IMG/VR virus record: IMGVR_UViG_3300042566_001780
Coordinates: 62,001 to 126,000 of that record
Length of the DNA stretch: 64,000 bases
Direction: 5' to 3' (one strand)
The position numbers were made by a program, and so were the translations under genes. The notes under the pieces are model-generated. The model saw only the letters and a program-made list of their open reading frames with translations. It ran no database searches and was not told where the DNA came from. Numbering within the stretch: the stretch's first letter is position 1; each line of letters begins with the position of its first letter. Shown here piece by piece: positions 1-64,000 of the stretch.

Positions 1-2
1 AT

Positions 3-290
3 GGAAAACGTAAATTCCAAGATTCTTACAAAGAAGTGCAAATTGATCAATTATTTCGTTTAGCATCCCAAACATCAAAAGCTGATATTGAGGGATTTAA
101 AGAATACCTTTTACAAGGTACAATTGAAGCAATTAAATGGAATCAAGATCCGGTTGAAATTATGACAGACGGTACTTCATTCACGCTCAAAAAGGGTGAT
201 TACCTTTTGAGAGAATTAGATGGAAAAGAATTTGTGTTCACTGTAGAAAATCGTGGTACTTTTGAATCATCACCAAGAAAGAAAGTTTAA
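3..290 (+). CDS. hypothetical protein, 5'-truncated by window edge
   Basis: Frame of ORF 36..290 stays open to the left edge of the window. Confidence 0.6.
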   Translation, partial: GKRKFQDSYKEVQIDQLFRLASQTSKADIEGFKEYLLQGTIEAIKWNQDPVEIMTDGTSFTLKKGDYLLRELDGKEFVFTVENRGTFESSPRKKV

Positions 291-292
291 TA

Positions 293-841
293 ATGACTGC
301 TGAAAAAACCGAGAAGCCTAAGAGAAAAAATACTTCTAAGAAAAAAGGAAATGGCTTTGAATTGACAGTAGCAAAACTGTTGTCAAAAGAATTAGCACCA
401 ATGAACTTTATTCGAACCCCTGGATCTGGGGCACGAGTTGGCGGAAAGAACTTTGCTACCATTGGCCAAATGTTCGGTGAAGAGGCATTAAAGATTTTTG
501 TTGGCGATGTTGTCCCAGTTAATGAAAAACAAATAGGCAAGAAGTTTAAAGTATCATGTGAATGTAAGTTCTATGCAACGCAGGATCACTTTACATCAGT
601 TATGATGGGATCGGGCTTAATCTTCAAATGGATGAAAGAATCAGAGGATGACGCTCAAAAGATCGATAAACTTCCAGTCCTAATCTTTAAGTGGAATCAT
701 ACACCTATTTTCATTGCATGTACCGACGACAATATGCCAGTTGACTGCATTAAGATGATTCTACCGAGAGAAAATCTGTCTAGCATCAAAGTTGGTATCC
801 TTGAAGAAGTTCTCAAACATAAAGATTTTTGGATAGAATGA
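293..841 (+). CDS. Holliday junction resolvase, Hjc-like PD-(D/E)XK nuclease
   Basis: KKKGNGFELTVAKLL, RTPGSGA, GDVV and ECKFY motifs typical of phage Hjc-type resolvases. Confidence 0.75.
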   Translation: MTAEKTEKPKRKNTSKKKGNGFELTVAKLLSKELAPMNFIRTPGSGARVGGKNFATIGQMFGEEALKIFVGDVVPVNEKQIGKKFKVSCECKFYATQDHFTSVMMGSGLIFKWMKESEDDAQKIDKLPVLIFKWNHTPIFIACTDDNMPVDCIKMILPRENLSSIKVGILEEVLKHKDFWIE

Positions 842-867
842 AAGCAACGGCGTGTTAGAATAACAGC

Positions 868-2097
868 ATGACACGCCCGTTTGACTTATCTCTTAATCGA
901 GAAATTGAGGAATCTAGTCCTCTACATTGGAGAAAATTTTGGCCAAATCTCCAACGTATACATCCTACTAAAGTAGCATTACGCCAATCTATTATTTTGT
1001 GGGTAGCAAACCTGCATTATTCATGTCAAATGAATCCCCGCGGGTTCAACTATACTGAAATCCGTCTTACTGATTTGCGTCAGCAAGTCCGCGATTATCG
1101 AGTCATTATTGATTATTTCTTTGAAGTTGATCAACGCGGTTTTTGCATAGATGCTGATCATTATGAGGTGTCTCGCTTAATCCCTAAAGAAATTGGGTTT
1201 GAATTATCCCAAGAGATCAAGTTGGAAATCCCAAAGGCAGCATATATACCTCCTTCAAAACCAAAAGATGGTACTGTGTCAACAGTAAACATCTTCAATC
1301 GGGATAGTATAGAACAGCTTTTACTAGAAAATAAGCGCTATGATCTTTGGCCCCAAGTTAAGTGGCTGATAAATCAAGGCGATGCGGTAGAGTTTATTTT
1401 TCAGAAAAGTGGAAAACTTCAACAACGCGATACTAGCATTTGGCCTATTCAAGCAATTGAGACTTGGCCCTCTTGGCTGAGAGAAAAGTTATTTGGACCT
1501 GGGATTGACCTTGATTCTGCATATGTTCAGTTTATGATCAAGTCAGTGCAACCGTGCTATGATTCATTTCATAGTATGAAAACCGCTATACCAGATTTAG
1601 TTGATTTGATTTATGACAAAGAGCAATTTAGAAAATATCTGTGTCAAGATGTAATGAATTTGCCATACACAGAGAATAATATCAAGAGCATAAAACAGAT
1701 CATCATGGCTATTGCCAATGGATCTCGAATATCTGCAGATCTGACAAAATGCAGCAATTATTCTGAATCAGCAAAATTGCTTGTTGAATGTATGCGTGAT
1801 TCAAATGAAGAATATTTGGTCAAAGCTGCTAATAGGTTTCAACAAATTTCCCATCAATTTAGTACAGCTAAAAAGATGGCGTGTTTATATCTTACTAAAA
1901 GACATCCATCACGACTAAATCAAAAAGTAATTTTCAGAAACTATTTTGAGTGGGAAAGAACTGCGCGATATGCTATTTGGGAAGAATGTGGCCGACACGG
2001 TATCATGGTGCACGATGGGATTGACGGTATACCTGAATCGTACATTAAAAACATCGATTCGATAATGGATAAACTTCAACTTAAGTTGTCCACATGA
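868..2097 (+). CDS. divergent family A polymerase-like protein (palm motifs only)
   Basis: GIDLDSAY (motif A-like), IKQIIMAIANG (motif B-like), IMVHDGI (motif C-like); 409 aa. Confidence 0.45.
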   Translation: MTRPFDLSLNREIEESSPLHWRKFWPNLQRIHPTKVALRQSIILWVANLHYSCQMNPRGFNYTEIRLTDLRQQVRDYRVIIDYFFEVDQRGFCIDADHYEVSRLIPKEIGFELSQEIKLEIPKAAYIPPSKPKDGTVSTVNIFNRDSIEQLLLENKRYDLWPQVKWLINQGDAVEFIFQKSGKLQQRDTSIWPIQAIETWPSWLREKLFGPGIDLDSAYVQFMIKSVQPCYDSFHSMKTAIPDLVDLIYDKEQFRKYLCQDVMNLPYTENNIKSIKQIIMAIANGSRISADLTKCSNYSESAKLLVECMRDSNEEYLVKAANRFQQISHQFSTAKKMACLYLTKRHPSRLNQKVIFRNYFEWERTARYAIWEECGRHGIMVHDGIDGIPESYIKNIDSIMDKLQLKLST

Positions 2098-2102
2098 AAT
2101 TG

Positions 2103-2129
2103 AAAAAGGGTAGCATTGCTACCCTTTTT
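2103..2129. terminator. bidirectional intrinsic terminator
   Basis: AAAAAGGGTAGCA-T-TGCTACCCTTTTT between convergent genes. Confidence 0.8.
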
Positions 2130-2349
2130 AGCGTGAGAATGGATTTTTTGCTTCTTCTTTAAGTCGTTTGTTTAAGAATTCTACAGCTAAATCTCTTTCA
2201 ACAGCAGACATATTCAGCACTGTTTCGTAAGGTATAGCGCCTTTTGAAAAGTATGATATTTCAATTGCGGATTGTAGTAAAGATTTAGCTTCAAGCTGCA
2301 ATCGATCTATTGTTGCTATGATCCCGGTGCGATCGCCACTCGAAATCAT
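2128..2349 (-). CDS. baseplate hub assembly catalyst, T4 gp51-like
   Basis: 73 aa, YETVLNMSAVERDL motif, ATGA overlap with the gp26-like gene. Confidence 0.55.
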   Translation of the reverse strand: MISSGDRTGIIATIDRLQLEAKSLLQSAIEISYFSKGAIPYETVLNMSAVERDLAVEFLNKRLKEEAKNPFSR

Positions 2350-3143
2350 TCTGAGAAAAAACTGACAGGGTTCAATGGTAATTCAACCCTCATTTCTTCT
2401 CCACAGTCACGACACTTCAACTTTACAACTTGATCTGGGCCCCAGTCATTAAGCTGGGATGCTGCTTCGGTGATCTTATTGATTGACGGGGTGGTGAGTG
2501 TCTTGAGCCATTCTTCAATGAACTTTGGATCGGACGTGTCATCAACCTTTTCGATCATACTTAAAAGATTGCTCATAGCAATTTTCTTAATGTCATCTTG
2601 AGTTAATTCTTTTTTACCTTCAGATTGGTGGAATAACTTCACTACATCTGAAAAACGCATTGGACGCGTGACAACTTTAAACTGACCATCTACTATCACT
2701 ACCCGCTTTACCTCGATTAGGGTAGGATCCAGCTTTTTCATCGAAGCTGCCAAACTTTCTAAGTCAACCACATAAGAATGCTTTTTTGCATTCTCACAAT
2801 CATGCGTCACTTCAATGCGATACTCCGAACCATAAGTGGTTAGACGCAAGAAGAAAAGCAGCGCATCAATGTCTCTACCATATAGTTCGAGGGGCTTTTT
2901 AATTCCTGGAGCACATTCTGCCACTACTGCTTCTAATGCGGTACCATTAAATAACAGGTCCGGGTTCTTCAAGTTGATTTCTGTTAATGCTGTCATTGGG
3001 TGAATATGCATTTCACCTTCTTTGACAGAAATATCTAATTCACCATTGGAATAAAAAGCTCCTAATGATGGGAGTTGAAATACCCGACCTGGTAACTTTA
3101 CTTTGGATAATAGTGGATTGACTGTTTGCTGTGTGCTGCTCAT
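2346..3143 (-). CDS. baseplate hub subunit, T4 gp26-like
   Basis: LPSLG.FY, HPMT..E, DIDALLFFLRL.TYG and C-terminal CxxC...NPVSFF; next to the tape measure gene. Confidence 0.7.
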   Translation of the reverse strand: MSSTQQTVNPLLSKVKLPGRVFQLPSLGAFYSNGELDISVKEGEMHIHPMTALTEINLKNPDLLFNGTALEAVVAECAPGIKKPLELYGRDIDALLFFLRLTTYGSEYRIEVTHDCENAKKHSYVVDLESLAASMKKLDPTLIEVKRVVIVDGQFKVVTRPMRFSDVVKLFHQSEGKKELTQDDIKKIAMSNLLSMIEKVDDTSDPKFIEEWLKTLTTPSINKITEAASQLNDWGPDQVVKLKCRDCGEEMRVELPLNPVSFFSE

Positions 3144-3183
3144 AATTAAGTTTTAGTGAGAAAAATAGGAATGTTCACATTCT

Positions 3184-3191
3184 CTAAATAG
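3184..3191 (+). promoter_or_regulatory. late promoter CTAAATAG (tape measure)
   Basis: Variant of the T4 late TATAAATA element; recurs upstream of many structural genes. Confidence 0.65.
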
Positions 3192-3217
3192 ACAATGTTG
3201 CGATAGTTTTCTACTAT

Positions 3218-3225
3218 CTATTTAG
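3218..3225 (-). promoter_or_regulatory. late promoter CTAAATAG (baseplate hub genes)
   Basis: CTATTTAG on + strand, upstream of the minus-strand gene starting at 3143. Confidence 0.65.
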
Positions 3226-3260
3226 CTTCACCCGAAAGGGCTGAAACCTAGGATGATCTC

Positions 3261-6200
3261 ATGGATGCCGAAATTCTAAAAACCCTGCAGAACATTGAAA
3301 AGCTGTTAAAAAATACAACTTCGTTGTCTGCAAATAAAACTCTGCCTCCTGCACGTGGGAATGATAGGTCAGAACAAAAAGAAAACAGGTCTATTCAGCG
3401 CGAATTTAAGGCCTCTGCAGCTTCCCTTAAGGGTTTTAAAGATTCCATATATGGCTTGATAACGGGTGTCTCTGGGCTTAAATCTGAGGTATCCAAGGCT
3501 ACTTCTGCATTTGGTGCATTTGGTAGTCAGTTTGCGAAGTTTATGAGTTCTCTTGAATCTGTCGAAGTTAAGAGCGCTCAGCCAGTTACCTTGAATTTAA
3601 CAAGTCTAGATAAAGCAGTGCTCAAATTAATTGACACTAATTTGTCAATTGAAAAGACACTAGCCACTAGCACATCATTGTTGCAGAAAATGTCAGATTG
3701 CGTTTGTGAACGCGTTGATGCTAGACCTGAGCAAAATCAAGATGAATCTACTTGGTCTGCTATTTCCAATAAGGTTTTAGGTAAATTCTTCTCTAAAGAA
3801 ACCCAAAAGCCAGCGGAAAATACTGTCAAAGCTACTAAAGCAGTTAAAGAAGAAAATGAAAAGTTGGCTAAATCCACAAATGGATTTAATACTAATTTGA
3901 CCTTCACTGGTTCAATGCTGCATGGGCTTGGGCAACAATTTGACAAACTAAAGCAAGTTATTGTAACTGTCACTTCAGACTTCTTCAAAATAGCTGGTGT
4001 TGGCATGGGGTCTACAGAGTCGTTAATGACTTTGTATAAAAACGCTCTTCTTGCCGGTATGAGCCTTGAAGAGTATATGTCGATCCTTAAGGATAATACG
4101 GCAGTAACTCGAAGCTCGAGCTTAGCAGATTTCAATAAAACCATTTCATCTGCTGATAAGCAATTAGCGGAATTAGGCGTATTCGGTAATGAAGCCCGTG
4201 CATTACAGGCATCATTAGCTGATAGTAACACTCGAATGGGTGTTAGCCAAAATAAATTGACAAGTGCAGCAGCTGATCAAATCAGCATGTTTGAGAAGCT
4301 GCGTAAAGCTACCAACATGTCAGCAGCAGAATTTGGCACTTTAGTAAGATCAGTTGCAGAAAACGATCAAGCCCAGCGTGAACTTGTTGGCTTACATCCA
4401 GCTGAACGCCAAGCACGTCAACAGCAATTACTGAGTGTCATGTCTCTTGGCAAGCAAATGGGATTGACGACTGCTCAATCTGAGAAACTTGGTGCTGCAA
4501 TGATGGCAGCTAGAGGCGAGGGAGCATCGACCAGATATGAATCTGCCGGTCGATTGCGTCAAATGGGCGCAATAGTTGGTATGGGCGGAGAAGCTCAAAG
4601 ACTGGCTCAATTGACTCTTAAAGGTGCTTCACGATCCACTCAAGAAGAAGCAGAATATCAATCAGTCCTCGCATCATTAGATAAGCGTATCCAAAGTGAA
4701 AGATTAATGGCCCAGCAAACTGGAAATCTGGGTTATGAATATCAACTTGATGAACTAGAAAAAACAATTAAGGGGTCTGGCGCTGGTCAAATTATGGATG
4801 CTTCTCGAGCCGCTACTTTAGCACAAGAAAGTGGAAGGGCCGGGGCAAATGCAGATTTTGGTAAAAGTGTTGGTGTTTTTGAACAAGCTGTTGCACAATT
4901 TGCAACTATTATCAACGGGTTTTTTAAGAGTCCTTTAGCTGGGCTATCAGCAGCAATAGGCGGTGCTGTAGCGTTTGCATTTAAGGGCCCATTAATGCGA
5001 ATGTTGGGTGGTGCTTTTACTGGAGGACCTGGCGGTGGTGCAGTTAGTGGAGCAGCTAAAGTCGCGGCTGATGCAGCTACACAAGCTAAAAATCTATTTT
5101 ACAGTTTTGGCTATCAAGCCGGTCGGGTAACAGCCTTAATTTCTAATTCTGCAAGTAAAACTTTCTCTTTCTTAAAAGGCGGAGCCTTAAGCGCATTTGA
5201 CACAATTAGAAAAACCTATAATGCTCTATCACTATCATCTGCAATTACGAGCCCTCTTGAAGTAGTTAAGAATTTATTTGCTGGCGCAGGTAATTCAATA
5301 TTCAATTTTGTTTCAAAGCCATTTACTGCAATTAAGAATCTAATGAGTTCTATGCAGTTTGGAAATATTGCTTCTTTAATTAAAACACCTATTGAAACTA
5401 TCAAGGGATTATTTGGTAGTATCCCATCTAAATTATCTTCCATCATCCCGTCATTAAAGGGTATGGCAACCTCCATATCTGGATTTGCGCAAGCAATCCC
5501 AGGAATGTCAGCTATTGGGAATGCATTTAGTGGATTATTACCAGCAATCAAAAAGTTACCGCTTATTGGCGGATTAATTACTGCAGGAATGGAAATTTTT
5601 ACTGGTGAAATGACGGCAGCATTAAATCCAAGTGGCGGGATAATGAATACTATTTTTGGTGTAGCAACTGCATTTTTGACTGCTATACCAAATCTTATCA
5701 TAGATTCAATGGCATTTGTTTTTGGTGATGACTTAATACAACCATTAAGAAACATTTTTGACGGGGTAGTAGCTGGTATTAATCAAACATTTAAAGAGCT
5801 ACTTGGTGGAATAGCTGGTGGAATAGCTGGATTATTGAAATACATATTGCCAAAAGATTCTAAGTTAATTAAATTTTTAGAAGGCGCCCAGTCTGCGTTA
5901 AATGAATCTGCTGCAGAAACTGCAGCAACCACTAAAAAACTAGTATCAGACAAAAATGCTACTCTTTCAAAAATTTCAGAAGAGAACAAAGCTAAAGCTG
6001 CAGAAGCTAATAAAGAGGGAAAGAAAGCAGTTGATCAAGCTACTGCTACAGCAAAGCAATTTAACAATGTTATGTATGGATTGCCTGCGGCTAGCACTAT
6101 AGTTAGTGATGCAAAAACTCTTGTCGGTACGCAACAGCAAGCAGCAAAACCTATACAAGCTACTCCAGAGGTTCAAAAGCCAACGCAAGTAGCACCTGAG

Positions 6201-6452
6201 CAAATAAATAAGCAATCATCAGAACAGGGCACAACTAACTCTACCACAAGTAATACAGAAACAACTTCACTTGCATCACCTGATGTTGTTGGCATTCTTC
6301 AATCTATGTTGGCTGTATTACAACAAAATCTAATGACTGATCAAGAGCAGTTAAAGTTGACTGGACAATTGATTGGGCAATCTAGAGTAAAAGCAGATTT
6401 TAGCTCTTCCGCTATGATGGCAGACAGAATTTTAGGACCACGGTCCGTTTGA
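3261..6452 (+). CDS. tail tape measure protein
   Basis: 1063 aa, Ala/Gly/Ser-rich helical, amphipathic central repeats, next to baseplate hub genes. Confidence 0.7.
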   Translation: MDAEILKTLQNIEKLLKNTTSLSANKTLPPARGNDRSEQKENRSIQREFKASAASLKGFKDSIYGLITGVSGLKSEVSKATSAFGAFGSQFAKFMSSLESVEVKSAQPVTLNLTSLDKAVLKLIDTNLSIEKTLATSTSLLQKMSDCVCERVDARPEQNQDESTWSAISNKVLGKFFSKETQKPAENTVKATKAVKEENEKLAKSTNGFNTNLTFTGSMLHGLGQQFDKLKQVIVTVTSDFFKIAGVGMGSTESLMTLYKNALLAGMSLEEYMSILKDNTAVTRSSSLADFNKTISSADKQLAELGVFGNEARALQASLADSNTRMGVSQNKLTSAAADQISMFEKLRKATNMSAAEFGTLVRSVAENDQAQRELVGLHPAERQARQQQLLSVMSLGKQMGLTTAQSEKLGAAMMAARGEGASTRYESAGRLRQMGAIVGMGGEAQRLAQLTLKGASRSTQEEAEYQSVLASLDKRIQSERLMAQQTGNLGYEYQLDELEKTIKGSGAGQIMDASRAATLAQESGRAGANADFGKSVGVFEQAVAQFATIINGFFKSPLAGLSAAIGGAVAFAFKGPLMRMLGGAFTGGPGGGAVSGAAKVAADAATQAKNLFYSFGYQAGRVTALISNSASKTFSFLKGGALSAFDTIRKTYNALSLSSAITSPLEVVKNLFAGAGNSIFNFVSKPFTAIKNLMSSMQFGNIASLIKTPIETIKGLFGSIPSKLSSIIPSLKGMATSISGFAQAIPGMSAIGNAFSGLLPAIKKLPLIGGLITAGMEIFTGEMTAALNPSGGIMNTIFGVATAFLTAIPNLIIDSMAFVFGDDLIQPLRNIFDGVVAGINQTFKELLGGIAGGIAGLLKYILPKDSKLIKFLEGAQSALNESAAETAATTKKLVSDKNATLSKISEENKAKAAEANKEGKKAVDQATATAKQFNNVMYGLPAASTIVSDAKTLVGTQQQAAKPIQATPEVQKPTQVAPEQINKQSSEQGTTNSTTSNTETTSLASPDVVGILQSMLAVLQQNLMTDQEQLKLTGQLIGQSRVKADFSSSAMMADRILGPRSV

Positions 6453-6478
6453 AATAACTATGAGAGGAATCCAGTAAA

Positions 6479-8161
6479 GTGAGTAATTATGCTGGTATGT
6501 GGCGTATTGTAACGCCAAAAACGCGAAAGCAATTTTACACTACATTGTCTACTGACGCATATGATCCGCGAGCTACAGATTTGAGCTCAATGTCGTCGCT
6601 AACATGGTATTCTCAAGTGATGCGCGGGCCTGGTTCGCGGGTTCAATCATACAAGCAATATGACGTAATGGACGCAGACATTGATATTGCTCGTTCACTT
6701 GACATTATTGCTGAAGAAATTGCTACTCGTGATGAGAAGACTAATTTGCCATTTGTGATTGAATGGCAAAAAGAAGACAATCAAGACATTACTGATTCTA
6801 CTATTGTTACTGTTCGCGCTGCGCTGCGACAGTTTTCGCAGCTTCAAGATTTGAAGAAGCGAATGTTCAACATTGCAAGAACTATGGTCAAATATGGCGA
6901 TTGTTTCTTTAGAAAAACCTCTGATACAAAGCGCTGGCAATATATTGATCCATCTTTGGTATATGGTATTGAGATTGACGAAAACGGAGCTGCTATTGCA
7001 TATCATATTCGGCGTCCGGCTTCTGCAAATAATGCGCCTTATGGCTCAATCAAGAATGAATTCTTAGATATTGTGCCTGCATCAGCCATTATTCACTTCA
7101 CCATGTCTGATGACATGGGTGACTCTGCGCCGTTTGGACAAAGCATTTTACGGCCCATATATCGAGTATACCGCCAATTGGCTATGCTTGAAGATGCAAT
7201 GATCATTTATCGAATTGTCCGTGCTCCAGAAAGACGAGTATTCTACATTGACGTTGGTAATATGAACCAGCATCAGGTAAAGAGGTACTTGGAACAAGTT
7301 AAAAATGAAATGCGCCAGAAAAAAGTTCCAGGTACTGGAATTAATGGTGGCCGTGATACTGTTGATGGGCAGTACGATCCGCAGTCTATGCAAGACGATA
7401 TTTTCATGGCGGTTACAGCTAATGGCAGAGGATCTCGTGTTGAAACTCTTCCAGGTGGTACTGAAGATTTTGGCACTAACTTGCTTCGTCAATTCCAAGA
7501 AAAAATCTTCCGTGGTCTTCGTATTCCAACTTCTTATCTAGGCGGTACTGATGCGGCGGGTGCCCAAACCAATGATGGTAAAGTAGGTATTGCCTATATT
7601 GAAGAACTTCGTTTTGCTAATTTCATTTCTCGCTTGCAACAACGAATCAATGATGTTTTTGATGCAGAATTCAAAATCTATTTGAAAGTAACAGGTCTTC
7701 GAGTAGATGATGAAGTATTTGACATTCGCTTACCTGACCCAGCAAACTTTGCACTATATCGCCAGGCAGCGCTTGATGCGGATCTAATTAACTCATTCTC
7801 TAACATTCAAGAAGTCAAATTCTTATCTCGTCGGTTTATCCTTAAGCGTTATTTGGGTCTTTCTGATGACGAAATTCAAATGAATGAAACAATGATTAAG
7901 GAAGAGCGAGCAATTGAAGATACTGATGATACTTCTGCAATGCAGCAAATTTATGATCCAGCAGTATTTGATAATCGCGAGCCAATTTCGATCGTAAAGC
8001 CAGATGAATCTCTAAATTCATCAAACACTGATAGCTTTAACTCGCCAGAAGATGAAATGGGAATGTCTGGCGAAGAACCAGCACCAGAAGAGACTCCTAT
8101 GGCTGGTGAACTAGATGATACTGGTATTGAAGATAAACCGCCTGCTATTCCTATAGCTTAA
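6479..8161 (+). CDS. portal vertex protein, T4 gp20-like
   Basis: LEDAMIIYRIVRAPERRVFYIDVGNM, VETLPGG, EELRF; acidic tail. Confidence 0.95.
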   Translation: MSNYAGMWRIVTPKTRKQFYTTLSTDAYDPRATDLSSMSSLTWYSQVMRGPGSRVQSYKQYDVMDADIDIARSLDIIAEEIATRDEKTNLPFVIEWQKEDNQDITDSTIVTVRAALRQFSQLQDLKKRMFNIARTMVKYGDCFFRKTSDTKRWQYIDPSLVYGIEIDENGAAIAYHIRRPASANNAPYGSIKNEFLDIVPASAIIHFTMSDDMGDSAPFGQSILRPIYRVYRQLAMLEDAMIIYRIVRAPERRVFYIDVGNMNQHQVKRYLEQVKNEMRQKKVPGTGINGGRDTVDGQYDPQSMQDDIFMAVTANGRGSRVETLPGGTEDFGTNLLRQFQEKIFRGLRIPTSYLGGTDAAGAQTNDGKVGIAYIEELRFANFISRLQQRINDVFDAEFKIYLKVTGLRVDDEVFDIRLPDPANFALYRQAALDADLINSFSNIQEVKFLSRRFILKRYLGLSDDEIQMNETMIKEERAIEDTDDTSAMQQIYDPAVFDNREPISIVKPDESLNSSNTDSFNSPEDEMGMSGEEPAPEETPMAGELDDTGIEDKPPAIPIA

Positions 8162-8167
8162 CCTAAT

Positions 8168-8200
8168 AAGGGAAAGAATTGAAGAAATTCTTTCCCTTTT
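8168..8200 (+). terminator. intrinsic terminator after portal
   Basis: AAGGGAAAGAATT-GAAGA-AATTCTTTCCCTT then TT. Confidence 0.8.
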
Positions 8201-8210
8201 CATTTCATTG

Positions 8211-8218
8211 CTAAATAG
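8211..8218 (+). promoter_or_regulatory. late promoter CTAAATAG
   Basis: Upstream of the prohead protease. Confidence 0.65.
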
Positions 8219-8237
8219 AAAATAGTGTCAATGAATA

Positions 8238-8864
8238 ATGTTTTGGAGTGAAAACATGCAATTATTAGTGGAACAGTTAATGCCGTCTGCAGCTCAAATT
8301 ATGGAGCAAAAGATCGGTTCTGATCTTTATCTTTCTGGCATCATGATGCAAGCAGATGTGGTAAATGGAAATCGTAGAAAGTATAAGCTTTCTGAAATAT
8401 CTAAAGTAGTTCAAGAAGCTCAAGCAAAAATTGCTGCAGGCAATTTTATTCTAGGTGAATTAAATCACCCTGATAACCTGTCAATAAATTTAGCTAACGT
8501 GTCGCATGCTATTACTGAAATCCGTATGGATGGCAATAATGCTATTGGCAAAATGAAGCTGCTAAATACCCCGGCTGGCAATATTGCTAAAGCTATTTTA
8601 GAAGGCAATGTCCGTTTGGGTGTTTCTTCACGTGGTACCGGTAATGTAAATGAATCTGGCGATGTATCAGATTTCTCATTAGTTACTGTTGATATTGTGT
8701 CTACTCCATCTGCCCCTGATGCATATCCTTCTTTAGTATCAGAAGCTTTAGAAAATAAGAAAATTTTGACTTTAGCTGAAGCTGTGGTGCATGATCAAAA
8801 AGCACAAGACTTCTTTAAGAAAGAAATGACTAATTTCATTTCCAATTTCTTTGCAAAGAAATAA
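8238..8864 (+). CDS. prohead core protease, T4 gp21-like
   Basis: GELNHP, NVSH, LGVSSRGTG, DIVSTPSAPDAY. Confidence 0.95.
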   Translation: MFWSENMQLLVEQLMPSAAQIMEQKIGSDLYLSGIMMQADVVNGNRRKYKLSEISKVVQEAQAKIAAGNFILGELNHPDNLSINLANVSHAITEIRMDGNNAIGKMKLLNTPAGNIAKAILEGNVRLGVSSRGTGNVNESGDVSDFSLVTVDIVSTPSAPDAYPSLVSEALENKKILTLAEAVVHDQKAQDFFKKEMTNFISNFFAKK

Positions 8865-8890
8865 TAGGTTGAAAAGCTATTTTGATCAGG

Positions 8891-8898
8891 CTAAATAG
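8891..8898 (+). promoter_or_regulatory. late promoter CTAAATAG within hairpin 8872-8903
   Basis: Motif plus inverted repeat AAAAGCTATTT/AAATAGCTTTT. Confidence 0.6.
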
Positions 8899-8926
8899 CT
8901 TTTTGCAAACCAATAAAGAGGATCTT

Positions 8927-9085
8927 ATGGACGAATTGAAACAAGAATTAAAGAGTATGTTGTATGCAGTCATTGATGATAATGACGAAACTGCTCAAGA
9001 GCATTTGCACAATTACCTTGTTGCAAAAACTCGTGAAATGACTAATTTACCTGCATCTTCACAAAATTTTAACGATCAGGAATAA
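8927..9085 (+). CDS. small acidic prohead core protein (gp67-like position)
   Basis: GAGG RBS, ATG at 8927, lies between protease and scaffold. Confidence 0.45.
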   Translation: MDELKQELKSMLYAVIDDNDETAQEHLHNYLVAKTREMTNLPASSQNFNDQE

Positions 9086-9118
9086 TTAACGATTTTTAGT
9101 GAAGTTTTCATTAACTTG

Positions 9119-9126
9119 CTAAATAA
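9119..9126 (+). promoter_or_regulatory. late promoter CTAAATAA
   Basis: Upstream of scaffold and major capsid genes. Confidence 0.55.
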
Positions 9127-9216
9127 GTTCGTAGCATTTTAAAAATGCTAATCATTTTTACACACGCACCAAGTAATTACTAATTATTTGGATTTTTTAA
9201 AAGAATAGGAGAAAGC

Positions 9217-10098
9217 ATGGACGAAATCCTTAATAAGCTGTTGCAATCTGAATTGCTCAGCGAGGACACCAAAGCTGAGCTCTCTGAGCAGTGGACTACT
9301 TCCATTGAAACTTATAAAGCGAATCTTCGCGAAGAAGTGTCAAATGAAGTTAAGTTACAACTGTCTGAGCAGTGGTTAACCGAACGCGAAGAGCTGGTCA
9401 ACAAGGTTGAGCAACTTATCGAATCTGGTTTATCTACTGAAATTGCTGAGCTCAAGTCTGATATTGAACGTTTCCGTGATCTTGAAGCAGAATATGCTGA
9501 AAAGATTGTGGAAGAAAAGCACACTCTTGCTGCTCAAGTATCTGAAGAACTTGACCAACTTGTTGAGAAATTAGATGGTTTCTTTGAAGCTCGTCTTAAG
9601 TCTGAACTTGATGAACTCAAGGAAGATTTGGATATTGCTAAGCAAAACGAATTTGGCCGTAATATTTTTGAAGCTTTTGCTGCTACCTTTGCTAAGTCGC
9701 ATGTCGATGAAAACAAGGTTGCTGCCCAATTAGAAGCTGCTAAAGCACAACTCGAAGAAGTGCAAGCTCAGCTTCAAGAAGCTAAGAAGTCGCAAACTGC
9801 CGCAATTCGTGAATCCAAGATGGAACGCCTTTTGGCTAATCTGTCTGGTAAGAAGCGTGAACAAATGGAAATGCTTCTCAAGAATGTCGACACCGACAAA
9901 CTTGATGAGTCATACAAGTTTTTCATTGGTCGTATCCTGAAGGAAGATGTTGCTGAAAAGCAAACCCTTGCTGAAGGTGTTATTGATGATAAGAAAACCA
10001 CGGTCGTTACAGGTGACAAACTCGTGGAAAGTGCTCAGCCCGAAGTAGTAGTTGATGCAGCTATTGCCCGTGCTAAGCGCCTCGCAGGTATCAAGTAA
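9217..10098 (+). CDS. prohead core scaffold protein, T4 gp22-like
   Basis: Acidic coiled coil directly before the capsid gene; ends AKRLAGIK. Confidence 0.85.
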   Translation: MDEILNKLLQSELLSEDTKAELSEQWTTSIETYKANLREEVSNEVKLQLSEQWLTEREELVNKVEQLIESGLSTEIAELKSDIERFRDLEAEYAEKIVEEKHTLAAQVSEELDQLVEKLDGFFEARLKSELDELKEDLDIAKQNEFGRNIFEAFAATFAKSHVDENKVAAQLEAAKAQLEEVQAQLQEAKKSQTAAIRESKMERLLANLSGKKREQMEMLLKNVDTDKLDESYKFFIGRILKEDVAEKQTLAEGVIDDKKTTVVTGDKLVESAQPEVVVDAAIARAKRLAGIK

Positions 10099-10130
10099 TC
10101 CTGTACCTAAATTATTCAAGGAGAATTTAA

Positions 10131-11405
10131 ATGCAATTAATGGAAAATTGGACCTCTACTAAAGAGGCTCTTTTAGAAGGTTTATCTGGCACCAAGCGCC
10201 AGGTTGTTGAAACCCTTATGGAAAACCAGCGTAAGCACTTGGTGGAAACCGCTGCTGCTACTGCTACTGGTGCCGGTGCTATCGGTGACTTCCAGAAGAT
10301 CGTGATCCCGATGATCCGTCGTATCATTCCTGGTACGATTGCTCAGGATCTGGTTGGTGTTCAGCCTATGTCTGGCCCTGTTGGTTTAGTGTATTCTATG
10401 CGCTTTGCCTTCAGCGAAGCTGCTGATGCCGGCGGCGCCGCTACTACCAATGACATCGCTGCTGGTGATGAAGTGTTTGCTAACAACAGCAAGATGAAGC
10501 GTTTCTACTCGACCGCTAACGTGGGTACGACCGGCTACCCGCCTGCTCTTACTGCTGCTACGACCGCTGGTACCGCTGCTGCTCTTGCTGACTACGAAGC
10601 TTTCGGTGGTAAGGCAATGCGTCTTGCTGTTCTTAAGCAGACCGTTAGCTCTGGTTCGCGTAAGCTCCAGGCTCGTTGGTCTATGGAAGCTGCGCAAGAT
10701 CTGACCTCGCAACACGGTCTTGACCTTGAGTCCGAGATCACCGCTGCTCTGTCGGCTCAGATCGCTCATGAAATCGACAACGAAATCCTGACCGACCTTC
10801 TGTCGCTTGCTGCTACCGTGGGTACGTATGACTTTACCGCTGCTCCTACCGGTTTTGCTCCTAACTACATCGGCGATCGTTTTGCTGAACTTGGCGTGTT
10901 AGTGAACAAGCTTGCTAACGAAATCGGTGCTAAGACCCGTCGTGGCCCTGGCAACTGGTTAGTTGGTTCGCACCTGATCACCTCGATCCTCCAGTCTGCT
11001 TCTAAGTCGGTGTTTGCACCTGCTGTGCAGGGTTCGTTCGACAGCCCAACTGGCAACAAGCTCGTTGGTACCATGAACGGCCAAATGAAGGTTTACTCCT
11101 ACAACTGGGGTCTTAACGATGCTTGGACTATTGCTGATTCTGCCACCAACGCTACTGGCGCTACTGGTGAAGACATCCTCATTGGTTACAAGGGTGGTGC
11201 TTCGGAACTTGATACTGGCTACTTCTACTGCCCGTATATACCGCTTATGTCCACCGGTGTGGTGATGGATGCTCAGACATTCACTCCTGCTGTCAGCTTG
11301 TCGACCCGTTATGGTAAGGCTACCTTTACCAATACCGGCACCTCGCTTGGTAACTCGGCAGATTACTATTCGCGTTTGAGAGTGCTTAACGTGGCATTCA
11401 GCTAA
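10131..11405 (+). CDS. major capsid protein, T4 gp23-like
   Basis: LVGVQPMSGPVG, SRKLQARWSMEAAQDL, GYFYCPYIPL, STRYG; strong codon bias. Confidence 0.97.
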   Translation: MQLMENWTSTKEALLEGLSGTKRQVVETLMENQRKHLVETAAATATGAGAIGDFQKIVIPMIRRIIPGTIAQDLVGVQPMSGPVGLVYSMRFAFSEAADAGGAATTNDIAAGDEVFANNSKMKRFYSTANVGTTGYPPALTAATTAGTAAALADYEAFGGKAMRLAVLKQTVSSGSRKLQARWSMEAAQDLTSQHGLDLESEITAALSAQIAHEIDNEILTDLLSLAATVGTYDFTAAPTGFAPNYIGDRFAELGVLVNKLANEIGAKTRRGPGNWLVGSHLITSILQSASKSVFAPAVQGSFDSPTGNKLVGTMNGQMKVYSYNWGLNDAWTIADSATNATGATGEDILIGYKGGASELDTGYFYCPYIPLMSTGVVMDAQTFTPAVSLSTRYGKATFTNTGTSLGNSADYYSRLRVLNVAFS

Positions 11406-11425
11406 TCTTTAAGATTATGCATTGA

Positions 11426-11452
11426 AAAAGGGGAGCTAATAGCTCCCCTTTT
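11426..11452. terminator. bidirectional terminator after major capsid gene
   Basis: AAAAGGGGAGCTA-A-TAGCTCCCCTTTT. Confidence 0.8.
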
Positions 11453-12983
11453 CTTTTTCTAATTCCTTAGCAAAATCTTTCACATGTTGGGGGCAATTTC
11501 TAATTTGCTTTGCAGCTATTACCCATCCTAATTTTGCTAGTCGTCTTGCTTCTTCTAGTGACACTAATTTCTTAATCCCATCTGGTGATTTCATCCCTAT
11601 TCTTCCAGTCGTGGTACCTCCCACAGGGAGAGTAGCACCTTCTGGAATTTCATCTACAAGTTTCTTTTTTCCATCAATCAAAATGACTTTTTTGCCTTTG
11701 TTCGATTTTTCTAAGTGAAATCCGATTTGATCTGTTTGCAAAATCTCATCAACTAGCATCCGCTTCCCATCTCTAAGTACCCATTTCTTCCCAGAAGTAG
11801 TTGAATCTTTTCTCCCAAGTCTAGACGGATTATTTGGGATTCCTCGCCGTTGCTGATTATTTTCATCAATCCACCATGTTTTGACTGGCATGAATGTCGG
11901 CAACCTGCCTTGTTTCCATCCACGTAATTGATAAAAGTCTAAAGCTTCTCTATCTATTGATAGTTCTTTAGTACCATTATTAATCCAATTATTCCCTTTA
12001 GTTGAATAATTCACATTTGGGGATTGACCTCCAATAGCTAAATTAAGACAATCATCATTTAGTAGTGTCTCTTTGCAAACTAATTCACTTTCATGTTGAA
12101 ATGCCAATTGTCGGCTTTCATGAAATTTAAGAATAGTTTTCACATGAACTTCTCTGCCGTACTTTTGAATTGAATTAATAATTCGATTTCCAGATCCAAG
12201 ATAACCATCATTTAGATCATCGGTGCTATGTACGCCATAGTAGAAACCACTATCAATAGTAGGTCTAGTGATTTTGTAAGTATAGTGAAATTGATAGTGT
12301 TTAATGTCTTTTTGTGAATCACTTATAACTAATTCCCACCTATCATGCCCAAAATCAAAAACTTTTGTCCACCCATGCTCAATCATGATTTGAGATTCAG
12401 TCTTAGCCAAATCAATTGGGCCTAATAATTTTTCTAACCTGTGCTTTTGGCATTGATGACGACTTAGAATTTGATCATCCTTCATCCAAAAATAGCCGGG
12501 TTTTGTAGCACCTAAATGGGTGAATCCGAGTTTTTCATAGACATTACCGTCTCCAATCTTCCGATCAGAATAAGTCAGCAATTTCCCATTAAGATCAGGA
12601 ATTGCAAATTTCAATAATTTGCTCGCACCACCAACAACAGCATGATTTTTTAATGAAGCTAAACGAATAATTTCAAAATTATGTTGCTGAGAAAATCTAC
12701 TTTTCCCAATAGTAAGAACCATGAATAGTTGACCACTTTTATCAACTAATCCATAGTGAAAAGATGCTGTAGCAAAACCATCTAAATGATTGTCATCCAA
12801 GAAGAATCTAGACGTTTTTGCATCGATGACTATTGCAGAAAGTTTTCTAGCGTAGATTCGCATAGATTGACCATTTTCATGATTGATCATAGACTCAATC
12901 AGAGCAGGATTATTATTTTGCTGGTGCGGCCAAATGTTTAGCTTTTCTTGTCTAGAGGGATTTTTGTAGTTTAGGAGGTTCAT
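11436..12983 (-). mobile_element. free-standing homing endonuclease: Hef-like/GNAT-like N-part fused to GIY-YIG and NUMOD-like repeats
   Basis: YARKL..FLDDNHLDG..EIIRLAS..GGASKLL..TYSDR; then YTYKIT..YYGVHS..YLGSG..LNLAIGG; WINNG-type repeats. Confidence 0.75.
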
Positions 12984-12988
12984 TGGAG

Positions 12989-12996
12989 CTAAATAG
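12989..12996 (+). promoter_or_regulatory. late promoter CTAAATAG
   Basis: Upstream of the 13025-19426 cluster. Confidence 0.6.
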
Positions 12997-13024
12997 AAAA
13001 TGCAATTTTCATTATAACATTTTC

Positions 13025-13561
13025 ATGAAACTTCTAAAACAACTACGAGAAAATCAATCACAATTTCTTCAAACTATAGATGAAATTGAGGAATGGTTAC
13101 ACACATATCGAATCAGAAATTACACTATCAATGATGATTTGACTGTAAACGTAGATGGTCCGGTCTATTTGGTCGGTAAATTTTTGTCTTCTTTTCCAAT
13201 CCAATTCGGAGAAGTAAAAGGATTTTTCTATTGTAATGCCAATAGATTAACTTCACTTGCTGGATCACCAAGACATGTTGGCGGTGATTTTTTCTGTGAC
13301 CTTAATCCATTAAAGACTTTAGCCGGATCGCCATTGACAGTTGATGGCAATTTTAGATGTACTGACACCTATTTAGAATCTCTTAAAGGAGCGCCAAGAG
13401 AAGTGAATGGGTATTTTAGATGCAGTCGAGGCCATTTGAAATCTCTAAAGGGTGCTCCAAGAGAAGTTACTGGCGACTTTGATTGTCGTTATAATCCTCA
13501 ATTAAAATCACTAGATGGAATTGGCAATGTTACTGGTCAAATTTATTCGGACATCAAATGA
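13025..13561 (+). CDS. LRR-like 22-aa repeat protein (probable internal head protein)
   Basis: LTSLAGSPRHVGGDFFCDLNPL repeats; leader MKLLKQLRE. Confidence 0.6.
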   Translation: MKLLKQLRENQSQFLQTIDEIEEWLHTYRIRNYTINDDLTVNVDGPVYLVGKFLSSFPIQFGEVKGFFYCNANRLTSLAGSPRHVGGDFFCDLNPLKTLAGSPLTVDGNFRCTDTYLESLKGAPREVNGYFRCSRGHLKSLKGAPREVTGDFDCRYNPQLKSLDGIGNVTGQIYSDIK

Positions 13562-14304
13562 AACTTCTAAAACAATTACTTGAAAATAGCATTTCAATTG
13601 AAGATTTTGAAAAAGAAATGCTAATTAAACAGATTCAATCTCTTGTTGAACAAAACATTATTCGCGGTAAATGGATTCTTAGGAAAGATAATACCTTAGA
13701 TGTTGAAGGTGATGTTATTTTCACATCATCATCTAATTTGACTAACATTCCAGTTAAATTTGGAAAAGTATCTGGCGACTTTTCACTATCTGGTAGTAAT
13801 TGGACATCATTGAAAAATTGCCCTAATGACGTGGGTGGCAGTTTTTCAGCTAGTGCAAGCCAAAAAATAACATCATTAGAAGGTGCTCCCGAATTTGTTA
13901 GTGGTAGCTTTAGCGTGGCATATTGTGCATTAAAAAATCTTGATCATTTTCCAAAGCGTGTAGGCGCCAGTATTCATGTGCAAAATAATATGTTGACTAG
14001 TCTAATAGGATTACCAAACGAGGTTGATGGTGATGTTGATGCATCATTTAACAATCTATCTGATTTAAGTGGAAGCCCACGAATAGTGTCTGGCGATTTT
14101 CATGTGCACTTTAATAGATTAGTGACGCTAAAAGGCGGACCTAAGGACGTTGGCGGAAGATTTTTTGTATCAAACAACAAATTAACTAATTTGAAATACG
14201 CCCCAAAGTTTGTTGGAGGCAATTTTGTAGCACTCCATAATCCTATTGAAGATGATTCACATTCTGGATTAGTTAACGGTGAATTGTTTCATGACAAAAA
14301 TTGA
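13558..14304 (+). CDS. LRR-like 22-aa repeat protein
   Basis: ITSLEGAPEFVSGSFSV repeats; leader MKLLKQLLE. Confidence 0.6.
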   Translation: MKLLKQLLENSISIEDFEKEMLIKQIQSLVEQNIIRGKWILRKDNTLDVEGDVIFTSSSNLTNIPVKFGKVSGDFSLSGSNWTSLKNCPNDVGGSFSASASQKITSLEGAPEFVSGSFSVAYCALKNLDHFPKRVGASIHVQNNMLTSLIGLPNEVDGDVDASFNNLSDLSGSPRIVSGDFHVHFNRLVTLKGGPKDVGGRFFVSNNKLTNLKYAPKFVGGNFVALHNPIEDDSHSGLVNGELFHDKN

Positions 14305-14315
14305 GGAGATTCATT

Positions 14316-14714
14316 ATGAAATTTAAAGAATTAAAAGTACCTGCATCTAAACCAAGAAATCCAACCGTACCTCATATGATGAAGCGCAAAGCTGGTGAAA
14401 TGGAAGACAAAAAGAAACTAGCAAAAGCCGGTTATGAAAAGCACAAAAATCAGGTTGATGAAGGCAAGAAGCCTAAGGGAGCTCCAGATTGGCATGATTC
14501 TGATGCACCTGATGCAGAAGGCCGATTTGTTAAACTTGGCATCAACGACTTGGCAGATTGGCTAATTAAAACCCGCAATAAAGATATGCGTAAGATTACC
14601 GGTGCTCTCAATCAACAAATTGTTTTCAATCGAAAGCAAGATCCTAATTATGCTGAGAAAATGGAAAAAGTCCGTGCAGCCATTAAAAGAAAATTGGGGA
14701 TTGAAGACAAATGA
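14316..14714 (+). CDS. basic hypothetical protein, probable head-packaged
   Basis: GAGGAG RBS; KPRNP..KAG..KHK motif seen in phage virion proteins. Confidence 0.5.
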   Translation: MKFKELKVPASKPRNPTVPHMMKRKAGEMEDKKKLAKAGYEKHKNQVDEGKKPKGAPDWHDSDAPDAEGRFVKLGINDLADWLIKTRNKDMRKITGALNQQIVFNRKQDPNYAEKMEKVRAAIKRKLGIEDK

Positions 14715-14852
14715 AACTAATAGATCTCACAAAGGTCAAGCAGGTTCACAAAGGAACTGTAGCTGCTGACAAGCAACCAGAATTAGACTTAGGAGTTCTT
14801 GGTATCAAAATTGGCCAAGAACAATCAACTGGACTTACATCAAGGGTAGAAC

Positions 14853-15497
14853 ATGCCAGTAGCCGCATTAAAAAGCTTAGCAAAAAAGGCTAAAGTTAGT
14901 CAAGAGAAAGCAGAGAAAGCATGGGACAAGGCATCTGCGATTGTTGACAAAGAATATCCCAAAGGCATTGACTATTATTATGCATTAGTGATGGGCATTA
15001 CAAAGAAAATGCTTGGGTTAAAAGAAGATTTAGAGCTAATTGATTTTCTGATTCTGACTGAAGTCAATAAGTCTTATTTCAAAGGTCTAAATAGAGAAGA
15101 GAAGAAAAAGATGAAGGCTGAAATAGAGCGTTTCAGCAAAATGGATTCTTCAGACCCAAGAGCTTATCCCGATGATTGGACTGCAGATAAATCATATCGT
15201 GATCGAGTAAAGAAGCTTCCTAAATCCCGTCACACAAAGAAGTACCATAAGCAATTTGAAGAACTTGTTGAAAGTGAAAGTAAGATTGACCTTACATTAA
15301 AAAACAAAGCTAAGAAATCAGGAATTAGCTTTTCAATTTTGAAGAATGTGTGGAGACGTGGAATGGCTGCATGGCGAACAGGCCATCGCCCTGGGGTAAG
15401 TCAGCATCAATGGGCCATGGCTAGAGTCAACAGTTTTATAACTGGCGGTCCTGCTAGAAAAGCCGATTCAGATCTTTGGGAAAAACACAAATCATGA
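14853..15497 (+). CDS. multi-module protein with C-terminal DUF5824-like domain
   Basis: LKNVWRRGMAAWRTGHRPGVSQHQWAMARVNSF. Confidence 0.6.
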   Translation: MPVAALKSLAKKAKVSQEKAEKAWDKASAIVDKEYPKGIDYYYALVMGITKKMLGLKEDLELIDFLILTEVNKSYFKGLNREEKKKMKAEIERFSKMDSSDPRAYPDDWTADKSYRDRVKKLPKSRHTKKYHKQFEELVESESKIDLTLKNKAKKSGISFSILKNVWRRGMAAWRTGHRPGVSQHQWAMARVNSFITGGPARKADSDLWEKHKS

Positions 15498-16549
15498 AAC
15501 TAAAACAATTATTTGAAAATAGCAATTCTCAATTTCTTCAAACAAGAGAAGAAATTGAGGAATGGTTAAATCTCTATAACATTAGAAACTACACTATTAG
15601 AGATGATCTTACCGTGGATGTGGATGGTGAAGTTGATATTAGCCGCGAAAAACTAAAATTCTTCCCAGTTAGATTCGGGTATGTTGACGGCTCTTTCATG
15701 TGCGGCATCAATGAATTGACTTCTTTAAAGGGTGCACCAAGAGAAGTAAATGGGCAATTTTGGTGTGGGATGAATCCATTAACATCATTAGTTGGTGGAC
15801 CTAAAGAAGTTAGTGAAAGCTTTGATTGCAGCGGTTGCAACTTAAAAACCCTTGAAGGCGCTCCAAAAAATGTGTACGGAAACTTTGACTGCAGTTCAAA
15901 TCAATTAATTTCTCTTAAGGGTTCACCAAAAGAGATTCACGGTGATTTCTTTTGTTATTCAAATGCTTTGACCAATCTTGAAGGCGGTCCTACTGAAGTT
16001 TCTAATGATTTTGCATGCTTTGCTAATCAATTGACTTCATTAAAGGGCGCACCACAAAAAATAGGTGGTACGTTTGAATGTGCTGGTAATCCTAGATTGA
16101 AATCCCTTGATGGTTTAGGAGAAGTAGGTGGTCGAATCTATTCGGATCTTGATCCAATTAATGAATCAAAAGATGAAGATCGAAAGAAAGAAATCTACTC
16201 ACGTTGGAAAAAGTTGATAAATATGTCAGCAGCTGAAGTTGAGAACTTCAAATCAAAGCAATTAGAGTTAGCCAAAAAATCAGACAAGCTTTATCCTGGG
16301 CTCAAACCCAAAGAAGCTCGGAAAATAGGAATTTCTTCGGGTGTCCAATCTGCTGAATGGATTATCAAAATGAAGAATACTTCTGTTAAGGATTGGACAC
16401 CTGAAATGTGGAAATGGGCAAGTAAGCAAATTTCTTTTGTTTCAAGAATGTCCGGCAATAAAGGCCCACTTTATGATGATAAAGGCAATCCTACTCGAAA
16501 ATTGTTGAGTCTTAAAATTTGGGGTCATAATCCCAGTAAAGGAAAATGA
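15494..16549 (+). CDS. LRR-like repeat protein fused to DUF3140-like domain
   Basis: About seven LTSLxGxP repeats; C-terminal INMS..SLKIWGHNP. Confidence 0.6.
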   Translation: MKLKQLFENSNSQFLQTREEIEEWLNLYNIRNYTIRDDLTVDVDGEVDISREKLKFFPVRFGYVDGSFMCGINELTSLKGAPREVNGQFWCGMNPLTSLVGGPKEVSESFDCSGCNLKTLEGAPKNVYGNFDCSSNQLISLKGSPKEIHGDFFCYSNALTNLEGGPTEVSNDFACFANQLTSLKGAPQKIGGTFECAGNPRLKSLDGLGEVGGRIYSDLDPINESKDEDRKKEIYSRWKKLINMSAAEVENFKSKQLELAKKSDKLYPGLKPKEARKIGISSGVQSAEWIIKMKNTSVKDWTPEMWKWASKQISFVSRMSGNKGPLYDDKGNPTRKLLSLKIWGHNPSKGK

Positions 16550-16920
16550 AAATGAATGAACAAATGATCTTTATGGCAATGCTTGCAAATATGCTTCGTG
16601 CTCGCAATGTAGCACAAGAATTACATTGGAAAACCAAATCGCTGTCAAAGCATTTGGCATTAGGCGATCTTTATGATGGCATTGACGGTTTAGTTGATGG
16701 ATTAGCCGAAATCTATATGGGCACCTATGGTGATCTTGGTGAATTAACTGCAGATGTAGAATTTGACAAAGAAGATACATTAGTATTCATTTCTCAACTG
16801 GCTGATCAATTGGCTGCTTATCATGATACAATCCCGCAAGACGGATTTATTGTGAACAAGTTTGAAGAACTACAGGAATTGATTGCCACTATCAAGTACA
16901 AGCTGGAGAAATTGGCATGA
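16546..16920 (+). CDS. ferritin/Dps-like four-helix protein (DUF5856-like)
   Basis: LHWKT..HLALGDLYD..DGLAEIYMG. Confidence 0.65.
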   Translation: MKMNEQMIFMAMLANMLRARNVAQELHWKTKSLSKHLALGDLYDGIDGLVDGLAEIYMGTYGDLGELTADVEFDKEDTLVFISQLADQLAAYHDTIPQDGFIVNKFEELQELIATIKYKLEKLA

Positions 16921-17567
16921 AAGAAACTGCAGCTTCTTTTTGGGCTAAAGCTGAAATTGATTTTGACAAACTTGATGATATGCCCAAAAAGCCATATACT
17001 CCAGAAGATATTATGGCTGCGTTAAAGATTCTTAATAAGATGGTTCATCTGCAGGCGCATGCTTATGGCGGTAAAGAATCAAAGCTTTTACCGGTTGGTA
17101 TTGCGGAAGGTTCTTTATTGAAGCAGGTTTCTTTAATTTCTGAAGCATTCACTAGCAAGTTTAATCCTATATCATTACGTGCTAATAATAGCACGTATAA
17201 AGCAGTTGCTCATATTGGTGATCGCGATATTATCTTCCGTGGAGCTGAAGAACTTCCTGGAGAATGGGGTGTTGTGTTTTCAGAGAAGCGTCCTAAAACC
17301 GGTGAAACCTTCAGGATTACTGGATCGGGTAACCAAATGCAGGTAATGGCATTTGCAATTTCGTCAATTAAAGATATTGTCGCGCGATATGCCCCATCTA
17401 AAATCAACTTTACTGCGGAAGAAGAGGAAGATTCTGAAAAGAAATCTCGAGCAAAATTGTATACGACTATGGTAAACAAGTTAGAATTGCCAGGTTATAA
17501 AGCTAAAATAACTCAGCATGAGAAATCTGTTGAATTTGATCTAATTAGACAAAATGAACAATCCTGA
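16917..17567 (+). CDS. hypothetical protein
   Basis: Coupled ORF; FRITGSG..SRAKLY motif seen in T4-like virion ORFs. Confidence 0.5.
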   Translation: MKETAASFWAKAEIDFDKLDDMPKKPYTPEDIMAALKILNKMVHLQAHAYGGKESKLLPVGIAEGSLLKQVSLISEAFTSKFNPISLRANNSTYKAVAHIGDRDIIFRGAEELPGEWGVVFSEKRPKTGETFRITGSGNQMQVMAFAISSIKDIVARYAPSKINFTAEEEEDSEKKSRAKLYTTMVNKLELPGYKAKITQHEKSVEFDLIRQNEQS

Positions 17568-18408
17568 TCTTATTGAAGCGGTGAAGTGGTTCAAAAATCA
17601 CTTCATTCATATTGATGCTAATCTTGTTACCATTAAGAATGGTAAGGTTAATGTTGCCCACAGCCTCGAAATTGGTGCACGCGGAATGGTTATGGACACT
17701 GTGAGTAAGCCACCATTCAAATTAGGGAAAGTTGAAGGTTCTTTTGCAATTGCTTCATACGAGTTTGAAGACCTCAAATCACTAATACCAGAAGAAATCA
17801 ATGGTCCGTTTAGCATTATCAGCCCAAGACTATCTCTAGATAATTTAGAAGGTTGTATTCCTAAGGGATGTACGTCTATCATTTTAAGATTTGCTCAGAT
17901 TGGAAATCTAAAAGGATGCCCAGATGAGTTGCGTGATAATTTTTCGATCTTCAAAACAATCATTGGGTCACTTGAAGGGTGTCCGCAATATGTCGACAAT
18001 TTCATCATTGATCATTGCATGTTAGACACTTTAGAAGGTTCTCCTAGAGAAGTTGGTTCTACGCTTCATGTTCAAAGCTCAAGATTGAAATCACTAAAAG
18101 GTTCCCCACGTGAAGTTGGCGGAGACTTTGACGTTAGGAGCAATGAATTAGTTGATCTTCGTGGAATGACGCGAAGAATTGGTGGAAGCATTTTGTGCAC
18201 CACTAACAACTTAAAAACTCTTGAAGGCGCCCCTAAGAAGGTTTATGGCAATTTCAATTGTATGAATAACCAATTGGAAAATTTAATTGGCGCGCCAGAA
18301 TATGTTGAGCGTGATTTCATGGCAATGTCTAATCCATGGATGAAATCTCATGAAGGCGCTCCTAGAGATGTTGGCGGAAGATTGCTTCTCCCAACCATCC
18401 AATTATGA
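17554..18408 (+). CDS. LRR-like 22-aa repeat protein
   Basis: LKSLKGSPREVGGDFDVRSNEL repeats. Confidence 0.6.
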   Translation: MNNPDLIEAVKWFKNHFIHIDANLVTIKNGKVNVAHSLEIGARGMVMDTVSKPPFKLGKVEGSFAIASYEFEDLKSLIPEEINGPFSIISPRLSLDNLEGCIPKGCTSIILRFAQIGNLKGCPDELRDNFSIFKTIIGSLEGCPQYVDNFIIDHCMLDTLEGSPREVGSTLHVQSSRLKSLKGSPREVGGDFDVRSNELVDLRGMTRRIGGSILCTTNNLKTLEGAPKKVYGNFNCMNNQLENLIGAPEYVERDFMAMSNPWMKSHEGAPRDVGGRLLLPTIQL

Positions 18409-18983
18409 ACCCAACCATTGTCTACATTCCAGGATTCAATTCTACCACGGTAGCATTTTCGCACATTCGCGAAATGTTGCCTAGTCACAACATCATCTTG
18501 GCCAATTATGATACGCATCAGTCATTGAGAAAATCAATAGAAGCAGTCTCGGCATTAATTCCCAAAAAGACACCAGTTCATATAGTGTCTCATTCTCTCG
18601 GCGGAATTATTGCCTGTCATGTTGCTGCAGCAAATCAACATCAAATCCATAAGATCGTGTCAATAAGTACGCCTTTTGGCGGTTCAAAGGCTGCTTGGAT
18701 TATGAGGTGGATAATGCGTAGCCCAGTTATGGGTGACATTACTCCTGATTCTATTCATATTAGAACATTGAATCAGTTAGAATTGCCACCAGTGAAAAGC
18801 ATCATTTCCACAAATGGTTCTATCCCGATGGGATTCGAAAAGAATGATTCAGTCGTGACATTGAATTCACAACTTCATTTACAAAATAATGAGCGCTTTC
18901 TAGTGAAGGCAAATCATTTCGAAGTTTTGCAACATCCAAAAACCATCAAAATTATTCACGATCAAATTTGGGGCAAACTATGA
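18405..18983 (+). CDS. alpha/beta hydrolase (lipase/esterase-like)
   Basis: IPGFNS, SHSLGG nucleophile elbow, STPFGGS, ND..V, NH. Confidence 0.8.
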   Translation: MNPTIVYIPGFNSTTVAFSHIREMLPSHNIILANYDTHQSLRKSIEAVSALIPKKTPVHIVSHSLGGIIACHVAAANQHQIHKIVSISTPFGGSKAAWIMRWIMRSPVMGDITPDSIHIRTLNQLELPPVKSIISTNGSIPMGFEKNDSVVTLNSQLHLQNNERFLVKANHFEVLQHPKTIKIIHDQIWGKL

Positions 18984-19426
18984 GACTCTTCTTCATACCA
19001 TTTCCAGTCATTATGATCTTCACTAACAGATTTCTGTCTAATTGGATGGGAGCTCTTAGTTTTGGGCCGTTCATTCTAATGAGACCAAAGTACGAATCAG
19101 ATCGTGGATTGCACGTCCACGAACTTGAACACTCTAAGCACTGGTGGGCAACATTTCTAATAGGATTAGCTGCCTATTTGCTCACAAACCGAATCATCTT
19201 CCTATCACTTGGAATAGGAGCATATGGAATAGCCTACAAACTATCCAAGAAGTTTAGGCTCCTGGTTGAAGCCCACTGCTATCGTGAACAGATAGCACAT
19301 TACCCACCTGAGCGCAATGTCATGTGGGCAGCAAAACATCTAGCATCTAACTATAGCCTCGGAATCACCCAGGATGACGCCAGAGGAATCCTTAACATAG
19401 ATGCTGATGGGTACTACAGGCCTTAG
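18980..19426 (+). CDS. membrane protein with HExxH motif
   Basis: HELEH, hydrophobic segments, downstream EAH. Confidence 0.5.
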   Translation: MRLFFIPFPVIMIFTNRFLSNWMGALSFGPFILMRPKYESDRGLHVHELEHSKHWWATFLIGLAAYLLTNRIIFLSLGIGAYGIAYKLSKKFRLLVEAHCYREQIAHYPPERNVMWAAKHLASNYSLGITQDDARGILNIDADGYYRP

Positions 19427-19746
19427 AATGGGATGTCGTCGTCCCATTCTGGAGGCAATGCCTTAGGCTCTGGTCCAACATAAGACGGATCATAGAAATT
19501 GTTAATGACGTCTTGATAATGCCCACGAAGACGTCGTTGATCATCTAAAAGAATGTTGATCTTTCCAATACACGAAAAATCGCCATCTGGCGGACCATAT
19601 ACAGTAATGCGACCATCACTGTACTTTCCATCCCAACAACCATTCACTACCCAAAAATCAAATTCCAATTTGCCATCATCAGTGAAATGCATTCCTTTGC
19701 ACTCTACCAATAATGATGGCTCATCATACCCCAAAATCAATCTCAT
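19423..19746 (-). CDS. hypothetical protein
   Basis: FWVVNGCWDG motif, DDDIPF C-terminus. Confidence 0.6.
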   Translation of the reverse strand: MRLILGYDEPSLLVECKGMHFTDDGKLEFDFWVVNGCWDGKYSDGRITVYGPPDGDFSCIGKINILLDDQRRLRGHYQDVINNFYDPSYVGPEPKALPPEWDDDIPF

Positions 19747-19997
19747 TGGTCAATCCCAAAATGTTGCTTGATGAGCTCTGCGCTACTCACTGAACCATTG
19801 TTGAAATGATCTGCGCCAGAAAATTGGTTCTTCATACAAATGTCAACACATTTTTGAATTAACAACTTTGAGTAGATCTCAAGTTCACGTGTATAGTCAC
19901 AAGACCAATCAATTGGAGTCCAAGGATCTTCATCTGGTTCAAATCGAACAAATCCTGCTTCTTGAGCAAGATCTTTCAAAACAGTTTTCATTTTCAC
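19743..19997 (-). CDS. three-helix paralog family member (outlier copy)
   Basis: LKDLA..YSKLLIQKC..IKQHFGID. Confidence 0.65.
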   Translation of the reverse strand: MKMKTVLKDLAQEAGFVRFEPDEDPWTPIDWSCDYTRELEIYSKLLIQKCVDICMKNQFSGADHFNNGSVSSAELIKQHFGIDQ

Positions 19998-20225
19998 TCC
20001 TCAATAACAGTGACTGTTTTGCGTGTCTTTCCGGATTGTTGATTGACAGATACGGAACTATTCGGGCATCGAATGACAATTAGACTGGAACCATTTGAAT
20101 CTCGCAGAGTGTAAGCTTTACAATCTTGGAGACCTTCGGGCCAAACTAGGTCAACTTTGGGTTTAGCCGAAGGGGGTGCATGCTACTAGCAAAGTAGCGA
20201 CTGTCAAAATTAAAAGAGTTTTCAT
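19994..20225 (-). pseudogene. lipoprotein gene with +1 frameshift in C5 run
   Basis: MKTLLILTVATLLVAC lipobox; removing one base from 20172-20176 gives a 76-aa ORF (..LQDCKAY..IRCPNS..) coupled to both neighbours. Confidence 0.7.
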
Positions 20226-20419
20226 TCAAGTCTTTCTGCAGAAAATTCACATCCGCATGGTGTGTTCAACATGTCAGCTAAGCTAGATTTTGGAGTAATC
20301 TTGTCTTCTTCTTTGCAAGTTTTGCAAATAAAACTATAGAGAAGACGACCCAGATCTTTTTCGTGTCCTACCACATCCCAACCAGGATCAGACATTTTCG
20401 AGAGTTCAAATTTCGCCAT
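20222..20419 (-). CDS. small Cys-rich hypothetical protein
   Basis: CxxC..CGC; TAGAAT 5 nt before the ATG. Confidence 0.55.
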   Translation of the reverse strand: MAKFELSKMSDPGWDVVGHEKDLGRLLYSFICKTCKEEDKITPKSSLADMLNTPCGCEFSAERLE

Positions 20420-20444
20420 GATGAATTCTACACCTTTCTTGATC

Positions 20445-22013
20445 TTAGAGACGAACTAATTTGTGGTTGCCACAATCGAGCAACTTGATGAACTTGTTCC
20501 TACGCATGTTCTCATCTTCAGTGACATTTGGATCGAATGATTCTCCAAGCAATTCTGGAAGCTTGCTCTTCATCGATTCATAACGTGTCACGATCCCAAA
20601 TCTCGGATGGAACCAAGAATAGCCAGGTTGAGTTTGCTTGACGTGGTTGAATCCAGATGCCAAATAACCAGCACCATTTGAAAACCGAGCATCAGCATAA
20701 GTCAAAATTGGACCATCTACTAAGCTCATCAATTTGCTAACACCACCACGAACACTAACATTTTCTTTGAAGCACATCCTGAGCAGTTCAAGCCCTTCAA
20801 ATTTCTCGAACCTAGGTTTCCCAAAGGTGGCTACTCCAACTAATTCATTTTTGAAGAACAATCCCAACTTCAAACTAGATCGGCATGAACCTTGCAAATG
20901 GTAAGTTTCCAAAAAATCTGAACTAGTTTGAAGATCAATTTCTCTCACTTCACACTGTCTTGCATTCAACTTTCGTTCAGCTTTTCCCAACTTGGACCTA
21001 ATTATAGATTTGATAATGGATTGCTTTTCACTCCATTCATAATCCCAAATGTGAATGACTTGCACTCCTGCTTTTTCTGCCATTAATGATTTCTCAAGCA
21101 AGCCAATTTTGCCAGATTCATCATGATGCCAATAGACACCATTCATCTCTATTGCGATGTTTTTCTCGGGGATGACAATATCAAGTTCTTTTGGTGCTAT
21201 GATTTTTCGGTCATTTCTTAAACATTCAAAACCCAAAGAGCTAACAAAAGAAAATAGCTCTTTTTCAGGTTTAGATTGCCCGCAACATCCAGGGCATCTT
21301 AGCTTTTCAAATAATCCTAAATTGAACTCATGCCCACACTCATGCTTAACTTTAACAAAATCACTTGTTAAGTTGATAATGTCAAATTCTTGTTGAACTC
21401 GATTTATGAATTTTTGCAGTTGAATCTCATGTAATTTTGGCAACAAGATTGATGAGGACCAGGAGCAGGAGCTTTCTGCCCCGTACCGGCTCATCATAGT
21501 AGAACGCATTTTTGCATTTAGCTCAGCAGATTCGGTAGTGAAACCCCCAAACTTTTCTTGCATTGTAGAAGCAATTTGCTTTCTTATTGCTGCAACTTTT
21601 AGCGGGTGATCAACACCATAACGAGATAAGCATGTTTCTTTAGTCTTTGCTCTATGCAGTTCTGTCTTTGCAAAATTGTCTGCACCATACCGTGAAACCA
21701 TAGTAGAAGCTGATTTCTGCCTAACTTCCTCAACTGCCAATGTACTTCTCACCCCATAACGCTCTACACACGTAGATTCAATGGAGTTGAGTCTCTTCTC
21801 TTTCACCCTCTTCGAAGATGAAGCACACTCAGCAGAACAAAAATCCCGATAGCCTTTCATGAAGGAAAGAAAAGCCGTCTTCCTTCCACATTCACAAACT
21901 TTTTCTGAAATGCCGTTCAACGCAACATAAATGAGTTCAGAAACCGTGTCAAACTTTCCATGAACCTTCTCTAGTTCATTAATCAATTCTTTGTTTCTAG
22001 AAGCGGATGCCAT
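20445..22013 (-). mobile_element. Hef-like homing endonuclease (repeats, Vsr-like nuclease, GNAT-like domain)
   Basis: TCxxRYG repeats; ELDIVIP..AIEMNGVYWH; ELLRMCF..GGVSKL..TYADARF. Confidence 0.8.
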
Positions 22014-22095
22014 CTTAGCATTGAAGACTCATCTTTGAATGCTGCATCTATTATGTTCTGTCTGTTCATTTTGATTTTAGCCAGTATTGAAATTG

Positions 22096-22103
22096 TATTT
22101 ATA
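22096..22103 (-). promoter_or_regulatory. T4-type late promoter TATAAATA
   Basis: Exact consensus, upstream of the Hef-like endonuclease. Confidence 0.65.
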
Positions 22104-22108
22104 CCAGC

Positions 22109-22116
22109 TATAAATA
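22109..22116 (+). promoter_or_regulatory. T4-type late promoter TATAAATA
   Basis: Exact consensus 30 nt before the terL start. Confidence 0.75.
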
Positions 22117-22146
22117 GATTATCATATCACCATTTGAAATGTAAAG

Positions 22147-22512
22147 ATGGCTAAAAATCCAGGTTTAAAACGCGCTCATGAAACCGATGAGTATACCCAA
22201 GAAATGATTATGGAATTACAGAAGTGTTCTGTAGATCCAATTTATTTCATGGAGAAATATGTAAAAGTGCAACACCCCGTAAAGGGATCTGTGCCATTTG
22301 TTCTTTATGACTACCAAAAAGAAATGGTAATGGGGATACATGAGAATAGATCTACAATTTTGCTCCTGAGTCGCCAACTGGGAAAGTGTTTTTTTGGGTC
22401 CACAAAACTGCTAAATATTGTTAAGCCAACGGGCTTTAAAAAATATTTACTTAAGTTATTGGACAAGGAAACATATGACAACTTATTTCGCCCAAGCTCT
22501 ACAGAAGAATAA
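22147..22512 (+). CDS. terL: terminase large subunit part 1 (80 aa) plus split intein 1 N-fragment (41 aa, from 22387)
   Basis: DPIYF..LYDYQ..SRQLGK followed by intein block A CFFGST. Confidence 0.9.
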   Translation: MAKNPGLKRAHETDEYTQEMIMELQKCSVDPIYFMEKYVKVQHPVKGSVPFVLYDYQKEMVMGIHENRSTILLLSRQLGKCFFGSTKLLNIVKPTGFKKYLLKLLDKETYDNLFRPSSTEE

Positions 22513-23572
22513 AACCAAAACTCTTTTCACCAATTTGAATAAATGCCCAGTCTGCGAATCTACATTTTCAGATAATGAAGGTCATGGCAAATTTTGCTCT
22601 AAAGCGTGCTCTTCTAAAATAGAAAAGATGTGCATAATTTGCAATAAGAAAATTATTAGCAAAAAGCCTGACAAATTTTGCTCTAAGGCATGTCGTGATG
22701 TACCTGGCAAAATTAAACTAAACGAAAAGAGAAAAGCTGAAGGCGGAGTGCAATGTCTTATTTGCGGGGATTATGGTAAATCATTAGCATTACATCTTAA
22801 GAAACTCCATAACATTAGTGCTGAAGATTATCGAAATCAGTATGGTGGTAAAACAGTATGTGAATCTACTTCCACTAAGCTTTCTGAATTAACATCTGGA
22901 GAAAACAATCCATGGTATAACCACGGTGGTACTATTTCTCCATTCTCCAAGAACAACAAAAAGTTCATTGGTCTTTCTGAAGAAGAAAAACAGCAGAAGG
23001 TTAATGAAGCAGTTGATGCTTATATCAAAACTACCCCAAAAGAAAATCGTCCGATGAATGTTGAGTATTGGATCAAACGCGGTATGACTGAGGAAGAAGC
23101 AAAAGCACAAGTTTCTAAAAGACAAACTACTTTCAGCTTAGAGAAATGTATTGAGCGCTATGGTGAAGAAGCAGGTAAAGCTCGTTGGCAAGAACGGCAA
23201 GAAAAATGGCACAAAAATTATAAAAAGAGCAATTACAGCCAAGTCTCCCAAAGATTATTCTTTAACCTAGTTGAAGAATATCCTGATGCTATGTTTGCTG
23301 AGCACGGTTCTGAATTTGTCTTTAGGACCAAAACGGGATCAGTTTTCAAATTAGATTTTTGGGTACCATCTTCTAAACATTTGATTGAATTTGATGGTGA
23401 CTATTGGCATGGAAAACGAGATGCAATCGCAAACCCTAATAGGTCAGCTAATAGAGATAAACAAATTTTAGAAACAGATAGTGAAATAAAAATCTTACAC
23501 GTCAAAGAGCGCGATTTCTACAAGGATCCAGAAGGAACAATCCAAAAATGCAAAGACTTCTTAAAAACTTAA
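22475..23572 (+). mobile_element. free-standing Vsr-like homing endonuclease inside fractured terL
   Basis: Zn-finger repeats, KRQTTFSLEKCIERYG, LDFW..IEFDGDYWH; AAGGA RBS; CTAAATA at 22411. Confidence 0.8.
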
Positions 23573-24642
23573 AGCAGCGTCTTATTGATTGGTGCTTGCA
23601 GAAACAAGAAATTACCATCAAAGAACTTTTTCAATCATCAAATCCTTACCAAGTTTCCATTGATGATCTTACTGGAAATTTGAAATTTGTCCAAGAAGGC
23701 CATACTGAACGGTTAGTCCAAACTCCAACAGGCTGGGCACCTATCAAACGAGTTCTCCAAACTGTGCCATATCAAGCATGGCAATTGCGTGTTGATAGTT
23801 TAGAACCATTGATTGCAGCAGATGAGCATATCATTATGACTGAATCTGGCGAAAAATGGATGAAGGACTTATCACCCGGAGATTTAGTTCATACTATTAA
23901 TGGACTAAAGCCCGTTGAATCTATTCAAAATTTGGATAGATATGAAACTATGTATGACTTGGAATTAGATGACGATGGTCACGTCTTCTACACCAATGGT
24001 ATTTTGAGCCATAATACGACAGTAGCAGCCATGTATATTCTATGGTTTGCTACATTTCATGCGGCAAAAAGATGTGTCATTGCATCTAAAGCAATGAACC
24101 ATGCTGTGGAAATTATGTCTCGTATTAAATTTGCTTACGAGGAATTGCCGAGCTGGATTAAAAGTGGCTGTACCTTCTATAATAGAACTAGTATCGAATT
24201 TTCAAATAAATCTGTCATCGTTTCTGAGGCAACATCAGAGAAAACAGGTCGAGGTTCTTCGCCATCTATTATTTTCCTTGATGAGATTGCGTTTATTTCG
24301 CGCAGAATTCAAGAAGAAATGTGGAGTTCTTTAACTCCAGCATTAAGTACGGGCGGCAAATTTATTGTAACCTCTACACCTAATGGAGATTCTGATCTAT
24401 TTGCTACATTATGGCGTGGAGCAAATGCTGGTACAAATGGTTTTACGCCAATGCAGTTCTTATGGTGGCGCCATCCTGATCGAGATCAGGCTTATTATGA
24501 CGATATGGTTGGGAAACTCGGGCCGGTAAAATCCGCCCAAGAGTTAAACTGTGCCTCATATGACACTCTATTAGACACTTCTATAGGTAATTTAACTATT
24601 GAAGAGTTGTATACGCGGTTGTGCGGCAATCAGGGAGAGTAA
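23548..24642 (+). CDS. terL: intein 1 C-fragment (156 aa), terminase part 2 (178 aa), intein 2 N-fragment (30 aa)
   Basis: MYDLE..NGILSHN/TTV; Walker B IIFLDE; STPNG; AQELN/CASYDT. Confidence 0.9.
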   Translation: MQRLLKNLKQRLIDWCLQKQEITIKELFQSSNPYQVSIDDLTGNLKFVQEGHTERLVQTPTGWAPIKRVLQTVPYQAWQLRVDSLEPLIAADEHIIMTESGEKWMKDLSPGDLVHTINGLKPVESIQNLDRYETMYDLELDDDGHVFYTNGILSHNTTVAAMYILWFATFHAAKRCVIASKAMNHAVEIMSRIKFAYEELPSWIKSGCTFYNRTSIEFSNKSVIVSEATSEKTGRGSSPSIIFLDEIAFISRRIQEEMWSSLTPALSTGGKFIVTSTPNGDSDLFATLWRGANAGTNGFTPMQFLWWRHPDRDQAYYDDMVGKLGPVKSAQELNCASYDTLLDTSIGNLTIEELYTRLCGNQGE

Positions 24643-24644
24643 GT

Positions 24645-25751
24645 ATGGCATCAAATCAAACAATTGCACTCAATTATGAAGGCGTTAAAGTTCTTACCCC
24701 AACTGGTTATCAGTATTTTACTGGTATAAGCAGATCCTGGCATGAAGAAATTATTGAGATAAAGACGGCAAATAGAAGTATTAAAGCCGGAGTAAAGCAT
24801 AAATTCTTAACTTTAGATGGTTGGGTCCAATCTAGAGATTTAAAAGTTGGCGATGCTTTAGTCAATAATCAATGTGAAGATGAATGCATTACTGAAATAA
24901 ACATCTTAGCTGAACCTCAGTGGATGTATGACTTATTAGATGTTGAGTCCGGTAATACATATGTAGCTAATGGGCTTATTTGTCATAATTGCGAGTTTCT
25001 CTCAAGCGATGCGCTGCTAATTAGCTCGGTAAAGCTGCATCAAATCAAATATGAAAAGCCTATTTTTGAATCAATGGGATTTAAATTTTGGGTACCAGAA
25101 GAAGCGCTTGGTGGTAAAGGCAAAATATATCTAGTAGGTTTAGATCCAGCTACTGGGGGCGGGAATGATTTTTCTGTTATCGAAATATTTGATTTTCCTG
25201 GGTTAAATCAAATTGGAGAATTTCGCTCTAATGAAATCAACATTCCATTATTGTATGCTAAACTGTCGTGGATTTTAAAGAAGCTTACAGCCAATGTCAA
25301 TGGTGGCATTGCTGAAGTATCATGGACATTTGAGCGTAATGGCATTGGCGAAGCGATTGGTGCGTTATACTTTAATGATGAGAAACAAGTTGAAGAAGCA
25401 GATTTGTTTAATGATCATCATACAAAGTTTGGGGTGTATACAACTGGAAAAACGAAGATTTTGAATTGTTTGCAGTTGAAGACACTGGTTGAAAAGATCC
25501 ATAATGGTTTGAACATCAAGAGCGAACTGCTTATACATGAACTGAAGAACTTTGTGGCAAAGGGTGGTGGGTATGAGGCCAAGTCGGGTTCTACGGATGA
25601 CGCGGTGATGGCGACGATCTTGATCATGCGGTTGCTAAAGCGGCTTTCAGAGTATAATGAAGAAGCTTTTTCAACAGTCCATGAGTACGTTGACCCGAAT
25701 GCCGACATACCTGCAGAAGATTCTGATTCACCTCTGCCAATAATTCTATGA
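24645..25751 (+). CDS. terL: intein 2 C-fragment (115 aa) plus terminase nuclease domain (253 aa)
   Basis: GGGAG RBS; MYDLL..NGLICHN/CEFLSS; GLDPATG, FERN, DDAVMA. Confidence 0.9.
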   Translation: MASNQTIALNYEGVKVLTPTGYQYFTGISRSWHEEIIEIKTANRSIKAGVKHKFLTLDGWVQSRDLKVGDALVNNQCEDECITEINILAEPQWMYDLLDVESGNTYVANGLICHNCEFLSSDALLISSVKLHQIKYEKPIFESMGFKFWVPEEALGGKGKIYLVGLDPATGGGNDFSVIEIFDFPGLNQIGEFRSNEINIPLLYAKLSWILKKLTANVNGGIAEVSWTFERNGIGEAIGALYFNDEKQVEEADLFNDHHTKFGVYTTGKTKILNCLQLKTLVEKIHNGLNIKSELLIHELKNFVAKGGGYEAKSGSTDDAVMATILIMRLLKRLSEYNEEAFSTVHEYVDPNADIPAEDSDSPLPIIL

Positions 25752-26071
25752 GCACACTATCCATGTGGGAAATTCTTGTTCCCACTCTTCGTCGAGTCGA
25801 TGGGAAACCGTATCGCACTCGCTACCATCGCATATGGGATGAGAAAGTTCGGTCCATCACTGGTGGGTTGACGATCTTGACCCCAGCAAAAGGTCAGTGG
25901 GTAGCACCATGTGGACAACTCTATTCTGAGCGAATGATTCCAGTTCGGATCATGGCTACTCGTGAGCAGATTGAGCAAATTATTGATCACACGATCGTCT
26001 ACTATGATCAGCTTGCCGTTCTTTGTTATAGAATTAGCGATGAAGTTATTATGCGTTACGCAGAGGAATGA
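25748..26071 (+). CDS. hypothetical protein
   Basis: Coupled ORF; GGLTILTPAKGQW. Confidence 0.6.
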   Translation: MSTLSMWEILVPTLRRVDGKPYRTRYHRIWDEKVRSITGGLTILTPAKGQWVAPCGQLYSERMIPVRIMATREQIEQIIDHTIVYYDQLAVLCYRISDEVIMRYAEE

Positions 26072-26074
26072 AGT

Positions 26075-26269
26075 ATGAGTCAAAATCTGCGCACTGTCAA
26101 AAAGAAGCAAGGTGATGAATGGATCACTGTTCGATTGGAGAACGTCTCAATTGGTGATACCTTTATCATGCTAGATGATGGCGTTCGATTTGGTGATGAA
26201 TGGATTGCTATGTCTGAACCTACTCTTCGAGACGGGATTTGGGGAATCAATGCAAAAGCAAAGGAATAA
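26075..26269 (+). CDS. hypothetical protein
   Basis: Short ORF in operon. Confidence 0.5.
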   Translation: MSQNLRTVKKKQGDEWITVRLENVSIGDTFIMLDDGVRFGDEWIAMSEPTLRDGIWGINAKAKE

Positions 26270-26272
26270 AGA

Positions 26273-26557
26273 ATGAATTTTCCAGATCTAGTGAATGGTG
26301 GATTTGAGGCTTGTGCCTCAATTTTCATTTTGAACCACTGCAGAGTTTTGTGGAAATCAAAACAAGCAAACGGTGTTTCTGTAGTAAGCACCATGTTCTT
26401 TTTGGCATGGGGATTGTGGAATCTTTTCTACTATCCTCATCTTGGTCAAATGTTTAGCTTCTACGCGGGAATTGCAGTAGTGCTAGCAAACTTGATTTGG
26501 ATTGGGTTCATCCTCAAGATTCGCATGATGGAAAAGAAAAATGTACTGGGAAGATGA
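26273..26557 (+). CDS. small three-TM membrane protein, PQ-loop/SemiSWEET-like
   Basis: KQANGVS..WGLWNLFYY, three hydrophobic helices. Confidence 0.5.
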   Translation: MNFPDLVNGGFEACASIFILNHCRVLWKSKQANGVSVVSTMFFLAWGLWNLFYYPHLGQMFSFYAGIAVVLANLIWIGFILKIRMMEKKNVLGR

Positions 26558-26789
26558 AGAGGATGAAGTTCCACAATTCAATCATGAGCTTCGAGCTGCA
26601 GCAGAAGAGGGCATTGAATGGTTGTCTGGTGGAAAAAGAAAAGCGCCAATGATGAAGGGCCGCGCTGATGGTTCTTGTGGTGTTTGTGAAAAGCCAGTTG
26701 AAGCTAGATCAGGTAACAAATTCTATTGTTTGAATTGTCAATCTTATGGTTATGTTCGCATGTGGTATGCTGCAGATCCAGATCTGTAA
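26541..26789 (+). CDS. zinc-ribbon hypothetical protein
   Basis: CGVC..CLNC. Confidence 0.5.
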   Translation: MYWEDEEDEVPQFNHELRAAAEEGIEWLSGGKRKAPMMKGRADGSCGVCEKPVEARSGNKFYCLNCQSYGYVRMWYAADPDL

Positions 26790-26831
26790 CTAAAACTGTT
26801 ACACTTTTCTTGGTGAGGTTGAACGTTTTTA

Positions 26832-26848
26832 GTGTACAATTCATCCAT
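26832..26848 (+). promoter_or_regulatory. early promoter -10/start motif GTGTACAATTCATCCAT
   Basis: Same motif at 30010, 50510, 62791 and 20417-20434 (minus). Confidence 0.6.
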
Positions 26849-26874
26849 CGCAACATCAACTTCACATAAACATC

Positions 26875-27318
26875 ATGTACTTCGAACTGGTCAAAGGTAA
26901 AGTCACTCAGGTATCTGAGAAAGCCCCCACTTACAAAGTTGACTGGACGTATGACACAAAAACTGGCACTGGTTGGACTTCTACTCGTGACATCAAGTCG
27001 TATGAAGAAACCATTCGTATCGCAGAAGAAATTTCTGCCCTGACGGAAAAGTTTCATCTGCCAGTTGATTGTGGTGATTGTGTCTATCCGCGGTATGATG
27101 TCATTCTTCCTCCTGCCATTGGTGACAAAGTCAGCCGCAGTTTCAACGGTGACACAACTCCCTGTGGTGAAATTGTAAAAATTACTCCTAAGTGGAGAAT
27201 TACAACCTCGGATGGTGTAAAATTCAATCGTGTGAAGAACACTGGAAGCTGGAAAGTTATTGGCGGCTATCAATCTTTGGTCAATGGACACTATCATGAA
27301 CGCAACCCTCACTTTTGA
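26875..27318 (+). CDS. early hypothetical protein
   Basis: ORF directly after the early motif. Confidence 0.65.
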   Translation: MYFELVKGKVTQVSEKAPTYKVDWTYDTKTGTGWTSTRDIKSYEETIRIAEEISALTEKFHLPVDCGDCVYPRYDVILPPAIGDKVSRSFNGDTTPCGEIVKITPKWRITTSDGVKFNRVKNTGSWKVIGGYQSLVNGHYHERNPHF

Positions 27319-27319
27319 A

Positions 27320-27547
27320 ATGACTGCAGACGAACTCAAATTCAAGCAACCCCGAAGCTTGATTTCTCGAATGATTGCTGGTTCTCTGACTAGCTATGTC
27401 AATGAACTTCGCGCTGAAGGCAAAGACAAAGAACATGTGCTGAAGCAAGCACTGTTTATGATCGAGTCCCACCGCAAGCATGTCGGTTTCACGACCGAGA
27501 CCCAAAAAGTTTTGAAGGAAAAAATCAATGAGCTCTTCGAAGGTTGA
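27320..27547 (+). CDS. hypothetical protein
   Basis: Likely start ATG 27320 in ORF 27260..27547. Confidence 0.5.
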   Translation: MTADELKFKQPRSLISRMIAGSLTSYVNELRAEGKDKEHVLKQALFMIESHRKHVGFTTETQKVLKEKINELFEG

Positions 27548-27869
27548 TCCTATGGTGAAAGCAATTGCTATTGAAGCTTTTGAAGCTGCAGCAGTCGCAA
27601 CCCAAAAGTACTTGGATGAAAATCCCGGTCAATGGTACCCTTGTGGTTTTGCATGGGTCAAAATCAAGCCAGCACGTGGAAAGTTGGTGTCTTACTTGAA
27701 GGAAGAAAAGCTGGGACGTACTGATGAGTTTGAAGGCGGTTTCAGCGTGTGGAATCCTTCTGGTCATGCTACTCAATGGATGGATGCAAAACGCGCCGGT
27801 GCAGTAGCATTTGCTGAAGTTCTGAAGAAGTATGGTATTAACGCCTTCGCTCAAACTCGGATTGATTGA
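27528..27869 (+). CDS. conserved phage hypothetical protein
   Basis: PCGFAWV..TQWMDAK..A.AFA motif. Confidence 0.65.
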   Translation: MSSSKVDPMVKAIAIEAFEAAAVATQKYLDENPGQWYPCGFAWVKIKPARGKLVSYLKEEKLGRTDEFEGGFSVWNPSGHATQWMDAKRAGAVAFAEVLKKYGINAFAQTRID

Positions 27870-28225
27870 TAATGAAAATCAAAGTCCTTGATCGAAGTGT
27901 GATGCTTGGGAATATGAGTGATCTTCACGGGATGACTCCTGAAGAAGTAGCAAACTATTTCCATTCAATCCACAAGGATTATGAAAAGGAAACGTTCAAT
28001 CAAGGCCATGAAGTGAAGATGCGCTTCATCTATGGTTACGGTGACATTGAATTGGAAATTTTCCGTCTTGAAACTGACAGAGAGTTTGAAAAACGAGTTG
28101 CAAAAATAAAGCGAGAAGCGGAAAAAGAAGCTCGCGAAAAAGAATTGCAAGCAAAGAAAAAAGAGGGTGCAGAGTACAAGACTTTCTTGCGGCTCAAGAA
28201 AAAATTTGAAGGCAGCGAAAAATGA
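27866..28225 (+). CDS. hypothetical protein
   Basis: RLETDREFEKR coiled coil ending LKKKFE. Confidence 0.6.
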   Translation: MIMKIKVLDRSVMLGNMSDLHGMTPEEVANYFHSIHKDYEKETFNQGHEVKMRFIYGYGDIELEIFRLETDREFEKRVAKIKREAEKEAREKELQAKKKEGAEYKTFLRLKKKFEGSEK

Positions 28226-28638
28226 AAAAAGATGTGTTAGAATTTGCAGAAGCTGCGGGAATTCGATACAACCACAAAACTGCGGCAAAGATCACAAAGT
28301 TTGCTCAGCTGATTTTAGCTGAGCTGATCAAAGAGATCAATGCACAACCCAATCCGCAAAATCTCAATTACAAACCTTCTGAGACCTATGCGTATTTGGT
28401 CCAAAATCATTTTGATCTTGAGATCAACGAATTCACTGGTGTAAAATTCTCGAAAGTTTCAAAGAACACTGATGTGATGACTTTGAAGGAATTTGAAGAA
28501 GCTTGCGAAATGATCATGTTCACTCAGGATGACGGTGATGGTTATTTCATGAAATCCGAAACTGAAGAATCAAACATTAGCGTGTGGGGTTATGAAACTC
28601 CATCTTGGGATACCCATGTAGCTTGGTACAACAAGTAA
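28222..28638 (+). CDS. three-helix paralog family domain fused to C-terminal FTxDDGDGY..VAWYNK domain
   Basis: KFAQLILAE..QNHFDLE followed by a second module. Confidence 0.55.
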   Translation: MKKDVLEFAEAAGIRYNHKTAAKITKFAQLILAELIKEINAQPNPQNLNYKPSETYAYLVQNHFDLEINEFTGVKFSKVSKNTDVMTLKEFEEACEMIMFTQDDGDGYFMKSETEESNISVWGYETPSWDTHVAWYNK

Positions 28639-28643
28639 TTATT

Positions 28644-29780
28644 ATGTCAAATTTCCTCTTTGATTTCTTTGCTGAGTTCATCAAAGGTCCTATCTGGAAA
28701 CAGATGGAAGAAACCGTTGAAAACAGCCCGTGGCATCGTGAAGCAAACGTTGCTACTCATACTTTGATGGTGGTTTCGTATTTCAATGACCACTTTGCTC
28801 ACAAGTACACTGCAAAGCAACAAATGATTGCCATGTTGGCTCTCCTGTTTCATGATACTGGGAAGCCTGAAGCAGAAGAAGAGCTGGAAAAAGCTGATGG
28901 TTCTGGAAAATATCGCCGGTATGCTGGTCATGAGCTCGAGTCTGCTCACGTTTTCATGGAACAATATTTGGCCTCTTCATTGAAGGATCACTTGTCTGTC
29001 GAAGAAGCTCGTGCTATTCGTTGGATCATTGAGCATCATTTGCCCTATGGTTACAAAAACAAGCAGAAGCTTCAAGATCTGAAGAAGGCAACTATGTCGG
29101 CTCTTCATGCAGCAGATTGCCCAATGGGATTGTTCTATGATTGTCTGCGTGCTGATGCTCATGGCCGCATTAGCGATAACCATGAAGAGAAGCTGCAGAA
29201 CGTGGAAACTTGGATTTATTCTTTTCATGCTGTCACTTTTGAAGTTGGTGCAAAACGTCAGTATTCTGGAAAGATGTACATTTTGGTGGGCCCGTCGGGA
29301 TCAGGCAAGAGCACTTTTACTCAAGAGCTTTCGAAGAATCATGACGTTAGCGTCATCAATGATGATCAGATGAAGATGGATTTGTTCAGGAGCATCTTCG
29401 CTAATGACGCGCGATCTGATTTTGACATCTATGATGATGCATGGCAATATTGCACGATGGACCACAAACCAGAATATACGTTTTATCGCAACAAACAAAT
29501 CAGTGACATTGCATCAAATACTGCTAAAAACGGATCCGTTGTAGTTTGTGATATGGTCAATTCTTCTAAGAAACGCCGTGCGCAAATGGTAGATGTTGCC
29601 AAATGCCACGATCTGGATGTTGAGGTAGTTGAGTTTTGGGTTCCGCTTGATACCCTGCTTGCTCGACAGCAATCTCGGAGTGACAAGAGAGTCCCGGTTG
29701 ATTCCATCAAGAAACAATATAGCGCCATTCAACTTGCATGGTTGGGTGTCGAGTGCAACTCCGTAAAGGTGATTTCATGA
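28644..29780 (+). CDS. HD phosphohydrolase plus P-loop polynucleotide kinase (HD-Pnk-like)
   Basis: WHRE..HT, LFHDTGK, GHE, EHH; GPSGSGKS; RSDKRVP. Confidence 0.75.
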   Translation: MSNFLFDFFAEFIKGPIWKQMEETVENSPWHREANVATHTLMVVSYFNDHFAHKYTAKQQMIAMLALLFHDTGKPEAEEELEKADGSGKYRRYAGHELESAHVFMEQYLASSLKDHLSVEEARAIRWIIEHHLPYGYKNKQKLQDLKKATMSALHAADCPMGLFYDCLRADAHGRISDNHEEKLQNVETWIYSFHAVTFEVGAKRQYSGKMYILVGPSGSGKSTFTQELSKNHDVSVINDDQMKMDLFRSIFANDARSDFDIYDDAWQYCTMDHKPEYTFYRNKQISDIASNTAKNGSVVVCDMVNSSKKRRAQMVDVAKCHDLDVEVVEFWVPLDTLLARQQSRSDKRVPVDSIKKQYSAIQLAWLGVECNSVKVIS

Positions 29781-30051
29781 GTCAAAAAATGCAGCGAAGC
29801 TTTAGCCCCCGGTCTAAAGTCCTTCAAAAAATTTTGGCAAAGGGGCTTCATGCCCTTTTGTGCCATCATGAAGATGATGTTCTAGTCATTCATCATGTCC
29901 ATGATTCTTACAGTAAGCTTCAAGTTGAGTTTGAAATTCGCCATCACACCGGCAAAATTTCATTTGGCCGCAAAATTTTTGCAGGTTGATGGTTTTCAAC
30001 CTAGAATTGGTGTACAATTCATTCATGTTTAACACCAACTGAGATTCTGAA

Positions 30052-30243
30052 ATGATTGCTCAAACTTCTGGAATTCGCAAAGGCTATTTGGTGAAAGCCG
30101 AAGACATCAAGCATGAAGGTCGACTTTCTACTGAAGATATTCAGGACATTGACCACAAATTGGTGTTTGAATGGGTGAAGACTGGTCAGTGGAAACGCCA
30201 TGACTTTGAAAAGTGGCTGAAGGCAATTCGCGTCATTGAATAA
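30052..30243 (+). CDS. hypothetical protein
   Basis: VFEWVKTGQW motif; follows the early promoter at 30010. Confidence 0.55.
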   Translation: MIAQTSGIRKGYLVKAEDIKHEGRLSTEDIQDIDHKLVFEWVKTGQWKRHDFEKWLKAIRVIE

Positions 30244-30553
30244 GGAAACAAAAATGAGTGCTCTTCCTAAGTGGGATCCTATTTTTCTTCAAGAAGAATT
30301 TGGTGATGATGTTGTATCAAAGTTGGCATTTTTGTCTGGTTGCAATCGTCACTCTCTAGGTAATTCTAGCGTGAATGGTTGGATCATTGATGATGAGACT
30401 CTTCGCCAGTTTGCAGTTGCAATTGTGGATGAATGTCGAGAAGTTTTGAAGAAAGAAATGCAACGGCTTGATGAAATTCCTGGTCGTGAAATCAGCGCAC
30501 AGTCTTTTGAAACCGCGCATCTGTTGATCAAAAAACATTTCAATCAACCATGA
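30236..30553 (+). CDS. three-helix paralog family member
   Basis: QFAVAIVDEC..IKKHFN. Confidence 0.65.
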   Translation: MNKETKMSALPKWDPIFLQEEFGDDVVSKLAFLSGCNRHSLGNSSVNGWIIDDETLRQFAVAIVDECREVLKKEMQRLDEIPGREISAQSFETAHLLIKKHFNQP

Positions 30554-30756
30554 CTCTTGAACTGAATAAAATCAAGCGATCGATGCATGCAGATGTCATC
30601 GCATCTTTTTGGATGATGCTGCGTGAACTTGAAGAAAAAGCTGATTATGGCAGCCAACTTGACAAAGTTCAAGTTGAAGGTTGGTATAGGCAATGGAATC
30701 GAATGACTGGCGATGACAAAGTGCCACGTTGGAAACAGGTGAAAAATGATGAATGA
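30550..30756 (+). CDS. hypothetical protein
   Basis: Coupled ORF. Confidence 0.55.
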   Translation: MTLELNKIKRSMHADVIASFWMMLRELEEKADYGSQLDKVQVEGWYRQWNRMTGDDKVPRWKQVKNDE

Positions 30757-30988
30757 ACGAATCAAAGAGCTTGCTATGCAAGCAGACCCAGAATATACTG
30801 GTGATGAAGATGACAACATGGGTCATGCTTTGGTAGGAAATGCCGCTATTCAAAGATTTGCCGAGTTGATTGTGAAGGAATGTGCTATGCTTATTGGGGG
30901 TTTTGAAATTACCCAAGAAGTTGCCCTTGACGAATATGTTGATTATGAAGCAAGTGCGGTATTGAAAGAGCATTTCGGAGTTGAATGA
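30746..30988 (+). CDS. three-helix paralog family member
   Basis: MNERIKELA..RFAELIVKEC..LKEHFGVE. Confidence 0.75.
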   Translation: MMNERIKELAMQADPEYTGDEDDNMGHALVGNAAIQRFAELIVKECAMLIGGFEITQEVALDEYVDYEASAVLKEHFGVE

Positions 30989-31150
30989 TGAAAGTTAACA
31001 CCGCAGTACGTCGTATTGAAAATGCTATCAATTGCGGGGACTACAAAGAAGCAGATGCTATGCTAAAACGTTATTGCCGTAAATTTGGTAATCGTAAGTT
31101 CACTTATTGGCTTAGAACGTTTATTACAAATGGACTTTGGGAAATGAATT

Positions 31151-31402
31151 ATGAATGAACGAATCAAAGAACTTTTGCCCAACCCATTTGCTGTAGATTA
31201 TCAAGCTAGAGAAACGCCGCTTGATTTGTACACTGAAGTAGAAATGCAAAAATTTGCTTCTCGAATCATTGAAGAATGTGCAGCTATTATGCGAGCGCGT
31301 CTCTTCCCGGATTATGAGGGAAATTCACATAAAGTAGCACACAACAATGCACTGCTATGCGCAATCAGCGACTTGAATGAATTGATGGAGAATGAAGAAT
31401 GA
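31151..31402 (+). CDS. three-helix paralog family member
   Basis: MNERIKELL..KFASRIIEEC. Confidence 0.7.
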   Translation: MNERIKELLPNPFAVDYQARETPLDLYTEVEMQKFASRIIEECAAIMRARLFPDYEGNSHKVAHNNALLCAISDLNELMENEE

Positions 31403-31574
31403 ATACAGTTGTTTGGATTATGCTACTAGCCACTCATGGCTATAAGATGTCTGCAGGACCTGAATTTTCCACAAAAGAAAAGTGCGAGAAGGCTGCAGTC
31501 GTTATGGTTAATGCATTCGATGCAACACGACTCATCGGTAAATCTGAGATGCCACTTTGCGTGAAGATCGAAAA

Positions 31575-31808
31575 ATGAATGAACAACACATCAAGCAACT
31601 TGTCGGTCAAGCTAAATTCATGACTGAGGAAGCGCTCAACTGCAAATTATCATTCAATTCTGATCTGAAGACATTTAGTGAATTTTTTGCTGACTTGATT
31701 ATTCGCGAATGCGCAGATGTAGTTGCAGACATTAACCAAGACTATGATGGTGGGTCCACGACAGTCAATGCTGCAGAAGAAATCAAACAACATTTTGGAA
31801 TTGAATGA
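31575..31808 (+). CDS. three-helix paralog family member
   Basis: MNEQHIKQL..FADLIIREC..IKQHFGIE. Confidence 0.7.
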   Translation: MNEQHIKQLVGQAKFMTEEALNCKLSFNSDLKTFSEFFADLIIRECADVVADINQDYDGGSTTVNAAEEIKQHFGIE

Positions 31809-32029
31809 TGAATATCCGCATTCAGGAAATCAAAAATCGAGCTTCAGTGTGGTGTGATGAGAACATTCCTGAACAGTTTTCTGAAGAAACCAATGGTTAT
31901 GGAGCGGCTTGGGAAAACAAGTTTGCAGAGTTGATTATTAATGTGTGTGCTATATTGGGCGACTTTGCAGAAAATGGCGACGTTTTGAAACCTAGTGTGA
32001 TGATCAAAGATTATTTTGGAGTAGAATGA
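31805..32029 (+). CDS. three-helix paralog family member
   Basis: MNIRIQEI..KFAELIINVC..IKDYFGVE. Confidence 0.7.
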   Translation: MMNIRIQEIKNRASVWCDENIPEQFSEETNGYGAAWENKFAELIINVCAILGDFAENGDVLKPSVMIKDYFGVE

Positions 32030-32072
32030 TGCATGAACGAATTCAAGCGTTGATTAAGGATGCCACTAGAAT
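31997..32072 (+). repeat. 76-bp direct repeat, copy 1 (gene junction)
   Basis: 74/76 identical to 37146-37221 by manual alignment. Confidence 0.85.
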
Positions 32073-32277
32073 AATCCCTGCTGATTGGAATTGCGTAGAA
32101 GATCTTGAAGAATTTGACAAAGAAAAATTTGCTAAGTTAATTATACAGGAATGTCTGAAAATAACAGGTAGTCTTTCTATGCTACATTCTAGAAAAGATG
32201 TGGCATTTGATGTAGGCTACACAATGGGATGCGAGCGAGCAACTAAAGAAATCAAAAAACATTTTGGAGTAGAATGA
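32026..32277 (+). CDS. three-helix paralog family member
   Basis: MHERIQAL..KFAKLIIQEC..IKKHFGVE. Confidence 0.7.
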   Translation: MMHERIQALIKDATRIIPADWNCVEDLEEFDKEKFAKLIIQECLKITGSLSMLHSRKDVAFDVGYTMGCERATKEIKKHFGVE

Positions 32278-32278
32278 A

Positions 32279-32539
32279 ATGCAATACCTTTTGACACAGG
32301 AAGAGTATGATGCTCTGCATACCCACAAAGAGGAACACACTGCTCTTGAGAAAAAGAAACTACAAAAACTCTGCACCAAGATTGCAAATGAAATGCCAGT
32401 AGCATGGGGTTGGGGTGGCCCTGATCCTAAGCCATGGGGATGCTATTTGACAGCCAGAGACAATGATGAAGAATGGTATTGCGATAAGTGCCCTGTTCAG
32501 GAAATTTGTCCGTCTGATGAGAGAGCTTACTCACAATGA
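32279..32539 (+). CDS. Cys-rich hypothetical protein
   Basis: MQYLLTQEEY..WGC..YCDKCPV..CP. Confidence 0.6.
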   Translation: MQYLLTQEEYDALHTHKEEHTALEKKKLQKLCTKIANEMPVAWGWGGPDPKPWGCYLTARDNDEEWYCDKCPVQEICPSDERAYSQ

Positions 32540-32781
32540 ATGAAAAATTGAAAGATCTTGCATTCAGGGCAGGATTTGTTGGTGAAAGCATGTTTCCCAT
32601 TCTTGGCACATGTCAGGAAACTGCTTTGCAAAATTTTGCCAATTTGATTGTTGAAGAATGTTGCCAAGCTGCAAAGACGAAGCTATTGCCTAATTTGAGA
32701 GTTCATGAGACTCATCAAATGTCTTACAATGAAGGCATTCATTCTACTATCTTGGCCATCAATTCAAATTTCAAGAAGTGA
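32536..32781 (+). CDS. three-helix paralog family member
   Basis: MNEKLKDLA..NFANLIVEEC. Confidence 0.7.
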   Translation: MNEKLKDLAFRAGFVGESMFPILGTCQETALQNFANLIVEECCQAAKTKLLPNLRVHETHQMSYNEGIHSTILAINSNFKK

Positions 32782-33011
32782 ATATGCTAAGCCCAAAACT
32801 AAATGAGCTTCATTCTGCAGCATGGCTTGAAATTTCCAAGGGTCTCAATAATTGTGAACTGCAGTCTCATGAATTTGAAAGTGCAGTCAACGCTAAGTTT
32901 GCAAAGCTAATCATTGAAGAGTGCATCAAGTTTTTGCCTGAAGATTGTCAAGACCCGAAAACAAAAATTCATCTAAGCTATGTTCTTTTGAACCATTTTG
33001 AGGTAGAATAA
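32778..33011 (+). CDS. three-helix paralog family member
   Basis: KFAKLIIEEC..LNHFEVE. Confidence 0.7.
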   Translation: MNMLSPKLNELHSAAWLEISKGLNNCELQSHEFESAVNAKFAKLIIEECIKFLPEDCQDPKTKIHLSYVLLNHFEVE

Positions 33012-33249
33012 TGTCATTAGCAGAGAAATGGAAAAGTTTTGTTAAACGTCATCTTGATGCTATGATGGAAGCAGCTCAGGCAGATTCAGAAATTTCTTAT
33101 GCCGAATGGCAAGAGCTCAAAACTGAGTACAAGAAAACACTAGGTGAAGACTATGAACGAGGACAAAAAGTTCCAAAATCGCAGGTACGATGATTTCCAT
33201 AATCATGGTGGTTGGAAGAAGCGATTCAATCGATGGCTGAAAAAGTTCT

Positions 33250-33513
33250 TTGGTGAATGAAATGAAAAGCTACGAGGAAATGATTCAGTGGCACGTTGAT
33301 CAAGCAGACAACGGGAAGATTCGCCACTATGAATGGCCATCGTACTTTGCTATTTCGGAAGTTTTTGGAAAAGATGTCAACTCAGTTGTCGCTGACATTA
33401 ATGGTGAAAAGGCGCGGCGTGAAGAGATCAAAAAGCAGCAACGAAAAGAACAGCATCGTGTTGAAAATGAAAAACGCCGTCTAGCTAATTTACAGAAAGC
33501 TCAAAATGTCTAA
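33250..33513 (+). CDS. hypothetical protein
   Basis: ORF in early operon; start probably ATG near 33262. Confidence 0.5.
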   Translation: MVNEMKSYEEMIQWHVDQADNGKIRHYEWPSYFAISEVFGKDVNSVVADINGEKARREEIKKQQRKEQHRVENEKRRLANLQKAQNV

Positions 33514-33757
33514 AAGAATCTTGGAAATTGCTGAACGCGCTGGCATTCATTTTAGTAATAAGAGGATTCTTAATGGTGGCAATGAAATTGCTCAGTTTGT
33601 TACAAAATCTAGTGTGGAGTATTTTGCTGAGCTAGTTGCCCAAGAATGTGCTAGAGTTATTGAAGAGCACGCAAAACTGTTTCCTGAGGCAGATACAACT
33701 TGGCGTTGTGCTATGATAGAATCTGCCAAAGTCGTAAAAGATAATTTTCGGAGTTGA
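33506..33757 (+). CDS. three-helix paralog family member
   Basis: MSKRILEIA..YFAELVAQEC..VKDNF. Confidence 0.7.
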   Translation: MSKRILEIAERAGIHFSNKRILNGGNEIAQFVTKSSVEYFAELVAQECARVIEEHAKLFPEADTTWRCAMIESAKVVKDNFRS

Positions 33758-33760
33758 AGA

Positions 33761-33988
33761 ATGAATCCAGATGCTATCAAAAGATTTCGGTTCGCTGCTG
33801 CTGATCATGCAAATGAATTGAAACCTCTAGGTATTATGAAGTGGAATGAAGTTCGTGATGAAAAATTTGCTGAGTTGATCATTGAAGAAAATTCATCTAA
33901 AATGGTGGCAGCTTTGATGAGTGATCCTAATTTTGCAAAAGCTATGGATGCTTATTACGAAATCAAATGGGCACATCGTTTCGATTGA
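33761..33988 (+). CDS. three-helix paralog family member (divergent C-terminus)
   Basis: EKFAELIIEE. Confidence 0.6.
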   Translation: MNPDAIKRFRFAAADHANELKPLGIMKWNEVRDEKFAELIIEENSSKMVAALMSDPNFAKAMDAYYEIKWAHRFD

Positions 33989-33995
33989 ATAGATT

Positions 33996-34268
33996 ATGAA
34001 TAGCATCACAAAACGTCTAATGTCAGCGGCAGGTGCAGGATTTTATGACAAATGGCATCAAGGTAAGCACACAATAGAATTTACTACTGAAAAATTTGAT
34101 CCTGAAAAATTTGCCGAACTGATTGTACAAGAATGTATTTGCCTTGTGCTAAATGGGAAGCATGATAATGAAAAGTTTGACATTAATGACAAATTTCATT
34201 GTGGACACAACATTGCCCTGGAAAACGCTTCCGAAGGAATAGCAAAGCATTTCGGAGTTGAAAAATGA
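33996..34268 (+). CDS. three-helix paralog family member
   Basis: FDPEKFAELIVQEC..IAKHFGVE. Confidence 0.7.
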   Translation: MNSITKRLMSAAGAGFYDKWHQGKHTIEFTTEKFDPEKFAELIVQECICLVLNGKHDNEKFDINDKFHCGHNIALENASEGIAKHFGVEK

Positions 34269-34585
34269 TCTCAGCAAAAGAAGCTAAAGAACTCTATGAA
34301 AAGAGCAGCGCCCGCGTCAAAGTGTTTCTAGACAAAGAAGTTGAACCAAAAGTCAAAGAAGCTATTGATCTAGGCAAGAATTCCTGCACAATCTATCTTG
34401 GTGCAGAGCCGGTATTCAAGATTATTGCACCATCGGTTTTTCACCAACATGTGATGGAACAATTGCGCATTCTAGGCTACAAGGTTCAGTTTGGCCGTTA
34501 TGGTGAAACGTATGTGCCTCGAGGTCTGGGTGATGGGGTTTGCAGAGACGAGTACTGCAACTACGGCATTATGATTAGTTGGTGA
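34265..34585 (+). CDS. hypothetical protein
   Basis: MISAKEA..LGYKV..ISW architecture. Confidence 0.6.
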   Translation: MISAKEAKELYEKSSARVKVFLDKEVEPKVKEAIDLGKNSCTIYLGAEPVFKIIAPSVFHQHVMEQLRILGYKVQFGRYGETYVPRGLGDGVCRDEYCNYGIMISW

Positions 34586-34599
34586 TCTAAGGAAATGAA

Positions 34600-34872
34600 A
34601 TGACAATTGGATTCAGGAATCTTGTTCTTGGTGATGAAAGCACTACACCAGTGTCAGTCACAAAGTTGTTGAATGATGATCAGCAACTACAAAATTACGT
34701 GACAGCAATCAGGACAGAACTTGCTCGAGTAGAAGCCCAAAAGAAAATGCTGTCTGAGCTGCTTGAAGAGCAAATGGCAAAATGTCAGCACCTCGTTTTC
34801 AGGGACGTTGATGCTGGCATGTATGCATTTCGAAAATGCGTAATTTGCGGTTTTGACATGGGAAGCGTATGA
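34600..34872 (+). CDS. hypothetical protein with C-terminal CxH/CxxC
   Basis: ORF with AAGGA RBS. Confidence 0.55.
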   Translation: MTIGFRNLVLGDESTTPVSVTKLLNDDQQLQNYVTAIRTELARVEAQKKMLSELLEEQMAKCQHLVFRDVDAGMYAFRKCVICGFDMGSV

Positions 34873-35135
34873 TTGCTAAGATGGATGAGCTGGCCTTGAA
34901 AGCTGGTGCTTCATTCATTGGTGGGCACATTGAATTTCCGCCCGGATCAGGAGATTGGGTTTGGTACGAGTACAAGCACATCGACTATAATGACATGTGC
35001 CACCGCGAATTCATGAAGCTAATTGTTGAAGAATGCTTCAAGGCTGCTATGATTGAATCAAAAGGTCACATAAACCCGGTTGATCTAATGAATAGAATGA
35101 AAGAAATGACGGGGCTCAGTCAAAATGACATCTAA
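34869..35135 (+). CDS. three-helix paralog family member
   Basis: MDELALKAG..EFMKLIVEEC. Confidence 0.6.
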   Translation: MIAKMDELALKAGASFIGGHIEFPPGSGDWVWYEYKHIDYNDMCHREFMKLIVEECFKAAMIESKGHINPVDLMNRMKEMTGLSQNDI

Positions 35136-35928
35136 CAAAGACATTATCAATCAACTCCAAGACTGCATTCGTGATCTACTTGAGTTTGTAGAATCGCACA
35201 GTCATCATTGGAATGGCGTAGTTGCGCAGCATCCGCAAATTTTGGCAGAAGTTGCACATCCGCTATTGGAATTGAATGCAGCTGACATGAAGATGCCGGT
35301 GAAGACTCCAACACCTCCAGCAATGGCGGAAATGAGCGATATCATTTTTGCTGAAGGATGGAATGCATGCGTTGAGGCATTCTTCGATGGTGTTGAATCA
35401 GATCCGCCAACAATTATCACCGTAACTGAGACACTTGGAAAAGAGCCAGTTGGGTGGCAAGTTTGGTCTGGCGTGATGGATATGCGCCCACATTGGCCGC
35501 CCTTTCAAACTAAACCAGAAGCTGAAGCTCTTGCTGAGCGTATCAAAAGTAATACAGAAGTTCGTCCTGTGTATGCTGGTGAAATGAAACAATCACCAAA
35601 GCAGTACTTCTATAAGAATAACGAATGCACTGCACAATCCGCAAAAGATCCTGGCTGCAAATGTTGGTGGGACATTGGCACAGGTCCATTAAAAGATGGG
35701 ACTCCTACTGATTTTCGTGAAAAGCCAAAGGTGTCACAATGTGAACTTCCTCCCGCTGGTTGGATTTGCACTAGACAAGCAGGACATGATGGCCCCTGTG
35801 CAGCCCATAATGCTGAATCTATCATTGAGCTTCAAACTCAACTAGAAAATTTGAAAAAGGTCGTTGATGTCAAAATGAATGAGATTAGAAATGTCATTAT
35901 GTCTACCTTGACTAAGGATTTGAAATGA
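35125..35928 (+). CDS. mosaic hypothetical protein (Ead/Eaa-like modules)
   Basis: GWNAC, EPVGW..RPVY, PPAGWICTR..HDGPCAA modules. Confidence 0.5.
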   Translation: MTSNKDIINQLQDCIRDLLEFVESHSHHWNGVVAQHPQILAEVAHPLLELNAADMKMPVKTPTPPAMAEMSDIIFAEGWNACVEAFFDGVESDPPTIITVTETLGKEPVGWQVWSGVMDMRPHWPPFQTKPEAEALAERIKSNTEVRPVYAGEMKQSPKQYFYKNNECTAQSAKDPGCKCWWDIGTGPLKDGTPTDFREKPKVSQCELPPAGWICTRQAGHDGPCAAHNAESIIELQTQLENLKKVVDVKMNEIRNVIMSTLTKDLK

Positions 35929-36275
35929 TGAAGTGCTTTAGCATCGATGATGAGAACTTCAACTATGATTCTCTCGGTGATTTAATAATGTCAACTAGTC
36001 CTGAAGTGGGCGATTTCTACTATGAAGCAGATTGTGTTGATGTGATTGTTGACAATTATCTGGTGAATCATTTGCTTGAAGATGCCGATGATTTGCTATA
36101 TGACGATCTCGGTGAAATCTATGATAGTGATTTTTCAAAGGTGTCTGATGAAGCCAAGAAAGAATTGCTAATTTTGCTGCAAACCTGGGCAGCAAAGCAC
36201 GTCAACTTGGATCGCTATTGGAAAATTGTTGGGGAAAGCAGGAAGCTGCAATTCACCAAAGAAGATCTTGAATGA
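35925..36275 (+). CDS. acidic hypothetical protein
   Basis: Coupled ORF. Confidence 0.55.
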   Translation: MMKCFSIDDENFNYDSLGDLIMSTSPEVGDFYYEADCVDVIVDNYLVNHLLEDADDLLYDDLGEIYDSDFSKVSDEAKKELLILLQTWAAKHVNLDRYWKIVGESRKLQFTKEDLE

Positions 36276-36285
36276 AGGATTGAAA

Positions 36286-36948
36286 ATGTTTGAAGAAGAA
36301 TGGGACGCGGCTGATTGGGTCAAATTGCTTAAGCTAGCTGCAAATGGAAAAACCACTTTGTCAAAAGACCAGCTCAAAGAAGTAGCTGCGTTTCTTTTTC
36401 AACAAGCTACAGAAATTGTGAAATTGAAAAGTAAGTTGGAAGAGGAGGGTGAGATTGTTATCACTACTAGTTTTGAAACTGGCAAGTGTCTTGCTGTCAC
36501 ACGCCAAGATGAAGAAGGTCGAATCCTAAGAATTGTTTGGGAAGCACCTGATGTTGTTGAACAGGATGAGCCGAGCGTAGAAGAAGCTCTTCGTGTTTTG
36601 CATAGTGTAGAGACCTCAGTGCAAAGTGGAATCAATGTCACCGATGGTTGGAGAATTTTGCGAAATCTCATTAGCAAGTTCAAAATTGTCCCTCACGGTG
36701 TGCAAAAAGCTATTGAGAATGCGGGATTCACTTTGGTGAAAAACCAGTTTGGTTATCATCTCATGAAACTTGGCAAAATTGAGGCACATTCTGTTCAAGA
36801 TGAAGAATCTCAACCAGTAGCTTGGAGACTTCGTGATGAAGAGCCTGGAATGAAACCTCGATGGGTCTACTATGATGAGGACGATTTTGTAAAAGGCGTC
36901 ATTCCACATGAGGTTTTTCCAAAGCTTCAAAAGCTCTACACAAAATGA
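36286..36948 (+). CDS. mosaic hypothetical protein
   Basis: AVTRQDEEGRILRIVW and QPVAW modules; start uncertain. Confidence 0.5.
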   Translation: MFEEEWDAADWVKLLKLAANGKTTLSKDQLKEVAAFLFQQATEIVKLKSKLEEEGEIVITTSFETGKCLAVTRQDEEGRILRIVWEAPDVVEQDEPSVEEALRVLHSVETSVQSGINVTDGWRILRNLISKFKIVPHGVQKAIENAGFTLVKNQFGYHLMKLGKIEAHSVQDEESQPVAWRLRDEEPGMKPRWVYYDEDDFVKGVIPHEVFPKLQKLYTK

Positions 36949-37178
36949 AACTAACTGCACAACAGAAGTTTGACCTACTTCCAAAAATTCAACTCAAGGG
37001 CGAAAAAAAGCCTACTACTCAAGTTTGGTTGACCCAAAAAGATGCACTCAACTATGCAGATCAAATTGAATCTGCTGCTAGTGAACATTTTCAAAAACGT
37101 ATCGATCAATTGGAAGAAATCATTGAAGAGCAACGCAGAGCTCTAGTGATGATCAAAGATTATTTTGGAGTAGAATGA
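36945..37178 (+). CDS. hypothetical protein ending in the family C-terminus MIKDYFGVE
   Basis: Unrelated body with repeat-derived end. Confidence 0.55.
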   Translation: MKLTAQQKFDLLPKIQLKGEKKPTTQVWLTQKDALNYADQIESAASEHFQKRIDQLEEIIEEQRRALVMIKDYFGVE

Positions 37179-37221
37179 TGCATGAACGAATTCAAGCATT
37201 GATTGAGGATGCCACTAGAAT
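37146..37221 (+). repeat. 76-bp direct repeat, copy 2
   Basis: 74/76 identical to 31997-32072. Confidence 0.85.
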
Positions 37222-37375
37222 GAACCGAATTTTGAAAAATGGTCTTATTACGGCCTACATCATTTTTATGTCACTTGCTTTTCTTGGAAAAACTGGTGAC
37301 TATTTTGTAGCTGGTGTTGCTGCACTATCAATGTTTGCAGTTTGGTCATTTGCTGTCAAAATTAAAACAAAATGA
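37175..37375 (+). CDS. two-TM protein with repeat-derived N-terminus
   Basis: MMHERIQALIEDATR followed by a hydrophobic body. Confidence 0.5.
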   Translation: MMHERIQALIEDATRMNRILKNGLITAYIIFMSLAFLGKTGDYFVAGVAALSMFAVWSFAVKIKTK

Positions 37376-37698
37376 AAACAAAAGATTTTCCATCAGTTGT
37401 AGCTGCAAGAAAAGTTGTAGAAAAACAGGCTGCGCGCTATCATCAAATGATGGGCACTAATCATCAAATGAATGAAGCAACCAAGCAGCTCATCATCAAA
37501 TCCGGTCTTTCCCCAACTGAACAATGTTATGATGCGCATGGTTACTGTTTTGAAGCAACTAACCAAAAGCTGAAAGCACTGGTCGAGAATGTAGTTCGAC
37601 AAGCTATTTGGATTGCTTATCATAGTCATGCAATGAATAAGGATGCCAAATTCACCGAGCATCTGGATGAAGTGAAACGTTACTATGGGATTGAATGA
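37372..37698 (+). CDS. three-helix paralog family member (divergent)
   Basis: MNEATKQL..VKRYYGIE. Confidence 0.55.
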   Translation: MKTKDFPSVVAARKVVEKQAARYHQMMGTNHQMNEATKQLIIKSGLSPTEQCYDAHGYCFEATNQKLKALVENVVRQAIWIAYHSHAMNKDAKFTEHLDEVKRYYGIE

Positions 37699-37842
37699 TG
37701 AAGGGTCCTCGAGAATTGAAGAACTATGTAGCTCGATTTCGCAAAGAGCTCAAGGCAATGCATTGGGATGACCTGCTTATCTTCAAACTGCAACGCTGTA
37801 AGAAATGGTTCAAACGGGACAAACGAATCAAGAAAGAAGACT

Positions 37843-38067
37843 ATGAATGAAATAGTGAAGCAACTTTTGGATGAATCAACCCAAACTATTGAAATTATTG
37901 ATCCTGACACCAAGCTTACGCATCACCGGTCTTTCATTGATCAAGAAGAATTTGTGAAGTTGCTTGTTGAAGAAATCCAGCACCGATGCATGCAAGAATG
38001 GTTTGGCGATTCTCTTGAAGATATTATCTATGATAGATTGCCGAAGCACTTTGGACTAACATCCTAA
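37843..38067 (+). CDS. three-helix paralog family member
   Basis: MNEIVKQLL..EFVKLLVEE..PKHFGL. Confidence 0.6.
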   Translation: MNEIVKQLLDESTQTIEIIDPDTKLTHHRSFIDQEEFVKLLVEEIQHRCMQEWFGDSLEDIIYDRLPKHFGLTS

Positions 38068-38088
38068 TATTTGTAGAATTCACCAGAT

Positions 38089-38118
38089 GAGGCCCAGAGA
38101 TGAAAATTTCTGGGCCTC
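38089..38118 (+). terminator. hairpin/terminator ending the early operon
   Basis: GAGGCCCAGAGA..TTTCTGGGCCTC. Confidence 0.6.
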
Positions 38119-38263
38119 AATTAGTTTCACATCCATCAAAACAAAGCGCCCTCAGAGCCCTCGGCAATCCTAAAACTTTGTTACAAATAGGATGTAAAAA
38201 AGTTACAATAGACTCTTATCGAAATTTGTTGATGAAATTGGAAGAAATCATCACCAGATTTTG

Positions 38264-38271
38264 CTAAATAG
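38264..38271 (+). promoter_or_regulatory. late promoter CTAAATAG
   Basis: Upstream of the ssb gene. Confidence 0.55.
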
Positions 38272-38320
38272 ATTTGTCTGCAAAGACATTTTTTAACTTT
38301 TCAAAACTTTAGGAGTTTTT

Positions 38321-39244
38321 ATGACAACCAAACGTTCCCTTGCTGATCTTGCTGCTGCTTTTTCTTCCAAAGCTAATGAAGGCGGATCCAGCCCCACTTG
38401 GAAGCTTTTCTTCAATTTCTGGAAAGCTCCTGTCGATAGCGTATCCACTGTTCGTTTCTTGCCTGATGCTAATCAAGATAACCCTATGGGTTTCCTTGTT
38501 GAAAATCTAGTGCATGAGCTGACGATCAATGGCAAACGCGAAAAAGTGCCTTGCTTGAAGATGTACGGTGAATCTTGTCCAGTTTGTGAGCTTTCTGCTC
38601 AATACTACGATGAGAAGAATCCGCTGCATTCTGAAGAACTTGGTAAGAAGTTCTATCGTAAAAAGTCTTACATTGGCCAAGTGCTTGTGATTGACACTCC
38701 CGTTGAACATGATGGTGACCAACTTGTCAAGCTAATTGAATTCGGTCCTCAGGTCTTTAAGCAAATCCAAGCTGCATTCCAGTCTGGTGATCTTGAAGAA
38801 GCCCCCTATGAGCTTAAGGGTGGTTACAATTTCCGTTTCCGTAAGACTTTGACTGGCGCAGGTCAGAATTCTTACACCACTTCTAACTTTGCTCCTAAGC
38901 AAACTGACGTAGCAGACGATACGCTGAATGCAATTACACTGTATGATCTTTCTCAGTATCGCACTCCGAAAATGGATCGCACTGCTTTGGAAGCTATGCT
39001 CGTAGCTGCTCAGACCGGTGAAAGCTATACTGCAGAATCCGATGCTCCTGCTAAGACTGCAGACACAGTGAACAAGCTTCGCGATCGTCTTGCACAATCG
39101 GCCGATGCTGATGATGCTCCTGCGGCAGAAACTCCTAAGGCATCTGCTCCTGAAGAGTCGTCTGGTGGCAACAAGCAATCTGTGGTGGAAATGCTTCGCG
39201 CACGTGCTGCAGCTGCTAAGGCTGCACAGCAAGCTGCTCAGTAA
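38321..39244 (+). CDS. single-stranded DNA-binding protein, T4 gp32-like
   Basis: VRFLPD, H..C..CPVC zinc site, GYNFRFRK, Y..SNF. Confidence 0.9.
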   Translation: MTTKRSLADLAAAFSSKANEGGSSPTWKLFFNFWKAPVDSVSTVRFLPDANQDNPMGFLVENLVHELTINGKREKVPCLKMYGESCPVCELSAQYYDEKNPLHSEELGKKFYRKKSYIGQVLVIDTPVEHDGDQLVKLIEFGPQVFKQIQAAFQSGDLEEAPYELKGGYNFRFRKTLTGAGQNSYTTSNFAPKQTDVADDTLNAITLYDLSQYRTPKMDRTALEAMLVAAQTGESYTAESDAPAKTADTVNKLRDRLAQSADADDAPAAETPKASAPEESSGGNKQSVVEMLRARAAAAKAAQQAAQ

Positions 39245-39257
39245 TTTTTACTAGCAC

Positions 39258-39295
39258 GAGGCCCATCTTGTTTACTCGAGATGGGCCTTATTTTT
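39258..39295 (+). terminator. intrinsic terminator
   Basis: GAGGCCCATCTTG..CGAGATGGGCCTT then ATTTTT. Confidence 0.75.
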
Positions 39296-39317
39296 CTTTG
39301 ATTTTTGGAGAATAATT

Positions 39318-39593
39318 ATGGGTTTACCATTTTTAGACAAGTTTAAAAAAGAAGTTGCTAAGCTTGAAACGGTTGGCGTCGGCATTAAAGAAACAGAAGT
39401 TTGGTTGAGTACTGGCAATTATGCATTGAATCGCGCATTGTCTGGTGATTTCAAAAAAGGCGTTCCGCTCAGTAAGATCACCCTGTTCGCGGGTCCCAGT
39501 GGGTGTTTGCCGGCTGATGAGAAGGTTGGAATTTATGTTTTTAAATCGCAGCCCTCAATAACAACGCCAATCTTTTTTGAAGAAAAAAAGTAA
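39318..39593 (+). CDS. uvsX: UvsX/RecA part 1 (62 aa) plus split intein N-fragment (29 aa, from 39504)
   Basis: STGNYALNRALSG..FAGPSG then CLPADEKV. Confidence 0.9.
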   Translation: MGLPFLDKFKKEVAKLETVGVGIKETEVWLSTGNYALNRALSGDFKKGVPLSKITLFAGPSGCLPADEKVGIYVFKSQPSITTPIFFEEKK

Positions 39594-39601
39594 AAAGTGT
39601 G

Positions 39602-39634
39602 ACGCTCCTATAAATAGCTTATTTATAGGAGCGT
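39602..39634 (+). promoter_or_regulatory. late promoter TATAAATA in a perfect 15-bp hairpin that covers the endonuclease RBS
   Basis: ACGCTCCTATAAATA-GCT-TATTTATAGGAGCGT; ATG at 39638. Confidence 0.8.
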
Positions 39635-39637
39635 ATT

Positions 39638-40879
39638 ATGACAGCAAAACTTTACGATTTATTTCTTCATGCTAACACTGGCAAAAAACCAGTTAAACCG
39701 AGACCATTAGTATCTTTTGAAACATTTAAAGACATAATTCTCTCAAATATCAGTAATATATTTGAAGATGATGCGTTTTTAAAAAATAAATATGATCAAT
39801 ACTGTGCTTTATATAACAGTACAGTGTTAACAAAAATTAGTGGTGTAGCAGCTATTTTAGGATTTGAATCAAAAAATACATGCTTAAATTATTGGCTTTC
39901 ACGTGGATGGCCCGCAGATATTGCATTAGAAAAACATCGAAATAGGCAAGCTACAGTTAAATTGGCAAATATAGCCAAATCGCACAATGTTTCAATGTCT
40001 GAAGCTAAAAGAATAAAAACTGAGAGACTTAATCGTGGAATAGAAACATTAAAAAATAAAAGCAATTACGATGAAATTTGCTATTCGCGTGGAAATAGTA
40101 TGCGAGTTTCATATTATGAAACTAAAATAAATCCCAAAACTGGAAATTTATATACGTCTAAAGAGGCAGCTGATTTAATTGCGCAAAAATCAGCAAAAAG
40201 AGCAACTAAATTTTGGGATGATGTACGCGCTGGGAGAAAAATTTATGATGCTTCGACATCGCTAAATTATTATCTGAAAAAGGGTATGACAGAAGATGAA
40301 GCGCGGGCAGCTTTAACCAAGAGGCAAACAACTTTTTCTAAGCAAATATGCATAGAAAAACATGGACATGATAAGGGATTAGAAATATTTAATAAAAGAC
40401 AGGAAAAATGGTTGGCTACTTTAAATTCTTTTTCTGATGAAGAGAAACAAAGAATTTTAATAGCAAAAACCAGTAAATCAAAATCATATTCTCAAGAAGC
40501 TACTAAATTTTTAATTAAACTTTTGGATAAACTTGGCATTTCTAGAAACTCAGAATATGTTAAAATGTGTGATAACGAAATGTTTTTATGGTCGCGAGAT
40601 AAAAAGATAGGTTTTTATGATTTAGCAATTGTAAATTTAAAAATAATTGTTGAATACCATGGATCATCATTTCATCCAAATCCAAATTTATCTGAGGATC
40701 AATTAAAATGCTGGATAAACCCAATTACTAAGGTGAGTGCATATGATCAAAGAAAAAGAGATTTTCAAAAACTGATAACTGCAAAAGAGCATGGATATAC
40801 AGTGTTTGAAGTTTGGGACGCAGACGATCATGATTCAAAAATTATTGAAATTTGTAACTTTATAAAGGAAAAACTATGA
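39638..40879 (+). mobile_element. free-standing Vsr-like homing endonuclease inside fractured uvsX
   Basis: KRQTTFSKQICIEKHG..RQEKW; YDL..IVEYHGSSFH..GYTVFEVW; locally very AT-rich. Confidence 0.8.
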
Positions 40880-42312
40880 GTACTTTTACCGCTGAAGTGA
40901 TGTTAGCAGAGTTGTTAGCTAATTTTTCATCGCAAGATTTGATCAAGAAAATTGGTATTTCTAAACCAACACTTAAAAAGCTTTATGATGGTGAAGCTAG
41001 CAATGAAGTGTTGTTTAAACTAGAACAGGCTTTTTTGGCACATGTAAGAGCAAACATTAAACAGATTTCGATGTCAAATTTAAAGTCGATTTTGGAATCT
41101 GGTAATACTGTAATGGTGGATACGCCTGATGGGCCTCAGGCGATTATTAAATTTTTTAATAAAGATGCTAGGTCTATTGTTAAACTCAGCACAGCAAATG
41201 GAAAAACACTAACATGTTCAAATGACCATTTAGTTGAAACTGATTTTGGGTGGGCGTATGCAAATAAAGATGTAGTTGGCAAAAATGTACTAACTGGTGA
41301 AGGCTTTAATCCTGTAATTAAAGTTGAAGACCTAGCACCTGAACCCGTTTTCGACTTTGAAGTAGCACATCCAAACCATCGTTATTGGGGCGGTGATGGT
41401 ATTTCTTCTCACAATTCTGGAAAATCCTTCATAGCTTCCAATCTTGCATTGCAGGCTCAAAAAGATGGATACCATGTTCTGTATCTTGACTCCGAGCATG
41501 CTATTGATGTTGATTATCTGAAGAAGATTGGTGTTGACGTTAGTGAAGATAGTCTTACATATCTCTCAGTCACTACCATTGAAGATGTCAACTCGGTGCT
41601 TTCCGAATTCTTTAGTGGGTATGTTAAGGCGTATGGTAAGGATTCTACGACTGCACCCAAAACCCTGATTGTTCTTGATAGTCTTGCTATGTTGAGTTCT
41701 GCTACTGAGATGGAGAACTATGACAAAGGCGGCATCATTAAAGCGGACCAAGGTATTCTCGCAAAACGTCGTAAAGCAATGCTTCGACTAGCTACTGGTC
41801 ATTTGGGTCGGTTGCCAGTCAACATGGTGATTACCGACCACGTGTACCCCGCTGATATTATGGCAGGTGACGGTGCATGGGCAATTACAAACTCCACTAA
41901 ATTCTCATCTTCAATTATTGGTATTGTCACAAAGCTCAAGCTAAAAGAAGAAGGTGAAATTACTGGTGTTCGCATGCGTTTTGAAACGTATAAGAGCCGA
42001 TTTGCAAAGCTTGGCACTAAGGTTGAGCTTGAAGTTCCTTATAACAAGGGAATGAGCCCTTTTAGTGGATTGCTTCCGCTTCTTGAAAGCATGGGAGTTA
42101 TTGCTAAAGGTACTAAGCCTGGTGAAAAGCTTCTTTGGGTATGCGAATGGACAGATGAAGATGGCGAAATTCATGAAGTCAAGTTCAAGGAAAAAGATTT
42201 GACTGATGACATTGTTCAGGAACTTCTTAAGCATCCTCTTTGCGCTGCAACAATGGCTCGCCCAGCTACTAAAGAAGATGAACCTTCTCTTGAAGATGAC
42301 GATGTAGAGTAA
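40876..42312 (+). CDS. uvsX: HTH-like segment plus split intein C-fragment (180 aa total), then UvsX part 2 (298 aa)
   Basis: TCSNDH, VFDFEV..SSHN/SGKS; YLDSE, IVLDSL. Confidence 0.9.
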   Translation: MSTFTAEVMLAELLANFSSQDLIKKIGISKPTLKKLYDGEASNEVLFKLEQAFLAHVRANIKQISMSNLKSILESGNTVMVDTPDGPQAIIKFFNKDARSIVKLSTANGKTLTCSNDHLVETDFGWAYANKDVVGKNVLTGEGFNPVIKVEDLAPEPVFDFEVAHPNHRYWGGDGISSHNSGKSFIASNLALQAQKDGYHVLYLDSEHAIDVDYLKKIGVDVSEDSLTYLSVTTIEDVNSVLSEFFSGYVKAYGKDSTTAPKTLIVLDSLAMLSSATEMENYDKGGIIKADQGILAKRRKAMLRLATGHLGRLPVNMVITDHVYPADIMAGDGAWAITNSTKFSSSIIGIVTKLKLKEEGEITGVRMRFETYKSRFAKLGTKVELEVPYNKGMSPFSGLLPLLESMGVIAKGTKPGEKLLWVCEWTDEDGEIHEVKFKEKDLTDDIVQELLKHPLCAATMARPATKEDEPSLEDDDVE

Positions 42313-42316
42313 GCAT

Positions 42317-42338
42317 GCACGGGGGAATTCCCCCGTGC
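42317..42338. terminator. GC-rich palindrome/terminator
   Basis: GCACGGGGGAATTCCCCCGTGC. Confidence 0.55.
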
Positions 42339-42352
42339 CTTAACTGATTACC

Positions 42353-42832
42353 ATGGCAAAAAACTCAATTAATCTTTTCGCTTTAGGTCTAACTTTTGAT
42401 CAACTTTCAGGCGAGCTGTTATCTTTCTTCACTCAATGGTCTGAAGAGATTGCACAAGCTGAGCCAATTTTTGACATTAAAGGTGCGCATCTTGAAAAAG
42501 TAACTCGTGATGTACCGCACCACCAATCTTTCTATTCGCAAAGAGCAGCAGAAGCAAAAGCTGTTGTGAAATGGTTGGAGATCTTCAAATCTCAAAAAGA
42601 GTCAAAGTATTTGAAGAATTACAACAATTCGCCTCGGGCTCTCGGTGTTAAAGAGCAAGCAATTTATTTGCAGGGTGAAAAAGAAATTGTTGAAATTAAT
42701 CAATTGTTAGTTGAGGCAAATTTGAGAATGCAACAATTTGAAGAGATTGTCGAAGCAATCAAACAACTGAGTTGGACATGTTCAAACATTGTCAAGCTTC
42801 GAGTAGCAGAACTTACCGACATTGTGATCTAA
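42353..42832 (+). CDS. uvsY: recombination mediator UvsY-like
   Basis: Helical 159 aa between uvsX and uvsW; ends SNIVKLRVAE. Confidence 0.75.
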   Translation: MAKNSINLFALGLTFDQLSGELLSFFTQWSEEIAQAEPIFDIKGAHLEKVTRDVPHHQSFYSQRAAEAKAVVKWLEIFKSQKESKYLKNYNNSPRALGVKEQAIYLQGEKEIVEINQLLVEANLRMQQFEEIVEAIKQLSWTCSNIVKLRVAELTDIVI

Positions 42833-42833
42833 C

Positions 42834-44276
42834 ATGAAAACTGCGCATATTTGGGTAAAAGACGAAGTCTGGATGACAGTCACAGGTCTTGAATCTGCCG
42901 ACTCAACATTCTTATGGAACTATTTTGGAATTGAAGTCGAAGGTTCTTGGTACATGCCAGCTCGCAAGCTTGGCCGGTGGGATGGAAAGATTCGTTTCTT
43001 TGATAAGACTGGCAAAATTTATTTGCGGCTACTTGAGGAAGTGCTTCCATTTCTTGAGAAATGGGGTTACGAGATTGAGCTGCACGATGAGCGTCGCCCA
43101 GTGCCAATCATTACGGCTCGAGCTACTGAGAATATGTTTGATGGCAAATCTCAAGTGCCTATCAAAATCCGCCCTTATCAGCTTGAAGCTGTCAATGCCG
43201 CTCTTGAAAACGGGTCAGGTATTGTTTTAGCGGCTACTTCAAGTGGCAAAACTATTATGTGTGCTGCTTTGTGTGAAGCGCTTGGCAGCCATGATATTCG
43301 TTGTTTGCTGATTGTTCCATCTGCTGATCTTGTTGACCAAACTGTTAATACATTCAAATTAGCAGGTGTTGACGTTGGTACGTATAGTGGAAGCAAAAAA
43401 GATTTAGCGCATCAGCACATTGTGGCTACTTGGCAAGCTCTGCAAAATCAGATGCATATTGTCTCAAATCCTTCCTCTCCAGGTATTGAGCTTGAGCATC
43501 GCGGATTCAATTGCTTGATTGTTGATGAGTGCCACGGTGCTGCAGCTAAAGTTCTTGGAGAGCTGATCAACAATCATGGGCAGCATATTGCATATCGTTT
43601 TGGATTGACTGGTACTTTACCAACTCCAAAAACGGATATGTATACCATTCGTGGATCACTTGGAGAAGTCATTTATGAAATCTCTGCAGCCACGTTAATG
43701 GAACAAGGTTACCTCGCGCAAGTTGAAATTCAGCCTGTTGAGATTCAAGAACTTGCAGATGAAGATTTTCCAGATTACACATCTGAAAAAGCATTCATTT
43801 CCCGCCAGCCAAATCGTCTAGATTTTATTGCTGATTACATTATTGATAGGGCTAATGCTCACGGAAATACCTTGGTGTTGGTGAATAACATCAAACAGGG
43901 TCAACAGCTTCATAAGCTTATTAAAGATTCCGTATTTTTGTATGGGGCTACAGAAAACGAAATTCGAGCTGAATGGTATTCGACTTTTGCTAACCGCGAT
44001 GACTTGATTGTGATTGCTACATTCGGTATTGCAAGTACTGGCATTTCAATTGATCGGATCTTTTGCTTATTCATGATTGATTCTGGAAAGAGCGCCATTA
44101 GAACTATTCAATCTATTGGACGTTCTCTAAGAAAAGGTCATGATAAAAATAGTGCTAAAGTTTATGACGTGTACTCATCTTTGAAATGGGGCAAAAAACA
44201 TGCAAGAGAACGCGTAAAGTATTACAAAAAAGCTCTATACCCAGTGCTAAAGGCCATTAAAGCAAAACTATCCTGA
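42834..44276 (+). CDS. uvsW: SF2 DNA helicase UvsW-like
   Basis: WDGKI, RPYQ, ATSSGKT, DECH, GLTGT, QSIGR. Confidence 0.92.
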   Translation: MKTAHIWVKDEVWMTVTGLESADSTFLWNYFGIEVEGSWYMPARKLGRWDGKIRFFDKTGKIYLRLLEEVLPFLEKWGYEIELHDERRPVPIITARATENMFDGKSQVPIKIRPYQLEAVNAALENGSGIVLAATSSGKTIMCAALCEALGSHDIRCLLIVPSADLVDQTVNTFKLAGVDVGTYSGSKKDLAHQHIVATWQALQNQMHIVSNPSSPGIELEHRGFNCLIVDECHGAAAKVLGELINNHGQHIAYRFGLTGTLPTPKTDMYTIRGSLGEVIYEISAATLMEQGYLAQVEIQPVEIQELADEDFPDYTSEKAFISRQPNRLDFIADYIIDRANAHGNTLVLVNNIKQGQQLHKLIKDSVFLYGATENEIRAEWYSTFANRDDLIVIATFGIASTGISIDRIFCLFMIDSGKSAIRTIQSIGRSLRKGHDKNSAKVYDVYSSLKWGKKHARERVKYYKKALYPVLKAIKAKLS

Positions 44277-44349
44277 ATTCATTGTTACGTAACATTGTAA
44301 ACTTGTTACAATGTTACATGTTGTGGCGCATTCCTGAAAGATCATCCCA

Positions 44350-44862
44350 ATGAGCATTGTTATTAACGAAATCAATAAACCATATCTAATAGATTCATTG
44401 ACTCAGCCACTTCCCCTAAGACATCATTGGATTTTTGATGCACATTTTCTTGATTTCACTTTAGCCGAGATCAATTACTTAGAGGAAACAGTTGGTCCTG
44501 CTATTTCACTGCTTATTGCAGAGTGTGAAATAAAGGTGCCTAGTGGTTGGAACATTTTGATTGTTGACAGGGAAACGTCCACAGTCGACGTAGTTCCAGT
44601 GTCAAAATGCGCAGCAATGGAATATTTGGCATTTGTTTTTTCTCCTGAAGATGGTAAACTGATTACTGAGCCAATTAAAGTTATTGATTGGGCTGAGAAA
44701 GACGCTTGTATTTTTCCAGCAGTGGCTACAGGCACTGCAGTTATTCACTCAATTGCTCCAGGTGTTTTACATGGTAAAACAATCAATCGTGGGATTATCT
44801 TAAGCCCCCATGATCTGTGGAGATGGATCGGTGGTAAAACAATTGGTGATATTTTGGGTTGA
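44350..44862 (+). CDS. conserved hypothetical protein (beta-rich)
   Basis: 170-aa ORF between uvsW and nrdA. Confidence 0.6.
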   Translation: MSIVINEINKPYLIDSLTQPLPLRHHWIFDAHFLDFTLAEINYLEETVGPAISLLIAECEIKVPSGWNILIVDRETSTVDVVPVSKCAAMEYLAFVFSPEDGKLITEPIKVIDWAEKDACIFPAVATGTAVIHSIAPGVLHGKTINRGIILSPHDLWRWIGGKTIGDILG

Positions 44863-44880
44863 TTTTTCGCCCACCACCAA

Positions 44881-44888
44881 ATAAATAG
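44881..44888 (+). promoter_or_regulatory. late-type promoter ATAAATAG
   Basis: 31 nt upstream of nrdA. Confidence 0.5.
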
Positions 44889-44919
44889 ACATTCTTTTCA
44901 ACAATAGGCATCAATAAAA

Positions 44920-47634
44920 ATGATCAAAACAATTATCAAGCGCAATGGATCTCGTGAACAATTTAATGCAGCAAAGCTAAATGGCTGGGGAGAATGGGCA
45001 GCACGCAAACTAGGCCATCTAGTTGATTGGCCTGCAGTAGTATTGCATGCAGTTAGCACTCTACCAGAAGATTGTACTAGTGAACAGCTGCAAAATGCGC
45101 TTATTGATTTTTGTTTGGCTAAGAAAACTTGGGAATACAACCTGATGGCTGGTCGGTTGTATGCTGCACTAATGTCTAAGCAAATTCATGGTCGTAAGAA
45201 GCCATCTATTAAAGATCTGCAAACTGCATTGTTCAATGATGGCTTGATGGCTCAGCTTAATTATTCTGATGAAGAATATGAGCAGATTGAGAAAATGATC
45301 AATCATAATCTTGATCTGAAAAGCTCACATTATGAATTGCAACAGATTCGTTACAAATATGCCCTTCGCAATAAAGTGACTGGTAAAGAATACGAAACTC
45401 CACAGTTCACGTATATGCGCATGGCTATGGCTCTTGCAGAAAATGAGCCAAAAGAAAATCGCATGACTGATGTTGCTAAATGGTACGAGCATCTTTCACA
45501 TAAGCGCATCAATGCTCCGACACCTTACTACACTAACCTTGGCACTACTCATAACGGTTATGCATCGTGCTGCGTGTATACAACGGGTGATACGGCTCCT
45601 TCTCTTGCCGCTGGCGATCATATTGCTTATATGATGACGGTGATGAGCGCCGGTATTGGTTCGCATATCAAAACCCGGTCACTTGGAGATCCAGTGCGTG
45701 GCGGCCTCATTAAGCACCAAGGTAAAATTCCATACTATCGCGCATTGGTCGGTGCTATTGGTGCAAACTTGCAAAATGGCCGGGGCGGCGCAGCTACTGT
45801 CCACTACACCGCGTATGATCCAGAAGTTGAAGTTATTGCAAAGCTCAAGAATGCAATGACACCAGCTGCTAAGCAAGTTCGTGGCTGCGACTACAGTTTT
45901 GGATCTAACAAGTTCTTCGCAAAAATGGCTGCGCAGGATAAAGAAATTGCCACCTTCTCTTATCACGATGCTCCTGAACTCTATGAAGCACAGTATGACG
46001 GCGATTCCACCAAATTCGAAAGACTTTATGAAGAATTTTTAGCTTCAGAAAAAAAGCGCACAGTTTTTTCTGCGCGCAAAATTCTTATAAGCGCTCTTGA
46101 AGAGGCGTATGAAACTGGCCGCCATTACCTGCACTTCACTGATACTATCAATAAGCATACACCTTTCAAGGAAAAGATTTATTCCTCGAACCTGTGTCTT
46201 GCGGGTAATACTTTAGTTAAAGCTAAGATTGATGGCTTTGAACGTGAAGTTACTCTTGAAGTTCTAGATGATGCATTCTGGGCTGGTGCTTCTATTGAAG
46301 TTATGTCGATGAATGATAGCACAAAGATTCGCGAGTACAAAAAAGTGGTGGCATCTAAACTGATGCGTCGCTCTGCAGAAGTTTTGTCTATCAAAGATGA
46401 ACTGTTTAGCAATGAGATTGTTTGCACTGGCGATCACAAAGTGTATACAGTTAATCGCGGCTATGTGGAAGCTAAAGATCTTCTGCCAAGTGATGCCCTT
46501 AATGTCAATGGCGAAATTAGCTTTGGCGTGATTAAAACCGAATTGCAAGATCGCATTGATGTCTATGACATTACTGTTGAAGACAACCACAATTTTTATG
46601 CAAACAATATTCTGGTGCATAACTGCCAAGAAATTGCTTTGGTGACCAAACCATTCAAGTCAGTGCAGCAGCTGTATGAAGATTACACCGAGGACTCTGG
46701 CGAAATCGCTCTTTGCAATATTGCCGCTATCGTAGTCTCAAACATTGAGAATGATGCTCAATATGATGAAGTTGCTTATTACACATTGAAGATGATTGAT
46801 GTAGGTATTCATAAGAGCACCTACGTCTTTAAGGCTCTTGAGCAAACTGCAAAAGCCCGCCTTAATGCTGGTGTTGGAATGATGGGTGTTGCTCATCTAA
46901 TGGCAAAAAATGGTAAGAAGTATTCTTCTCAAGAAGGTAAAAACTTTATGCATGAACTAGCAGAAACTCATGCATGGCATGTCATCAATGCTTCTCTGAA
47001 GCTTGCAAAAGAAAAAGGCAATGCTCCATGGATGCATAAGACCAAGTGGCCTGAAGGGTGGTTGCCAATTGACACGTATGAAAAGAAAGTCGATAGTTTA
47101 GTGACTGTTGAAAATAAGCGTGATTGGGAATCTCTTAGAAAAGAAATCATTGCCAATGGTGGCATTCGTAATTCTGTCTGTATAGCCTTCATGCCGGGTG
47201 AGTCGTCAAGTTTGTCGAGCGGAACCACTAATGGCCTATATCCAATCCGAGATTTTGACCTTGTTAAGACTAGCGATACTATGGCAGTCAATTACGTAGT
47301 ACCTGATGCCACGAAGCTCCGCGATAAATATGAAATAGCCTGGGATGTTCCTACCACTGATCTAATTCATCATTATGCAATTGTCCAAAAATGGACAGAT
47401 CAAGCAATTAGCGCTGATCTTTATCGCAAGATTCAAGGTGATGATACGGTTGGCACTACTGAAATGATGGAAATTTATTTCAATCTGGTACGCTATGGAA
47501 TTAAGACCCGCTATTACCAAAATAGCTTGACTGCAAAGGGTATTGATCTTAATTCATCTGAAACAAATGATGATGCCCAAGTTATAATTAACGACTCTGA
47601 TGATGAAGCTAATTGTGAAGGCTGTTCTCTATGA
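44920..47634 (+). CDS. nrdA: class Ia ribonucleotide reductase alpha subunit with cis mini-intein
   Basis: ATP cone IIKRNG, ASCC, SSNL/C.EI, MPGESSS, C-terminal CEGC. Confidence 0.95.
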   Translation: MIKTIIKRNGSREQFNAAKLNGWGEWAARKLGHLVDWPAVVLHAVSTLPEDCTSEQLQNALIDFCLAKKTWEYNLMAGRLYAALMSKQIHGRKKPSIKDLQTALFNDGLMAQLNYSDEEYEQIEKMINHNLDLKSSHYELQQIRYKYALRNKVTGKEYETPQFTYMRMAMALAENEPKENRMTDVAKWYEHLSHKRINAPTPYYTNLGTTHNGYASCCVYTTGDTAPSLAAGDHIAYMMTVMSAGIGSHIKTRSLGDPVRGGLIKHQGKIPYYRALVGAIGANLQNGRGGAATVHYTAYDPEVEVIAKLKNAMTPAAKQVRGCDYSFGSNKFFAKMAAQDKEIATFSYHDAPELYEAQYDGDSTKFERLYEEFLASEKKRTVFSARKILISALEEAYETGRHYLHFTDTINKHTPFKEKIYSSNLCLAGNTLVKAKIDGFEREVTLEVLDDAFWAGASIEVMSMNDSTKIREYKKVVASKLMRRSAEVLSIKDELFSNEIVCTGDHKVYTVNRGYVEAKDLLPSDALNVNGEISFGVIKTELQDRIDVYDITVEDNHNFYANNILVHNCQEIALVTKPFKSVQQLYEDYTEDSGEIALCNIAAIVVSNIENDAQYDEVAYYTLKMIDVGIHKSTYVFKALEQTAKARLNAGVGMMGVAHLMAKNGKKYSSQEGKNFMHELAETHAWHVINASLKLAKEKGNAPWMHKTKWPEGWLPIDTYEKKVDSLVTVENKRDWESLRKEIIANGGIRNSVCIAFMPGESSSLSSGTTNGLYPIRDFDLVKTSDTMAVNYVVPDATKLRDKYEIAWDVPTTDLIHHYAIVQKWTDQAISADLYRKIQGDDTVGTTEMMEIYFNLVRYGIKTRYYQNSLTAKGIDLNSSETNDDAQVIINDSDDEANCEGCSL
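46195..46623 (+). mobile_element. 143-aa contiguous mini-intein in nrdA
   Basis: CLAGNT..CTGDH..VYDITV..ILVHN/C. Confidence 0.92.
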
Positions 47635-48731
47635 CAACTAGTGTTTTTAATGCGCAAAAAACAATTGAAGAGTATCAAAATGAATCTCTCCTGATGGGCT
47701 CGGATCCGGGCCTTTTTGATACTATTCACAAACGACATCCAAAGATCTGGTCTCTTTATAAGGAGATGAAATCTTTGGATTGGTCTGAGGATGAATTTGA
47801 TTATTCTCAGTGCAACATGGACTTCAAATCTTGCCCGAAATCTGTGGCAGATATGATGATTCGCACCTTGATGTGGCAGTGGGAAGCTGATAGTGTGGCT
47901 TCTCGTTCTATTATCTCTGTGGTAGCACCTTTTATTTCGTCAAGTGAATTATGGGCTGCATGGCAACGGGTGTCTGATAATGAAGTGATTCATGCAGCCA
48001 CCTATTCTGAAATTGTTCGGATGTCTTTTGATGATCCACGACAAGTTCTATCAGAAATCCTTGAGCTAAAAGAAACATTGTTTCGATTGAATGCAGTTAC
48101 CAGTGTCTTTGATGAAGTGTTCAAAGTAAGTCATGAGTATGCTCTAGGCTTACGTGAAAATAATCAAGACACTTACAACTATGCATTTTTGATTGCTGCT
48201 ACGATGTTGATGTTAGAAAGAATCCAGTTTATGGCTTCTTTTGCAGTCACGTTTACTATTTGCGCATCTGGTGTTTTCCAACCAATTGGAAAAGCGGTTC
48301 AGAAAATTGCTCAAGATGAACTTGAGGTACATGCTGAACTCGATAAAGCAATCATTGCTCATGAATTGACTACAGCCCGCGGTCAAATTGCGCGTGATCA
48401 AATGGATGCTCGTATTCATGAAATCTTCAACAACATTGTTGAGTCAGAATTTGCATGGATAGATTATCTCTTCTCTGAGGGTCGCACTCTTGTTGGTGCA
48501 AATGCAGAACTTCTGAAACAATGGGTTCTATTCAATGCTAAGGATGTAGCTCGATTCCTTAATTTGAAGACCAACCACCGTTTCCCAAAACACAATCCAA
48601 TGCCGCTTCTGGAAAACTGGATCAACATTAATAAGCAACAAGCTGCTCCGCAAGAGCAAGATATTGCAGCTTATAAGGTTGGTACTACTGTGTCTGATGA
48701 TGCCGGCGTTAAATTTGATGTCGATTTCTAA
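47631..48731 (+). CDS. nrdB: ribonucleotide reductase beta subunit
   Basis: W...E, NEVIH..TY, LERIQF, DELEVH, APQE. Confidence 0.93.
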   Translation: MTTSVFNAQKTIEEYQNESLLMGSDPGLFDTIHKRHPKIWSLYKEMKSLDWSEDEFDYSQCNMDFKSCPKSVADMMIRTLMWQWEADSVASRSIISVVAPFISSSELWAAWQRVSDNEVIHAATYSEIVRMSFDDPRQVLSEILELKETLFRLNAVTSVFDEVFKVSHEYALGLRENNQDTYNYAFLIAATMLMLERIQFMASFAVTFTICASGVFQPIGKAVQKIAQDELEVHAELDKAIIAHELTTARGQIARDQMDARIHEIFNNIVESEFAWIDYLFSEGRTLVGANAELLKQWVLFNAKDVARFLNLKTNHRFPKHNPMPLLENWININKQQAAPQEQDIAAYKVGTTVSDDAGVKFDVDF

Positions 48732-48734
48732 ACT

Positions 48735-48742
48735 CTAAATAG
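48735..48742 (+). promoter_or_regulatory. late promoter CTAAATAG
   Basis: 8 nt before the glutaredoxin ATG. Confidence 0.5.
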
Positions 48743-48750
48743 AAAGTCTT

Positions 48751-49005
48751 ATGCTCAATAATGTTACTCTTTACAGCAAGCCAAATTGCCAATATTGTGA
48801 AAAAGCTAAATTTCTTCTTGAATCCAAAGGTATTCAGTATGATGCTGTTCATTTGGATGTTGGTCAACCTAAGATTGATGGAGTATCTTACATTTCTCGG
48901 GATAATTTACTTCAACTAATTCCAGGGGCAAAAACGATGCCTCAAATCTTGGTTGATGGAATACCAATTGGCGGATATACTGACTTAGCAGCAATGCTTA
49001 ACTGA
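48751..49005 (+). CDS. nrdC: glutaredoxin
   Basis: CQYC, TMPQI, IGGY. Confidence 0.9.
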   Translation: MLNNVTLYSKPNCQYCEKAKFLLESKGIQYDAVHLDVGQPKIDGVSYISRDNLLQLIPGAKTMPQILVDGIPIGGYTDLAAMLN

Positions 49006-49027
49006 ATTAGATTTTTCTTCTTCGACG

Positions 49028-49058
49028 AAGGACTACATGTCAAAGTGTAGTCCTTTTT
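49028..49058 (+). terminator. intrinsic terminator
   Basis: AAGGACTACAT-GTCAAA-GTGTAGTCCTT then TTT. Confidence 0.75.
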
Positions 49059-49382
49059 GTTTTGCTTGGATGAAGATCAACTCGAGAGAGAAGATCGTTT
49101 GAAGAGAAAACGAAGGCTCAGCCATAAGCAGTGCGCGCAATTTATAGGCATTATGGGGCAAATAAGCTTTAGTGCTGAGCAGTGACAAATAAGAAAGGTG
49201 ATTTTTCATAAGCTATAGCTTAGACATAGCACCATCAATTGAAAAGAAGCACTATTCACCCTAATTACACCAGAGGATCCCAGGGACACCAAAATAAGAA
49301 TAACATATGGTACCTTATCCGAGTAAAGAAACACCTCTGGTGACACCTAATGCATTTTGTTAGCCACTCAACCTGCGTTTGT

Positions 49383-49390
49383 CTAAATAG
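49383..49390 (+). promoter_or_regulatory. late promoter CTAAATAG (lysis genes)
   Basis: Upstream of the endolysin. Confidence 0.65.
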
Positions 49391-49442
49391 ACTATAGAAC
49401 CAAAAAGAAAAAGTAAAACAAAGTTATTACAGGGAGACCATC

Positions 49443-50060
49443 ATGATTTCATTTGACCAGTTTATGGCATGCACTTCATCTTCAAGAGAGAATGCTATGA
49501 AGTACTATCAGCCGACTTTAGATGCTATGAAACGTTTTGACATCAGCACACCAAAAAGAATTGCTGGTTTTTTAGCTCAGATTGCACATGAAAGCGGAAA
49601 TCTAGCCAGACTTGAGGAAAACTTAAACTATTCTGCAGAAGGTCTGATGAGAGTGTGGCCTTCACGTTTCCCGACTTTAGCATCTGCATCTCGCTATCAC
49701 CGGAACCCTAGGCTCATTGCTAATAAAGTTTATTCTAGTCGAATGGGAAATGGTGATGAAGCTTCTGGTGATGGATGGAAATATCGTGGTCGCGGGTTAA
49801 AGCAGCTGACCGGAAAAGACAATTATCGCAGAGCTTCATCTTCTTTAGGTGTTGATCTTGTTGAAAATCCAGATGCTTTATTGACCCCGCAATATGCTGC
49901 GTTATCAGCAGCATGGTTTTGGTCAGTTAATGGGCTTAATGCTATAGCAGACGGTGGAACAATAGAAGCAATGACAAAAAAGATTAATGGCGGTCTCATT
50001 GGCATAGAAGACAGAAGAGCGCGTTACCAAAAAGCGCTTAGAATTTTAGGCGTGTTATGA
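49443..50060 (+). CDS. endolysin, glycoside hydrolase family 19
   Basis: FLAQIAHESG, ENLNYS, YRGRGLKQLTG..NY, INGG. Confidence 0.9.
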   Translation: MISFDQFMACTSSSRENAMKYYQPTLDAMKRFDISTPKRIAGFLAQIAHESGNLARLEENLNYSAEGLMRVWPSRFPTLASASRYHRNPRLIANKVYSSRMGNGDEASGDGWKYRGRGLKQLTGKDNYRRASSSLGVDLVENPDALLTPQYAALSAAWFWSVNGLNAIADGGTIEAMTKKINGGLIGIEDRRARYQKALRILGVL

Positions 50061-50512
50061 ATAACTTTTTGACGATATTTGGGATGCAAATTGAACCTGT
50101 ATCCCTAATCATTTTTATTGCTATCATTGGCATCATTTTTCTTTTCTATCGAATACAGAAAACTGAAAAATTGGATTTTGCCGATATGATAACAAAAAAT
50201 GGTAGATCTGTATCATTGACCAAGGTGCTTCAGTTAGTAGGTGGTGTCACTTCTACTTGGGTCATTATCAAATTGACTTTGAGTGGGACGCTTGCTATGG
50301 AAATGTTCGCCGTGTATTTGACGTACGTAGCATCAATCGAAGGTTTCAGCAAATTTATGGCAGCAAAATATCGCTACGAAGAAAAATCTGTGCGCGATAA
50401 TTCTGAGTACCCACCAAGTCAACCATACTCACCGTACGAAGATACCAATCCACCGACGACGGAAACTGTAACAGAGTGTAAAAAGTGCAAAGAGCACGAA
50501 AATCTAGGTTAG
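50057..50512 (+). CDS. putative holin-like membrane protein
   Basis: Three hydrophobic segments; coupled to the endolysin. Confidence 0.45.
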   Translation: MNNFLTIFGMQIEPVSLIIFIAIIGIIFLFYRIQKTEKLDFADMITKNGRSVSLTKVLQLVGGVTSTWVIIKLTLSGTLAMEMFAVYLTYVASIEGFSKFMAAKYRYEEKSVRDNSEYPPSQPYSPYEDTNPPTTETVTECKKCKEHENLG

Positions 50513-50551
50513 AATTCATCCATGTTCAACAACACTGTTAAGGTGTAAATC

Positions 50552-50812
50552 ATGCCCTCTATCCTGAATCGTGCTCAACTGGTCAATCGTCAGCTGTTTG
50601 ACCCCACCAATGAAGCTCACCTGATCAGTTTGAAAAACTATCTGAGGACCGGAAATTGGGGTGATGTGCAGTTCTTTGCAGAACTGCCGTTTGTTGAAGT
50701 GCCGATCACTGTGCTGACCAAATATGCTCAGCATCTGCTTGATGTTGTTCCCGAAACGGTTCGGGAAAAAGATGCTCGTATGAATGAAAAACGTGTGATT
50801 CGTGTGAAATGA
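50552..50812 (+). CDS. hypothetical protein
   Basis: FDPTNEAH motif; early promoter at 50510. Confidence 0.6.
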   Translation: MPSILNRAQLVNRQLFDPTNEAHLISLKNYLRTGNWGDVQFFAELPFVEVPITVLTKYAQHLLDVVPETVREKDARMNEKRVIRVK

Positions 50813-51090
50813 CAGAAATGGCATTTGCGCTTAGGACTAGTCGGGTGATCTCAAAAAATCCACTAGTCCTAACCAACAAACCTGATGGCATGTTCATCAG
50901 GAAGAAAGATCATCTTTTTACTGATCACAAACCTTCTGCAATGATTTTCACAAAAGCATATGACGCAGAGGACTTTTTGATTGACTGGAAAAAGATTCAT
51001 TATGAGTTCAGAAACTATCCATTCTTCTTGATTCAAGTAGAAGTCGAACCTGTAGTTCAGCGACAAGTAGCAGTTCTTCGGCAGTTGTAA
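50809..51090 (+). CDS. hypothetical protein
   Basis: Coupled ORF. Confidence 0.55.
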   Translation: MTEMAFALRTSRVISKNPLVLTNKPDGMFIRKKDHLFTDHKPSAMIFTKAYDAEDFLIDWKKIHYEFRNYPFFLIQVEVEPVVQRQVAVLRQL

Positions 51091-51141
51091 GATTGGGAAG
51101 CCCAAAAAGCGTGTTAGAATAGCTTTTTGGGCTTTTTCTTT

Positions 51142-51579
51142 ATGAAATCAAATTTAGACTCAACCTACATTAGAATGGCCATCATGATGGCAGAGAACTC
51201 TAAGGCTGTGCGTTCTAAGGTAGGCGCTATCTTGGTGACCAGCCATGGCGTTATTCTACCTGGTTATAATGGTACTGTTCGCGGACTTGACAACATTTGC
51301 GAAAACGAAGTGAATGGCGTTCTTGTTACCAAACCTGAAGTCATTCATGCTGAGCTAAATTGCATTCTTAAAGCTGCAAAAGAAGGCATTTCGATTGTAG
51401 ACTCCACCGTCTACATTACTTTGTCTCCATGCATGCAGTGCTCTGCAATGATTGCACAGAGCGGCATAAAGCGCGTAGTATTTTTGCATAAGTATCGTGA
51501 TTCTGCAGGAATTGATTTCCTTCATAAAGCCGGTGTTTCAGTTGAACATATCAACATAGATGGCAATGCAAGAAGTTGA
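51142..51579 (+). CDS. dCMP deaminase
   Basis: KVGA, GYNG, HAELN, TLSPCMQC. Confidence 0.92.
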   Translation: MKSNLDSTYIRMAIMMAENSKAVRSKVGAILVTSHGVILPGYNGTVRGLDNICENEVNGVLVTKPEVIHAELNCILKAAKEGISIVDSTVYITLSPCMQCSAMIAQSGIKRVVFLHKYRDSAGIDFLHKAGVSVEHINIDGNARS

Positions 51580-52117
51580 AAATTGGGTTGAGCTTGAAGA
51601 TCGCATTCTTCGATTTGATGGCGTGTCCATTATCTCTCCTATAGATGTACCTGCGTTTTTAATGCGTGGTGCACTCCCTAATTCTATTCGCGTCACCGAA
51701 ATCAATAAAGACATTGACTTATTCAATCAAAGCTGTCTTGAGTCAGATTTGATTGGCACTGACATTTTTGACATTCAACTATCACCCATTGAAATTTGTA
51801 TTCCAGAAAAATACAAACATTTGGATGTAGTTGAACTTATTCTCCCAAGATACAAAAAAGTTTGCCAATCATATTCAAAAGAAGAAATAGAAAAATCTGA
51901 AATTCGAATAGCTCAGGAGCTTAATGAATTTGAGCGGCGTAATATTCTTGACCTAATCAAAATCATTGCTTTTATTATTGATGAGTTTAAGCACTCAAAT
52001 CAACTTTGGGGAGTTGGTCGTGGATCTTCATGCGCCTCATATCTTCTGTTTTTGATCGGCCTTCATATGGTAGATCCTGTCAAATATGACATACCACTAT
52101 CCGAATTCTTGAAGTGA
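51560..52117 (+). CDS. DnaE (Pol III alpha)-like fragment A
   Basis: WGVGRGSSCASYLLFLIGLHMVDPVKYDI..EFL. Confidence 0.85.
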   Translation: MAMQEVENWVELEDRILRFDGVSIISPIDVPAFLMRGALPNSIRVTEINKDIDLFNQSCLESDLIGTDIFDIQLSPIEICIPEKYKHLDVVELILPRYKKVCQSYSKEEIEKSEIRIAQELNEFERRNILDLIKIIAFIIDEFKHSNQLWGVGRGSSCASYLLFLIGLHMVDPVKYDIPLSEFLK

Positions 52118-52142
52118 TCAAGAAAACAGCAAAAAATTCTTG

Positions 52143-52150
52143 CTAAATAG
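52143..52150 (+). promoter_or_regulatory. late promoter CTAAATAG
   Basis: Upstream of the GroES operon. Confidence 0.6.
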
Positions 52151-52182
52151 AGAATCCCCTATATTTTATGGAGTAATCATAG

Positions 52183-52383
52183 ATGCTCAAAACAGTTCGA
52201 AGTGCGCGTGGCACAGTTGTAGATTTTCAATTACTTGCAATTAAGTCGCAGTTGGCGGCAAAGCCTGCCCCGAAAGAAGTAATTGATCGTAAAGTGTTCA
52301 TTGAAGAACGAGACGGAGTGAAAGCTAAAAACTCCATTCCTACCACACCAGAAGAAATTATTTCTGCACCTAAGACAAAGTGA
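52183..52383 (+). CDS. conserved hypothetical protein
   Basis: RSARGTVVDF; GGAG RBS. Confidence 0.55.
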   Translation: MLKTVRSARGTVVDFQLLAIKSQLAAKPAPKEVIDRKVFIEERDGVKAKNSIPTTPEEIISAPKTK

Positions 52384-52712
52384 ATCTAATGACAAATTTA
52401 CGTCCCCTCAAAAATACTGTTCTCTTCCAATTTCTTGATGATACTGGTGGAGCAAAAGGTCGCTTCTCTGAAAGATATAACGGGTCTATTGTTATTCCGG
52501 TTCTTAACTCCAATCAAAACAAATCTTCCCGATGGGGTAAAGTTGTTAGCATTGGCCCAGAGGTTCAAGAGGTTAAAGTTGGCGACTTCATTTTGATTGA
52601 ACCTCTCCAATGGACAAACAATGAAGTTTTTGAGGGTGAGAAGATCTGGAAGACAGATGAAGGCAAGATTATGCTTTCAACAGACGACGAATCTCAAACC
52701 TATAATTTCTAA
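52380..52712 (+). CDS. GroES-like co-chaperonin
   Basis: LRPL..VL, GKVVSIGP, VKVGD. Confidence 0.8.
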   Translation: MNLMTNLRPLKNTVLFQFLDDTGGAKGRFSERYNGSIVIPVLNSNQNKSSRWGKVVSIGPEVQEVKVGDFILIEPLQWTNNEVFEGEKIWKTDEGKIMLSTDDESQTYNF

Positions 52713-52714
52713 TC

Positions 52715-53872
52715 ATGTTTTTTATTGCACTAACTTTTGCTGCGGCTTTTTTGATTGAAGGGCTCGGCACACTCGTATCCGTCATTGGATTGAGTAGCCT
52801 GTTTGGCTCAAATTTGATCATTATTGCTTTAGCAATTTCCCTAGATCTTGGGAAAATTGTTGTTGTGAGTTTGCTTTACACTTACTGGAACAAGCTTGGT
52901 GCAATCATGAAAAGCTATGCACTGGTGGCAGCAATAGTCACTATGACTATTACTTCTGCCGGTGCTGCAGGATACTTGACAGGAAAATTCCAAGAAGCTA
53001 TCCTTGGATCTCAAGAATCATCGATTAGACTCAATGCTCTTCTTGATGAGCAAAAACAATTGACTGAAAGAAAGCAGCAGATTGATGCCCAAATTGCTGC
53101 TATTCCTGATCGATATACCGCTGCCCAAAAAATTCGTTTGATGAATCAGTTTAAAGCTGAACAGACTATTGTCAATAAGCGAATTAATGAGATCACTGCA
53201 CAAGTACCAGAGCTGAAAGTTGCCGATATTAGCAAACAAGCTAAAGCTGGTCCAATTATTCTGCTTGCAAAATCATTCAACGTTACGATTGAAGAAGCTA
53301 TCCTATGGGTGGTGATGATGATCATATTCGTGTTTGATCCATTGGCTGTATTCTTGATCGTTGCTGGCAACTTCTTAGTAGCACAAAGAAAGAAAAATGA
53401 AGAAGTGGCTAAAGAAGTGGCTAAAGAAGTGGTAATTGAGCCTACAGATGCTCCATTAATTGAAGATGATGCAGCGGTGATACCACGAGCTGAAGCTATC
53501 ATTCAACCAATGATCATTGAAGAAAAACCTCAAGTTGACCTTGAATTAGTTCCTATCGAAGAAAAAGAAGAACCTATTCAAGAAGAAGTTATTTCTGAAA
53601 TTCAAAAAGTCAAGAAGCCAAGAAAACCTCGTGCTCCTAAGAAATTGAAACTGGTTCCTATTGTTGAAGAACTGCAAATTGAAGAAGAACCAGTAAAAGA
53701 GACTGTATCTAAAAGACCAGAAATTAAGTTAACTGACTTAATTCATAAAGGCCCACGCCCTGCATCAATTTTGGATGATGTTACACCGGATAATTCTGTA
53801 AAGTTTGATGAAACCCCGGATGCCAATCTGGCATCTTTCTATAAGGACCAAAAGCCTACATCCTCAAACTAA
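52715..53872 (+). CDS. membrane protein with coiled coil and acidic tail
   Basis: N-terminal TMs, IIFVFDPLAV motif. Confidence 0.6.
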   Translation: MFFIALTFAAAFLIEGLGTLVSVIGLSSLFGSNLIIIALAISLDLGKIVVVSLLYTYWNKLGAIMKSYALVAAIVTMTITSAGAAGYLTGKFQEAILGSQESSIRLNALLDEQKQLTERKQQIDAQIAAIPDRYTAAQKIRLMNQFKAEQTIVNKRINEITAQVPELKVADISKQAKAGPIILLAKSFNVTIEEAILWVVMMIIFVFDPLAVFLIVAGNFLVAQRKKNEEVAKEVAKEVVIEPTDAPLIEDDAAVIPRAEAIIQPMIIEEKPQVDLELVPIEEKEEPIQEEVISEIQKVKKPRKPRAPKKLKLVPIVEELQIEEEPVKETVSKRPEIKLTDLIHKGPRPASILDDVTPDNSVKFDETPDANLASFYKDQKPTSSN

Positions 53873-53925
53873 GATAGTTTAGCTAATTTTGAAGTTTACA
53901 ATTTTATTTTTTGGAGTTTTACATA

Positions 53926-54852
53926 ATGAGCATTTTGAAAAGTCTTTGGGTTGAAAAGCATAAACCGTCTACACTTGATGATGTCATTTTCAAAAATGAG
54001 CATGAAAAAGACATTTTTGCAAAGTTTGTTAAAAATAAATCAATCCCAAATCTTTTGCTTGTAGGCGTACAGGGCACGGGTAAAACTACGACTTCTGATG
54101 TCTTGGTCAATGAACTTGGCATTGACAAGATGGATGTACTTCGCATCAACTGCTCAGACGAAAAGATTGATGCAATGCGGGATAAGGTGAAGACATTTGC
54201 CTATACTATGCCAGTTGGTGATTTCAAGGTTGTTCAACTTGAAGAGCTTGATTATGCAGGTCCAGACGCACAGGCGCTTCTTCGAGTATTGATTGAAGAT
54301 GTTAGTGAATCTTGTCGTTTTATTGCCACGGCAAACTATGTCAATAAAATCATCCCAGCTATTCAATCTCGATTCCAAAAAGTCACATTCTCTTTGCCAA
54401 ACAAAGACGATGTTCTGATTCGAGCAGCTGATATTCTTGAAAAAGAAAAGGTTGAATTTGACATCGATGTACTTGATGAACTAGTTTGCATCACTTATCC
54501 AGATATTCGATCAACAATTACTGCACTTGAAATTTACTCTTCAGGTGGAAAGCTTGTCCTTAGTAAAGGCTCTCAATCTGGGATTGCTGACTGGAAATTT
54601 GAACTTCTGGACCTACTTGAAGCTGGTAAATTTTCAGATGCTCGAAAGCTTGTTTGCAATTCTGCAAGCAAAGAAGAATTGCAAGATATTTTCTCATTCC
54701 TCTATCAAAATTCTCATAAGCTAAAGTGTCCTCAGGATGAAGCAGTGGTGTTGATTGCAAACTATGCTTACAAACACACTTTTGTAGCTGATGCTGAATT
54801 GAATGTGGCAGCATTGATGATCGAACTGGGAATGTTGAATGGCAGCAAGTAA
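53926..54852 (+). CDS. clamp loader large subunit, T4 gp44/RFC-like
   Basis: LWVEKHKP, GVQGTGKT, IQSRF, YPDIR. Confidence 0.9.
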   Translation: MSILKSLWVEKHKPSTLDDVIFKNEHEKDIFAKFVKNKSIPNLLLVGVQGTGKTTTSDVLVNELGIDKMDVLRINCSDEKIDAMRDKVKTFAYTMPVGDFKVVQLEELDYAGPDAQALLRVLIEDVSESCRFIATANYVNKIIPAIQSRFQKVTFSLPNKDDVLIRAADILEKEKVEFDIDVLDELVCITYPDIRSTITALEIYSSGGKLVLSKGSQSGIADWKFELLDLLEAGKFSDARKLVCNSASKEELQDIFSFLYQNSHKLKCPQDEAVVLIANYAYKHTFVADAELNVAALMIELGMLNGSK

Positions 54853-55333
54853 AGAGTTTGATCTTTTTGGATTTTTGGAAAAGCTCGGTTCTCGTAGCCT
54901 AAATGCATACACTAATTTATCTGATGAAGAGAAAAAACAAGCATCTCCTCTAATTATTGCTCGTTGGCTTACTGGCACTAATGATGCTGCTCAAATCATC
55001 CGCATGAATGAAGCAGTTAATCCCTTTGTTTTTAGTTTAGGTTCGCATAAAGAGCTTCTATTCAAATTGATGGCATCTGCATCAACTGGGAATACTAGAC
55101 GTTATTCCTGGAAGAAAATGCCATCATCAAGTTCTGAAAAGCTAAAGATTGAAGTCATCAAACAGAGCCTTGGAATATCGACACGTGAAGCTAAAATGCA
55201 TGCTGATACATTCAAAGATCCTGTCCATCTGGTTCAGGCTGCTGAGGAACTTGGGTGGTCAAAAGATCAAATAAAGAAACTGCAAGGCGAATTAGGATTA
55301 GAATTACCTTCTAAGAAGGCTTCAAAGAAATGA
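54839..55333 (+). CDS. clamp loader small subunit, gp62-like
   Basis: Follows gp44; PLIIARWL..MNE..STREA. Confidence 0.65.
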   Translation: MAASKEFDLFGFLEKLGSRSLNAYTNLSDEEKKQASPLIIARWLTGTNDAAQIIRMNEAVNPFVFSLGSHKELLFKLMASASTGNTRRYSWKKMPSSSSEKLKIEVIKQSLGISTREAKMHADTFKDPVHLVQAAEELGWSKDQIKKLQGELGLELPSKKASKK

Positions 55334-56085
55334 CTGTTATGGATAGAGATGAGATCCGTCAATCTGCAAAAAGTCGTAGGTCATCTGCTACGATTGAGCA
55401 ATCTGCCTTTAAAAAGGTAGTATGGGAATGTGAATATTGCTCTCGATCATTTGCAACTGAAACAGGATTCATGGATCACCGTTGCGCAGCAAAAGCAAAG
55501 CTAGATCAATTGAAATCTCCAACCGGTCAGGCTGCGTATTCGCACTATTCTGAATGGATGAAACAGAAGGGACGAAGTGTGCCACCACCTGAAACATTTC
55601 TAGAATCACGGCAATATTCTAATTTCATACGATTTGCAGAATGGTCAAATAAACTGTCAATCCCAAATCCAAAGCAATTCATTAAATTAATGATTGAAGC
55701 AGATGTGTCACCGGTTCTATGGTGTCGGCATAATGCTTACACTATGTTCTTGGAATGGTATGATGGCGTCCATTCACCAGAAGAACAATTTATTGAATCT
55801 CTTGAAGAATTGAAACAGCTTGCGGTTGATGCTGGGTGCGGCCTTTCAGAAATTTATAATGTCTTGGGGGCAGCAGAAATTGCCAAATTGGTGCGCAAGC
55901 GAAAATTGTCGGCTTGGTTGCTAGTGACATCAAAAGTATTTTTGATGTGGGCTCAAAAATTACCGCAACATGAAAAAGACATGTTGAATGAAGCTATTGA
56001 CTTTAAAACTTTTGCAAATAAACTGGGTTCTCGCCCAGACATTACACCGCTATTCAAGAAAGCTTGTGAAAGTGAAGGAATTTAG
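55330..56085 (+). CDS. zinc-finger hypothetical replication protein
   Basis: CEYC..HRC; lies between clamp loader and DnaE fragment B. Confidence 0.55.
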   Translation: MTVMDRDEIRQSAKSRRSSATIEQSAFKKVVWECEYCSRSFATETGFMDHRCAAKAKLDQLKSPTGQAAYSHYSEWMKQKGRSVPPPETFLESRQYSNFIRFAEWSNKLSIPNPKQFIKLMIEADVSPVLWCRHNAYTMFLEWYDGVHSPEEQFIESLEELKQLAVDAGCGLSEIYNVLGAAEIAKLVRKRKLSAWLLVTSKVFLMWAQKLPQHEKDMLNEAIDFKTFANKLGSRPDITPLFKKACESEGI

Positions 56086-56677
56086 ATTTTCCTCTGGTGA
56101 TATCGACATTGATACACCTTCCTCTTTTGATCCTTGCGATTTATTCAAAAATTGGGTTAGGGCTTCTTTAGTAAAAGATGGAAAATTAGTACCACACCCA
56201 AGTGGATACTATCCATCTAATATTCCAAAGGATCCTATCACTAGTCTATCTAGTATCCCATATAACGAAGCTGAATTATTGGGATATTCAAAGATTGACT
56301 TCCTTCATCTGTCAATTTACAATTATGTCAAAGATCGAGCTGATCTTGAACAGTTAGCAAATTCACAGCCCGATTGGAATTTGCTATTGCTACCATCTGT
56401 CCAAACCAGATTATTTCAACTTTCAAATCACGGTCAATTGCTAGATGAAATAAGACCTAAAAGTATCCAAGATCTTGCAGATTGTTTGGCACTCATTCGG
56501 CCCGGCAAGAGAGAAATTCTGCCAATTTATAAAAAAGACAAACAAGTTGGAAGAAGAATGTTGTGGGCAAAGTCTGATAATGATGCATATACCTTCAAAA
56601 AATCGCATGCTATCTCATATGCACTGGTGATTGTGGTGCAATTGAATTTGATAGCCAATTCAAGGATGACATTGTGA
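56066..56677 (+). CDS. DnaE (Pol III alpha)-like fragment B, catalytic palm
   Basis: GDIDID, HPSG, KIDFLHL, ALIRPG, YTFKKSHA.SY; start uncertain. Confidence 0.85.
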   Translation: MKVKEFRFSSGDIDIDTPSSFDPCDLFKNWVRASLVKDGKLVPHPSGYYPSNIPKDPITSLSSIPYNEAELLGYSKIDFLHLSIYNYVKDRADLEQLANSQPDWNLLLLPSVQTRLFQLSNHGQLLDEIRPKSIQDLADCLALIRPGKREILPIYKKDKQVGRRMLWAKSDNDAYTFKKSHAISYALVIVVQLNLIANSRMTL

Positions 56678-56868
56678 CCGAGGAAGATTGGGGGCAGCGA
56701 GCTAAAGAGCTGATTGAAATCTTTTCAGACGACAAGATTAGTGATAAGATTGACAAGATTATGTGTCAAGGGTGCCAAAGAATTATTTTTGTTGACGCGC
56801 AAAAATGTGTACAAACCTCAAATGTAGTATTACAATCAACCCATCTCATCAACCAAGCTAAATTGATC

Positions 56869-57048
56869 ATGGCAGCAAAACAGGTAGTCTACAAAGGTCT
56901 GGTTCTCATGAAAGGCAGCACTGCACTTGAACTGTGGGATGCATGGCAGAAAGAAACGAAGGATCGAAATTCTGCCCAAAAGAAACTTGATGTCCACATG
57001 AAAGACGTTGAAACTCGTCACAAAGAACTTCTGGAGCGCTACAAATGA
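56869..57048 (+). CDS. small hypothetical protein
   Basis: Likely ATG 56869, after TACAAT at 56831. Confidence 0.5.
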   Translation: MAAKQVVYKGLVLMKGSTALELWDAWQKETKDRNSAQKKLDVHMKDVETRHKELLERYK

Positions 57049-58073
57049 ATATCCTAGCTAAAGTGTTGTACGGTTCCCACCTTTATGGGACCAACACTCC
57101 AACTTCCGATCAGGACTTCAAAATTGTCTATCTGCCAAGTTTGAAGACTGCTTTGCTTGGTCAAAAATTCAATACTGTTCGTCATCGCTATGATAAGGAT
57201 GGGAATGTTATTGCTGATAACCAAAGTATGCCGGCAGATGGATATGAGGATGAATGCATTCCTATTCAAAAGTTTGTGGCTGACTATATCAGCGGGCAGA
57301 CTTACGCAATTGAACTTGCACATGCAATTGCTAACAATGCATTTACTGGAACTGCAACTACAGAGTTTCAGGAACTTTGTCAAGATCTGGTGTTTCAATA
57401 TGCACATTCTTCTATCATGGGAATGATGGGTTTTGCAATGAAGCAGACATTTGACTATGTGATGCGCGGTGAGCGTTTGAACAAAGCTCAGCAAGTTCAT
57501 GATGTGCTTGAACGTATCATGGCAGAGAATTTCCAAACGTACACAAAGCGTCCACGCCTCGACTCTCTTCTCCCAAATGGGCTGACGGTTCTTGAAGAAG
57601 TTGCAAAAGTATGCGAACTCGAGTCTGGAATTGTTCACAGTCACGATATTCCATTCAAGACTTTGAAATTGAATGGCCGTGAGTATCTCATCACTACTAC
57701 GATCGAGAATATGATTGACGCGGCCAAGCGGCTCGTTGATCAATATGGCAATCGTTCAAATCGAGCTGCAGAAACAGAGGTTGATCCAAAATCTCTCATG
57801 CATGCAGTTCGTGTTTACGAGCAAGTGGTAGAACTTTTGACTACCGGGAAGATTGTATTTCCTCGTCAAAATGCTCAAGAGTTGCTGACAATCAAAAATC
57901 AGCAGATGAAATCCGAAGATTGCAAAAAGCTTTTGATTGCCCTGGACAAAGACGCAAATCGTATGATCGAGGAAGCAACTCTGTTGCCTAAAATGAGCCC
58001 GGAATTTCAGCAACAGATCCTGGATTATTTTTATTCCAATTATTTGCTCCCAATGTACGACTCAAATCCTTAA
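57045..58073 (+). CDS. nucleotidyltransferase (T4 NrdC.11/RlaP-like)
   Basis: YGSHLYGTNTPTSDQD; KSLMHAVR. Confidence 0.8.
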   Translation: MNILAKVLYGSHLYGTNTPTSDQDFKIVYLPSLKTALLGQKFNTVRHRYDKDGNVIADNQSMPADGYEDECIPIQKFVADYISGQTYAIELAHAIANNAFTGTATTEFQELCQDLVFQYAHSSIMGMMGFAMKQTFDYVMRGERLNKAQQVHDVLERIMAENFQTYTKRPRLDSLLPNGLTVLEEVAKVCELESGIVHSHDIPFKTLKLNGREYLITTTIENMIDAAKRLVDQYGNRSNRAAETEVDPKSLMHAVRVYEQVVELLTTGKIVFPRQNAQELLTIKNQQMKSEDCKKLLIALDKDANRMIEEATLLPKMSPEFQQQILDYFYSNYLLPMYDSNP

Positions 58074-58496
58074 CGATTTTGGCCGTATTTCAATAGTTGG
58101 AGAAATTGTAATGACACGACGTCTTTTTACTTTAGGCGTCGTGTCATATTTATTTTCATACACTGTCCCAACGAGTCGAGTAATGAATGGAATTTCAAAC
58201 GTCTTGTAGATGTTTTTGGTGATTGGAGTAACTCCAAGTTTTGATAATTCAAAACTTAATGGATATGCCCCCTTTGAATCAATCAACCATTTTTTGGCAT
58301 ATTCCATAAACATCTGTAGATTCAGCCCCTCCTGAAGTGCATAGTCTAATACGTATGCACCGACTGAATCTGGTGTTACAATATCTACAATGACCAAATA
58401 GGATTCTTGTTTATGCTCTATCATTGAAAGCATATTCAAATTTGTGGAATCGTTAACTGGTTCTATAATTAATTTTGGTAATTTCTTTTTTGCCAT
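58062..58496 (-). CDS. conserved hypothetical protein
   Basis: TTAAATAG late-type motif at 58522-58529 upstream. Confidence 0.6.
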   Translation of the reverse strand: MAKKKLPKLIIEPVNDSTNLNMLSMIEHKQESYLVIVDIVTPDSVGAYVLDYALQEGLNLQMFMEYAKKWLIDSKGAYPLSFELSKLGVTPITKNIYKTFEIPFITRLVGTVYENKYDTTPKVKRRRVITISPTIEIRPKSLRI

Positions 58497-58556
58497 AGTA
58501 TTCTGAATTCATAATCAGAACCTATTTAACCTGATTTTTCGATCAAAAACAACCCC

Positions 58557-58958
58557 ATGATCAACGTGGAAAGTCTTAAGGAAGATCTTGCTCGAGAACT
58601 TCAGAATGTAGCCAATAAGCACGGGCTAACTCCAGGCCAATTGAAAATTGTTTACTCAGATGTAGATGTCAAAATTTCATTAGTGATGGTCGAGACTCAA
58701 GCACCGGACATTCAAGCGGAGTTTGTCAGAAATTTACGTAAAAATGGGCATTTTTACAATTTGACTCTCGATCATCTCAACCGTGATGTTATAATAGGTC
58801 TAAGCACTGCTACTTTTCAGGGTCTTCGTGGAAAGAAAGCCGTGCTTAAGCAATCTAGTGGAAAGCTGGTTTTCCATGATGCATCTATCATTTCTCAATT
58901 GTTGAAAATTTCAAATGAGCCAAAAGACTACTCCTCCGCAACGCCAAATTCTGACTGA
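58557..58958 (+). CDS. hypothetical protein
   Basis: 133-aa ORF. Confidence 0.55.
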   Translation: MINVESLKEDLARELQNVANKHGLTPGQLKIVYSDVDVKISLVMVETQAPDIQAEFVRNLRKNGHFYNLTLDHLNRDVIIGLSTATFQGLRGKKAVLKQSSGKLVFHDASIISQLLKISNEPKDYSSATPNSD

Positions 58959-59524
58959 CGAAATCAAAGAAAAAGTCAATGTTCGGGTGAAAGAACTTTT
59001 GGCCAAGGCAGCTGAGCTTTGGCCTGAGCACAAGGACCAGTTTGATGTTGTGCCAGTTGTTCGGTTTGACATCAAGTCGAAATTGGGTGGATTGGCTTAT
59101 TCTGGCGGCACTCTTGATTGGACCATTCGGCTCAATGTCATTCTTTGCTATGAGAATGAAGATCATTTCATTCAACAAACTGTTGGCCATGAAGTTGCTC
59201 ATTTGATCCAACGAAAAGTCTACGGGTTCACGAAGACTGTCATCATCAATGAAAAGCCCGTGACCAAAAAGGTTATGTCTCATGGTGTGGAATGGAAACA
59301 CGTCATGAGTGAACTTGGGTTGGCAGTTGAAAAAATTTCACTACTATAGTTTGAAATCTATTGAACAACCGAAGCGAAAGCGCCAAAAACGTGGTACAAT
59401 TATCACAGACCCGCTCAAGCTCGAGCAAATGTTGAAATCTATCAAGAATTCCTATCATCGACTTCCTGACGAAGCAAAGAAAGAGTTTGCAAGTTGGGTG
59501 GTTGAAGCCGATCAAATTATCTAA
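58915..59524 (+). pseudogene. SprT-like zinc metalloprotease with +1 frameshift in A6 run
   Basis: HEVAH, HGVEWK; removing one A at 59330-59335 joins it to FHYYSLK.. Confidence 0.65.
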
Positions 59525-59535
59525 GGATTATCAAA

Positions 59536-60891
59536 ATGTCTATTCAAAGTATTCAAAATTTTGTTGATGTCATCAAGGCTTGTGAGTCTGCAGGTGGTGC
59601 AGGTACCAAGGATATGATTAAACAAGCCATTCAAAAAATGGATGATGGTTGTCGTGTTTTGGTGAAATATGCAATGGATCCATTCCTCGTGTTTGGTGTA
59701 AAGAAATTTGATGATCCAGTTTCTTACAGCACAGAAAATACTTTGCACGTGACTGATGTCACTGAACTTCTGGACAAACTTGCATCTCGTCAATTGACCG
59801 GTAATGCAGCCCGTAACGCTGTTACTGAGTTGATGAGCATGTTTACTCAAGACACTGCTCAATACATTGCTCGAATTATTGGCAAAGATCTTCAAGCTGG
59901 TTTTTCTGCAGATACATACAACAAGGTCTGGAAGAAAGATCAAGTTCGCGTTTTTGATGTAATGCTTGCAGATAAATGCGAGACTGAAGAAGACTTTTCC
60001 GCCATCACTTTTCCTTGTATTTCGGACACCAAACTGGACGGAGAGAGAAATATTTGCTTCCAGTTGAAGGAAGAAAGCAACTTTGCCCCTGCTGGTTCTT
60101 CTTACCGTTCGCGAAGCGGCAAAGTTGCAGCCCATATGAATGGACTGTTTGATGAAGAACTTGCACGTATTCGTGAATATCTTGGATATGACTTTGTTCT
60201 GGATGGCGAACGCATGGCGTCTAACTATATTGAAACCATCAATGCTAAGAAGTCTGGTGTTGAAGGTGAAGAAGGCAAAAAGAATATGCGATTTCATGCA
60301 TTCTTCATTATGCCACTCACTGATTGGATGAATCAAAGTTGTCCTATCACCATGGAAGAAAATCGCCAAAATCTGCAAAAGATTCTTATGGAATGTGATT
60401 GCAAAAAGATCATCCTGTCTGATGCTATCATTGTCCGTGATTATGCCCACATGCTCGAGCATCTTGATGTAGTGACTACTCCTGGATATGACGGAATGCC
60501 TAATGGACAAGAGGGCCTTATTCTGAAACGTCCTGATGCTACATATCGTTGGGATCGTTCTCTTGATTGGTGCAAAGTCAAGAAGTTCTTTGATGCCGAT
60601 GCCCGCATTGTTAGTTGGGAATATGGCAAGAAGCGTCTTGCAAATACAATGGGGCGGGTGAATACTGTTGGCTTCCTTGAAGATGGCACCCGTTTTGAAG
60701 TCGCTGTCGGTTCTGGGTGGACTGACGAAATGCGAAAAGATGTGATGGAAAACTGGGATACCAAATGGAAAGATGCCACCATTACTATCAAGTACCAAGA
60801 AGTCTCCAAAAGCAAGAATAAAGAAGTTTGCTCGCTGCGGTTTCCTACTTTCTTCCGTGGTCCTCGCGACGACAAGTTCATTGAAATCTGA
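59536..60891 (+). CDS. ATP-dependent DNA ligase
   Basis: KLDGER, SRSG, LDGE, EGLILK, WCKVK, SLRFP. Confidence 0.93.
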   Translation: MSIQSIQNFVDVIKACESAGGAGTKDMIKQAIQKMDDGCRVLVKYAMDPFLVFGVKKFDDPVSYSTENTLHVTDVTELLDKLASRQLTGNAARNAVTELMSMFTQDTAQYIARIIGKDLQAGFSADTYNKVWKKDQVRVFDVMLADKCETEEDFSAITFPCISDTKLDGERNICFQLKEESNFAPAGSSYRSRSGKVAAHMNGLFDEELARIREYLGYDFVLDGERMASNYIETINAKKSGVEGEEGKKNMRFHAFFIMPLTDWMNQSCPITMEENRQNLQKILMECDCKKIILSDAIIVRDYAHMLEHLDVVTTPGYDGMPNGQEGLILKRPDATYRWDRSLDWCKVKKFFDADARIVSWEYGKKRLANTMGRVNTVGFLEDGTRFEVAVGSGWTDEMRKDVMENWDTKWKDATITIKYQEVSKSKNKEVCSLRFPTFFRGPRDDKFIEI

Positions 60892-60893
60892 TC

Positions 60894-61175
60894 ATGGAAC
60901 CAATCAAAGCTGGCGATCTTTGTGAAGTCATTTCTGGACTAGGTCGACACAAGAGCCCTAATCTTGGTCTTTTTGTGAAAGCCATTTCAACTGTTGGTGA
61001 TCATTCACTATATGGAAGAGTGTGGCGTTGTGAAGGACCACATGTGCAGCAATTGACAGACACTGGTACTTATCAGGTGACTGGTTGGGCAGATTTCCCA
61101 GTCACTTGGCTGCGCAAAATCAAGCCTGATGAAAATGTTGGTGTGAAAGACGAAAAACTTGAGAATTCAGTGTAG
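60894..61175 (+). CDS. hypothetical protein
   Basis: KAGDLC..WLRKI motif. Confidence 0.55.
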   Translation: MEPIKAGDLCEVISGLGRHKSPNLGLFVKAISTVGDHSLYGRVWRCEGPHVQQLTDTGTYQVTGWADFPVTWLRKIKPDENVGVKDEKLENSV

Positions 61176-61184
61176 AATAGATAC

Positions 61185-61376
61185 ATGAACAAAATCATGT
61201 CTTTCATTGAAGAATGGTGGATGATTCCTCCTATTATTTTCGTCATTCTTCAACTCTTCATCACTGTCCCTCAAGCTGTGTTGATGATCGCGGGATTGAT
61301 TGGATTTGCGATTGCACTCGCAATCATTGTAGCTATGATGATTACCATCAAATGGCTACTTAGCAAATGCTTTTAG
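61185..61376 (+). CDS. small two-TM protein
   Basis: Hydrophobic; TAGAAT 6 nt before the ATG. Confidence 0.5.
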   Translation: MNKIMSFIEEWWMIPPIIFVILQLFITVPQAVLMIAGLIGFAIALAIIVAMMITIKWLLSKCF

Positions 61377-61751
61377 CCGCAGATAGAGCAATAATGCAAA
61401 ACATCTTGCATGCTGTTCAGAGAAAAATTCAGGAGTGTGAACTGATTTTTCTCCTACCTTAAAAGCAGAAATCCAACCGGTTTGGTTAACCGATAAACTG
61501 AAGGGAGCATAGTTTATTAGGCTTAATTTGTAGTCTTGCTCAAGCCGACTGATAGCATTTAAATCAGTAGTGTAGTTTTCATTACTAGATCTAAATGCAA
61601 AAGTGCGGAAGAATTCATTTAGCGAATTCTTCCGCATTGCTGTTTCCCATTCGCTAACAAGATAGTCTACAGATTCTATGAGCAAAGAATTCCATTCTTG
61701 CTCAGGATTTCTTCGGCGATCTGATAGATGAATGACATTGCTCATAATCAA
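61356..61751 (-). CDS. hypothetical protein
   Basis: MSNVIHL start, coupled to the phosphoesterase. Confidence 0.55.
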   Translation of the reverse strand: MIMSNVIHLSDRRRNPEQEWNSLLIESVDYLVSEWETAMRKNSLNEFFRTFAFRSSNENYTTDLNAISRLEQDYKLSLINYAPFSLSVNQTGWISAFKVGEKSVHTPEFFSEQHARCFALLLYLRLKAFAK

Positions 61752-62545
61752 ACATTGACAAATTTAGGTGACAAATGGTACTGATTGAAATCAGTATTCC
61801 ATTCAGAACGATATCCACAAGGGTTGCAAATGACTCTAGTACCATGCACTACTTGATCCACAGTATCATGCGTATGTCCAAAAACCCAAAGATCAGGTTT
61901 CATTTCAAGCAAGTGATCACACGGGCTCGCAAACCCTCCATCGATTTCATTACCAAATCGGGGGTGACAAAGACTCACAGATGGCATGTGGTGAGTGATG
62001 ACTATAGTCTTCTTATCCTTTGCTTTTAGATCGTTCCCCAAAAGACCTGACATTCTCTTAAATTCTTCAATCATAAAGTGAATAGAGAATTTTTGATCAT
62101 CAACGCGAATCAACCTGAAATCATTCAGTGCCCGCGACACCATAATTTGCTCAAGTGGAGTACTTCCTCCATATGACCACAGCGTAGTTATCAGAAAGTC
62201 AACATCTTCAAAGGTATATTTCAGATAACCCAAGGCCTCCTCAGAGTAAGGAGTTACGGTGTTTGAAAGGGTATTATCAAAGCTTGCAAAAATACCATTC
62301 AGCTCATGATAATCATGGCGATAGTACTCATGGTTGCCAGGTACAAAAATGACTTTCTTAAACCGACGCTCTGCTTGCTCAAGAAAATCGTGAAGCAAAT
62401 CTACATCTGAGCAAATATCACCTGCTAAAATTAGGACAGACTCTTTGTCTTTTTCTTCAAGCGGCAGAAATCTTTCCACGAGAAGAGGAATTGGCATAGA
62501 AGAAAAACCTTCAAGATGAAGGTCTGATGCTACTCGTAGTTTCAT
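61748..62545 (-). CDS. calcineurin-like metallophosphoesterase
   Basis: SDLH, LAGD, PGNHE, THH, GHTH, NPxGY. Confidence 0.9.
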   Translation of the reverse strand: MKLRVASDLHLEGFSSMPIPLLVERFLPLEEKDKESVLILAGDICSDVDLLHDFLEQAERRFKKVIFVPGNHEYYRHDYHELNGIFASFDNTLSNTVTPYSEEALGYLKYTFEDVDFLITTLWSYGGSTPLEQIMVSRALNDFRLIRVDDQKFSIHFMIEEFKRMSGLLGNDLKAKDKKTIVITHHMPSVSLCHPRFGNEIDGGFASPCDHLLEMKPDLWVFGHTHDTVDQVVHGTRVICNPCGYRSEWNTDFNQYHLSPKFVNV

Positions 62546-62546
62546 T

Positions 62547-62708
62547 TCAATCGTCTCTTTTTGAAAGATCTGTCCAAGATTTGAACTTTTGTTTTAATTC
62601 CAAGAAAACACCTGGCTCATTTAGCCTTGGGAACATAGCAAGAATAGCTAGACCTATACGCCTAGCTAAGATTTTTCTCTTTGAGTCTTCGAAGTCATAG
62701 ATGGCCAT
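62547..62708 (-). CDS. 53-aa hypothetical protein (not in ORF track)
   Basis: MAIYDFEDSKRKILARR..; CTAAATAG at 62733-62740 (minus). Confidence 0.45.
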   Translation of the reverse strand: MAIYDFEDSKRKILARRIGLAILAMFPRLNEPGVFLELKQKFKSWTDLSKRDD

Positions 62709-62870
62709 GAAGTTTGATTCTAACTTATCTGTCTATTTAGGTGTTACATGCTGATACCACTTTGTTTTGGTTCAGACCCTAAGATTGTTATATAATTCAT
62801 TCATACACTAAAACAAACAAGTTATCTAGTGTATGAAACCTCAACTTTTTAACTTTTGGAAATTTTGAAA

Positions 62871-63371
62871 ATGACCACTACCTTTGAAGCCGCGCTGAAG
62901 CAAGCTGGTGTTAGCGTTCCCTCTCAACAAGAACGTGTGTGGCGTGTGATTAAGGATCATCCTGGTATCACGGCAAAGCGCATTTCGTCCATCACCAACA
63001 TTGATCAGGCGCAAGTCAGTTCTTACTGCTCTCTCATGCTGGCACGAAAAATGCTGGAAGTGGCTTATATCCCCATGCACCTGCGGTTGGGTCGTGGTCA
63101 CGGTATCAAAAATGTGTCTACTTTCAAGGTGACTCAGCAACAATACGAAGTTCTGCCCAAAGTTGAAGCAGAAAAGGAAGTGGTCAAGGGTAAGGGCCAA
63201 TGCTCTGAAGTGAAAATCATTCACCCCACGACCCCCGTTGAACAGCAAAAGGCCCCGCAGATTGCAAAGCGCGAATCTGAAGAACATTGGAAAGCTGATG
63301 TTGAATCCATGACGGTGGCAGAAGCTCGTGCTCTCTACAACGTGCTCCACAAAATGTTCGGCGCAAACTAA
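62871..63371 (+). CDS. winged-HTH DNA-binding protein (early)
   Basis: VWRVIKDHPGITAKRIS..QVSSYCSLM; early motif at 62791. Confidence 0.65.
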   Translation: MTTTFEAALKQAGVSVPSQQERVWRVIKDHPGITAKRISSITNIDQAQVSSYCSLMLARKMLEVAYIPMHLRLGRGHGIKNVSTFKVTQQQYEVLPKVEAEKEVVKGKGQCSEVKIIHPTTPVEQQKAPQIAKRESEEHWKADVESMTVAEARALYNVLHKMFGAN

Positions 63372-63477
63372 TTCTTTCTTCTCCTGCTATTTTGCAAAAT
63401 AGCAGGAGAAAGTTGACAAAAATGATTTAAAATTCAACCTAGATCATTTCTCTCAATTCAATTTAGGAAACTACATC

Positions 63478-64000
63478 ATGGACATCGATCGCAAACTTGC
63501 CACTCTTCGCATTATTGACGACATTATTCCAATTGAAAAAGCTGACGCTATTGAATGCGCGGTTATCGGTGGTTGGAAAGTGGTTGTGAAGAAAAACACA
63601 TTCAAACCTGGTGACACCGCGCTTTACATTGAAATTGATGCATTCCTTCCTGAAGGAAATCCCGCTTGGCAGTTTCTTGTTGACAAGCAATCTCGCATTT
63701 TCAATGGTGTTAAGGGACATCAACTCCGCACCATTCGGCTGCGCGGTCAAATTTCTCAAGGCCTCATCCTACCTATTCATGAAATTAAGGAAGTTCAAGC
63801 AACCATTGACTTTGAAACTAATAGTGAAAAGTTGTTTGAAATGGACTTTGGACCAGTACTTGGCATTACCAAGTATGAAGCACCACTTCCGGCTGCATTG
63901 AGCGGTAAAGCTCTGGGCTTGTTCCCATCTTACATTCGTAAGACTGATGAGCCACGGTGCCAAAACATGGTTGGCGATATTTTTGGCTATGACCATCAAG
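63478..64000 (+). CDS. RNA ligase, DRB0094/Rnl5 family, 3'-truncated by window edge
   Basis: MDIDRKLATLRII..ADAIE..GWKVVVKK..YIEIDAFLP..LRGQISQGL..FPSYIRKTDE. Confidence 0.85.
   Translation, partial: MDIDRKLATLRIIDDIIPIEKADAIECAVIGGWKVVVKKNTFKPGDTALYIEIDAFLPEGNPAWQFLVDKQSRIFNGVKGHQLRTIRLRGQISQGLILPIHEIKEVQATIDFETNSEKLFEMDFGPVLGITKYEAPLPAALSGKALGLFPSYIRKTDEPRCQNMVGDIFGYDHQ

Follow-up and report, generated by a model that had tools for sequence, protein, structure and literature searches.

A family of shuffled mini-proteins encoded by a giant lake-water phage

Our first goal was to establish how many related mini-protein genes lie within an array in a lake-water giant phage. The genome assembly is 291,687 bp, and 82% complete. 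The window analysed is a stretch of 64,000 nucleotides and all positions below, unless stated, refer to it. The array lies directly downstream of the terminase large subunit gene, and upstream of a gene 32-like gene. It contains paralogous genes, encoding proteins of about 80 residues, interspersed with unrelated small genes. To count copies, we built a profile from 248 family sequences, almost all from other metagenomes, and searched all 3,281 stop-to-stop open reading frames of the genome. The search identified 12 members, with E-values between 2e-6 and 8e-26. Eleven are at 30.7-35.1 kb on the plus strand and one is on the minus strand. Three further genes are divergent, with E-values of 1e-4 to 5e-4, and are backed by hhalign at 88-93%. 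One more is doubtful. No other open reading frame in the genome reached an E-value below 0.8. All features are listed in Table 1.

Table 1. Features of the mini-protein array and its surroundings. H1, H2 and H3 are constant segments; V1 and V2 are variable segments. E-values are from the family profile search unless stated. L013 is a 90%-identical relative; L017 is a further locus with orthologues; P numbers denote individual family proteins.
Position	Strand	Feature	Evidence
19743-19997	-	Solitary family member (84 aa), outside the array and on the opposite strand	E 7e-14; V1 type (AGF...PIDWSCDY) recurs in P0054 and in Limnohabitans phage DC31
28222-28638	+	Divergent member; residues 1-69 have the family fold motifs, followed by an unrelated 69-aa C-terminal extension	E 4.5e-4; hhalign 91%, E 1e-6; omega 0.03 against L013
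28605-29780	+	Interspersed non-family gene: HD domain plus AAA_33 P-loop kinase	Pfam AAA_33 5e-19, HD 1.6e-3; conserved in L013
30236-30553	+	Divergent member; only H2, V2 and H3 recognisable, behind a different N-terminal half	E 1.4e-4; hhalign 88% over residues 51-103
30746-30988	+	Family member, likely start at second ATG (30749); forms a cassette with 30985-31158, absent from L013	E 1e-18; 402-bp indel bounded by 24-28-nt H1-coding repeats at 30745-30772 and 31147-31174
31151-31402	+	Family member	E 9e-16; L013 orthologue 90% identical (aa), omega 0.10
31575-31808	+	Family member (open reading frame from 31557, true start 31575); chimera relative to L013	H1 and V1 of L013 gene 7549-7794, V2 and H3 of L013 gene 7791-8012; crossover in H2 coding segment (about 31680-31714)
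31805-32029	+	Family member; 3' end is part of the donor of the 81-nt junction patch	E 1e-11
32026-32277	+	Family member, AlphaFold model 1; cassette absent from L013 and from an RNA-library contig of run X24	E 8e-26; pLDDT 81; 248-bp indel bounded by repeat ATTTTGGAGTAGAATGA; joint 32033 to 32344
32536-32781	+	Family member; L017 has the same H1 and V1 with strongly diverged V2 and H3	E 2e-16
32778-33011	+	Family member (GTG start)	E 4e-9; orthologues in L013 and L017
33506-33757	+	Family member; P0039 in L017 has identical H2-V2-H3 behind an unrelated H1-V1	E 6e-18
33761-33988	+	Family member lacking the invariant Cys (EEN) and the HFGVE end	E 1e-8
33996-34268	+	Family member, AlphaFold model 2	E 9e-19; pLDDT 92.5, pTM 0.76; elements H3-11, E15-21, E24-30, H36-52, H66-86
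34869-35135	+	Family member, long V1 and divergent C-terminus; no synonymous difference from L013	E 2e-6; dS 0 against about 0.4 in neighbouring genes
37146-37226	+	81-nt junction patch (end of H3, stop/start overlap, start of H1) copied from 31997-32077; gives non-family gene 36945-37178 a family tail and membrane-protein gene 37175-37375 a family head	95% identity; L013 has native sequence here; bounded by 5-7-nt microhomologies (GTGAT, TAGAAT)
37372-37698	+	Doubtful, very divergent member with 33-aa N-terminal extension; ends in VKRYYGIE	E 0.09; hhalign 17%
37843-38067	+	Divergent member, last gene of the array; listed open reading frame starts at 37768, L013 gene call starts at the ATG equivalent to 37843	E 5e-4; hhalign 93%, full length
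38088-38119	+	Strong terminator-like hairpin (14 pairs) closing the array	
38321-39244	+	Gene 32-like SSB gene	
39258	+	Strong hairpin	

The array was first noticed in a sequence-only reading, which described about 16 paralogues with a constant three-helix frame and two hypervariable loops. That observation is confirmed, with corrections. The outlying copy, listed without a strand, is on the minus strand. Furthermore, the two genes that carry only part of the frame (36945-37178 with the C-terminal motif, and 37175-37375 with the N-terminal motif) are not decayed members. Instead, they result from the 81-nt patch copied into unrelated genes. The constant motifs are real: MNERIKELAxQA, EKFAELIVxEC and IKxHFGVE, with nearly invariant M1, N2, I5, L8, A12, F, A, L, I, E, C, H, F and G. 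The segments between them differ in both length and sequence. V1 has a median of 22 aa (range 10-55) and V2 a median of 31 aa (range 10-52).

We next sought to understand the fold of these proteins. Two independent AlphaFold models share the same topology: helix, beta-hairpin, helix, helix. Hence, V1 is modelled as a hairpin rather than a loose loop. V2 is modelled as the end of helix 2, a loop and the start of helix 3. A plain three-helix bundle similar to an affibody, as suggested by the sequence-only reading, is therefore not what the models show. Consistent with this, no protein A-type domain is among the 50 best listed matches of each PDB fold search. An affibody or protein A Z domain is an up-down-up bundle of about 58 aa without beta structure and, like the proteins here, a small helical frame that tolerates very different surface segments. 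Here, both models contain a two-stranded hairpin between helices 1 and 2, together with a long helical hairpin. The variation lies in inserted segments of different length, not in surface residues of fixed helices.

To determine whether the family has relatives of known function, we used sequence and structure searches. Ten copies gave no Pfam hit above noise, and one weak PHROG hit (phrog_37680, E 0.006). No precomputed Pfam assignment was present for any of 120 listed relatives. Profile searches against solved structures gave a best E-value of 0.013, on a 25-residue stretch. Foldseek gave a best E-value of 0.17 and the VIA wide search a best Z of 5.1, below its stated noise level of 7-8. For model 1, partial and non-significant overlaps with MarR or winged-helix regulators were apparent (1ku9 E 0.19, TM 0.50; Atlas TM 0.56-0.65 by query but 0.26-0.42 by hit). 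These regulators have a helix-turn-helix plus wing within a domain of about 140 aa, and the overlaps were not reproduced with the better model 2. A tblastn search of three members, against 50,697 GenBank phage records, gave nothing, one weak environmental hit, and one distant copy in Limnohabitans phage DC31. A text search for the motifs in about 8.4 million papers found no relevant paper, and keyword searches found no description of the family. As the sequence-only reading stated, relatives are known only as hypothetical proteins of environmental phages. Even so, the family holds at least 5,788 clusters at 50% identity, all viral. Same-strand arrays of 5-12 copies occur in other, independent phage contigs. 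Conversely, the family is absent from the nearest cultured relative, RsoM2USA.

We then compared orthologues. Conservation of the variable segments between orthologues had been listed by the sequence-only reading as a result that would refute it. Across 821 codons, omega between orthologues is 0.087, compared with 0.103 for neighbouring genes, so these are real, selected genes. For V1 and V2, omega is 0.112, against 0.091 for the helices (Fisher p 0.87). Hence, the variable segments differ only between paralogues and, between orthologues, are as constrained as the helices. Note that this refutes ongoing hypermutation but not the idea of distinct specificities. Between paralogues, synonymous sites are saturated (pS 0.55-0.82), while pN is only 0.20 in H2. 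The constant helices are thus kept at the protein level, and concerted evolution of the constant segments is rejected. We also considered whether the conserved FGVE codons (TTTGGAGTnGAA) are retained because they carry the ribosome-binding site for the next cistron. Only 2 of 11 family genes have GGAG, GAGG or AGGA within 20 nt upstream, so this is not a general explanation.

We then compared related loci to identify the source of diversity. Relative to L013, two cassette indels are bounded by H1 or H3 repeats, and one gene is an H2 crossover chimera. One of the three indels relative to L013 (33282-34547) is not at a constant segment. In other samples, P0039 and P0018 are chimeras. Aberrant products, with duplicated H2 or fused units, also exist. 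Many short joints between constant segments, with sides of 20-25 nt, come from other family members in mixed communities and were not counted as evidence. To examine reassortment family-wide, we clustered V1 and V2 separately for 282 unique proteins, a sample biased towards the best profile hits. Of 42 multi-member V1 clusters, 34 join two or more V2 clusters. Similarly, 26 of 29 V2 clusters join two or more V1 clusters. The correlation between V1 identity and V2 identity is 0.036. We conclude that the constant coding segments, a role for which the sequence-only reading had missed, are the recombination joints that generate diversity.

Gene context and composition were also examined. No neighbouring gene consistently accompanies the arrays, and AAA_33 kinases recur in two contexts only. 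In other phages, copies sit among replication and nucleotide-metabolism genes: dCMP deaminase and ThyX in phage DC31, and ligase and 5'-3' exonuclease in another locus, L021. Contigs from RNA libraries lie on the array, although DNA carry-over cannot be excluded. The proteins are acidic, with a mean net charge of -5.8, and V1 holds 21% D+E and 13.6% F+W+Y. Cys and His are frequent in V2, but the peak of second cysteines at +27 comes from one common V2 type. A metal site formed by the invariant Cys and the HFG His is unlikely since, judged from helix registers in model 2 alone, these residues sit at opposite ends of the helical hairpin.

Our data describe a virus-only family of acidic, soluble and, from sequence alone, cytoplasmic proteins, with the N-terminal helix, the start of helix 2 and the end of helix 3 constant in the predicted fold. 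The hairpin, and the far end of the helical hairpin, are variable. Exchange at H1, or at the H3/H1 gene junction, adds or removes whole cassettes, while exchange at H2 recombines V1 with V2. Each phage therefore holds a different set of V1 and V2 combinations and each combination, once made, is kept by purifying selection on the whole protein. No mutator is involved. We regard the nature of the family and, from sequence comparison, its mode of diversification as demonstrated. In contrast, everything concerning function, including binding, expression and its timing, is inferred. Each copy most likely binds a different host or rival-element macromolecule through V1 and V2, with the constant pole providing the fold. 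Together, the copies would form an accessory repertoire of inhibitors or modulators, for host takeover or counter-defence, whose make-up would track the local hosts. The accessory nature is consistent with copy content differing between phages that are 90% identical, and binding with the composition of V1 and the lack of any catalytic-family or other known-family match. However, the invariant Cys, and near-invariant Asn2, Glu and His, are more than a bare scaffold needs and could mark a shared active or binding site. We place the probability of this explanation at roughly 0.5.

The interpretation offered by the sequence-only reading, a diversified binder library expressed early for anti-defence or takeover, or subunits that hetero-oligomerise, is thus supported in part. 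The shared small fold with a constant frame (in the models), and the array of real genes interspersed with unrelated ones, are supported. The affibody analogy and hypervariability over time are not. An early operon and an anti-defence role remain conjecture, and the only hint of hetero-oligomerisation is a few natural two-unit fusions. A bolder, and tentative, extension is that the family is a natural combinatorial protein library. Two binding modules, the V1 hairpin and the V2 tip, would be reassorted across the phage metapopulation by recombination at protein-coding linker helices. Each phage would then carry a changeable panel of inhibitors, aimed at the defence or core proteins of its current hosts. 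This would be a phage counterpart of the poxvirus and ASFV immune-evasion multigene families, with a built-in shuffling mechanism.

Alternative explanations were considered. It is possible, though less likely, that the constant pole docks all copies onto one phage or host machine, or onto each other, with V1 and V2 recruiting or tuning different clients. Conservation of polar residues in the constant part is very strong (C 4.4 bits, N2 2.1, E 2.0, H 1.6). Two-unit fusions, such as P0127, P0134, P0191 and P0090, are compatible with units working side by side, and many copies lie in one operon-like run that would be co-transcribed. However, the fusions are few and could be recombination by-products. 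Some copies (33761, 34869 and 31151) lack the Cys or the HFGVE end and are still under purifying selection, and no consistent partner gene was found. Packaging and injection, with H1 resembling the capsid-targeting sequence of T4 internal proteins and the variable body as a polymorphic payload delivered with the DNA, is unlikely. That sequence is about 10 aa and ends in an L/I-x-E prohead protease site. The position after the terminase gene, and the constant N-terminus of otherwise different proteins, fit this idea. An I/L/M-x-E triplet occurs near the N-terminus of 6 of the 11 plus strand copies, but its Glu is weakly conserved family-wide (0.7 bits). In both models H1 is part of the folded core, not a detachable tag, and the replication-gene contexts above also argue against packaging. 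Still less likely are precursors of modified peptides, as in cyanobactin or prochlorosin families. Paralogues with constant ends and variable middles, and frequent Cys and His in V2, are suggestive, but both models are confidently folded globular domains in which the constant parts pack together, no maturation enzyme gene is linked, and two variable regions are split by a constant helix. Selfish repeats or spurious open reading frames, although the constant segments do promote their own duplication, deletion and ectopic copying, are contradicted by the selection data and the confident predicted fold. Targeted hypermutation, for example by a diversity-generating retroelement, has only the appearance of constant frames with very different inserts in its favour and is contradicted by the absence of any RVT_1 match in the 82% complete genome, variable parts of differing length, and their conservation between orthologues. 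Such retroelements have a reverse transcriptase, and a template repeat with A-specific mismatches to a variable repeat of equal length.

Similar principles operate in other systems. In gp38 tail-fibre adhesins of T2/T6-type phages, which have hypervariable segments separated by conserved glycine-rich motifs, short conserved segments form the structural core and delimit independently exchangeable specificity segments (PMC3157838), as here. However, gp38 is one virion protein per genome and binds a cell-surface receptor. The present family has 5-16 free-standing, predicted cytoplasmic mini-proteins per genome, helices rather than Gly-rich motifs, no sequence or fold relation, and only inferred targets. 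In hyperplastic regions of T4-type phages, PeSL cassettes (promoter-early stem-loops) are repeated short conserved sequences, at gene boundaries, that mediate insertion, deletion and replacement of small accessory genes between close relatives (PMC2839356, PMC4122927). PeSLs are non-coding units of sigma-70-like promoter and terminator. Here, the repeats are coding (the end of one gene plus the start of the next, and an internal helix), family genes abut or overlap by 4 nt, and no intergenic promoter or stem-loop recurs in the array. The only strong plus strand hairpins near the array are those in Table 1. Finally, multigene families of large eukaryotic DNA viruses, such as poxvirus Bcl-2-like proteins and ASFV MGF110/360/505, are tandem arrays of small paralogues that share one fold, have diverged surfaces, differ in copy number between strains, and change by recombination. 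The hosts, fold and scale differ, those families have documented immune-evasion targets, and here two modules reassort through a central conserved helix.

This is one of the larger protein families with no name, and it usually occurs many times per genome. The data show in unusual detail how a phage accessory family diversifies. Conserved coding helices act both as the structural core, in the predicted fold, and as crossover sites. Whole genes and half-genes are thus exchanged while every product stays folded and under selection. The family also gives protein engineers a naturally validated two-module scaffold. If the variable modules are binding surfaces, the family would be a ready-made set of hundreds of natural binders on one tiny scaffold, and a new place to look for inhibitors of the defence systems of freshwater bacteria.

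The array lies on a single 291,687-bp virus contig, of which the window is bases 62001-126000, and CheckV rates this contig 82% complete. It was assembled from lake water. The best DNA match is a lake-water metagenome, with partial matches in freshwater, aquatic and wastewater samples. The gene immediately beyond the array encodes a T4 gene 32-type single-strand DNA-binding protein. The nearest cultured relative of this protein is in Ralstonia jumbo phage RsoM2USA, at 45% identity, followed by those of XacN1, Xoo-sp13, Atu_ph07 and Serratia phage BF. We conclude that the genome is an uncultured jumbo myovirus of that broad group. Upstream of the array is a T4-type terminase large subunit gene, broken into several ORFs by intein-like parts (hits to Intein_splicing and PT-HINT). 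In L013, a 13.4-kb Logan contig that is a syntenic relative, about 90% identical to window 22115-38500, the same gene is one 705-aa ORF. Relative to L013, the window gene carries two extra insertions. Features of the region are collected below.

Coordinates of the array, its neighbours and related features (window coordinates unless stated)
Coordinates	Strand	Feature
19746-19997	-	Family ORF recovered by the first profile (19743-19997 in the longer form)
20445-22013	-	522-aa protein combining DUF7487, Vsr-like endonuclease and Mom-like hits
22147-25751	+	T4-type terminase large subunit gene with intein-like insertions
22469-23579		Insertion relative to L013; its ORF has ROS/MucR zinc-finger and REase_MTES_1575 hits and is probably a homing endonuclease
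24561-25002		Second insertion relative to L013
28222		Family member, E between 1e-4 and 5e-4
28605-29780	+	Fused HD-domain plus AAA_33 P-loop kinase gene, inside the array
30236		Family member, E between 1e-4 and 5e-4
30773-31146		One family gene plus a small neighbour, lacking in L013
31575-31808		Family gene, chimeric relative to two adjacent L013 genes
31686-33108		Region covered by RNA-library contigs, 93-97% identical
31997-32077		81-nt gene junction, recurring at 37146-37226
32026-32277		Family gene absent from L013; first AlphaFold2 model
32279-32539	+	86-aa Cys-rich non-family gene (…WYCDKCPVQEICP…) embedded in the array
32536		Family gene with a partly diverged orthologue in L017
33282-34547		Three family genes, deleted in L013
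33506		Family gene sharing H2-V2-H3 with a protein of L017
33996		Family gene; second AlphaFold2 model
34869-35135	+	Family gene with one non-synonymous and no synonymous difference from L013
37146-37226		Second occurrence of the 81-nt junction, 95% identical
37372-37698		Doubtful family member
37768/37843		Family member, E between 1e-4 and 5e-4
38088-38119	+	14-pair terminator-like hairpin, before gene 32
38321-39244		T4 gene 32-type SSB gene
39258-39289	+	Second long GC-rich hairpin
6001-6264 of PQ492658.1		Single distant family copy in Limnohabitans phage DC31

Our first goal was to understand whether the array of paralogous mini-proteins is real. A profile hidden Markov model, built from the 11 obvious copies, recovered these copies and also the minus-strand ORF. 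We then built an independent profile from 248 sequences, almost all from other metagenomes, and scored every stop-to-stop ORF in the genome. This identified 12 members with E values between 2e-6 and 8e-26. Three further ORFs had weaker scores but, in hhalign comparisons with a 143-sequence alignment, were supported at 88-93% probability. One ORF remained doubtful (see table) and nothing else in the genome scored. The constant motifs are MNERIKELAxQA, EKFAELIVxEC and IKxHFGVE, with the Cys being the most informative position (4.4 bits). Hence, what the sequence-only reading had observed, an array of small proteins with a constant frame and variable segments, is confirmed. Its interpretation was only partly supported, as detailed below.

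To understand the likely fold, we made AlphaFold2 models of two paralogues with unrelated variable parts. The product of gene 32026, modelled using a 12-sequence alignment, gave a pLDDT of 81. The product of gene 33996, using a 143-sequence alignment, gave a pLDDT of 92.5 and a pTM of 0.76. Both models have the same topology: helix 1, a two-stranded beta-hairpin, helix 2, a loop and helix 3. The sequence-only reading described a three-helix frame with two loops. In the models, the first of these (V1) is the hairpin, while the second (V2) is the C-terminal part of helix 2, the loop and the N-terminal part of helix 3. From the helix registers we infer that H1, the start of H2 and the end of H3 form a constant pole, with V2 forming the opposite pole. 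We found no match to a known fold or family. Searches of Pfam and PHROGs, and profile searches of the PDB, gave nothing. Foldseek comparisons with the PDB and AFDB gave a best E of about 0.1-0.2, and a VIA wide search gave a best Z of 5.1, within its stated noise. Only uncharacterised proteins of uncultured phages matched, in BFVD and the ESM Atlas.

We next determined the size and distribution of the family. In 1.84 billion proteins, the profile finds 5,788 cluster representatives, at 50% identity, with E <= 1e-3. Among clusters at 90% identity, it finds more than 7,000 of the 8,000 candidates scored. Those listed are about 70-145 aa, mostly 75-95, and none has a Pfam domain. In other contigs, the copies again form same-strand arrays: contig L001 has 12 copies in 7.6 kb and eight further independent contigs have 5-10. 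These arrays sit inside long runs of tiny unannotated genes, on contigs of up to 348 kb. Some relatives (P0010, P0040, P0051, P0217, P0141 and P0226) carry a Cys-rich, zinc-ribbon-like extension of 30-40 aa after HFGVEE. Others (P0127, P0134, P0138, P0191 and P0090) are natural fusions of two units. Conversely, RsoM2USA has no copy. A tblastn search of 50,697 GenBank phage records, with three members, found one weak environmental hit and one distant single copy, in the 76-kb Limnohabitans phage DC31. This is the only cultured-phage relative found. It is located among dCMP deaminase and ThyX genes, shares the AGF…PIDWSCDY V1 type with window 19743-19997, and hints that freshwater Burkholderiales are hosts of family-bearing phages. 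No paper in the literature library searched mentions the motifs.

Some non-family genes near the array have counterparts elsewhere. An AAA_33 kinase, next to a metallophosphatase, also lies near an unrelated array in contig L009. Together with the HD-domain plus AAA_33 gene in the window, this may be a polynucleotide kinase/phosphatase-type RNA repair function. A DUF7487 protein also lies near the array in contig L021. The Cys-rich gene keeps its place between family genes in the window, L013 and L017, the latter being a second, more distant relative. Finally, the hairpins either side of the gene 32-like SSB gene have related stems (GAGGCCCA…TGGGCCT) and isolate it as its own unit.

To understand the selection acting on the constant and variable parts, we compared the window with L013. 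For nine family orthologue pairs, omega was 0.087 (821 codons), compared with 0.103 for eleven interspersed non-family genes (1,605 codons). Using seven clean pairs, omega was 0.091 for the constant helices (231 codons), 0.112 for V1 and V2 together (326 codons) and 0.068 for V1 alone (160 codons). The difference between constant and variable parts is not significant (Fisher p 0.87). Hence, the variable parts are paralogue-specific, functional sequence and not fast-evolving spacers. Between paralogues within the window, synonymous sites of the constant segments are saturated (pS 0.55-0.82), while non-synonymous change in H2 is low (pN 0.20). We conclude that the frame is held by selection on the protein and not by recent gene conversion. 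Note that gene 34869-35135 has no synonymous difference from L013, while neighbouring genes have a dS of about 0.4. This suggests a very recent exchange of the gene between the two lineages.

To understand how the diversity arises, we read the differences between the window and its close relatives directly from the sequences. The segment at 30773-31146 is bounded by the 24-28-nt repeat ATGAATGAACGAATCAAAGA(G/A)CTT, which encodes MNERIKEL. Gene 32026-32277 is absent from L013, and also from a contig of run X24. This indel is bounded by ATTTTGGAGTAGAATGA, which encodes (H/Y)FGVE, the stop and the next start. Gene 31575-31808 equals the H1 and V1 of one L013 gene joined to the V2 and H3 of the next, with the switch inside the H2 coding segment. 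In L017, family protein P0039 has an H2-V2-H3 identical to that of window gene 33506, behind an unrelated H1-V1. In the same contig, the 32536 orthologue keeps H1-V1 but has a strongly diverged V2-H3, and an extra family gene is inserted after the 32026 orthologue. Similarly, P0018, a family protein from another sample, joins the H1 and V1 of L013 gene 7791-8012 to the V2 and H3 of window gene 32026. At the second occurrence of the 81-nt junction, L013 has different native sequence and the patch is bounded by 5-7-nt microhomologies. This explains two partial copies noted in the sequence-only reading. In contrast, the deletion in L013 that corresponds to window 33282-34547 is not at constant segments.

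Family-wide, the two modules assort almost independently. Among 268 unique proteins, 179 pairs have V1 at least 60% identical and, of these, 142 have V2 below 30% identical. Of 1,192 pairs with V2 at least 60% identical, 1,086 have V1 below 30% identical. The correlation between V1 and V2 identity is 0.036. With clustering at 50% identity, 282 proteins give 179 V1 types, 165 V2 types and 260 combinations, with one V2 type joined to 28 V1 types. Aberrant products were also found, with duplicated H2, two fused units, or H3 replaced by H1. The genome, at its rated completeness of 82%, has no reverse transcriptase.

While the evolutionary mechanism is well supported by these comparisons, any role of the proteins, their expression and its timing are inferred. 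The proteins have no signal or membrane segment and are strongly acidic, with a mean net charge of -5.8. V1 is rich in acidic and aromatic residues. The family is accessory. Its copy content differs between near-identical phages, yet each copy is individually conserved. The genes lie in one long same-strand run of small genes that ends at a strong terminator-like hairpin. These properties fit a panel of small binding proteins, each aimed at a different macromolecule. Small acidic phage proteins often inhibit nucleic-acid-binding host proteins. We put this reading at a probability of roughly 0.3-0.4. The main rival is that the conserved pole, with its invariant Cys and conserved Asn, Glu and His, docks all copies onto one partner or onto each other. 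The RNA-library contigs lie on part of the array, but DNA carry-over cannot be excluded. The proposal in the sequence-only reading that the array is an early operon remains, on present evidence, a supposition.

The mechanism resembles two cases from T4-type phages. In the gp38 adhesin, conserved motifs separate exchangeable hypervariable segments (PMC3157838), while PeSL cassettes are repeated boundary elements that shuffle accessory genes (PMC2839356, PMC4122927). The organisation resembles the multigene families of poxviruses and ASFV. The family is a member of none of these and has no name or described function. Here, the recombination joints are coding helices of a free-standing mini-protein.

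What the first reader, a model, noticed from the sequence alone, without database searches (positions are those of the whole stretch)
30971..37700. The conserved FGVE C-terminus doubles as the Shine-Dalgarno and start cassette of the next gene
The family's ends are TTYGGAGTWGAATGATG-like strings (30974, 31794, 32015, 32263, 34251, 37164, 37684), placing GGA(G) just upstream of an overlapping or adjacent ATG. The HFEVE variant (32993) supplies GAGG instead. At 33747-33758 the same TTCGGAGTTGAA is kept but read in another frame (FRS*). This suggests selection on the nucleotides: a portable stop/RBS/start junction that lets any downstream gene be translationally coupled.
Basis: partly seen in the sequence, partly recalled or inferred. 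Interest (0 to 1): 0.6.

Follow-up and report, generated by a model that had tools for sequence, protein, structure and literature searches.

The report
Reused ribosome-site and gene-swap junction
In a lake-water jumbo phage and many relatives, the last few codons of a small, highly variable gene family (…HFGVE(E)-stop) are the same short DNA string that places a ribosome-binding site exactly 7 bases before the next gene's start, and related phages swap genes at that string.

Summary
All nine listed ends exist as described, and the string is far above chance: 10 window matches against 2 expected, and 247 against about 4 in 1.05 Mb of related loci.

The window lies in a 292-kb metagenomic jumbo-phage record. 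It holds 16 copies of an unnamed ~80-aa family with three conserved blocks: head MNERIKEL, middle FAELIxEC, tail HFGVE(E).

Findings in 271 non-redundant members from 81 sources:
- **Codon choice:** tail Gly is GGA in 94% (background 24%).
- **Spacing:** 194 of 212 junctions put an ATG exactly 7 nt after GGAG, wherever the stop falls.
- **Downstream genes:** 127 of 177 are not recognised as family members.
- **Other genes with the tail:** 44 cassette occurrences end ORFs with no family match.
- **Uncoupled copies:** these lose the motif.

It is incomplete. The head and middle blocks also have frozen synonymous codons. Half-genes reassort at the middle block, and near-identical genes carry unrelated neighbours with breakpoints at the cassette. 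Recombination therefore contributes to the nucleotide conservation too.

Translational coupling itself is untested. I rate this a new variant of known kinds: translational coupling and PeSL-like shuffling cassettes.

The parts
30236..30553 (+). Family copy with a diverged tail (KKHFNQP*). Its stop overlaps the next ATG (ATGA) and there is no GGAG.
30749..30988 (+). Family copy ending HFGVE*. The cassette is 30974-30990: GGAG at 30977-30980, a 7-nt spacer, ATG at 30988, stop TGA at 30986-30988. The next gene is not a family member.
31151..31402 (+). Family copy whose tail has decayed to MENEE* (ATG GAA AAT GAA GAA TGA). The ATGA overlap is kept and the SD is weakened to GGAA.
31575..31808 (+). 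Family copy ending HFGIE*. The cassette is 31794-31810 (GGAA, 7 nt, ATG at 31808). The next gene is a family copy.
31808..32029 (+). Family copy ending YFGVE*. The cassette is 32015-32031 (GGAG, 7 nt, ATG at 32029). It lies inside the 81-nt repeat 31997-32077.
32029..32277 (+). Family copy ending HFGVE*. The cassette is 32263-32281 (GGAG, 9 nt, ATG at 32279). The next gene is not a family member.
32536..32781 (+). Family copy with a decayed tail (SNFKK*) and no GGAG.
32778..33011 (+). Family copy ending HFEVE*. GAGG at 33000-03 takes the place of GGAG, followed by a 7-nt spacer and ATG at 33011, which overlaps the TAA stop.
33506..33757 (+). Family copy with one extra T in a T-run, so it reads DNFRS*. 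The cassette 33747-33763 is intact (GGAG, 7 nt, ATG at 33761). Without the extra T the frame reads FGVEE* with an ATGA overlap.
33761..33988 (+). Family copy with a diverged tail (…AYYEIKWAHRFD*). It is uncoupled.
33996..34268 (+). Family copy ending HFGVEK*. The cassette is 34251-34267 (GGAG, 7 nt, ATG at 34265 overlapping the TGA stop). The next gene is not a family member.
34869..35135 (+). Diverged family copy (…MTGLSQNDI*). Its Gly codon is GGG.
36945..37178 (+). An ORF with only a marginal family match that carries the family tail (…MIKDYFGVE*). The cassette is 37164-37180. The stretch 37146-37226 is a 95% copy of 31997-32077, and the flanks are unrelated.
37178..37375 (+). Chimeric ORF. 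The family head (MHERIQALIEDATR) is joined to a hydrophobic, membrane-like body.
37372..37698 (+). Longer family copy ending RYYGIE*. The cassette is 37684-37700 (GGGA, 7 nt, ATG at 37698).
37843..38067 (+). Last copy of the array, ending HFGLTS* (TTT GGA CTA…, 4-mer GGAC). No gene follows. A 14-bp hairpin at 38088-38119 comes next.
19743..19997 (-). The 16th family copy, outside the array. It ends HFGIDQ* with GGGA, 7 nt, then ATGA.

Best explanation
The string CAT TTY GGA GTN GAA (GAA) TGA, with an ATG overlapping the stop, is a reused junction cassette with two linked roles.

**Role 1: expression.** In a tightly packed, one-directional array of small genes, the cassette supplies three things: the upstream gene's last residues and stop, a Shine-Dalgarno core (GGAG) exactly 7 nt before the ATG, and the ATG of whatever gene follows. 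The downstream cistron is then translated by ribosomes that terminate or load there. The sequence anatomy is shown. The coupling itself is inferred.

**Role 2: recombination boundary.** The cassette is one of three nucleotide-conserved blocks of the family (head ATG AAC GAA CGA ATT…, middle AAG TTC GCC GAG TTG ATT…GAA TGT, and the tail). Homologous recombination between paralogs and between phages crosses over at these blocks. This reshuffles half-genes at the middle block and whole genes at the tail or head. It also leaves the tail on unrelated ORFs. The mosaics are shown. The mechanism is inferred.

**Origin of the conservation.** His-Phe, and perhaps Gly as a helix cap, are held at the protein level. 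The GGAG, the fixed spacing and the ATG are held at the nucleotide level. Recombination both exploits and homogenises the identity.
For: **Anatomy.** GGAG followed by 7 nt and ATG occurs at 194 of 212 Gly-tail junctions. Six more have GTG at 7 nt and only 12 have other spacers. The start stays fixed relative to GGAG while the stop moves, giving FGVE*, FGVEE*, FGVEK*, FGVEL* and FGVES*.

**Genome norm.** Upstream of 298 long-ORF ATGs in this phage, GGAG occurs almost only at spacers of 4-9 nt, with the mode at 7.

**Codons.** GGA is used in 94% of cases against a 24% background, with p about 1e-110. The neighbouring Phe codon is free. GGA is still 93-94% where middle-block codons have drifted and Phe TTC has fallen from 74% to 28%.

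**Loss when uncoupled.** An SD-like 4-mer is present in 206 of 222 coupled copies and 9 of 21 uncoupled copies (p = 7e-8). G-[VI]-[EK] is present in 186 of 222 against 7 of 21. The window's last copy, which sits before a hairpin, reads GGAC.

**Portability.**
- The cassette core occurs 247 times against about 4.4 expected. 193 occurrences close family ORFs in frame.
- 44 occurrences close ORFs with no family match, including membrane peptides, Cys-rich peptides and GIY-YIG-looking proteins. Some of these share only GVEE, that is, only the stretch from SD to start.
- 127 of 177 downstream genes are not recognised as family members.

**Recombination.**
- 27 pairs are at least 90% identical upstream of the cassette and under 50% identical downstream. 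11 pairs show the reverse. The breakpoints lie in CATTTCGGAGTTGAAGAATGAA.
- Identical V1 segments (between head and middle blocks) are joined to 5-6 unrelated V2 segments (between middle block and tail), and the reverse also occurs.
- The mosaic proteins checked (8) are each seen on 1-18 contigs, seven of them on 3 or more.
- The window holds an 81-nt junction duplicate with unrelated flanks.

**Structure.** The AlphaFold model (pLDDT 78) ends its last helix at Phe79, so G-V-E lies beyond it. No stable RNA structure masks the site, with z-scores from -0.9 to +0.4.
Against: - No expression or translation data exist. No RNA run holds this phage.
- Codon freezing is equally striking in the head and middle blocks, for example R5 CGA 87% against 15%, A40 GCC 75% against 16% and E41 GAG 87% against 25%. 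No SD role exists there, so much of the tail's nucleotide conservation could be recombination or recent spread.
- The direct conditional test was not significant. GGA was 201 of 212 with a nearby start and 10 of 12 without (p = 0.15). Several copies followed by a promoter rather than a gene still keep GGAG.
- Because the ATG is part of the cassette, loss of the motif in uncoupled copies may reflect one rearrangement that removed both.
- Non-family ORFs use the cassette in frame 0 far more often than in the other stop-giving frame (37 against 5). This points to inheritance of a coding tail, or some protein-level value of GVEE.
- Many junctions in the same array have ATGA overlaps with no SD at all.
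- All relatives are metagenome assemblies.
Confidence: 0.7

Rival explanations
1. Recombination or concerted evolution only. The tail, like the head and middle blocks, stays identical at the DNA level because paralogs and phages keep exchanging and converting these blocks, or because the family spread recently. GGAG in front of the next ATG is then a by-product that is used but not selected.
For: Frozen synonymous codons occur in all three blocks. V1/V2 reassort at the middle block. Breakpoints lie at the cassette. GGAG is retained in copies now followed by a promoter. The conditional GGA test gives p = 0.15.
Against: - GGA is the most persistent synonymous site as other sites drift.
- The Gly-to-Glu variant keeps an SD in four cases with an ATG at 7 nt (GAGG).
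- SD-likeness falls from 93% to 43% in uncoupled copies.
- Some non-family ORFs share only the stretch from GGAG to ATG, about 15 nt, which is short for a homologous-recombination tract.
- Spacing is 7 nt in 200 of 212 junctions despite point changes in the spacer.
Confidence: 0.17
2. Protein-level conservation only. HFGVE(E) is a functional C-terminal peptide motif, for example a docking or degradation tag, and the codons follow from common descent.
For: H78, F79, G80, V81 and E82 are 84-97% conserved as residues. Phe is conserved with free codons, so it is protein-level. There is a strong frame-0 preference even on non-family ORFs.
Against: - GGA, GTT and GAA are chosen far above background.
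- G-V-E lies after the last predicted helix.
- The FRS* copy is maintained in three data sets.
- The tail decays when no gene follows.
- Start spacing is invariant.
Confidence: 0.06
3. The conserved GGAG-containing string is mainly a target for an RNA-level regulator, such as a RegB-like endoribonuclease that cuts GGAG in early mRNAs, or a translational repressor site.
For: It is known for phage T4, from my own knowledge, that RegB cleaves GGAG in the SD sites of early genes. The spacer TTGAAGA is more conserved than an SD alone requires.
Against: The 82%-complete record has no REGB_T4 match, although the controls did not ring either. There is no Rfam match and no conserved structure.
Confidence: 0.04
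4. Artefact. The mosaics and repeated junctions are metagenome mis-assemblies at short repeats.
For: Short-k Logan contigs of the source run break exactly at the middle block and at the 81-nt junction.
Against: - The blocks are 20-35 nt, shorter than the reads and the large assembly k-mers.
- Most mosaic proteins recur exactly on several contigs from JGI and ENA (1-18 each).
- Some mosaics occur between paralogs on one contig.
- The window's arrangement is confirmed by contigs from three studies.
Confidence: 0.03

Closest known systems
Translational coupling through overlapping stop and start codons (ATGA, TGATG, TAATG) with the Shine-Dalgarno site inside the upstream gene. Classic cases, from my own knowledge, are E. 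coli trp genes and T4 early genes. A known consequence is a bias in synonymous codons at gene 3' ends.
   Same: The genes are adjacent on one strand. The stop and start overlap by 1 or 4 nt. GGAG lies in the last codons of the upstream gene at the optimal 7-nt spacing. Synonymous choice is bent toward the SD.
   Different: This is not a one-off adaptation of each gene pair. One and the same 15-25-nt string is reused at hundreds of junctions. It sits in front of unrelated genes, at the end of unrelated ORFs and across many phages, and it is visible as a conserved protein tail. Coupling has not been measured here.
PeSL (promoter-early stem-loop) mobile regulatory cassettes of T4-type phages (PMC2839356; PMC4122927)
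   Same: Short conserved expression signals lie at gene boundaries in variable regions of T4-related phages. They mark the breakpoints of gene replacements and give a ready-made expression signal to whatever ORF follows.
   Different: PeSLs are intergenic and transcriptional, combining a sigma-70 promoter with a terminator hairpin. This cassette is inside coding sequence and translational (SD, stop and start). It has no hairpin, and promoter-like matches in the region are near chance level.
Multigene families with conserved framework blocks and variable cassettes that are reassorted by gene conversion. Examples, from my own knowledge, are pilin pilE/pilS and vls-type systems.
   Same: Nucleotide-identical framework blocks separate unrelated variable segments, and the same segment is found in many combinations.
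   Different: This is a phage gene array, with exchange seen between genomes as well as between paralogs. No expression locus with silent donor copies is evident. The function of the proteins is unknown.

Membership tests
Translationally coupled overlapping gene pair | Adjacent genes on the same strand whose stop and start overlap or abut | tested here: met
   ATGA, TGATG or TAATG overlaps occur at the window junctions. In relatives, 226 of 267 tails (before de-duplication) end in TGA, and in the commonest form (GAA GAA TGA) the ATG overlaps the stop.
Translationally coupled overlapping gene pair | SD-like sequence inside the upstream ORF, 5-10 nt before the downstream start | tested here: met
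   GGAG followed by 7 nt and ATG occurs in 194 of 212 junctions. This matches the genome-wide mode.
Translationally coupled overlapping gene pair | Downstream translation depends on translation of the upstream gene | not testable with these tools
   No RNA or ribosome data exist for this phage. No masking RNA structure is predicted.
PeSL mobile regulatory cassette (T4-type phages) | Contains a sigma-70-type early promoter | tested here: not met
   The region has 31 promoter-like matches against 21.8 ± 4.6 in shuffles. Two 9-of-12 matches, the weakest grade listed, touch cassettes. Promoters seen in relatives lie after the cassette, not within it.
PeSL mobile regulatory cassette (T4-type phages) | Contains a conserved stem-loop | tested here: not met
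   Junction folds are no better than shuffles, with z from -0.9 to +0.4.
PeSL mobile regulatory cassette (T4-type phages) | Sits at the breakpoints of gene insertions or replacements between related genomes | tested here: met
   38 pairs are identical on one side of the cassette only. The window holds an 81-nt junction duplicate.
Unnamed ~80-aa phage family (head MNERIKEL, middle FAELIxEC, tail HFGVE) | Three conserved blocks in order, recognised by a profile built from the window copies | tested here: met
   There are 16 copies in the genome, 310 in 81 sources, and more than 6,600 database proteins. No Pfam or PHROG family matches, apart from weak sub-threshold hits.
RegB-type GGAG cleavage system | Phage encodes a RegB endoribonuclease | tested here: inconclusive
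   PF10715 finds nothing in the 82%-complete record. The control genomes did not ring either.

The most novel reading that the evidence does not exclude
The head, middle and tail nucleotide blocks form a built-in combinatorial system. The family is a library of two-module small proteins that phages keep re-dealing by recombination at fixed adaptor sequences. The tail adaptor is also a universal plug: it gives any captured ORF, such as a membrane peptide, a nuclease or a Zn-finger peptide, a ready-made stop, RBS and start inside a polycistronic array. This would be a translational, in-frame counterpart of PeSLs and of Botstein's long-postulated module linkers, spread over thousands of genes in environmental jumbo phages.
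Probability: 0.35. Interest if true: 0.75.

Novelty: new variant of a known kind. Interest (0 to 1): 0.55.

Why it matters
Three reasons.

1. **Linker sequences.** It gives a concrete, countable example of an old idea: that phage gene modules are exchanged at short conserved linker sequences. Here the linker is inside coding DNA and also acts as the expression signal, so a swapped-in gene is translated at once.

2. **Annotation.** It shows that a conserved protein tail in a viral family can be largely a footprint of nucleotide-level functions. This matters when motifs in viral dark-matter proteins are annotated.

3. **An unnamed family.** It flags a very large, unnamed and highly mosaic family of small phage proteins, with more than 6,600 database members. 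The pattern of frozen frames and unrelated inserts suggests strong diversifying pressure, perhaps in host takeover or counter-defence. That function is untested.

Tried and rejected
- **Nucleotide and protein searches of annotated phage records.** The array found no match by DNA and a family member found none by protein. Only the gp32-like neighbour placed the phage, near Ralstonia phage RsoM2USA at 45% identity.
- **Pfam and PHROGs on ten copies.** Nothing reached a curated cut-off or a convincing E-value.
- **First locus search with the 15-row alignment.** It failed because no stretch was conserved enough. A 5-row alignment worked. It seeded on the middle block, so the tail codons were not selected for.
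- **Fold search.** The PDB gave no match at E ≤ 0.001. The viral library gave only uncharacterised relatives.
- **Direct conditional codon test.** GGA with a nearby start against GGA without one was underpowered, with 12 uncoupled Gly tails and p = 0.15. A broader test anchored on Phe79 was significant, but it is partly confounded because the ATG is part of the cassette.
- **The middle block as a neutral control.** I expected it to be neutral. It is not, because its codons are frozen too. That finding led to the recombination result.
- **RNA explanations.** There is no Rfam family, no structure beyond shuffles and no RegB homolog.
- **Literature.** Searches for the motif strings returned nothing relevant.
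- **Sequencing runs.** None of the runs holding this phage is on record as RNA, so expression could not be examined.
- **Integron-like cassette array.** I considered and dropped this because no structured attC-like repeat is present. I did not search for an integrase.


Full report
**Where the window lies.** The window is bases 62001-126000 of a 291,687-bp IMG/VR virus record that is 82% complete by CheckV. A gp32-type single-strand-binding gene at 38321-39244 (Pfam gp32) is most like that of Ralstonia jumbo phage RsoM2USA, at 45% identity. Near-identical DNA occurs in lake, freshwater and wastewater metagenomes. The finding lies in a block of small plus-strand ORFs with overlapping stops and starts. 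The block runs from about 30.2 to 38.07 kb and ends at a 14-bp hairpin at 38088-38119, just before the gp32-like gene.

**The observation.**
- It is above chance, with 10 matches against 1.98 expected, and none of 100 shuffles reached 10.
- The strings are the 3' ends of a paralogous family of about 80 residues. The family has three conserved blocks: head M-N-E-R-I-K-E-L, middle F-A-E-L-I-x-E-C and tail I-K-x-H-F-G-V-E.
- The genome has 16 copies, 15 in this array and one at 19743-19997 on the minus strand.
- In the ATGATG cases the second ATG aligns with the family's Met1 and lies exactly 7 nt after GGAG.
- The HFEVE copy has GAGG in the same four positions with the same 7-nt spacer.
- The copy at 34251 has the ATG overlapping the stop (ATGA), again at 7 nt. 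The copy at 32263 has a 9-nt spacer.

**The frameshifted copy.** The FRS* reading at 33747 is due to one extra T in a T-run. Without it the frame reads DNFGVEE*, with the stop overlapping the ATG. This is the commonest ending in relatives. Contigs from three runs of three studies carry the extra T without gaps, so it is real. One other, independent frameshift was found among 185 tails.

**The family elsewhere.**
- No Pfam or PHROG family matches convincingly, and the motif strings gave nothing relevant in the literature.
- A profile search finds more than 6,600 unnamed proteins.
- A scan of viral contigs seeded on the middle block gave 80 loci, so it was blind to tail codons.
- An HMM search of all ORFs in these loci plus the genome found 310 members, which reduce to 271 after removing near-duplicates at 85% nucleotide identity or more.
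- Their ends are mostly FGVEE* (128) or FGVE* (27). The typical DNA is TTC GGA GTT GAA GAA TGA, with the next ATG formed by the last A of GAA plus the TG of the stop.

Among the 271 members:

| Tail position | Preferred codon | Observed | Background |
|---|---|---|---|
| Gly80 | GGA | 208 of 221 (94%) | 24% |
| Val81 | GTT | 88% | 39% |
| Glu82 | GAA | 98% | 75% |
| Phe79 | TTC / TTT | 59% / 41% | free |

The control I chose did not behave as a neutral control. The middle block and the head are frozen as well, often on codons that are rare elsewhere:

| Position | Codon | Observed | Background |
|---|---|---|---|
| K38 | AAG | 88% | 40% |
| A40 | GCC | 75% | 16% |
| E41 | GAG | 87% | 25% |
| L42 | TTG | 80% | 25% |
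| N3 | AAC | 86% | 35% |
| R5 | CGA | 87% | 15% |

Codon freezing alone therefore cannot be credited to the ribosome site. I then stratified members by how far their middle-block codons have drifted. GGA stays at 97%, 94% and 93% in the first three strata, while Phe TTC falls from 74% to 28% and the head codons decline. In the most divergent stratum only 5 Gly tails remain, 3 of them GGA. In the window's own, more diverged copies, the middle-block codons vary widely, yet 7 of the 8 coupled copies with a Gly at this position use GGA.

**Evidence that the string works as SD plus start.**
- Of 224 non-redundant Gly tails, 212 have a start 4-10 nt after the 4-mer. 194 are an ATG at exactly 7 nt and 6 are a GTG at 7 nt.
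- The start stays fixed relative to GGAG while the stop moves by a codon (E*, EE*, EK*, EL*, ES*, KE*), and the spacer takes point changes but almost no indels.
- In this genome GGAG upstream of long-ORF ATGs occurs almost only at spacers of 4-9 nt, with the mode at 7.
- One relative with an extended tail (YGLHGDYA*) uses GGT at the old site and recreates CAC GGA GAT…ATG, again with a 7-nt spacer.
- Copies without a start nearby lose the motif. An SD-like 4-mer is present in 206 of 222 coupled copies against 9 of 21 uncoupled copies (p = 7e-8), and G-[VI]-[EK] in 186 of 222 against 7 of 21. The window's last copy, followed by a hairpin, reads TTT GGA CTA ACA TCC TAA. This test is partly confounded, because a rearrangement that removes the cassette removes the ATG too.
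- The narrower test on Gly codons alone is not significant (p = 0.15, 12 uncoupled cases).
- The junctions show no RNA structure beyond shuffles, no Rfam match and no RegB homolog.
- The AlphaFold model built on a 97-sequence alignment (mean pLDDT 78) is helix, hairpin, helix, helix. Its last helix ends at Phe79, so G-V-E is a tail beyond the fold.

**Portability.**
- The HMM does not recognise the gene after the cassette as a family member in 127 of 177 cases, although a few may be diverged members.
- The cassette core (GGAG, T-N-R-A-R-N-N, then ATG or GTG) occurs 247 times in 1.05 Mb against about 4.4 expected. 193 occurrences close family ORFs in frame 0 and 2 close them in frame 2.
- 37 occurrences close ORFs with no family match in frame 0, 5 in the other frame in which the cassette supplies a stop (…RS*), and 2 in the third frame. 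Eight close no ORF of 25 aa or more.
- These non-family ORFs include small membrane peptides, Cys-rich peptides and GIY-YIG-looking proteins. Several share only G-V-E-E, that is, only the stretch from SD to start.
- In the window, 31997-32077 and 37146-37226 are 95% identical over 81 nt. This stretch comprises the last 10 codons, the stop and start, and the first 16 codons, while both flanks are unrelated. One flank ORF matches the family only marginally and the other joins the family head to a hydrophobic body.

**Recombination.**
- The segment between head and middle blocks (V1) and the segment between middle block and tail (V2) reassort freely. For example, the V1 segment TTIEEHKWGVSYDNFNK is joined to five unrelated V2 segments, and the V2 segment …PMLRDM[IV]SRGQA… is joined to six unrelated V1 segments. 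All 32 multi-member V1 clusters and all 32 multi-member V2 clusters have two or more partners.
- Anchoring on the cassette, 27 pairs of genes are at least 90% identical in the 80 nt upstream and under 50% identical downstream. 11 pairs show the reverse, and identity stops or starts inside CATTTCGGAGTTGAAGAATGAA.
- Family genes keep the frozen head block whatever lies upstream. Only 57 of 233 are preceded by the cassette.
- The eight mosaic proteins I checked recur as exact sequences on 1-18 contigs from JGI and ENA, seven of them on 3 or more, which argues against assembly chimeras.
- Short-k contigs do break at these blocks, and other phages' contigs pile up on them.

**Conclusion.** The fuller picture is that the tail is one of three adaptor blocks at which this family, and unrelated genes caught in its arrays, are re-dealt by recombination. 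The tail block is special because it is also the translation-start signal for the next gene. His-Phe is held by the protein. GGAG, the 7-nt spacing and the ATG are held at the nucleotide level. How much of that is selection for translation and how much is homogenisation by recombination remains open, and coupling has not been measured.

The closest known things are ordinary translational coupling and the PeSL cassettes of T4-type phages (PMC2839356, PMC4122927). This differs from coupling by the reuse of one string across unrelated junctions. It differs from PeSLs by being translational, in frame and unstructured.

Noticed in passing
L004, L008, L014, L062, L068 and others (family genes near position 6000 of each locus): The family is a two-module mosaic. 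Identical V1 segments are joined to 5-6 unrelated V2 segments and vice versa, with the crossover in the FAELIVREC block, whose synonymous codons are frozen.
   Followed up: yes
window 38088-38119 and 39258-39289 (+): Two strong hairpins of 13-14 bp, both built on GAGGCCCA…TGGGCCT, flank the gp32-like gene. The first closes the family array. They could be a repeated terminator or regulatory motif.
   Followed up: no
L001 5216-5729; L009, L011, L020, L027, L032, L041, L053; L021 9111-9624: ORFs that look like GIY-YIG or T5orf172 nucleases sit inside relatives' arrays and also end in the cassette (…NTFGVK*, …IEHFGVEE*). Nuclease-made breaks could drive the shuffling. They were not scanned against Pfam.
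   Followed up: no
L080 5997-6354: The cassette's ATG/TGA is mutated (GAAGAATCT), which fuses a family gene in frame to a downstream Cys-rich ORF. This is a gene fusion made by a small change in the junction.
   Followed up: partly
L010 1359-1485, L023 6242-6374, L040 6260-6386, L004 5880-5994 and others: Many 25-45-residue hydrophobic peptides lie between family genes. They often begin MNE… and end …KHFGVE(E)*, so they look like family heads and tails around an unrelated membrane core.
   Followed up: partly
L026 about 6246-6290 and 7177-7220; L080 about 7092-7140; L068 about 6210-6260: Some family genes are followed directly by a good sigma-70-type promoter (TTGACA…TATACT or TATAAT) instead of a coupled gene, yet they still keep GGAG.
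   Followed up: partly
window 28605-29780 (+): A 391-aa protein combines an HD domain and an AAA_33 kinase-type P-loop domain, just upstream of the array.
   Followed up: no
window 30851-31001, 33720-33870, 34173-34323: Contigs from four metagenome runs pile up only on the conserved blocks. Short-k contigs of the likely source run end at 30885 and at 32026 or 32048. The blocks act as repeats at the community level.
   Followed up: partly
window 33506, 36945, 37372, 31399, 31575: Several other junctions in the array have ATGA overlaps preceded by A-rich sequence (CAAAATGA) and no SD. Not all coupling in this array relies on GGAG.
   Followed up: no

What the first reader, a model, noticed from the sequence alone, without database searches (positions are those of the whole stretch)
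31997..37221. 76-bp near-identical junction repeat creates chimeric genes, suggesting cassette shuffling
31997-32072 and 37146-37221 match at 74/76. Copy 1 joins two family members. Copy 2 grafts MIKDYFGVE onto an unrelated ORF and MMHERIQALIEDATR onto a membrane ORF that keeps its own ATG. This points to recent recombination using junctions as crossover points. Recombination between the copies would excise or duplicate about 5.1 kb (a gene accordion).
Basis: partly seen in the sequence, partly recalled or inferred. Interest (0 to 1): 0.6.

Follow-up and report, generated by a model that had tools for sequence, protein, structure and literature searches.

The report
Gene-junction patch in phage paralog array
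In an uncultivated jumbo phage, a 76-base piece spanning the boundary of two small sister genes has been copied over the boundary of two unrelated genes 5 kb away, making hybrid genes; it is a clean but fairly ordinary example of short-repeat recombination remodelling a variable region of a phage genome.

Summary
The repeat is real. Window 31997-32072 and 37146-37221 match at 74/76, with a perfect 52-nt run, and this is the most identical repeat in the 291.7-kb phage genome. Copy 1 is the native boundary of two members (A, B) of a roughly 80-aa paralog family that is arrayed between an HD/AAA_33 gene and gene 32. Copy 2 is derived. Six contigs from relatives at 86-89% identity carry the same neighbours, but with a 92-aa X that has its own tail and a 51-aa Y that starts at its own ATG. 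Here, 65 nt of that native junction were replaced, base for base and in register, by donor sequence. The patch is bounded by the microhomologies GTGAT and TAGAAT, and both reading frames are kept. A strain at 97.35% identity already carries the identical patch, so the patch arose after the split from the 86-89% relatives and before the split from that strain. The best reading is a one-step templated patch, meaning ectopic gene conversion or a double template switch. A 5.1-kb duplication followed by deletion is the main rival. Comparison of three lineages also shows four rearrangements whose crossovers lie in the family's conserved N-terminal, central or C-terminal blocks. So cassette shuffling is supported, although in the flagged event the junction was the cargo and not the crossover point.

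The parts
31997..32072 (+). Copy 1, the donor: the native boundary between paralogs A and B. It holds the end of A, the SD GGAG, the overlapping stop/start (ATGATG) and the first 15-16 codons of B.
   Evidence: The A homolog in relative L048 ends with the same 10 residues, so the left half is native to A.
37146..37221 (+). Copy 2, the derived patch: 65 nt of donor sequence between the microhomologies GTGAT (37146-37150) and TAGAAT (37216-37221). It replaces exactly 65 nt of the native X/Y junction.
   Evidence: Ungapped alignment with L048, L050, L051 and L053 (native) and L044 (patched).
31805..32029 (+). Gene A, a 74-aa family member.
   Evidence: HMM E = 1e-20; 73-aa homolog in L048.
32026..32277 (+). 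Gene B, an 83-aa family member. It is flanked by exact 17-nt repeats (32013-32029 and 32261-32277), is absent from L048, and its C-terminal half is fused to another paralog in the L054 lineage.
36945..37178 (+). Gene X, 77 aa, a chimera: 68 native residues followed by 9 residues from the end of A. The native form in relatives is 92 aa.
37175..37375 (+). Gene Y, a small two-helix membrane-type ORF. Its native ATG is at 37220 (51 aa in relatives). Here it is preceded in frame by 15 B-derived codons with SD GGAG (37167-37170) and ATG at 37175/37178.
30236..38067 (+). Array of 13 paralogs of about 80 aa, interspersed with unrelated small ORFs, all on the + strand and mostly with overlapping stop/start codons. 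The conserved blocks are an N-terminal helix, a central motif and a C-terminal HFGVE-type end.
   Evidence: The family has at least 559 metagenomic homologs.
30745..31174 (+). A 28-nt N-terminal junction repeat (30745-30772 and 31147-31174, 93% identical) bounding a two-gene segment that L048 and L054 lack.
31557..31808 (+). Hybrid paralog: its N-terminal half matches L048 gene 5917-6162 and its C-terminal half matches L048 gene 6159-6380. The crossover lies in the central motif (31667-31711).
33281..34548 (+). A 1267-bp, five-gene segment that is deleted in L048. There is no junction repeat at its edges, so this was an illegitimate event that left gene stumps.
28644..29780 (+). Conserved upstream anchor gene (HD plus AAA_33 kinase-like).
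38321..39244 (+). Conserved downstream anchor, the gene 32 ssDNA-binding protein.

Best explanation
The window comes from an uncultivated jumbo myovirus with a T4-type replication module. Between a conserved HD/AAA_33 gene and gene 32 lies an 8.5-kb hypervariable slot. It is filled with a tandem array of roughly 80-aa paralogs that share three conserved blocks. The C-terminal block also encodes the Shine-Dalgarno sequence and the overlapping stop/start for the next gene. Copy 1 is the original A/B boundary. Copy 2 arose when a 76-nt stretch of that boundary was copied over the boundary of two unrelated downstream genes, X and Y. The most likely route is a single event during recombination-dependent replication. 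A nascent or invading strand switched template at GTGAT, copied 65 nt of the A/B junction, and switched back at TAGAAT (short-patch ectopic gene conversion or double template switch). The two microhomologies are 65 nt apart in both donor and recipient, and both junctions have the same -1 stop/start overlap. The swap was therefore length-preserving and left both ORFs open. X lost its native 24-residue tail and gained 9 residues from A. Y gained a strong SD and an optional 15-residue N-terminal extension. Shown: the direction (copy 1 to copy 2), the exact edges, the length preservation and the relative age. Inferred: one step rather than two, and which start codon Y now uses. The same array evolves more generally by unequal recombination at the conserved family blocks.
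For: The native state is seen in six contigs from relatives (L048-L053): X is 92 aa with a different tail, followed by a 51-aa Y. The alignment of native and patched junctions has no gaps; there are 65 nt between GTGAT and TAGAAT in the donor, the patch and the native sequence. In-register identity between the donor and the native junction is 37/76, the best of 301 offsets (z about 4.6), and TTGGAG is also in register. The donor remains intact and is typical of the family; the end of A is the same in L048. The patch is 97% identical to copy 1, whereas paralogs are only 21-41% identical at the protein level. L044, at 97.35% identity, carries the identical patch, including both differences from copy 1. 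General remodelling at the family blocks is shown. The slot is variable: the anchor gap is 8541 bp here against 231-6527 bp (median 887) in 29 IMG/VR relatives, none of which has a family member in the gap.
Against: No intermediate is available, and no strain is known with A-B adjacency plus a native X/Y junction. One-step and two-step routes give the same product. The equal 65-nt spacing could be coincidence. Genome-wide, 51 positions match the native 76-mer as well as the donor does in register, so homeology alone does not single out this donor. The direction rests on two clades without a formal outgroup, although the typical family character of the donor and the lack of any donor for the 'native' tail make the reverse direction very unlikely.
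Confidence: 0.7

Rival explanations
1. Two-step 'accordion'. First, a microhomology (GTGAT) crossover between X and the end of A in two genome copies produced a 5.1-kb tandem duplication with an X::A joint followed by a second B. Second, a deletion at TAGAAT between that B and the start of Y removed the duplicate, leaving only the 76-nt scar.
For: It uses the same two microhomologies and gives exactly the observed product. Deletions are the commonest event in this array. A headful-packaging phage can tolerate an extra 5 kb (established knowledge of T4-type phages).
Against: It needs two independent rare events. The exact 65/65-nt length match and the in-register similarity would then be coincidences. 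No duplication joint was found in the contig collections, but this is weak evidence.
Confidence: 0.2
2. The patched form is ancestral, and the relatives replaced it with a new X tail and a shorter Y.
For: Only two clades are available, so parsimony alone cannot polarise the change.
Against: The patch is 97% identical to a paralogous junction 5 kb away, while the surrounding family members are highly diverged. The native tail varies among L048, L050 and L053 about as much as its flanks do, as expected for long residence. The family HMM sees nothing of the family in the bodies of X or Y.
Confidence: 0.03
3. Assembly artefact: a chimeric join or collapsed repeat in the metagenomic contig.
For: Short-k graphs do break at this repeat (L042 and L046), and a k=31 graph cannot pair the in-edges and out-edges.
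Against: L044, from another run, spans X-patch-Y. L048 and L054 place A and the C-terminal half of B just upstream of the 86-aa gene, as in the window. All four ORFs are intact, and the same contig is reported from two samples.
Confidence: 0.02
4. The repeat is a mobile regulatory cassette of the PeSL type, or a conserved functional RNA or regulatory element kept similar by selection.
For: It lies in a hyperplastic region of a phage with T4-type replication genes, and it carries an SD and a start codon. PeSL-flanked indels are the known mode of shuffling in such regions (PMC2839356, PMC4122927).
Against: It is wholly coding, with overlapping genes and no intergenic space. Promoter-like and terminator-like sites are not enriched (26 vs 19.1 +/- 4.9 and 10 vs 7.2 +/- 2.8). 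The repeat does not fold better than shuffled sequence (z = -1.3 and -0.2). The junction motif occurs only four times in the genome, all in this array.
Confidence: 0.03

Closest known systems
PeSL-mediated modular shuffling in hyperplastic regions of T4-type phages (Arbiol et al. 2010, PMC2839356; Comeau et al. 2014, PMC4122927)
   Same: Small ORFan cassettes sit between conserved core genes. Indels between close relatives are bounded by short repeated sequences at gene boundaries. The recombination is attributed to the phage's own machinery, which acts on homologies of about 50 bp or less.
   Different: Here the repeats are coding: they are the conserved termini and the central motif of a paralogous protein family, together with an embedded SD and stop/start overlap. 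They are not intergenic promoter plus stem-loop cassettes. No promoter or hairpin was detected. The flagged event is a templated replacement, not an excision or insertion. Mini-circles were not tested.
Ectopic (non-allelic) gene conversion / microhomology-mediated template switching (FoSTeS/MMBIR; e.g. PMC2621351)
   Same: The donor is retained unchanged, a short tract is replaced in the recipient, and both edges carry 5-6-nt microhomologies.
   Different: Donor and recipient are not paralogs. They share only in-register homeology of about 49% and the same stop/start architecture. The event happened in a phage genome, and the enzymology is inferred, not shown.
Unequal crossing-over in tandem paralog arrays
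   Same: Hybrid genes and gene-number changes have crossovers in conserved blocks. Examples are window 31557-31808, P0012 in the L054 lineage, and the loss of B in L048.
   Different: The homologies are very short (17-45 nt), within proteins of about 80 aa whose remaining sequence is highly diverged.
Poxvirus-type gene accordions
   Same: A direct repeat pair could in principle drive expansion and contraction of the 5.1-kb segment between the copies.
   Different: No copy-number variation of the segment has been observed, and the two-step route is only a rival explanation.

Membership tests
PeSL (promoter-early stem-loop) cassette | Lies in the intergenic space between an upstream stop codon and the downstream ATG | tested here: not met
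   Both copies lie inside overlapping ORFs, with a stop/start overlap and no intergenic space.
PeSL (promoter-early stem-loop) cassette | Contains a sigma-70-type early promoter | tested here: not met
   Promoter-like sites number 26 against 19.1 +/- 4.9 in shuffles. Only one weak 9/12 site overlaps copy 1, and none overlaps copy 2.
PeSL (promoter-early stem-loop) cassette | Contains a conserved G+C-rich stem-loop terminator | tested here: not met
   There is no terminator-like site in either copy. Folding z-scores are -1.3 and -0.2.
PeSL (promoter-early stem-loop) cassette | Indels between close relatives are bounded by the repeats | tested here: met
   This holds for the analogous coding repeats: the 28-nt and 17-nt junction repeats bound two indels.
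PeSL (promoter-early stem-loop) cassette | Excised mini-circles are detectable | not testable with these tools
This needs inverse PCR or read mapping.
Hyperplastic region of a T4-type genome | Variable block of small ORFs between conserved core genes, differing among relatives | tested here: met
   The anchor gap is 8541 bp here against 231-6527 bp in 29 relatives. There are six structural differences from L048, which is 88-93% identical.
Unnamed phage paralog family (no Pfam or PHROG) | Full-length match to the family profile, covering the N-terminal helix, the central motif and the C-terminal block | tested here: met
   This is met for A, B and 11 other ORFs in the array. X and Y match only over the grafted ends. 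No Pfam or PHROG family was found.
Ectopic gene conversion / templated patch | Donor intact, recipient tract replaced, and the ancestral recipient state known | tested here: met
Ectopic gene conversion / templated patch | Arises in one event without a duplicated intermediate | not testable with these tools
   The only support is the length-preserving, in-register geometry, which is indirect.
Gene accordion | Copy-number variation (tandem duplication or deletion) of the segment between the repeats within populations | tested here: inconclusive
   The predicted deletion and duplication joints are absent from the viral and metagenome contig collections. Assemblies drop rare variants, and reads were not available.

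The most novel reading that the evidence does not exclude
The three conserved blocks of this small-protein family (N-terminal helix, central motif, C-terminal end with SD and stop/start) may be selected as built-in recombination linkers. Under this reading the array is a combinatorial diversification system. N- and C-modules would be reassorted between paralogs, and, as at X/Y, a portable 'junction cassette' could be pasted onto unrelated genes. That would recruit those genes into the translationally coupled, shuffling-competent array, as a coding-sequence analogue of PeSLs or integron cassettes.
Probability: 0.12. Interest if true: 0.65.

Novelty: new variant of a known kind. Interest (0 to 1): 0.38.

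Why it matters
This is an unusually well-resolved natural example of how phage 'dark-matter' genes are remodelled. Donor, recipient, ancestral state, exact breakpoints and relative age are all recoverable from public data. It shows that short homologies inside coding sequence can play the role ascribed to intergenic PeSLs in T4-type phages. These homologies are the conserved protein termini, which double as translational-coupling signals, and a central motif. It also shows that a junction can be transplanted in register onto unrelated genes without breaking either ORF. This offers a concrete route to new chimeric small proteins and to new N-terminal extensions of membrane proteins in jumbo phages. 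It does not reveal a new kind of machinery.

Tried and rejected
- Megablast of the array against isolate phages found nothing. Protein B also has no tblastn match in isolates. The closest isolate by gp32 is Ralstonia phage RsoM2USA at 45%.
- Pfam and PHROG scans gave nothing usable for A, B, X, Y or their neighbours.
- The AlphaFold model of B is confident (pLDDT 87; helix, hairpin, two helices). It has no PDB match and matches only uncharacterised phage proteins. The family's function therefore remains unknown.
- PeSL features (promoter, hairpin) and RNA structure were rejected.
- The exact 35-nt junction core was not found in other viral or metagenome records. The predicted deletion joint (A flank to Y flank) and the duplication/circle joint (X flank to B flank) were not found either. 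These negatives carry little weight.
- The exact-protein look-up of the 86-aa neighbour gave no further strains.
- No homing-endonuclease-like gene was found within the array that could have supplied a targeted break.
- The Logan contig L042 (5157 nt, bounded by the two copies) is not evidence for a circle. Its ends are exactly the k-1 overlaps expected at a 52-nt repeat.
Full report
**Observation.** Window 31997-32072 and 37146-37221 are direct repeats at 74/76, or 81 nt at 95% if extended, and lie 5149 nt apart. The first 52 nt (31997-32048) are identical. The two differences are 32049 G / 37198 A, which is silent in the B frame, and 32056 A / 37205 G, which changes Lys to Glu. The window is positions 62001-126000 of a 291,687-bp IMG/VR viral record. 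In a self-BLAST of that whole genome, the pair is the most identical repeat present (E = 5e-29), and every other repeat is at or below 91.5%. Similarity ends abruptly on both sides.

**Context.** All ORFs from about 28.2 to 42.3 kb lie on the + strand.
- A conserved HD/AAA_33 kinase-like gene (28644-29780) and gene 32 (38321-39244) flank an 8.5-kb block of small ORFs.
- Thirteen of these ORFs belong to one paralog family of about 80 aa. The family has a conserved N-terminal helix, a central motif and a C-terminal HFGVE-type end.
- The codons of that C-terminal end contain the Shine-Dalgarno GGAG for the next gene, and its stop codon overlaps the next start.
- The full junction motif occurs only four times in the genome, all within this array.
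- The family has no Pfam or PHROG model, but it has at least 559 metagenomic homologs, all from phages where known.
- A model of B is confident (pLDDT 87; helix, beta-hairpin, two long helices) and has no counterpart in the PDB.
- The phage is a jumbo myovirus with T4-type replication genes. Its nearest isolate by gp32 is Ralstonia phage RsoM2USA at 45%.
- In 29 IMG/VR relatives that hold both anchor genes, the gap between them is 231-6527 bp (median 887). None of these gaps contains a family member. The array therefore occupies a hypervariable slot.

**What copy 2 is.** A word search with X found three proteins that are 87-89% identical but 92 aa long. They match X up to the residue encoded at 37146-37148 and then continue with a different 24-residue tail. 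Their contigs (L048-L053, from several independent runs and assemblies) are syntenic with the window at 86-93% nucleotide identity. In L048, L050, L051 and L052 a 51-aa Y is called directly after X; it begins at the ATG that corresponds to window 37220. In L049 and L053 no ORF is called in the corresponding interval. These relatives show the state before the patch.

The native and patched junctions align without any gap. The left edge is the microhomology GTGAT and the right edge is TAGAAT. Exactly 65 nt lie between these edges in the donor, in the patch and in the native sequence. Donor and native junction are 37/76 identical in register, which is the best of 301 offsets (z about 4.6). A shared TTGGAG is also in register. 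However, 51 other genomic positions match the native sequence equally well.

The A homolog in L048 ends with the same ten residues as A here. The left half of the repeat is therefore native to A, and copy 1 is the donor.

Both junctions have the same -1 stop/start overlap, so the swap kept both frames.
- X now stops at 37176-37178.
- The B-derived ATGs at 37175 and 37178, with GGAG at 37167-37170, are in frame with Y's own ATG at 37220.
- A weaker GAGGA lies 10 nt upstream of the native ATG.
- Which start is used is not known.

**Age and reality.**
- L044, a Logan contig from another run, is 97.35% identical over 1321 nt. It reads through X-patch-Y and carries both diagnostic differences from copy 1.
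- The patch therefore predates that strain split but postdates the split from the 86-89% relatives.
- L042 (window 32019-37175, 100% identical) and L046 (which ends at 32026) come from a third run. They break exactly at the k-1 overlaps of the 52-nt perfect run.
- That pattern is what a k=31 graph must produce. It is not evidence for a circle.

**Mechanism.** The donor is retained, a short tract is replaced, the edges are microhomologies, and the geometry is length-preserving and in register. This fits a single templated patch best: ectopic gene conversion or a double template switch during recombination-dependent replication. The enzymology is inferred from what is established for T4-type phages. 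The alternative uses the same two microhomologies in two steps. A 5.1-kb tandem duplication would create the X::A joint, and a later deletion would join the second B to Y. The two-step route is not excluded, but it makes the equal spacing a coincidence.

**The wider claim of cassette shuffling.** Comparison of the window with L048 and with a third lineage (L054-L063, found through protein P0012) gives the following events.
1. A 63-aa ORF (30055-30252) is present only in the window, with AAATGA at both edges.
2. A two-gene segment (30772-31147) is absent from both relatives. Its crossover lies in a 28-nt N-terminal junction repeat that is 93% identical.
3. Window gene 31557-31808 combines the N-terminal half of one L048 paralog with the C-terminal half of the next. 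The crossover is in the central motif.
4. B is absent from L048, and in the window it is flanked by exact 17-nt C-terminal junction repeats.
5. In the L054 lineage, P0012 combines the N-terminal half of the L048 6159-6380 paralog with the C-terminal half of B. The crossover is again in the central motif.
6. A 1267-bp, five-gene deletion in L048 has no repeat at its edges.

The simplest history is an ancestor with five genes in the order 81-aa, 73-aa, A, B, 86-aa. Each lineage then lost a different piece by unequal recombination at a conserved family block. This also makes the A-B adjacency ancestral, as the donor role of copy 1 requires.

**Comparison with known systems.** The closest described system is PeSL-mediated modular shuffling in hyperplastic regions of T4-type phages (PMC2839356, PMC4122927). 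In that system, intergenic promoter plus stem-loop cassettes of about 100 bp bound ORFan indels and give rise to mini-circles. The present repeats behave in a similar way, but they fail the defining features.
- They are coding, with no intergenic space.
- Promoter-like and terminator-like sites are not enriched.
- The repeat has no significant fold.

I therefore file this as a new variant of a known kind, not as a PeSL. The flagged event itself is best described as ectopic gene conversion or template switching.

**What could not be done.** The predicted deletion and duplication joints were searched for in the assembled collections and were not found. This says little, because assemblies drop rare variants. 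The 52-nt perfect run is about the size reported to suffice for T4 recombination (cited in PMC2839356). Occasional loss or duplication of the 5.1 kb between the copies is therefore a reasonable but untested prediction.

**Verdict.** The finding is a well-documented junction transplant in a paralog array of a jumbo phage. It is of moderate interest as a clear natural example of how chimeric phage ORFs arise, and it does not point to a new kind of system.

Noticed in passing
window 39318-42312: The UvsX/RecA-like gene looks 'fractured'. A 91-aa ORF ends just after the P-loop start and continues with an intein-like Cys-Leu-Pro start. A free-standing 413-aa ORF follows (39638-40879). Then comes a 478-aa ORF whose first ~178 residues are not RecA-like and end in His-Asn followed by Ser-Gly-Lys-Ser; the RecA match starts at residue 179. 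Relative L050 has the two halves (88 and 472 aa) without the middle ORF. From memory, this resembles split-intein 'fractured genes' with an intervening homing-endonuclease gene.
   Followed up: partly
L054:3158-4375 (- strand); L048:11314-11409; own genome G000 193105-194313 and 259340-260440: In one relative, an IS605-type TnpB gene sits directly after the homolog of window 33761-33988. It is followed by sequence homologous to window 60904-61255, which means either a rearrangement or a mis-join. A 97-nt piece of that element lies upstream of gene 32 in L048. The window's own genome has two TnpB homologs outside the window.
   Followed up: partly
window 37372-37698: The 108-aa ORF after Y ends with a family-type C-terminal block and an ATGATG overlap. 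From residue ~35 on it gives a weak full-length match to the family profile (E = 0.69). It may be a very diverged member with a 32-34-residue N-terminal extension, that is, an older fusion.
   Followed up: partly
window 49102-49195: A 94-nt repeat that is 91.5% identical, in inverted orientation, to genome 176687-176777, with a third copy at genome 280251-280368 (84%). This is the next most identical repeat family in the genome, and its nature is unknown.
   Followed up: no
window 38088-38119: A strong terminator-like hairpin (14 pairs) lies just upstream of gene 32, at the downstream end of the array.
   Followed up: no
window 24645-25751 and from about 44920 onward: Precomputed Pfam hints of Hint/intein domains: a 368-aa ORF (PT-HINT, weak) and the ribonucleotide reductase large subunit (Intein_splicing, weak). 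Together with UvsX, this suggests a genome rich in inteins.
   Followed up: no
window 30260-34000 vs L048 and L054: Identity to relatives is mosaic along the array. L054 runs at 95.7%, then 90.5%, then 93.2%. L048 runs at 92.7, 89.5, 88.5, 88.0, 92.6 and 89.4%, then 97.9% in gene 32. This is consistent with frequent homologous exchange among co-occurring strains.
   Followed up: no
genome G000 150.0-153.5 kb and 167.4-168.6 kb (outside the window): Large families of 72-80% identical internal repeats, with periods of about 130-260 nt, dominate the self-BLAST. They are probably repetitive protein-coding genes.
   Followed up: no
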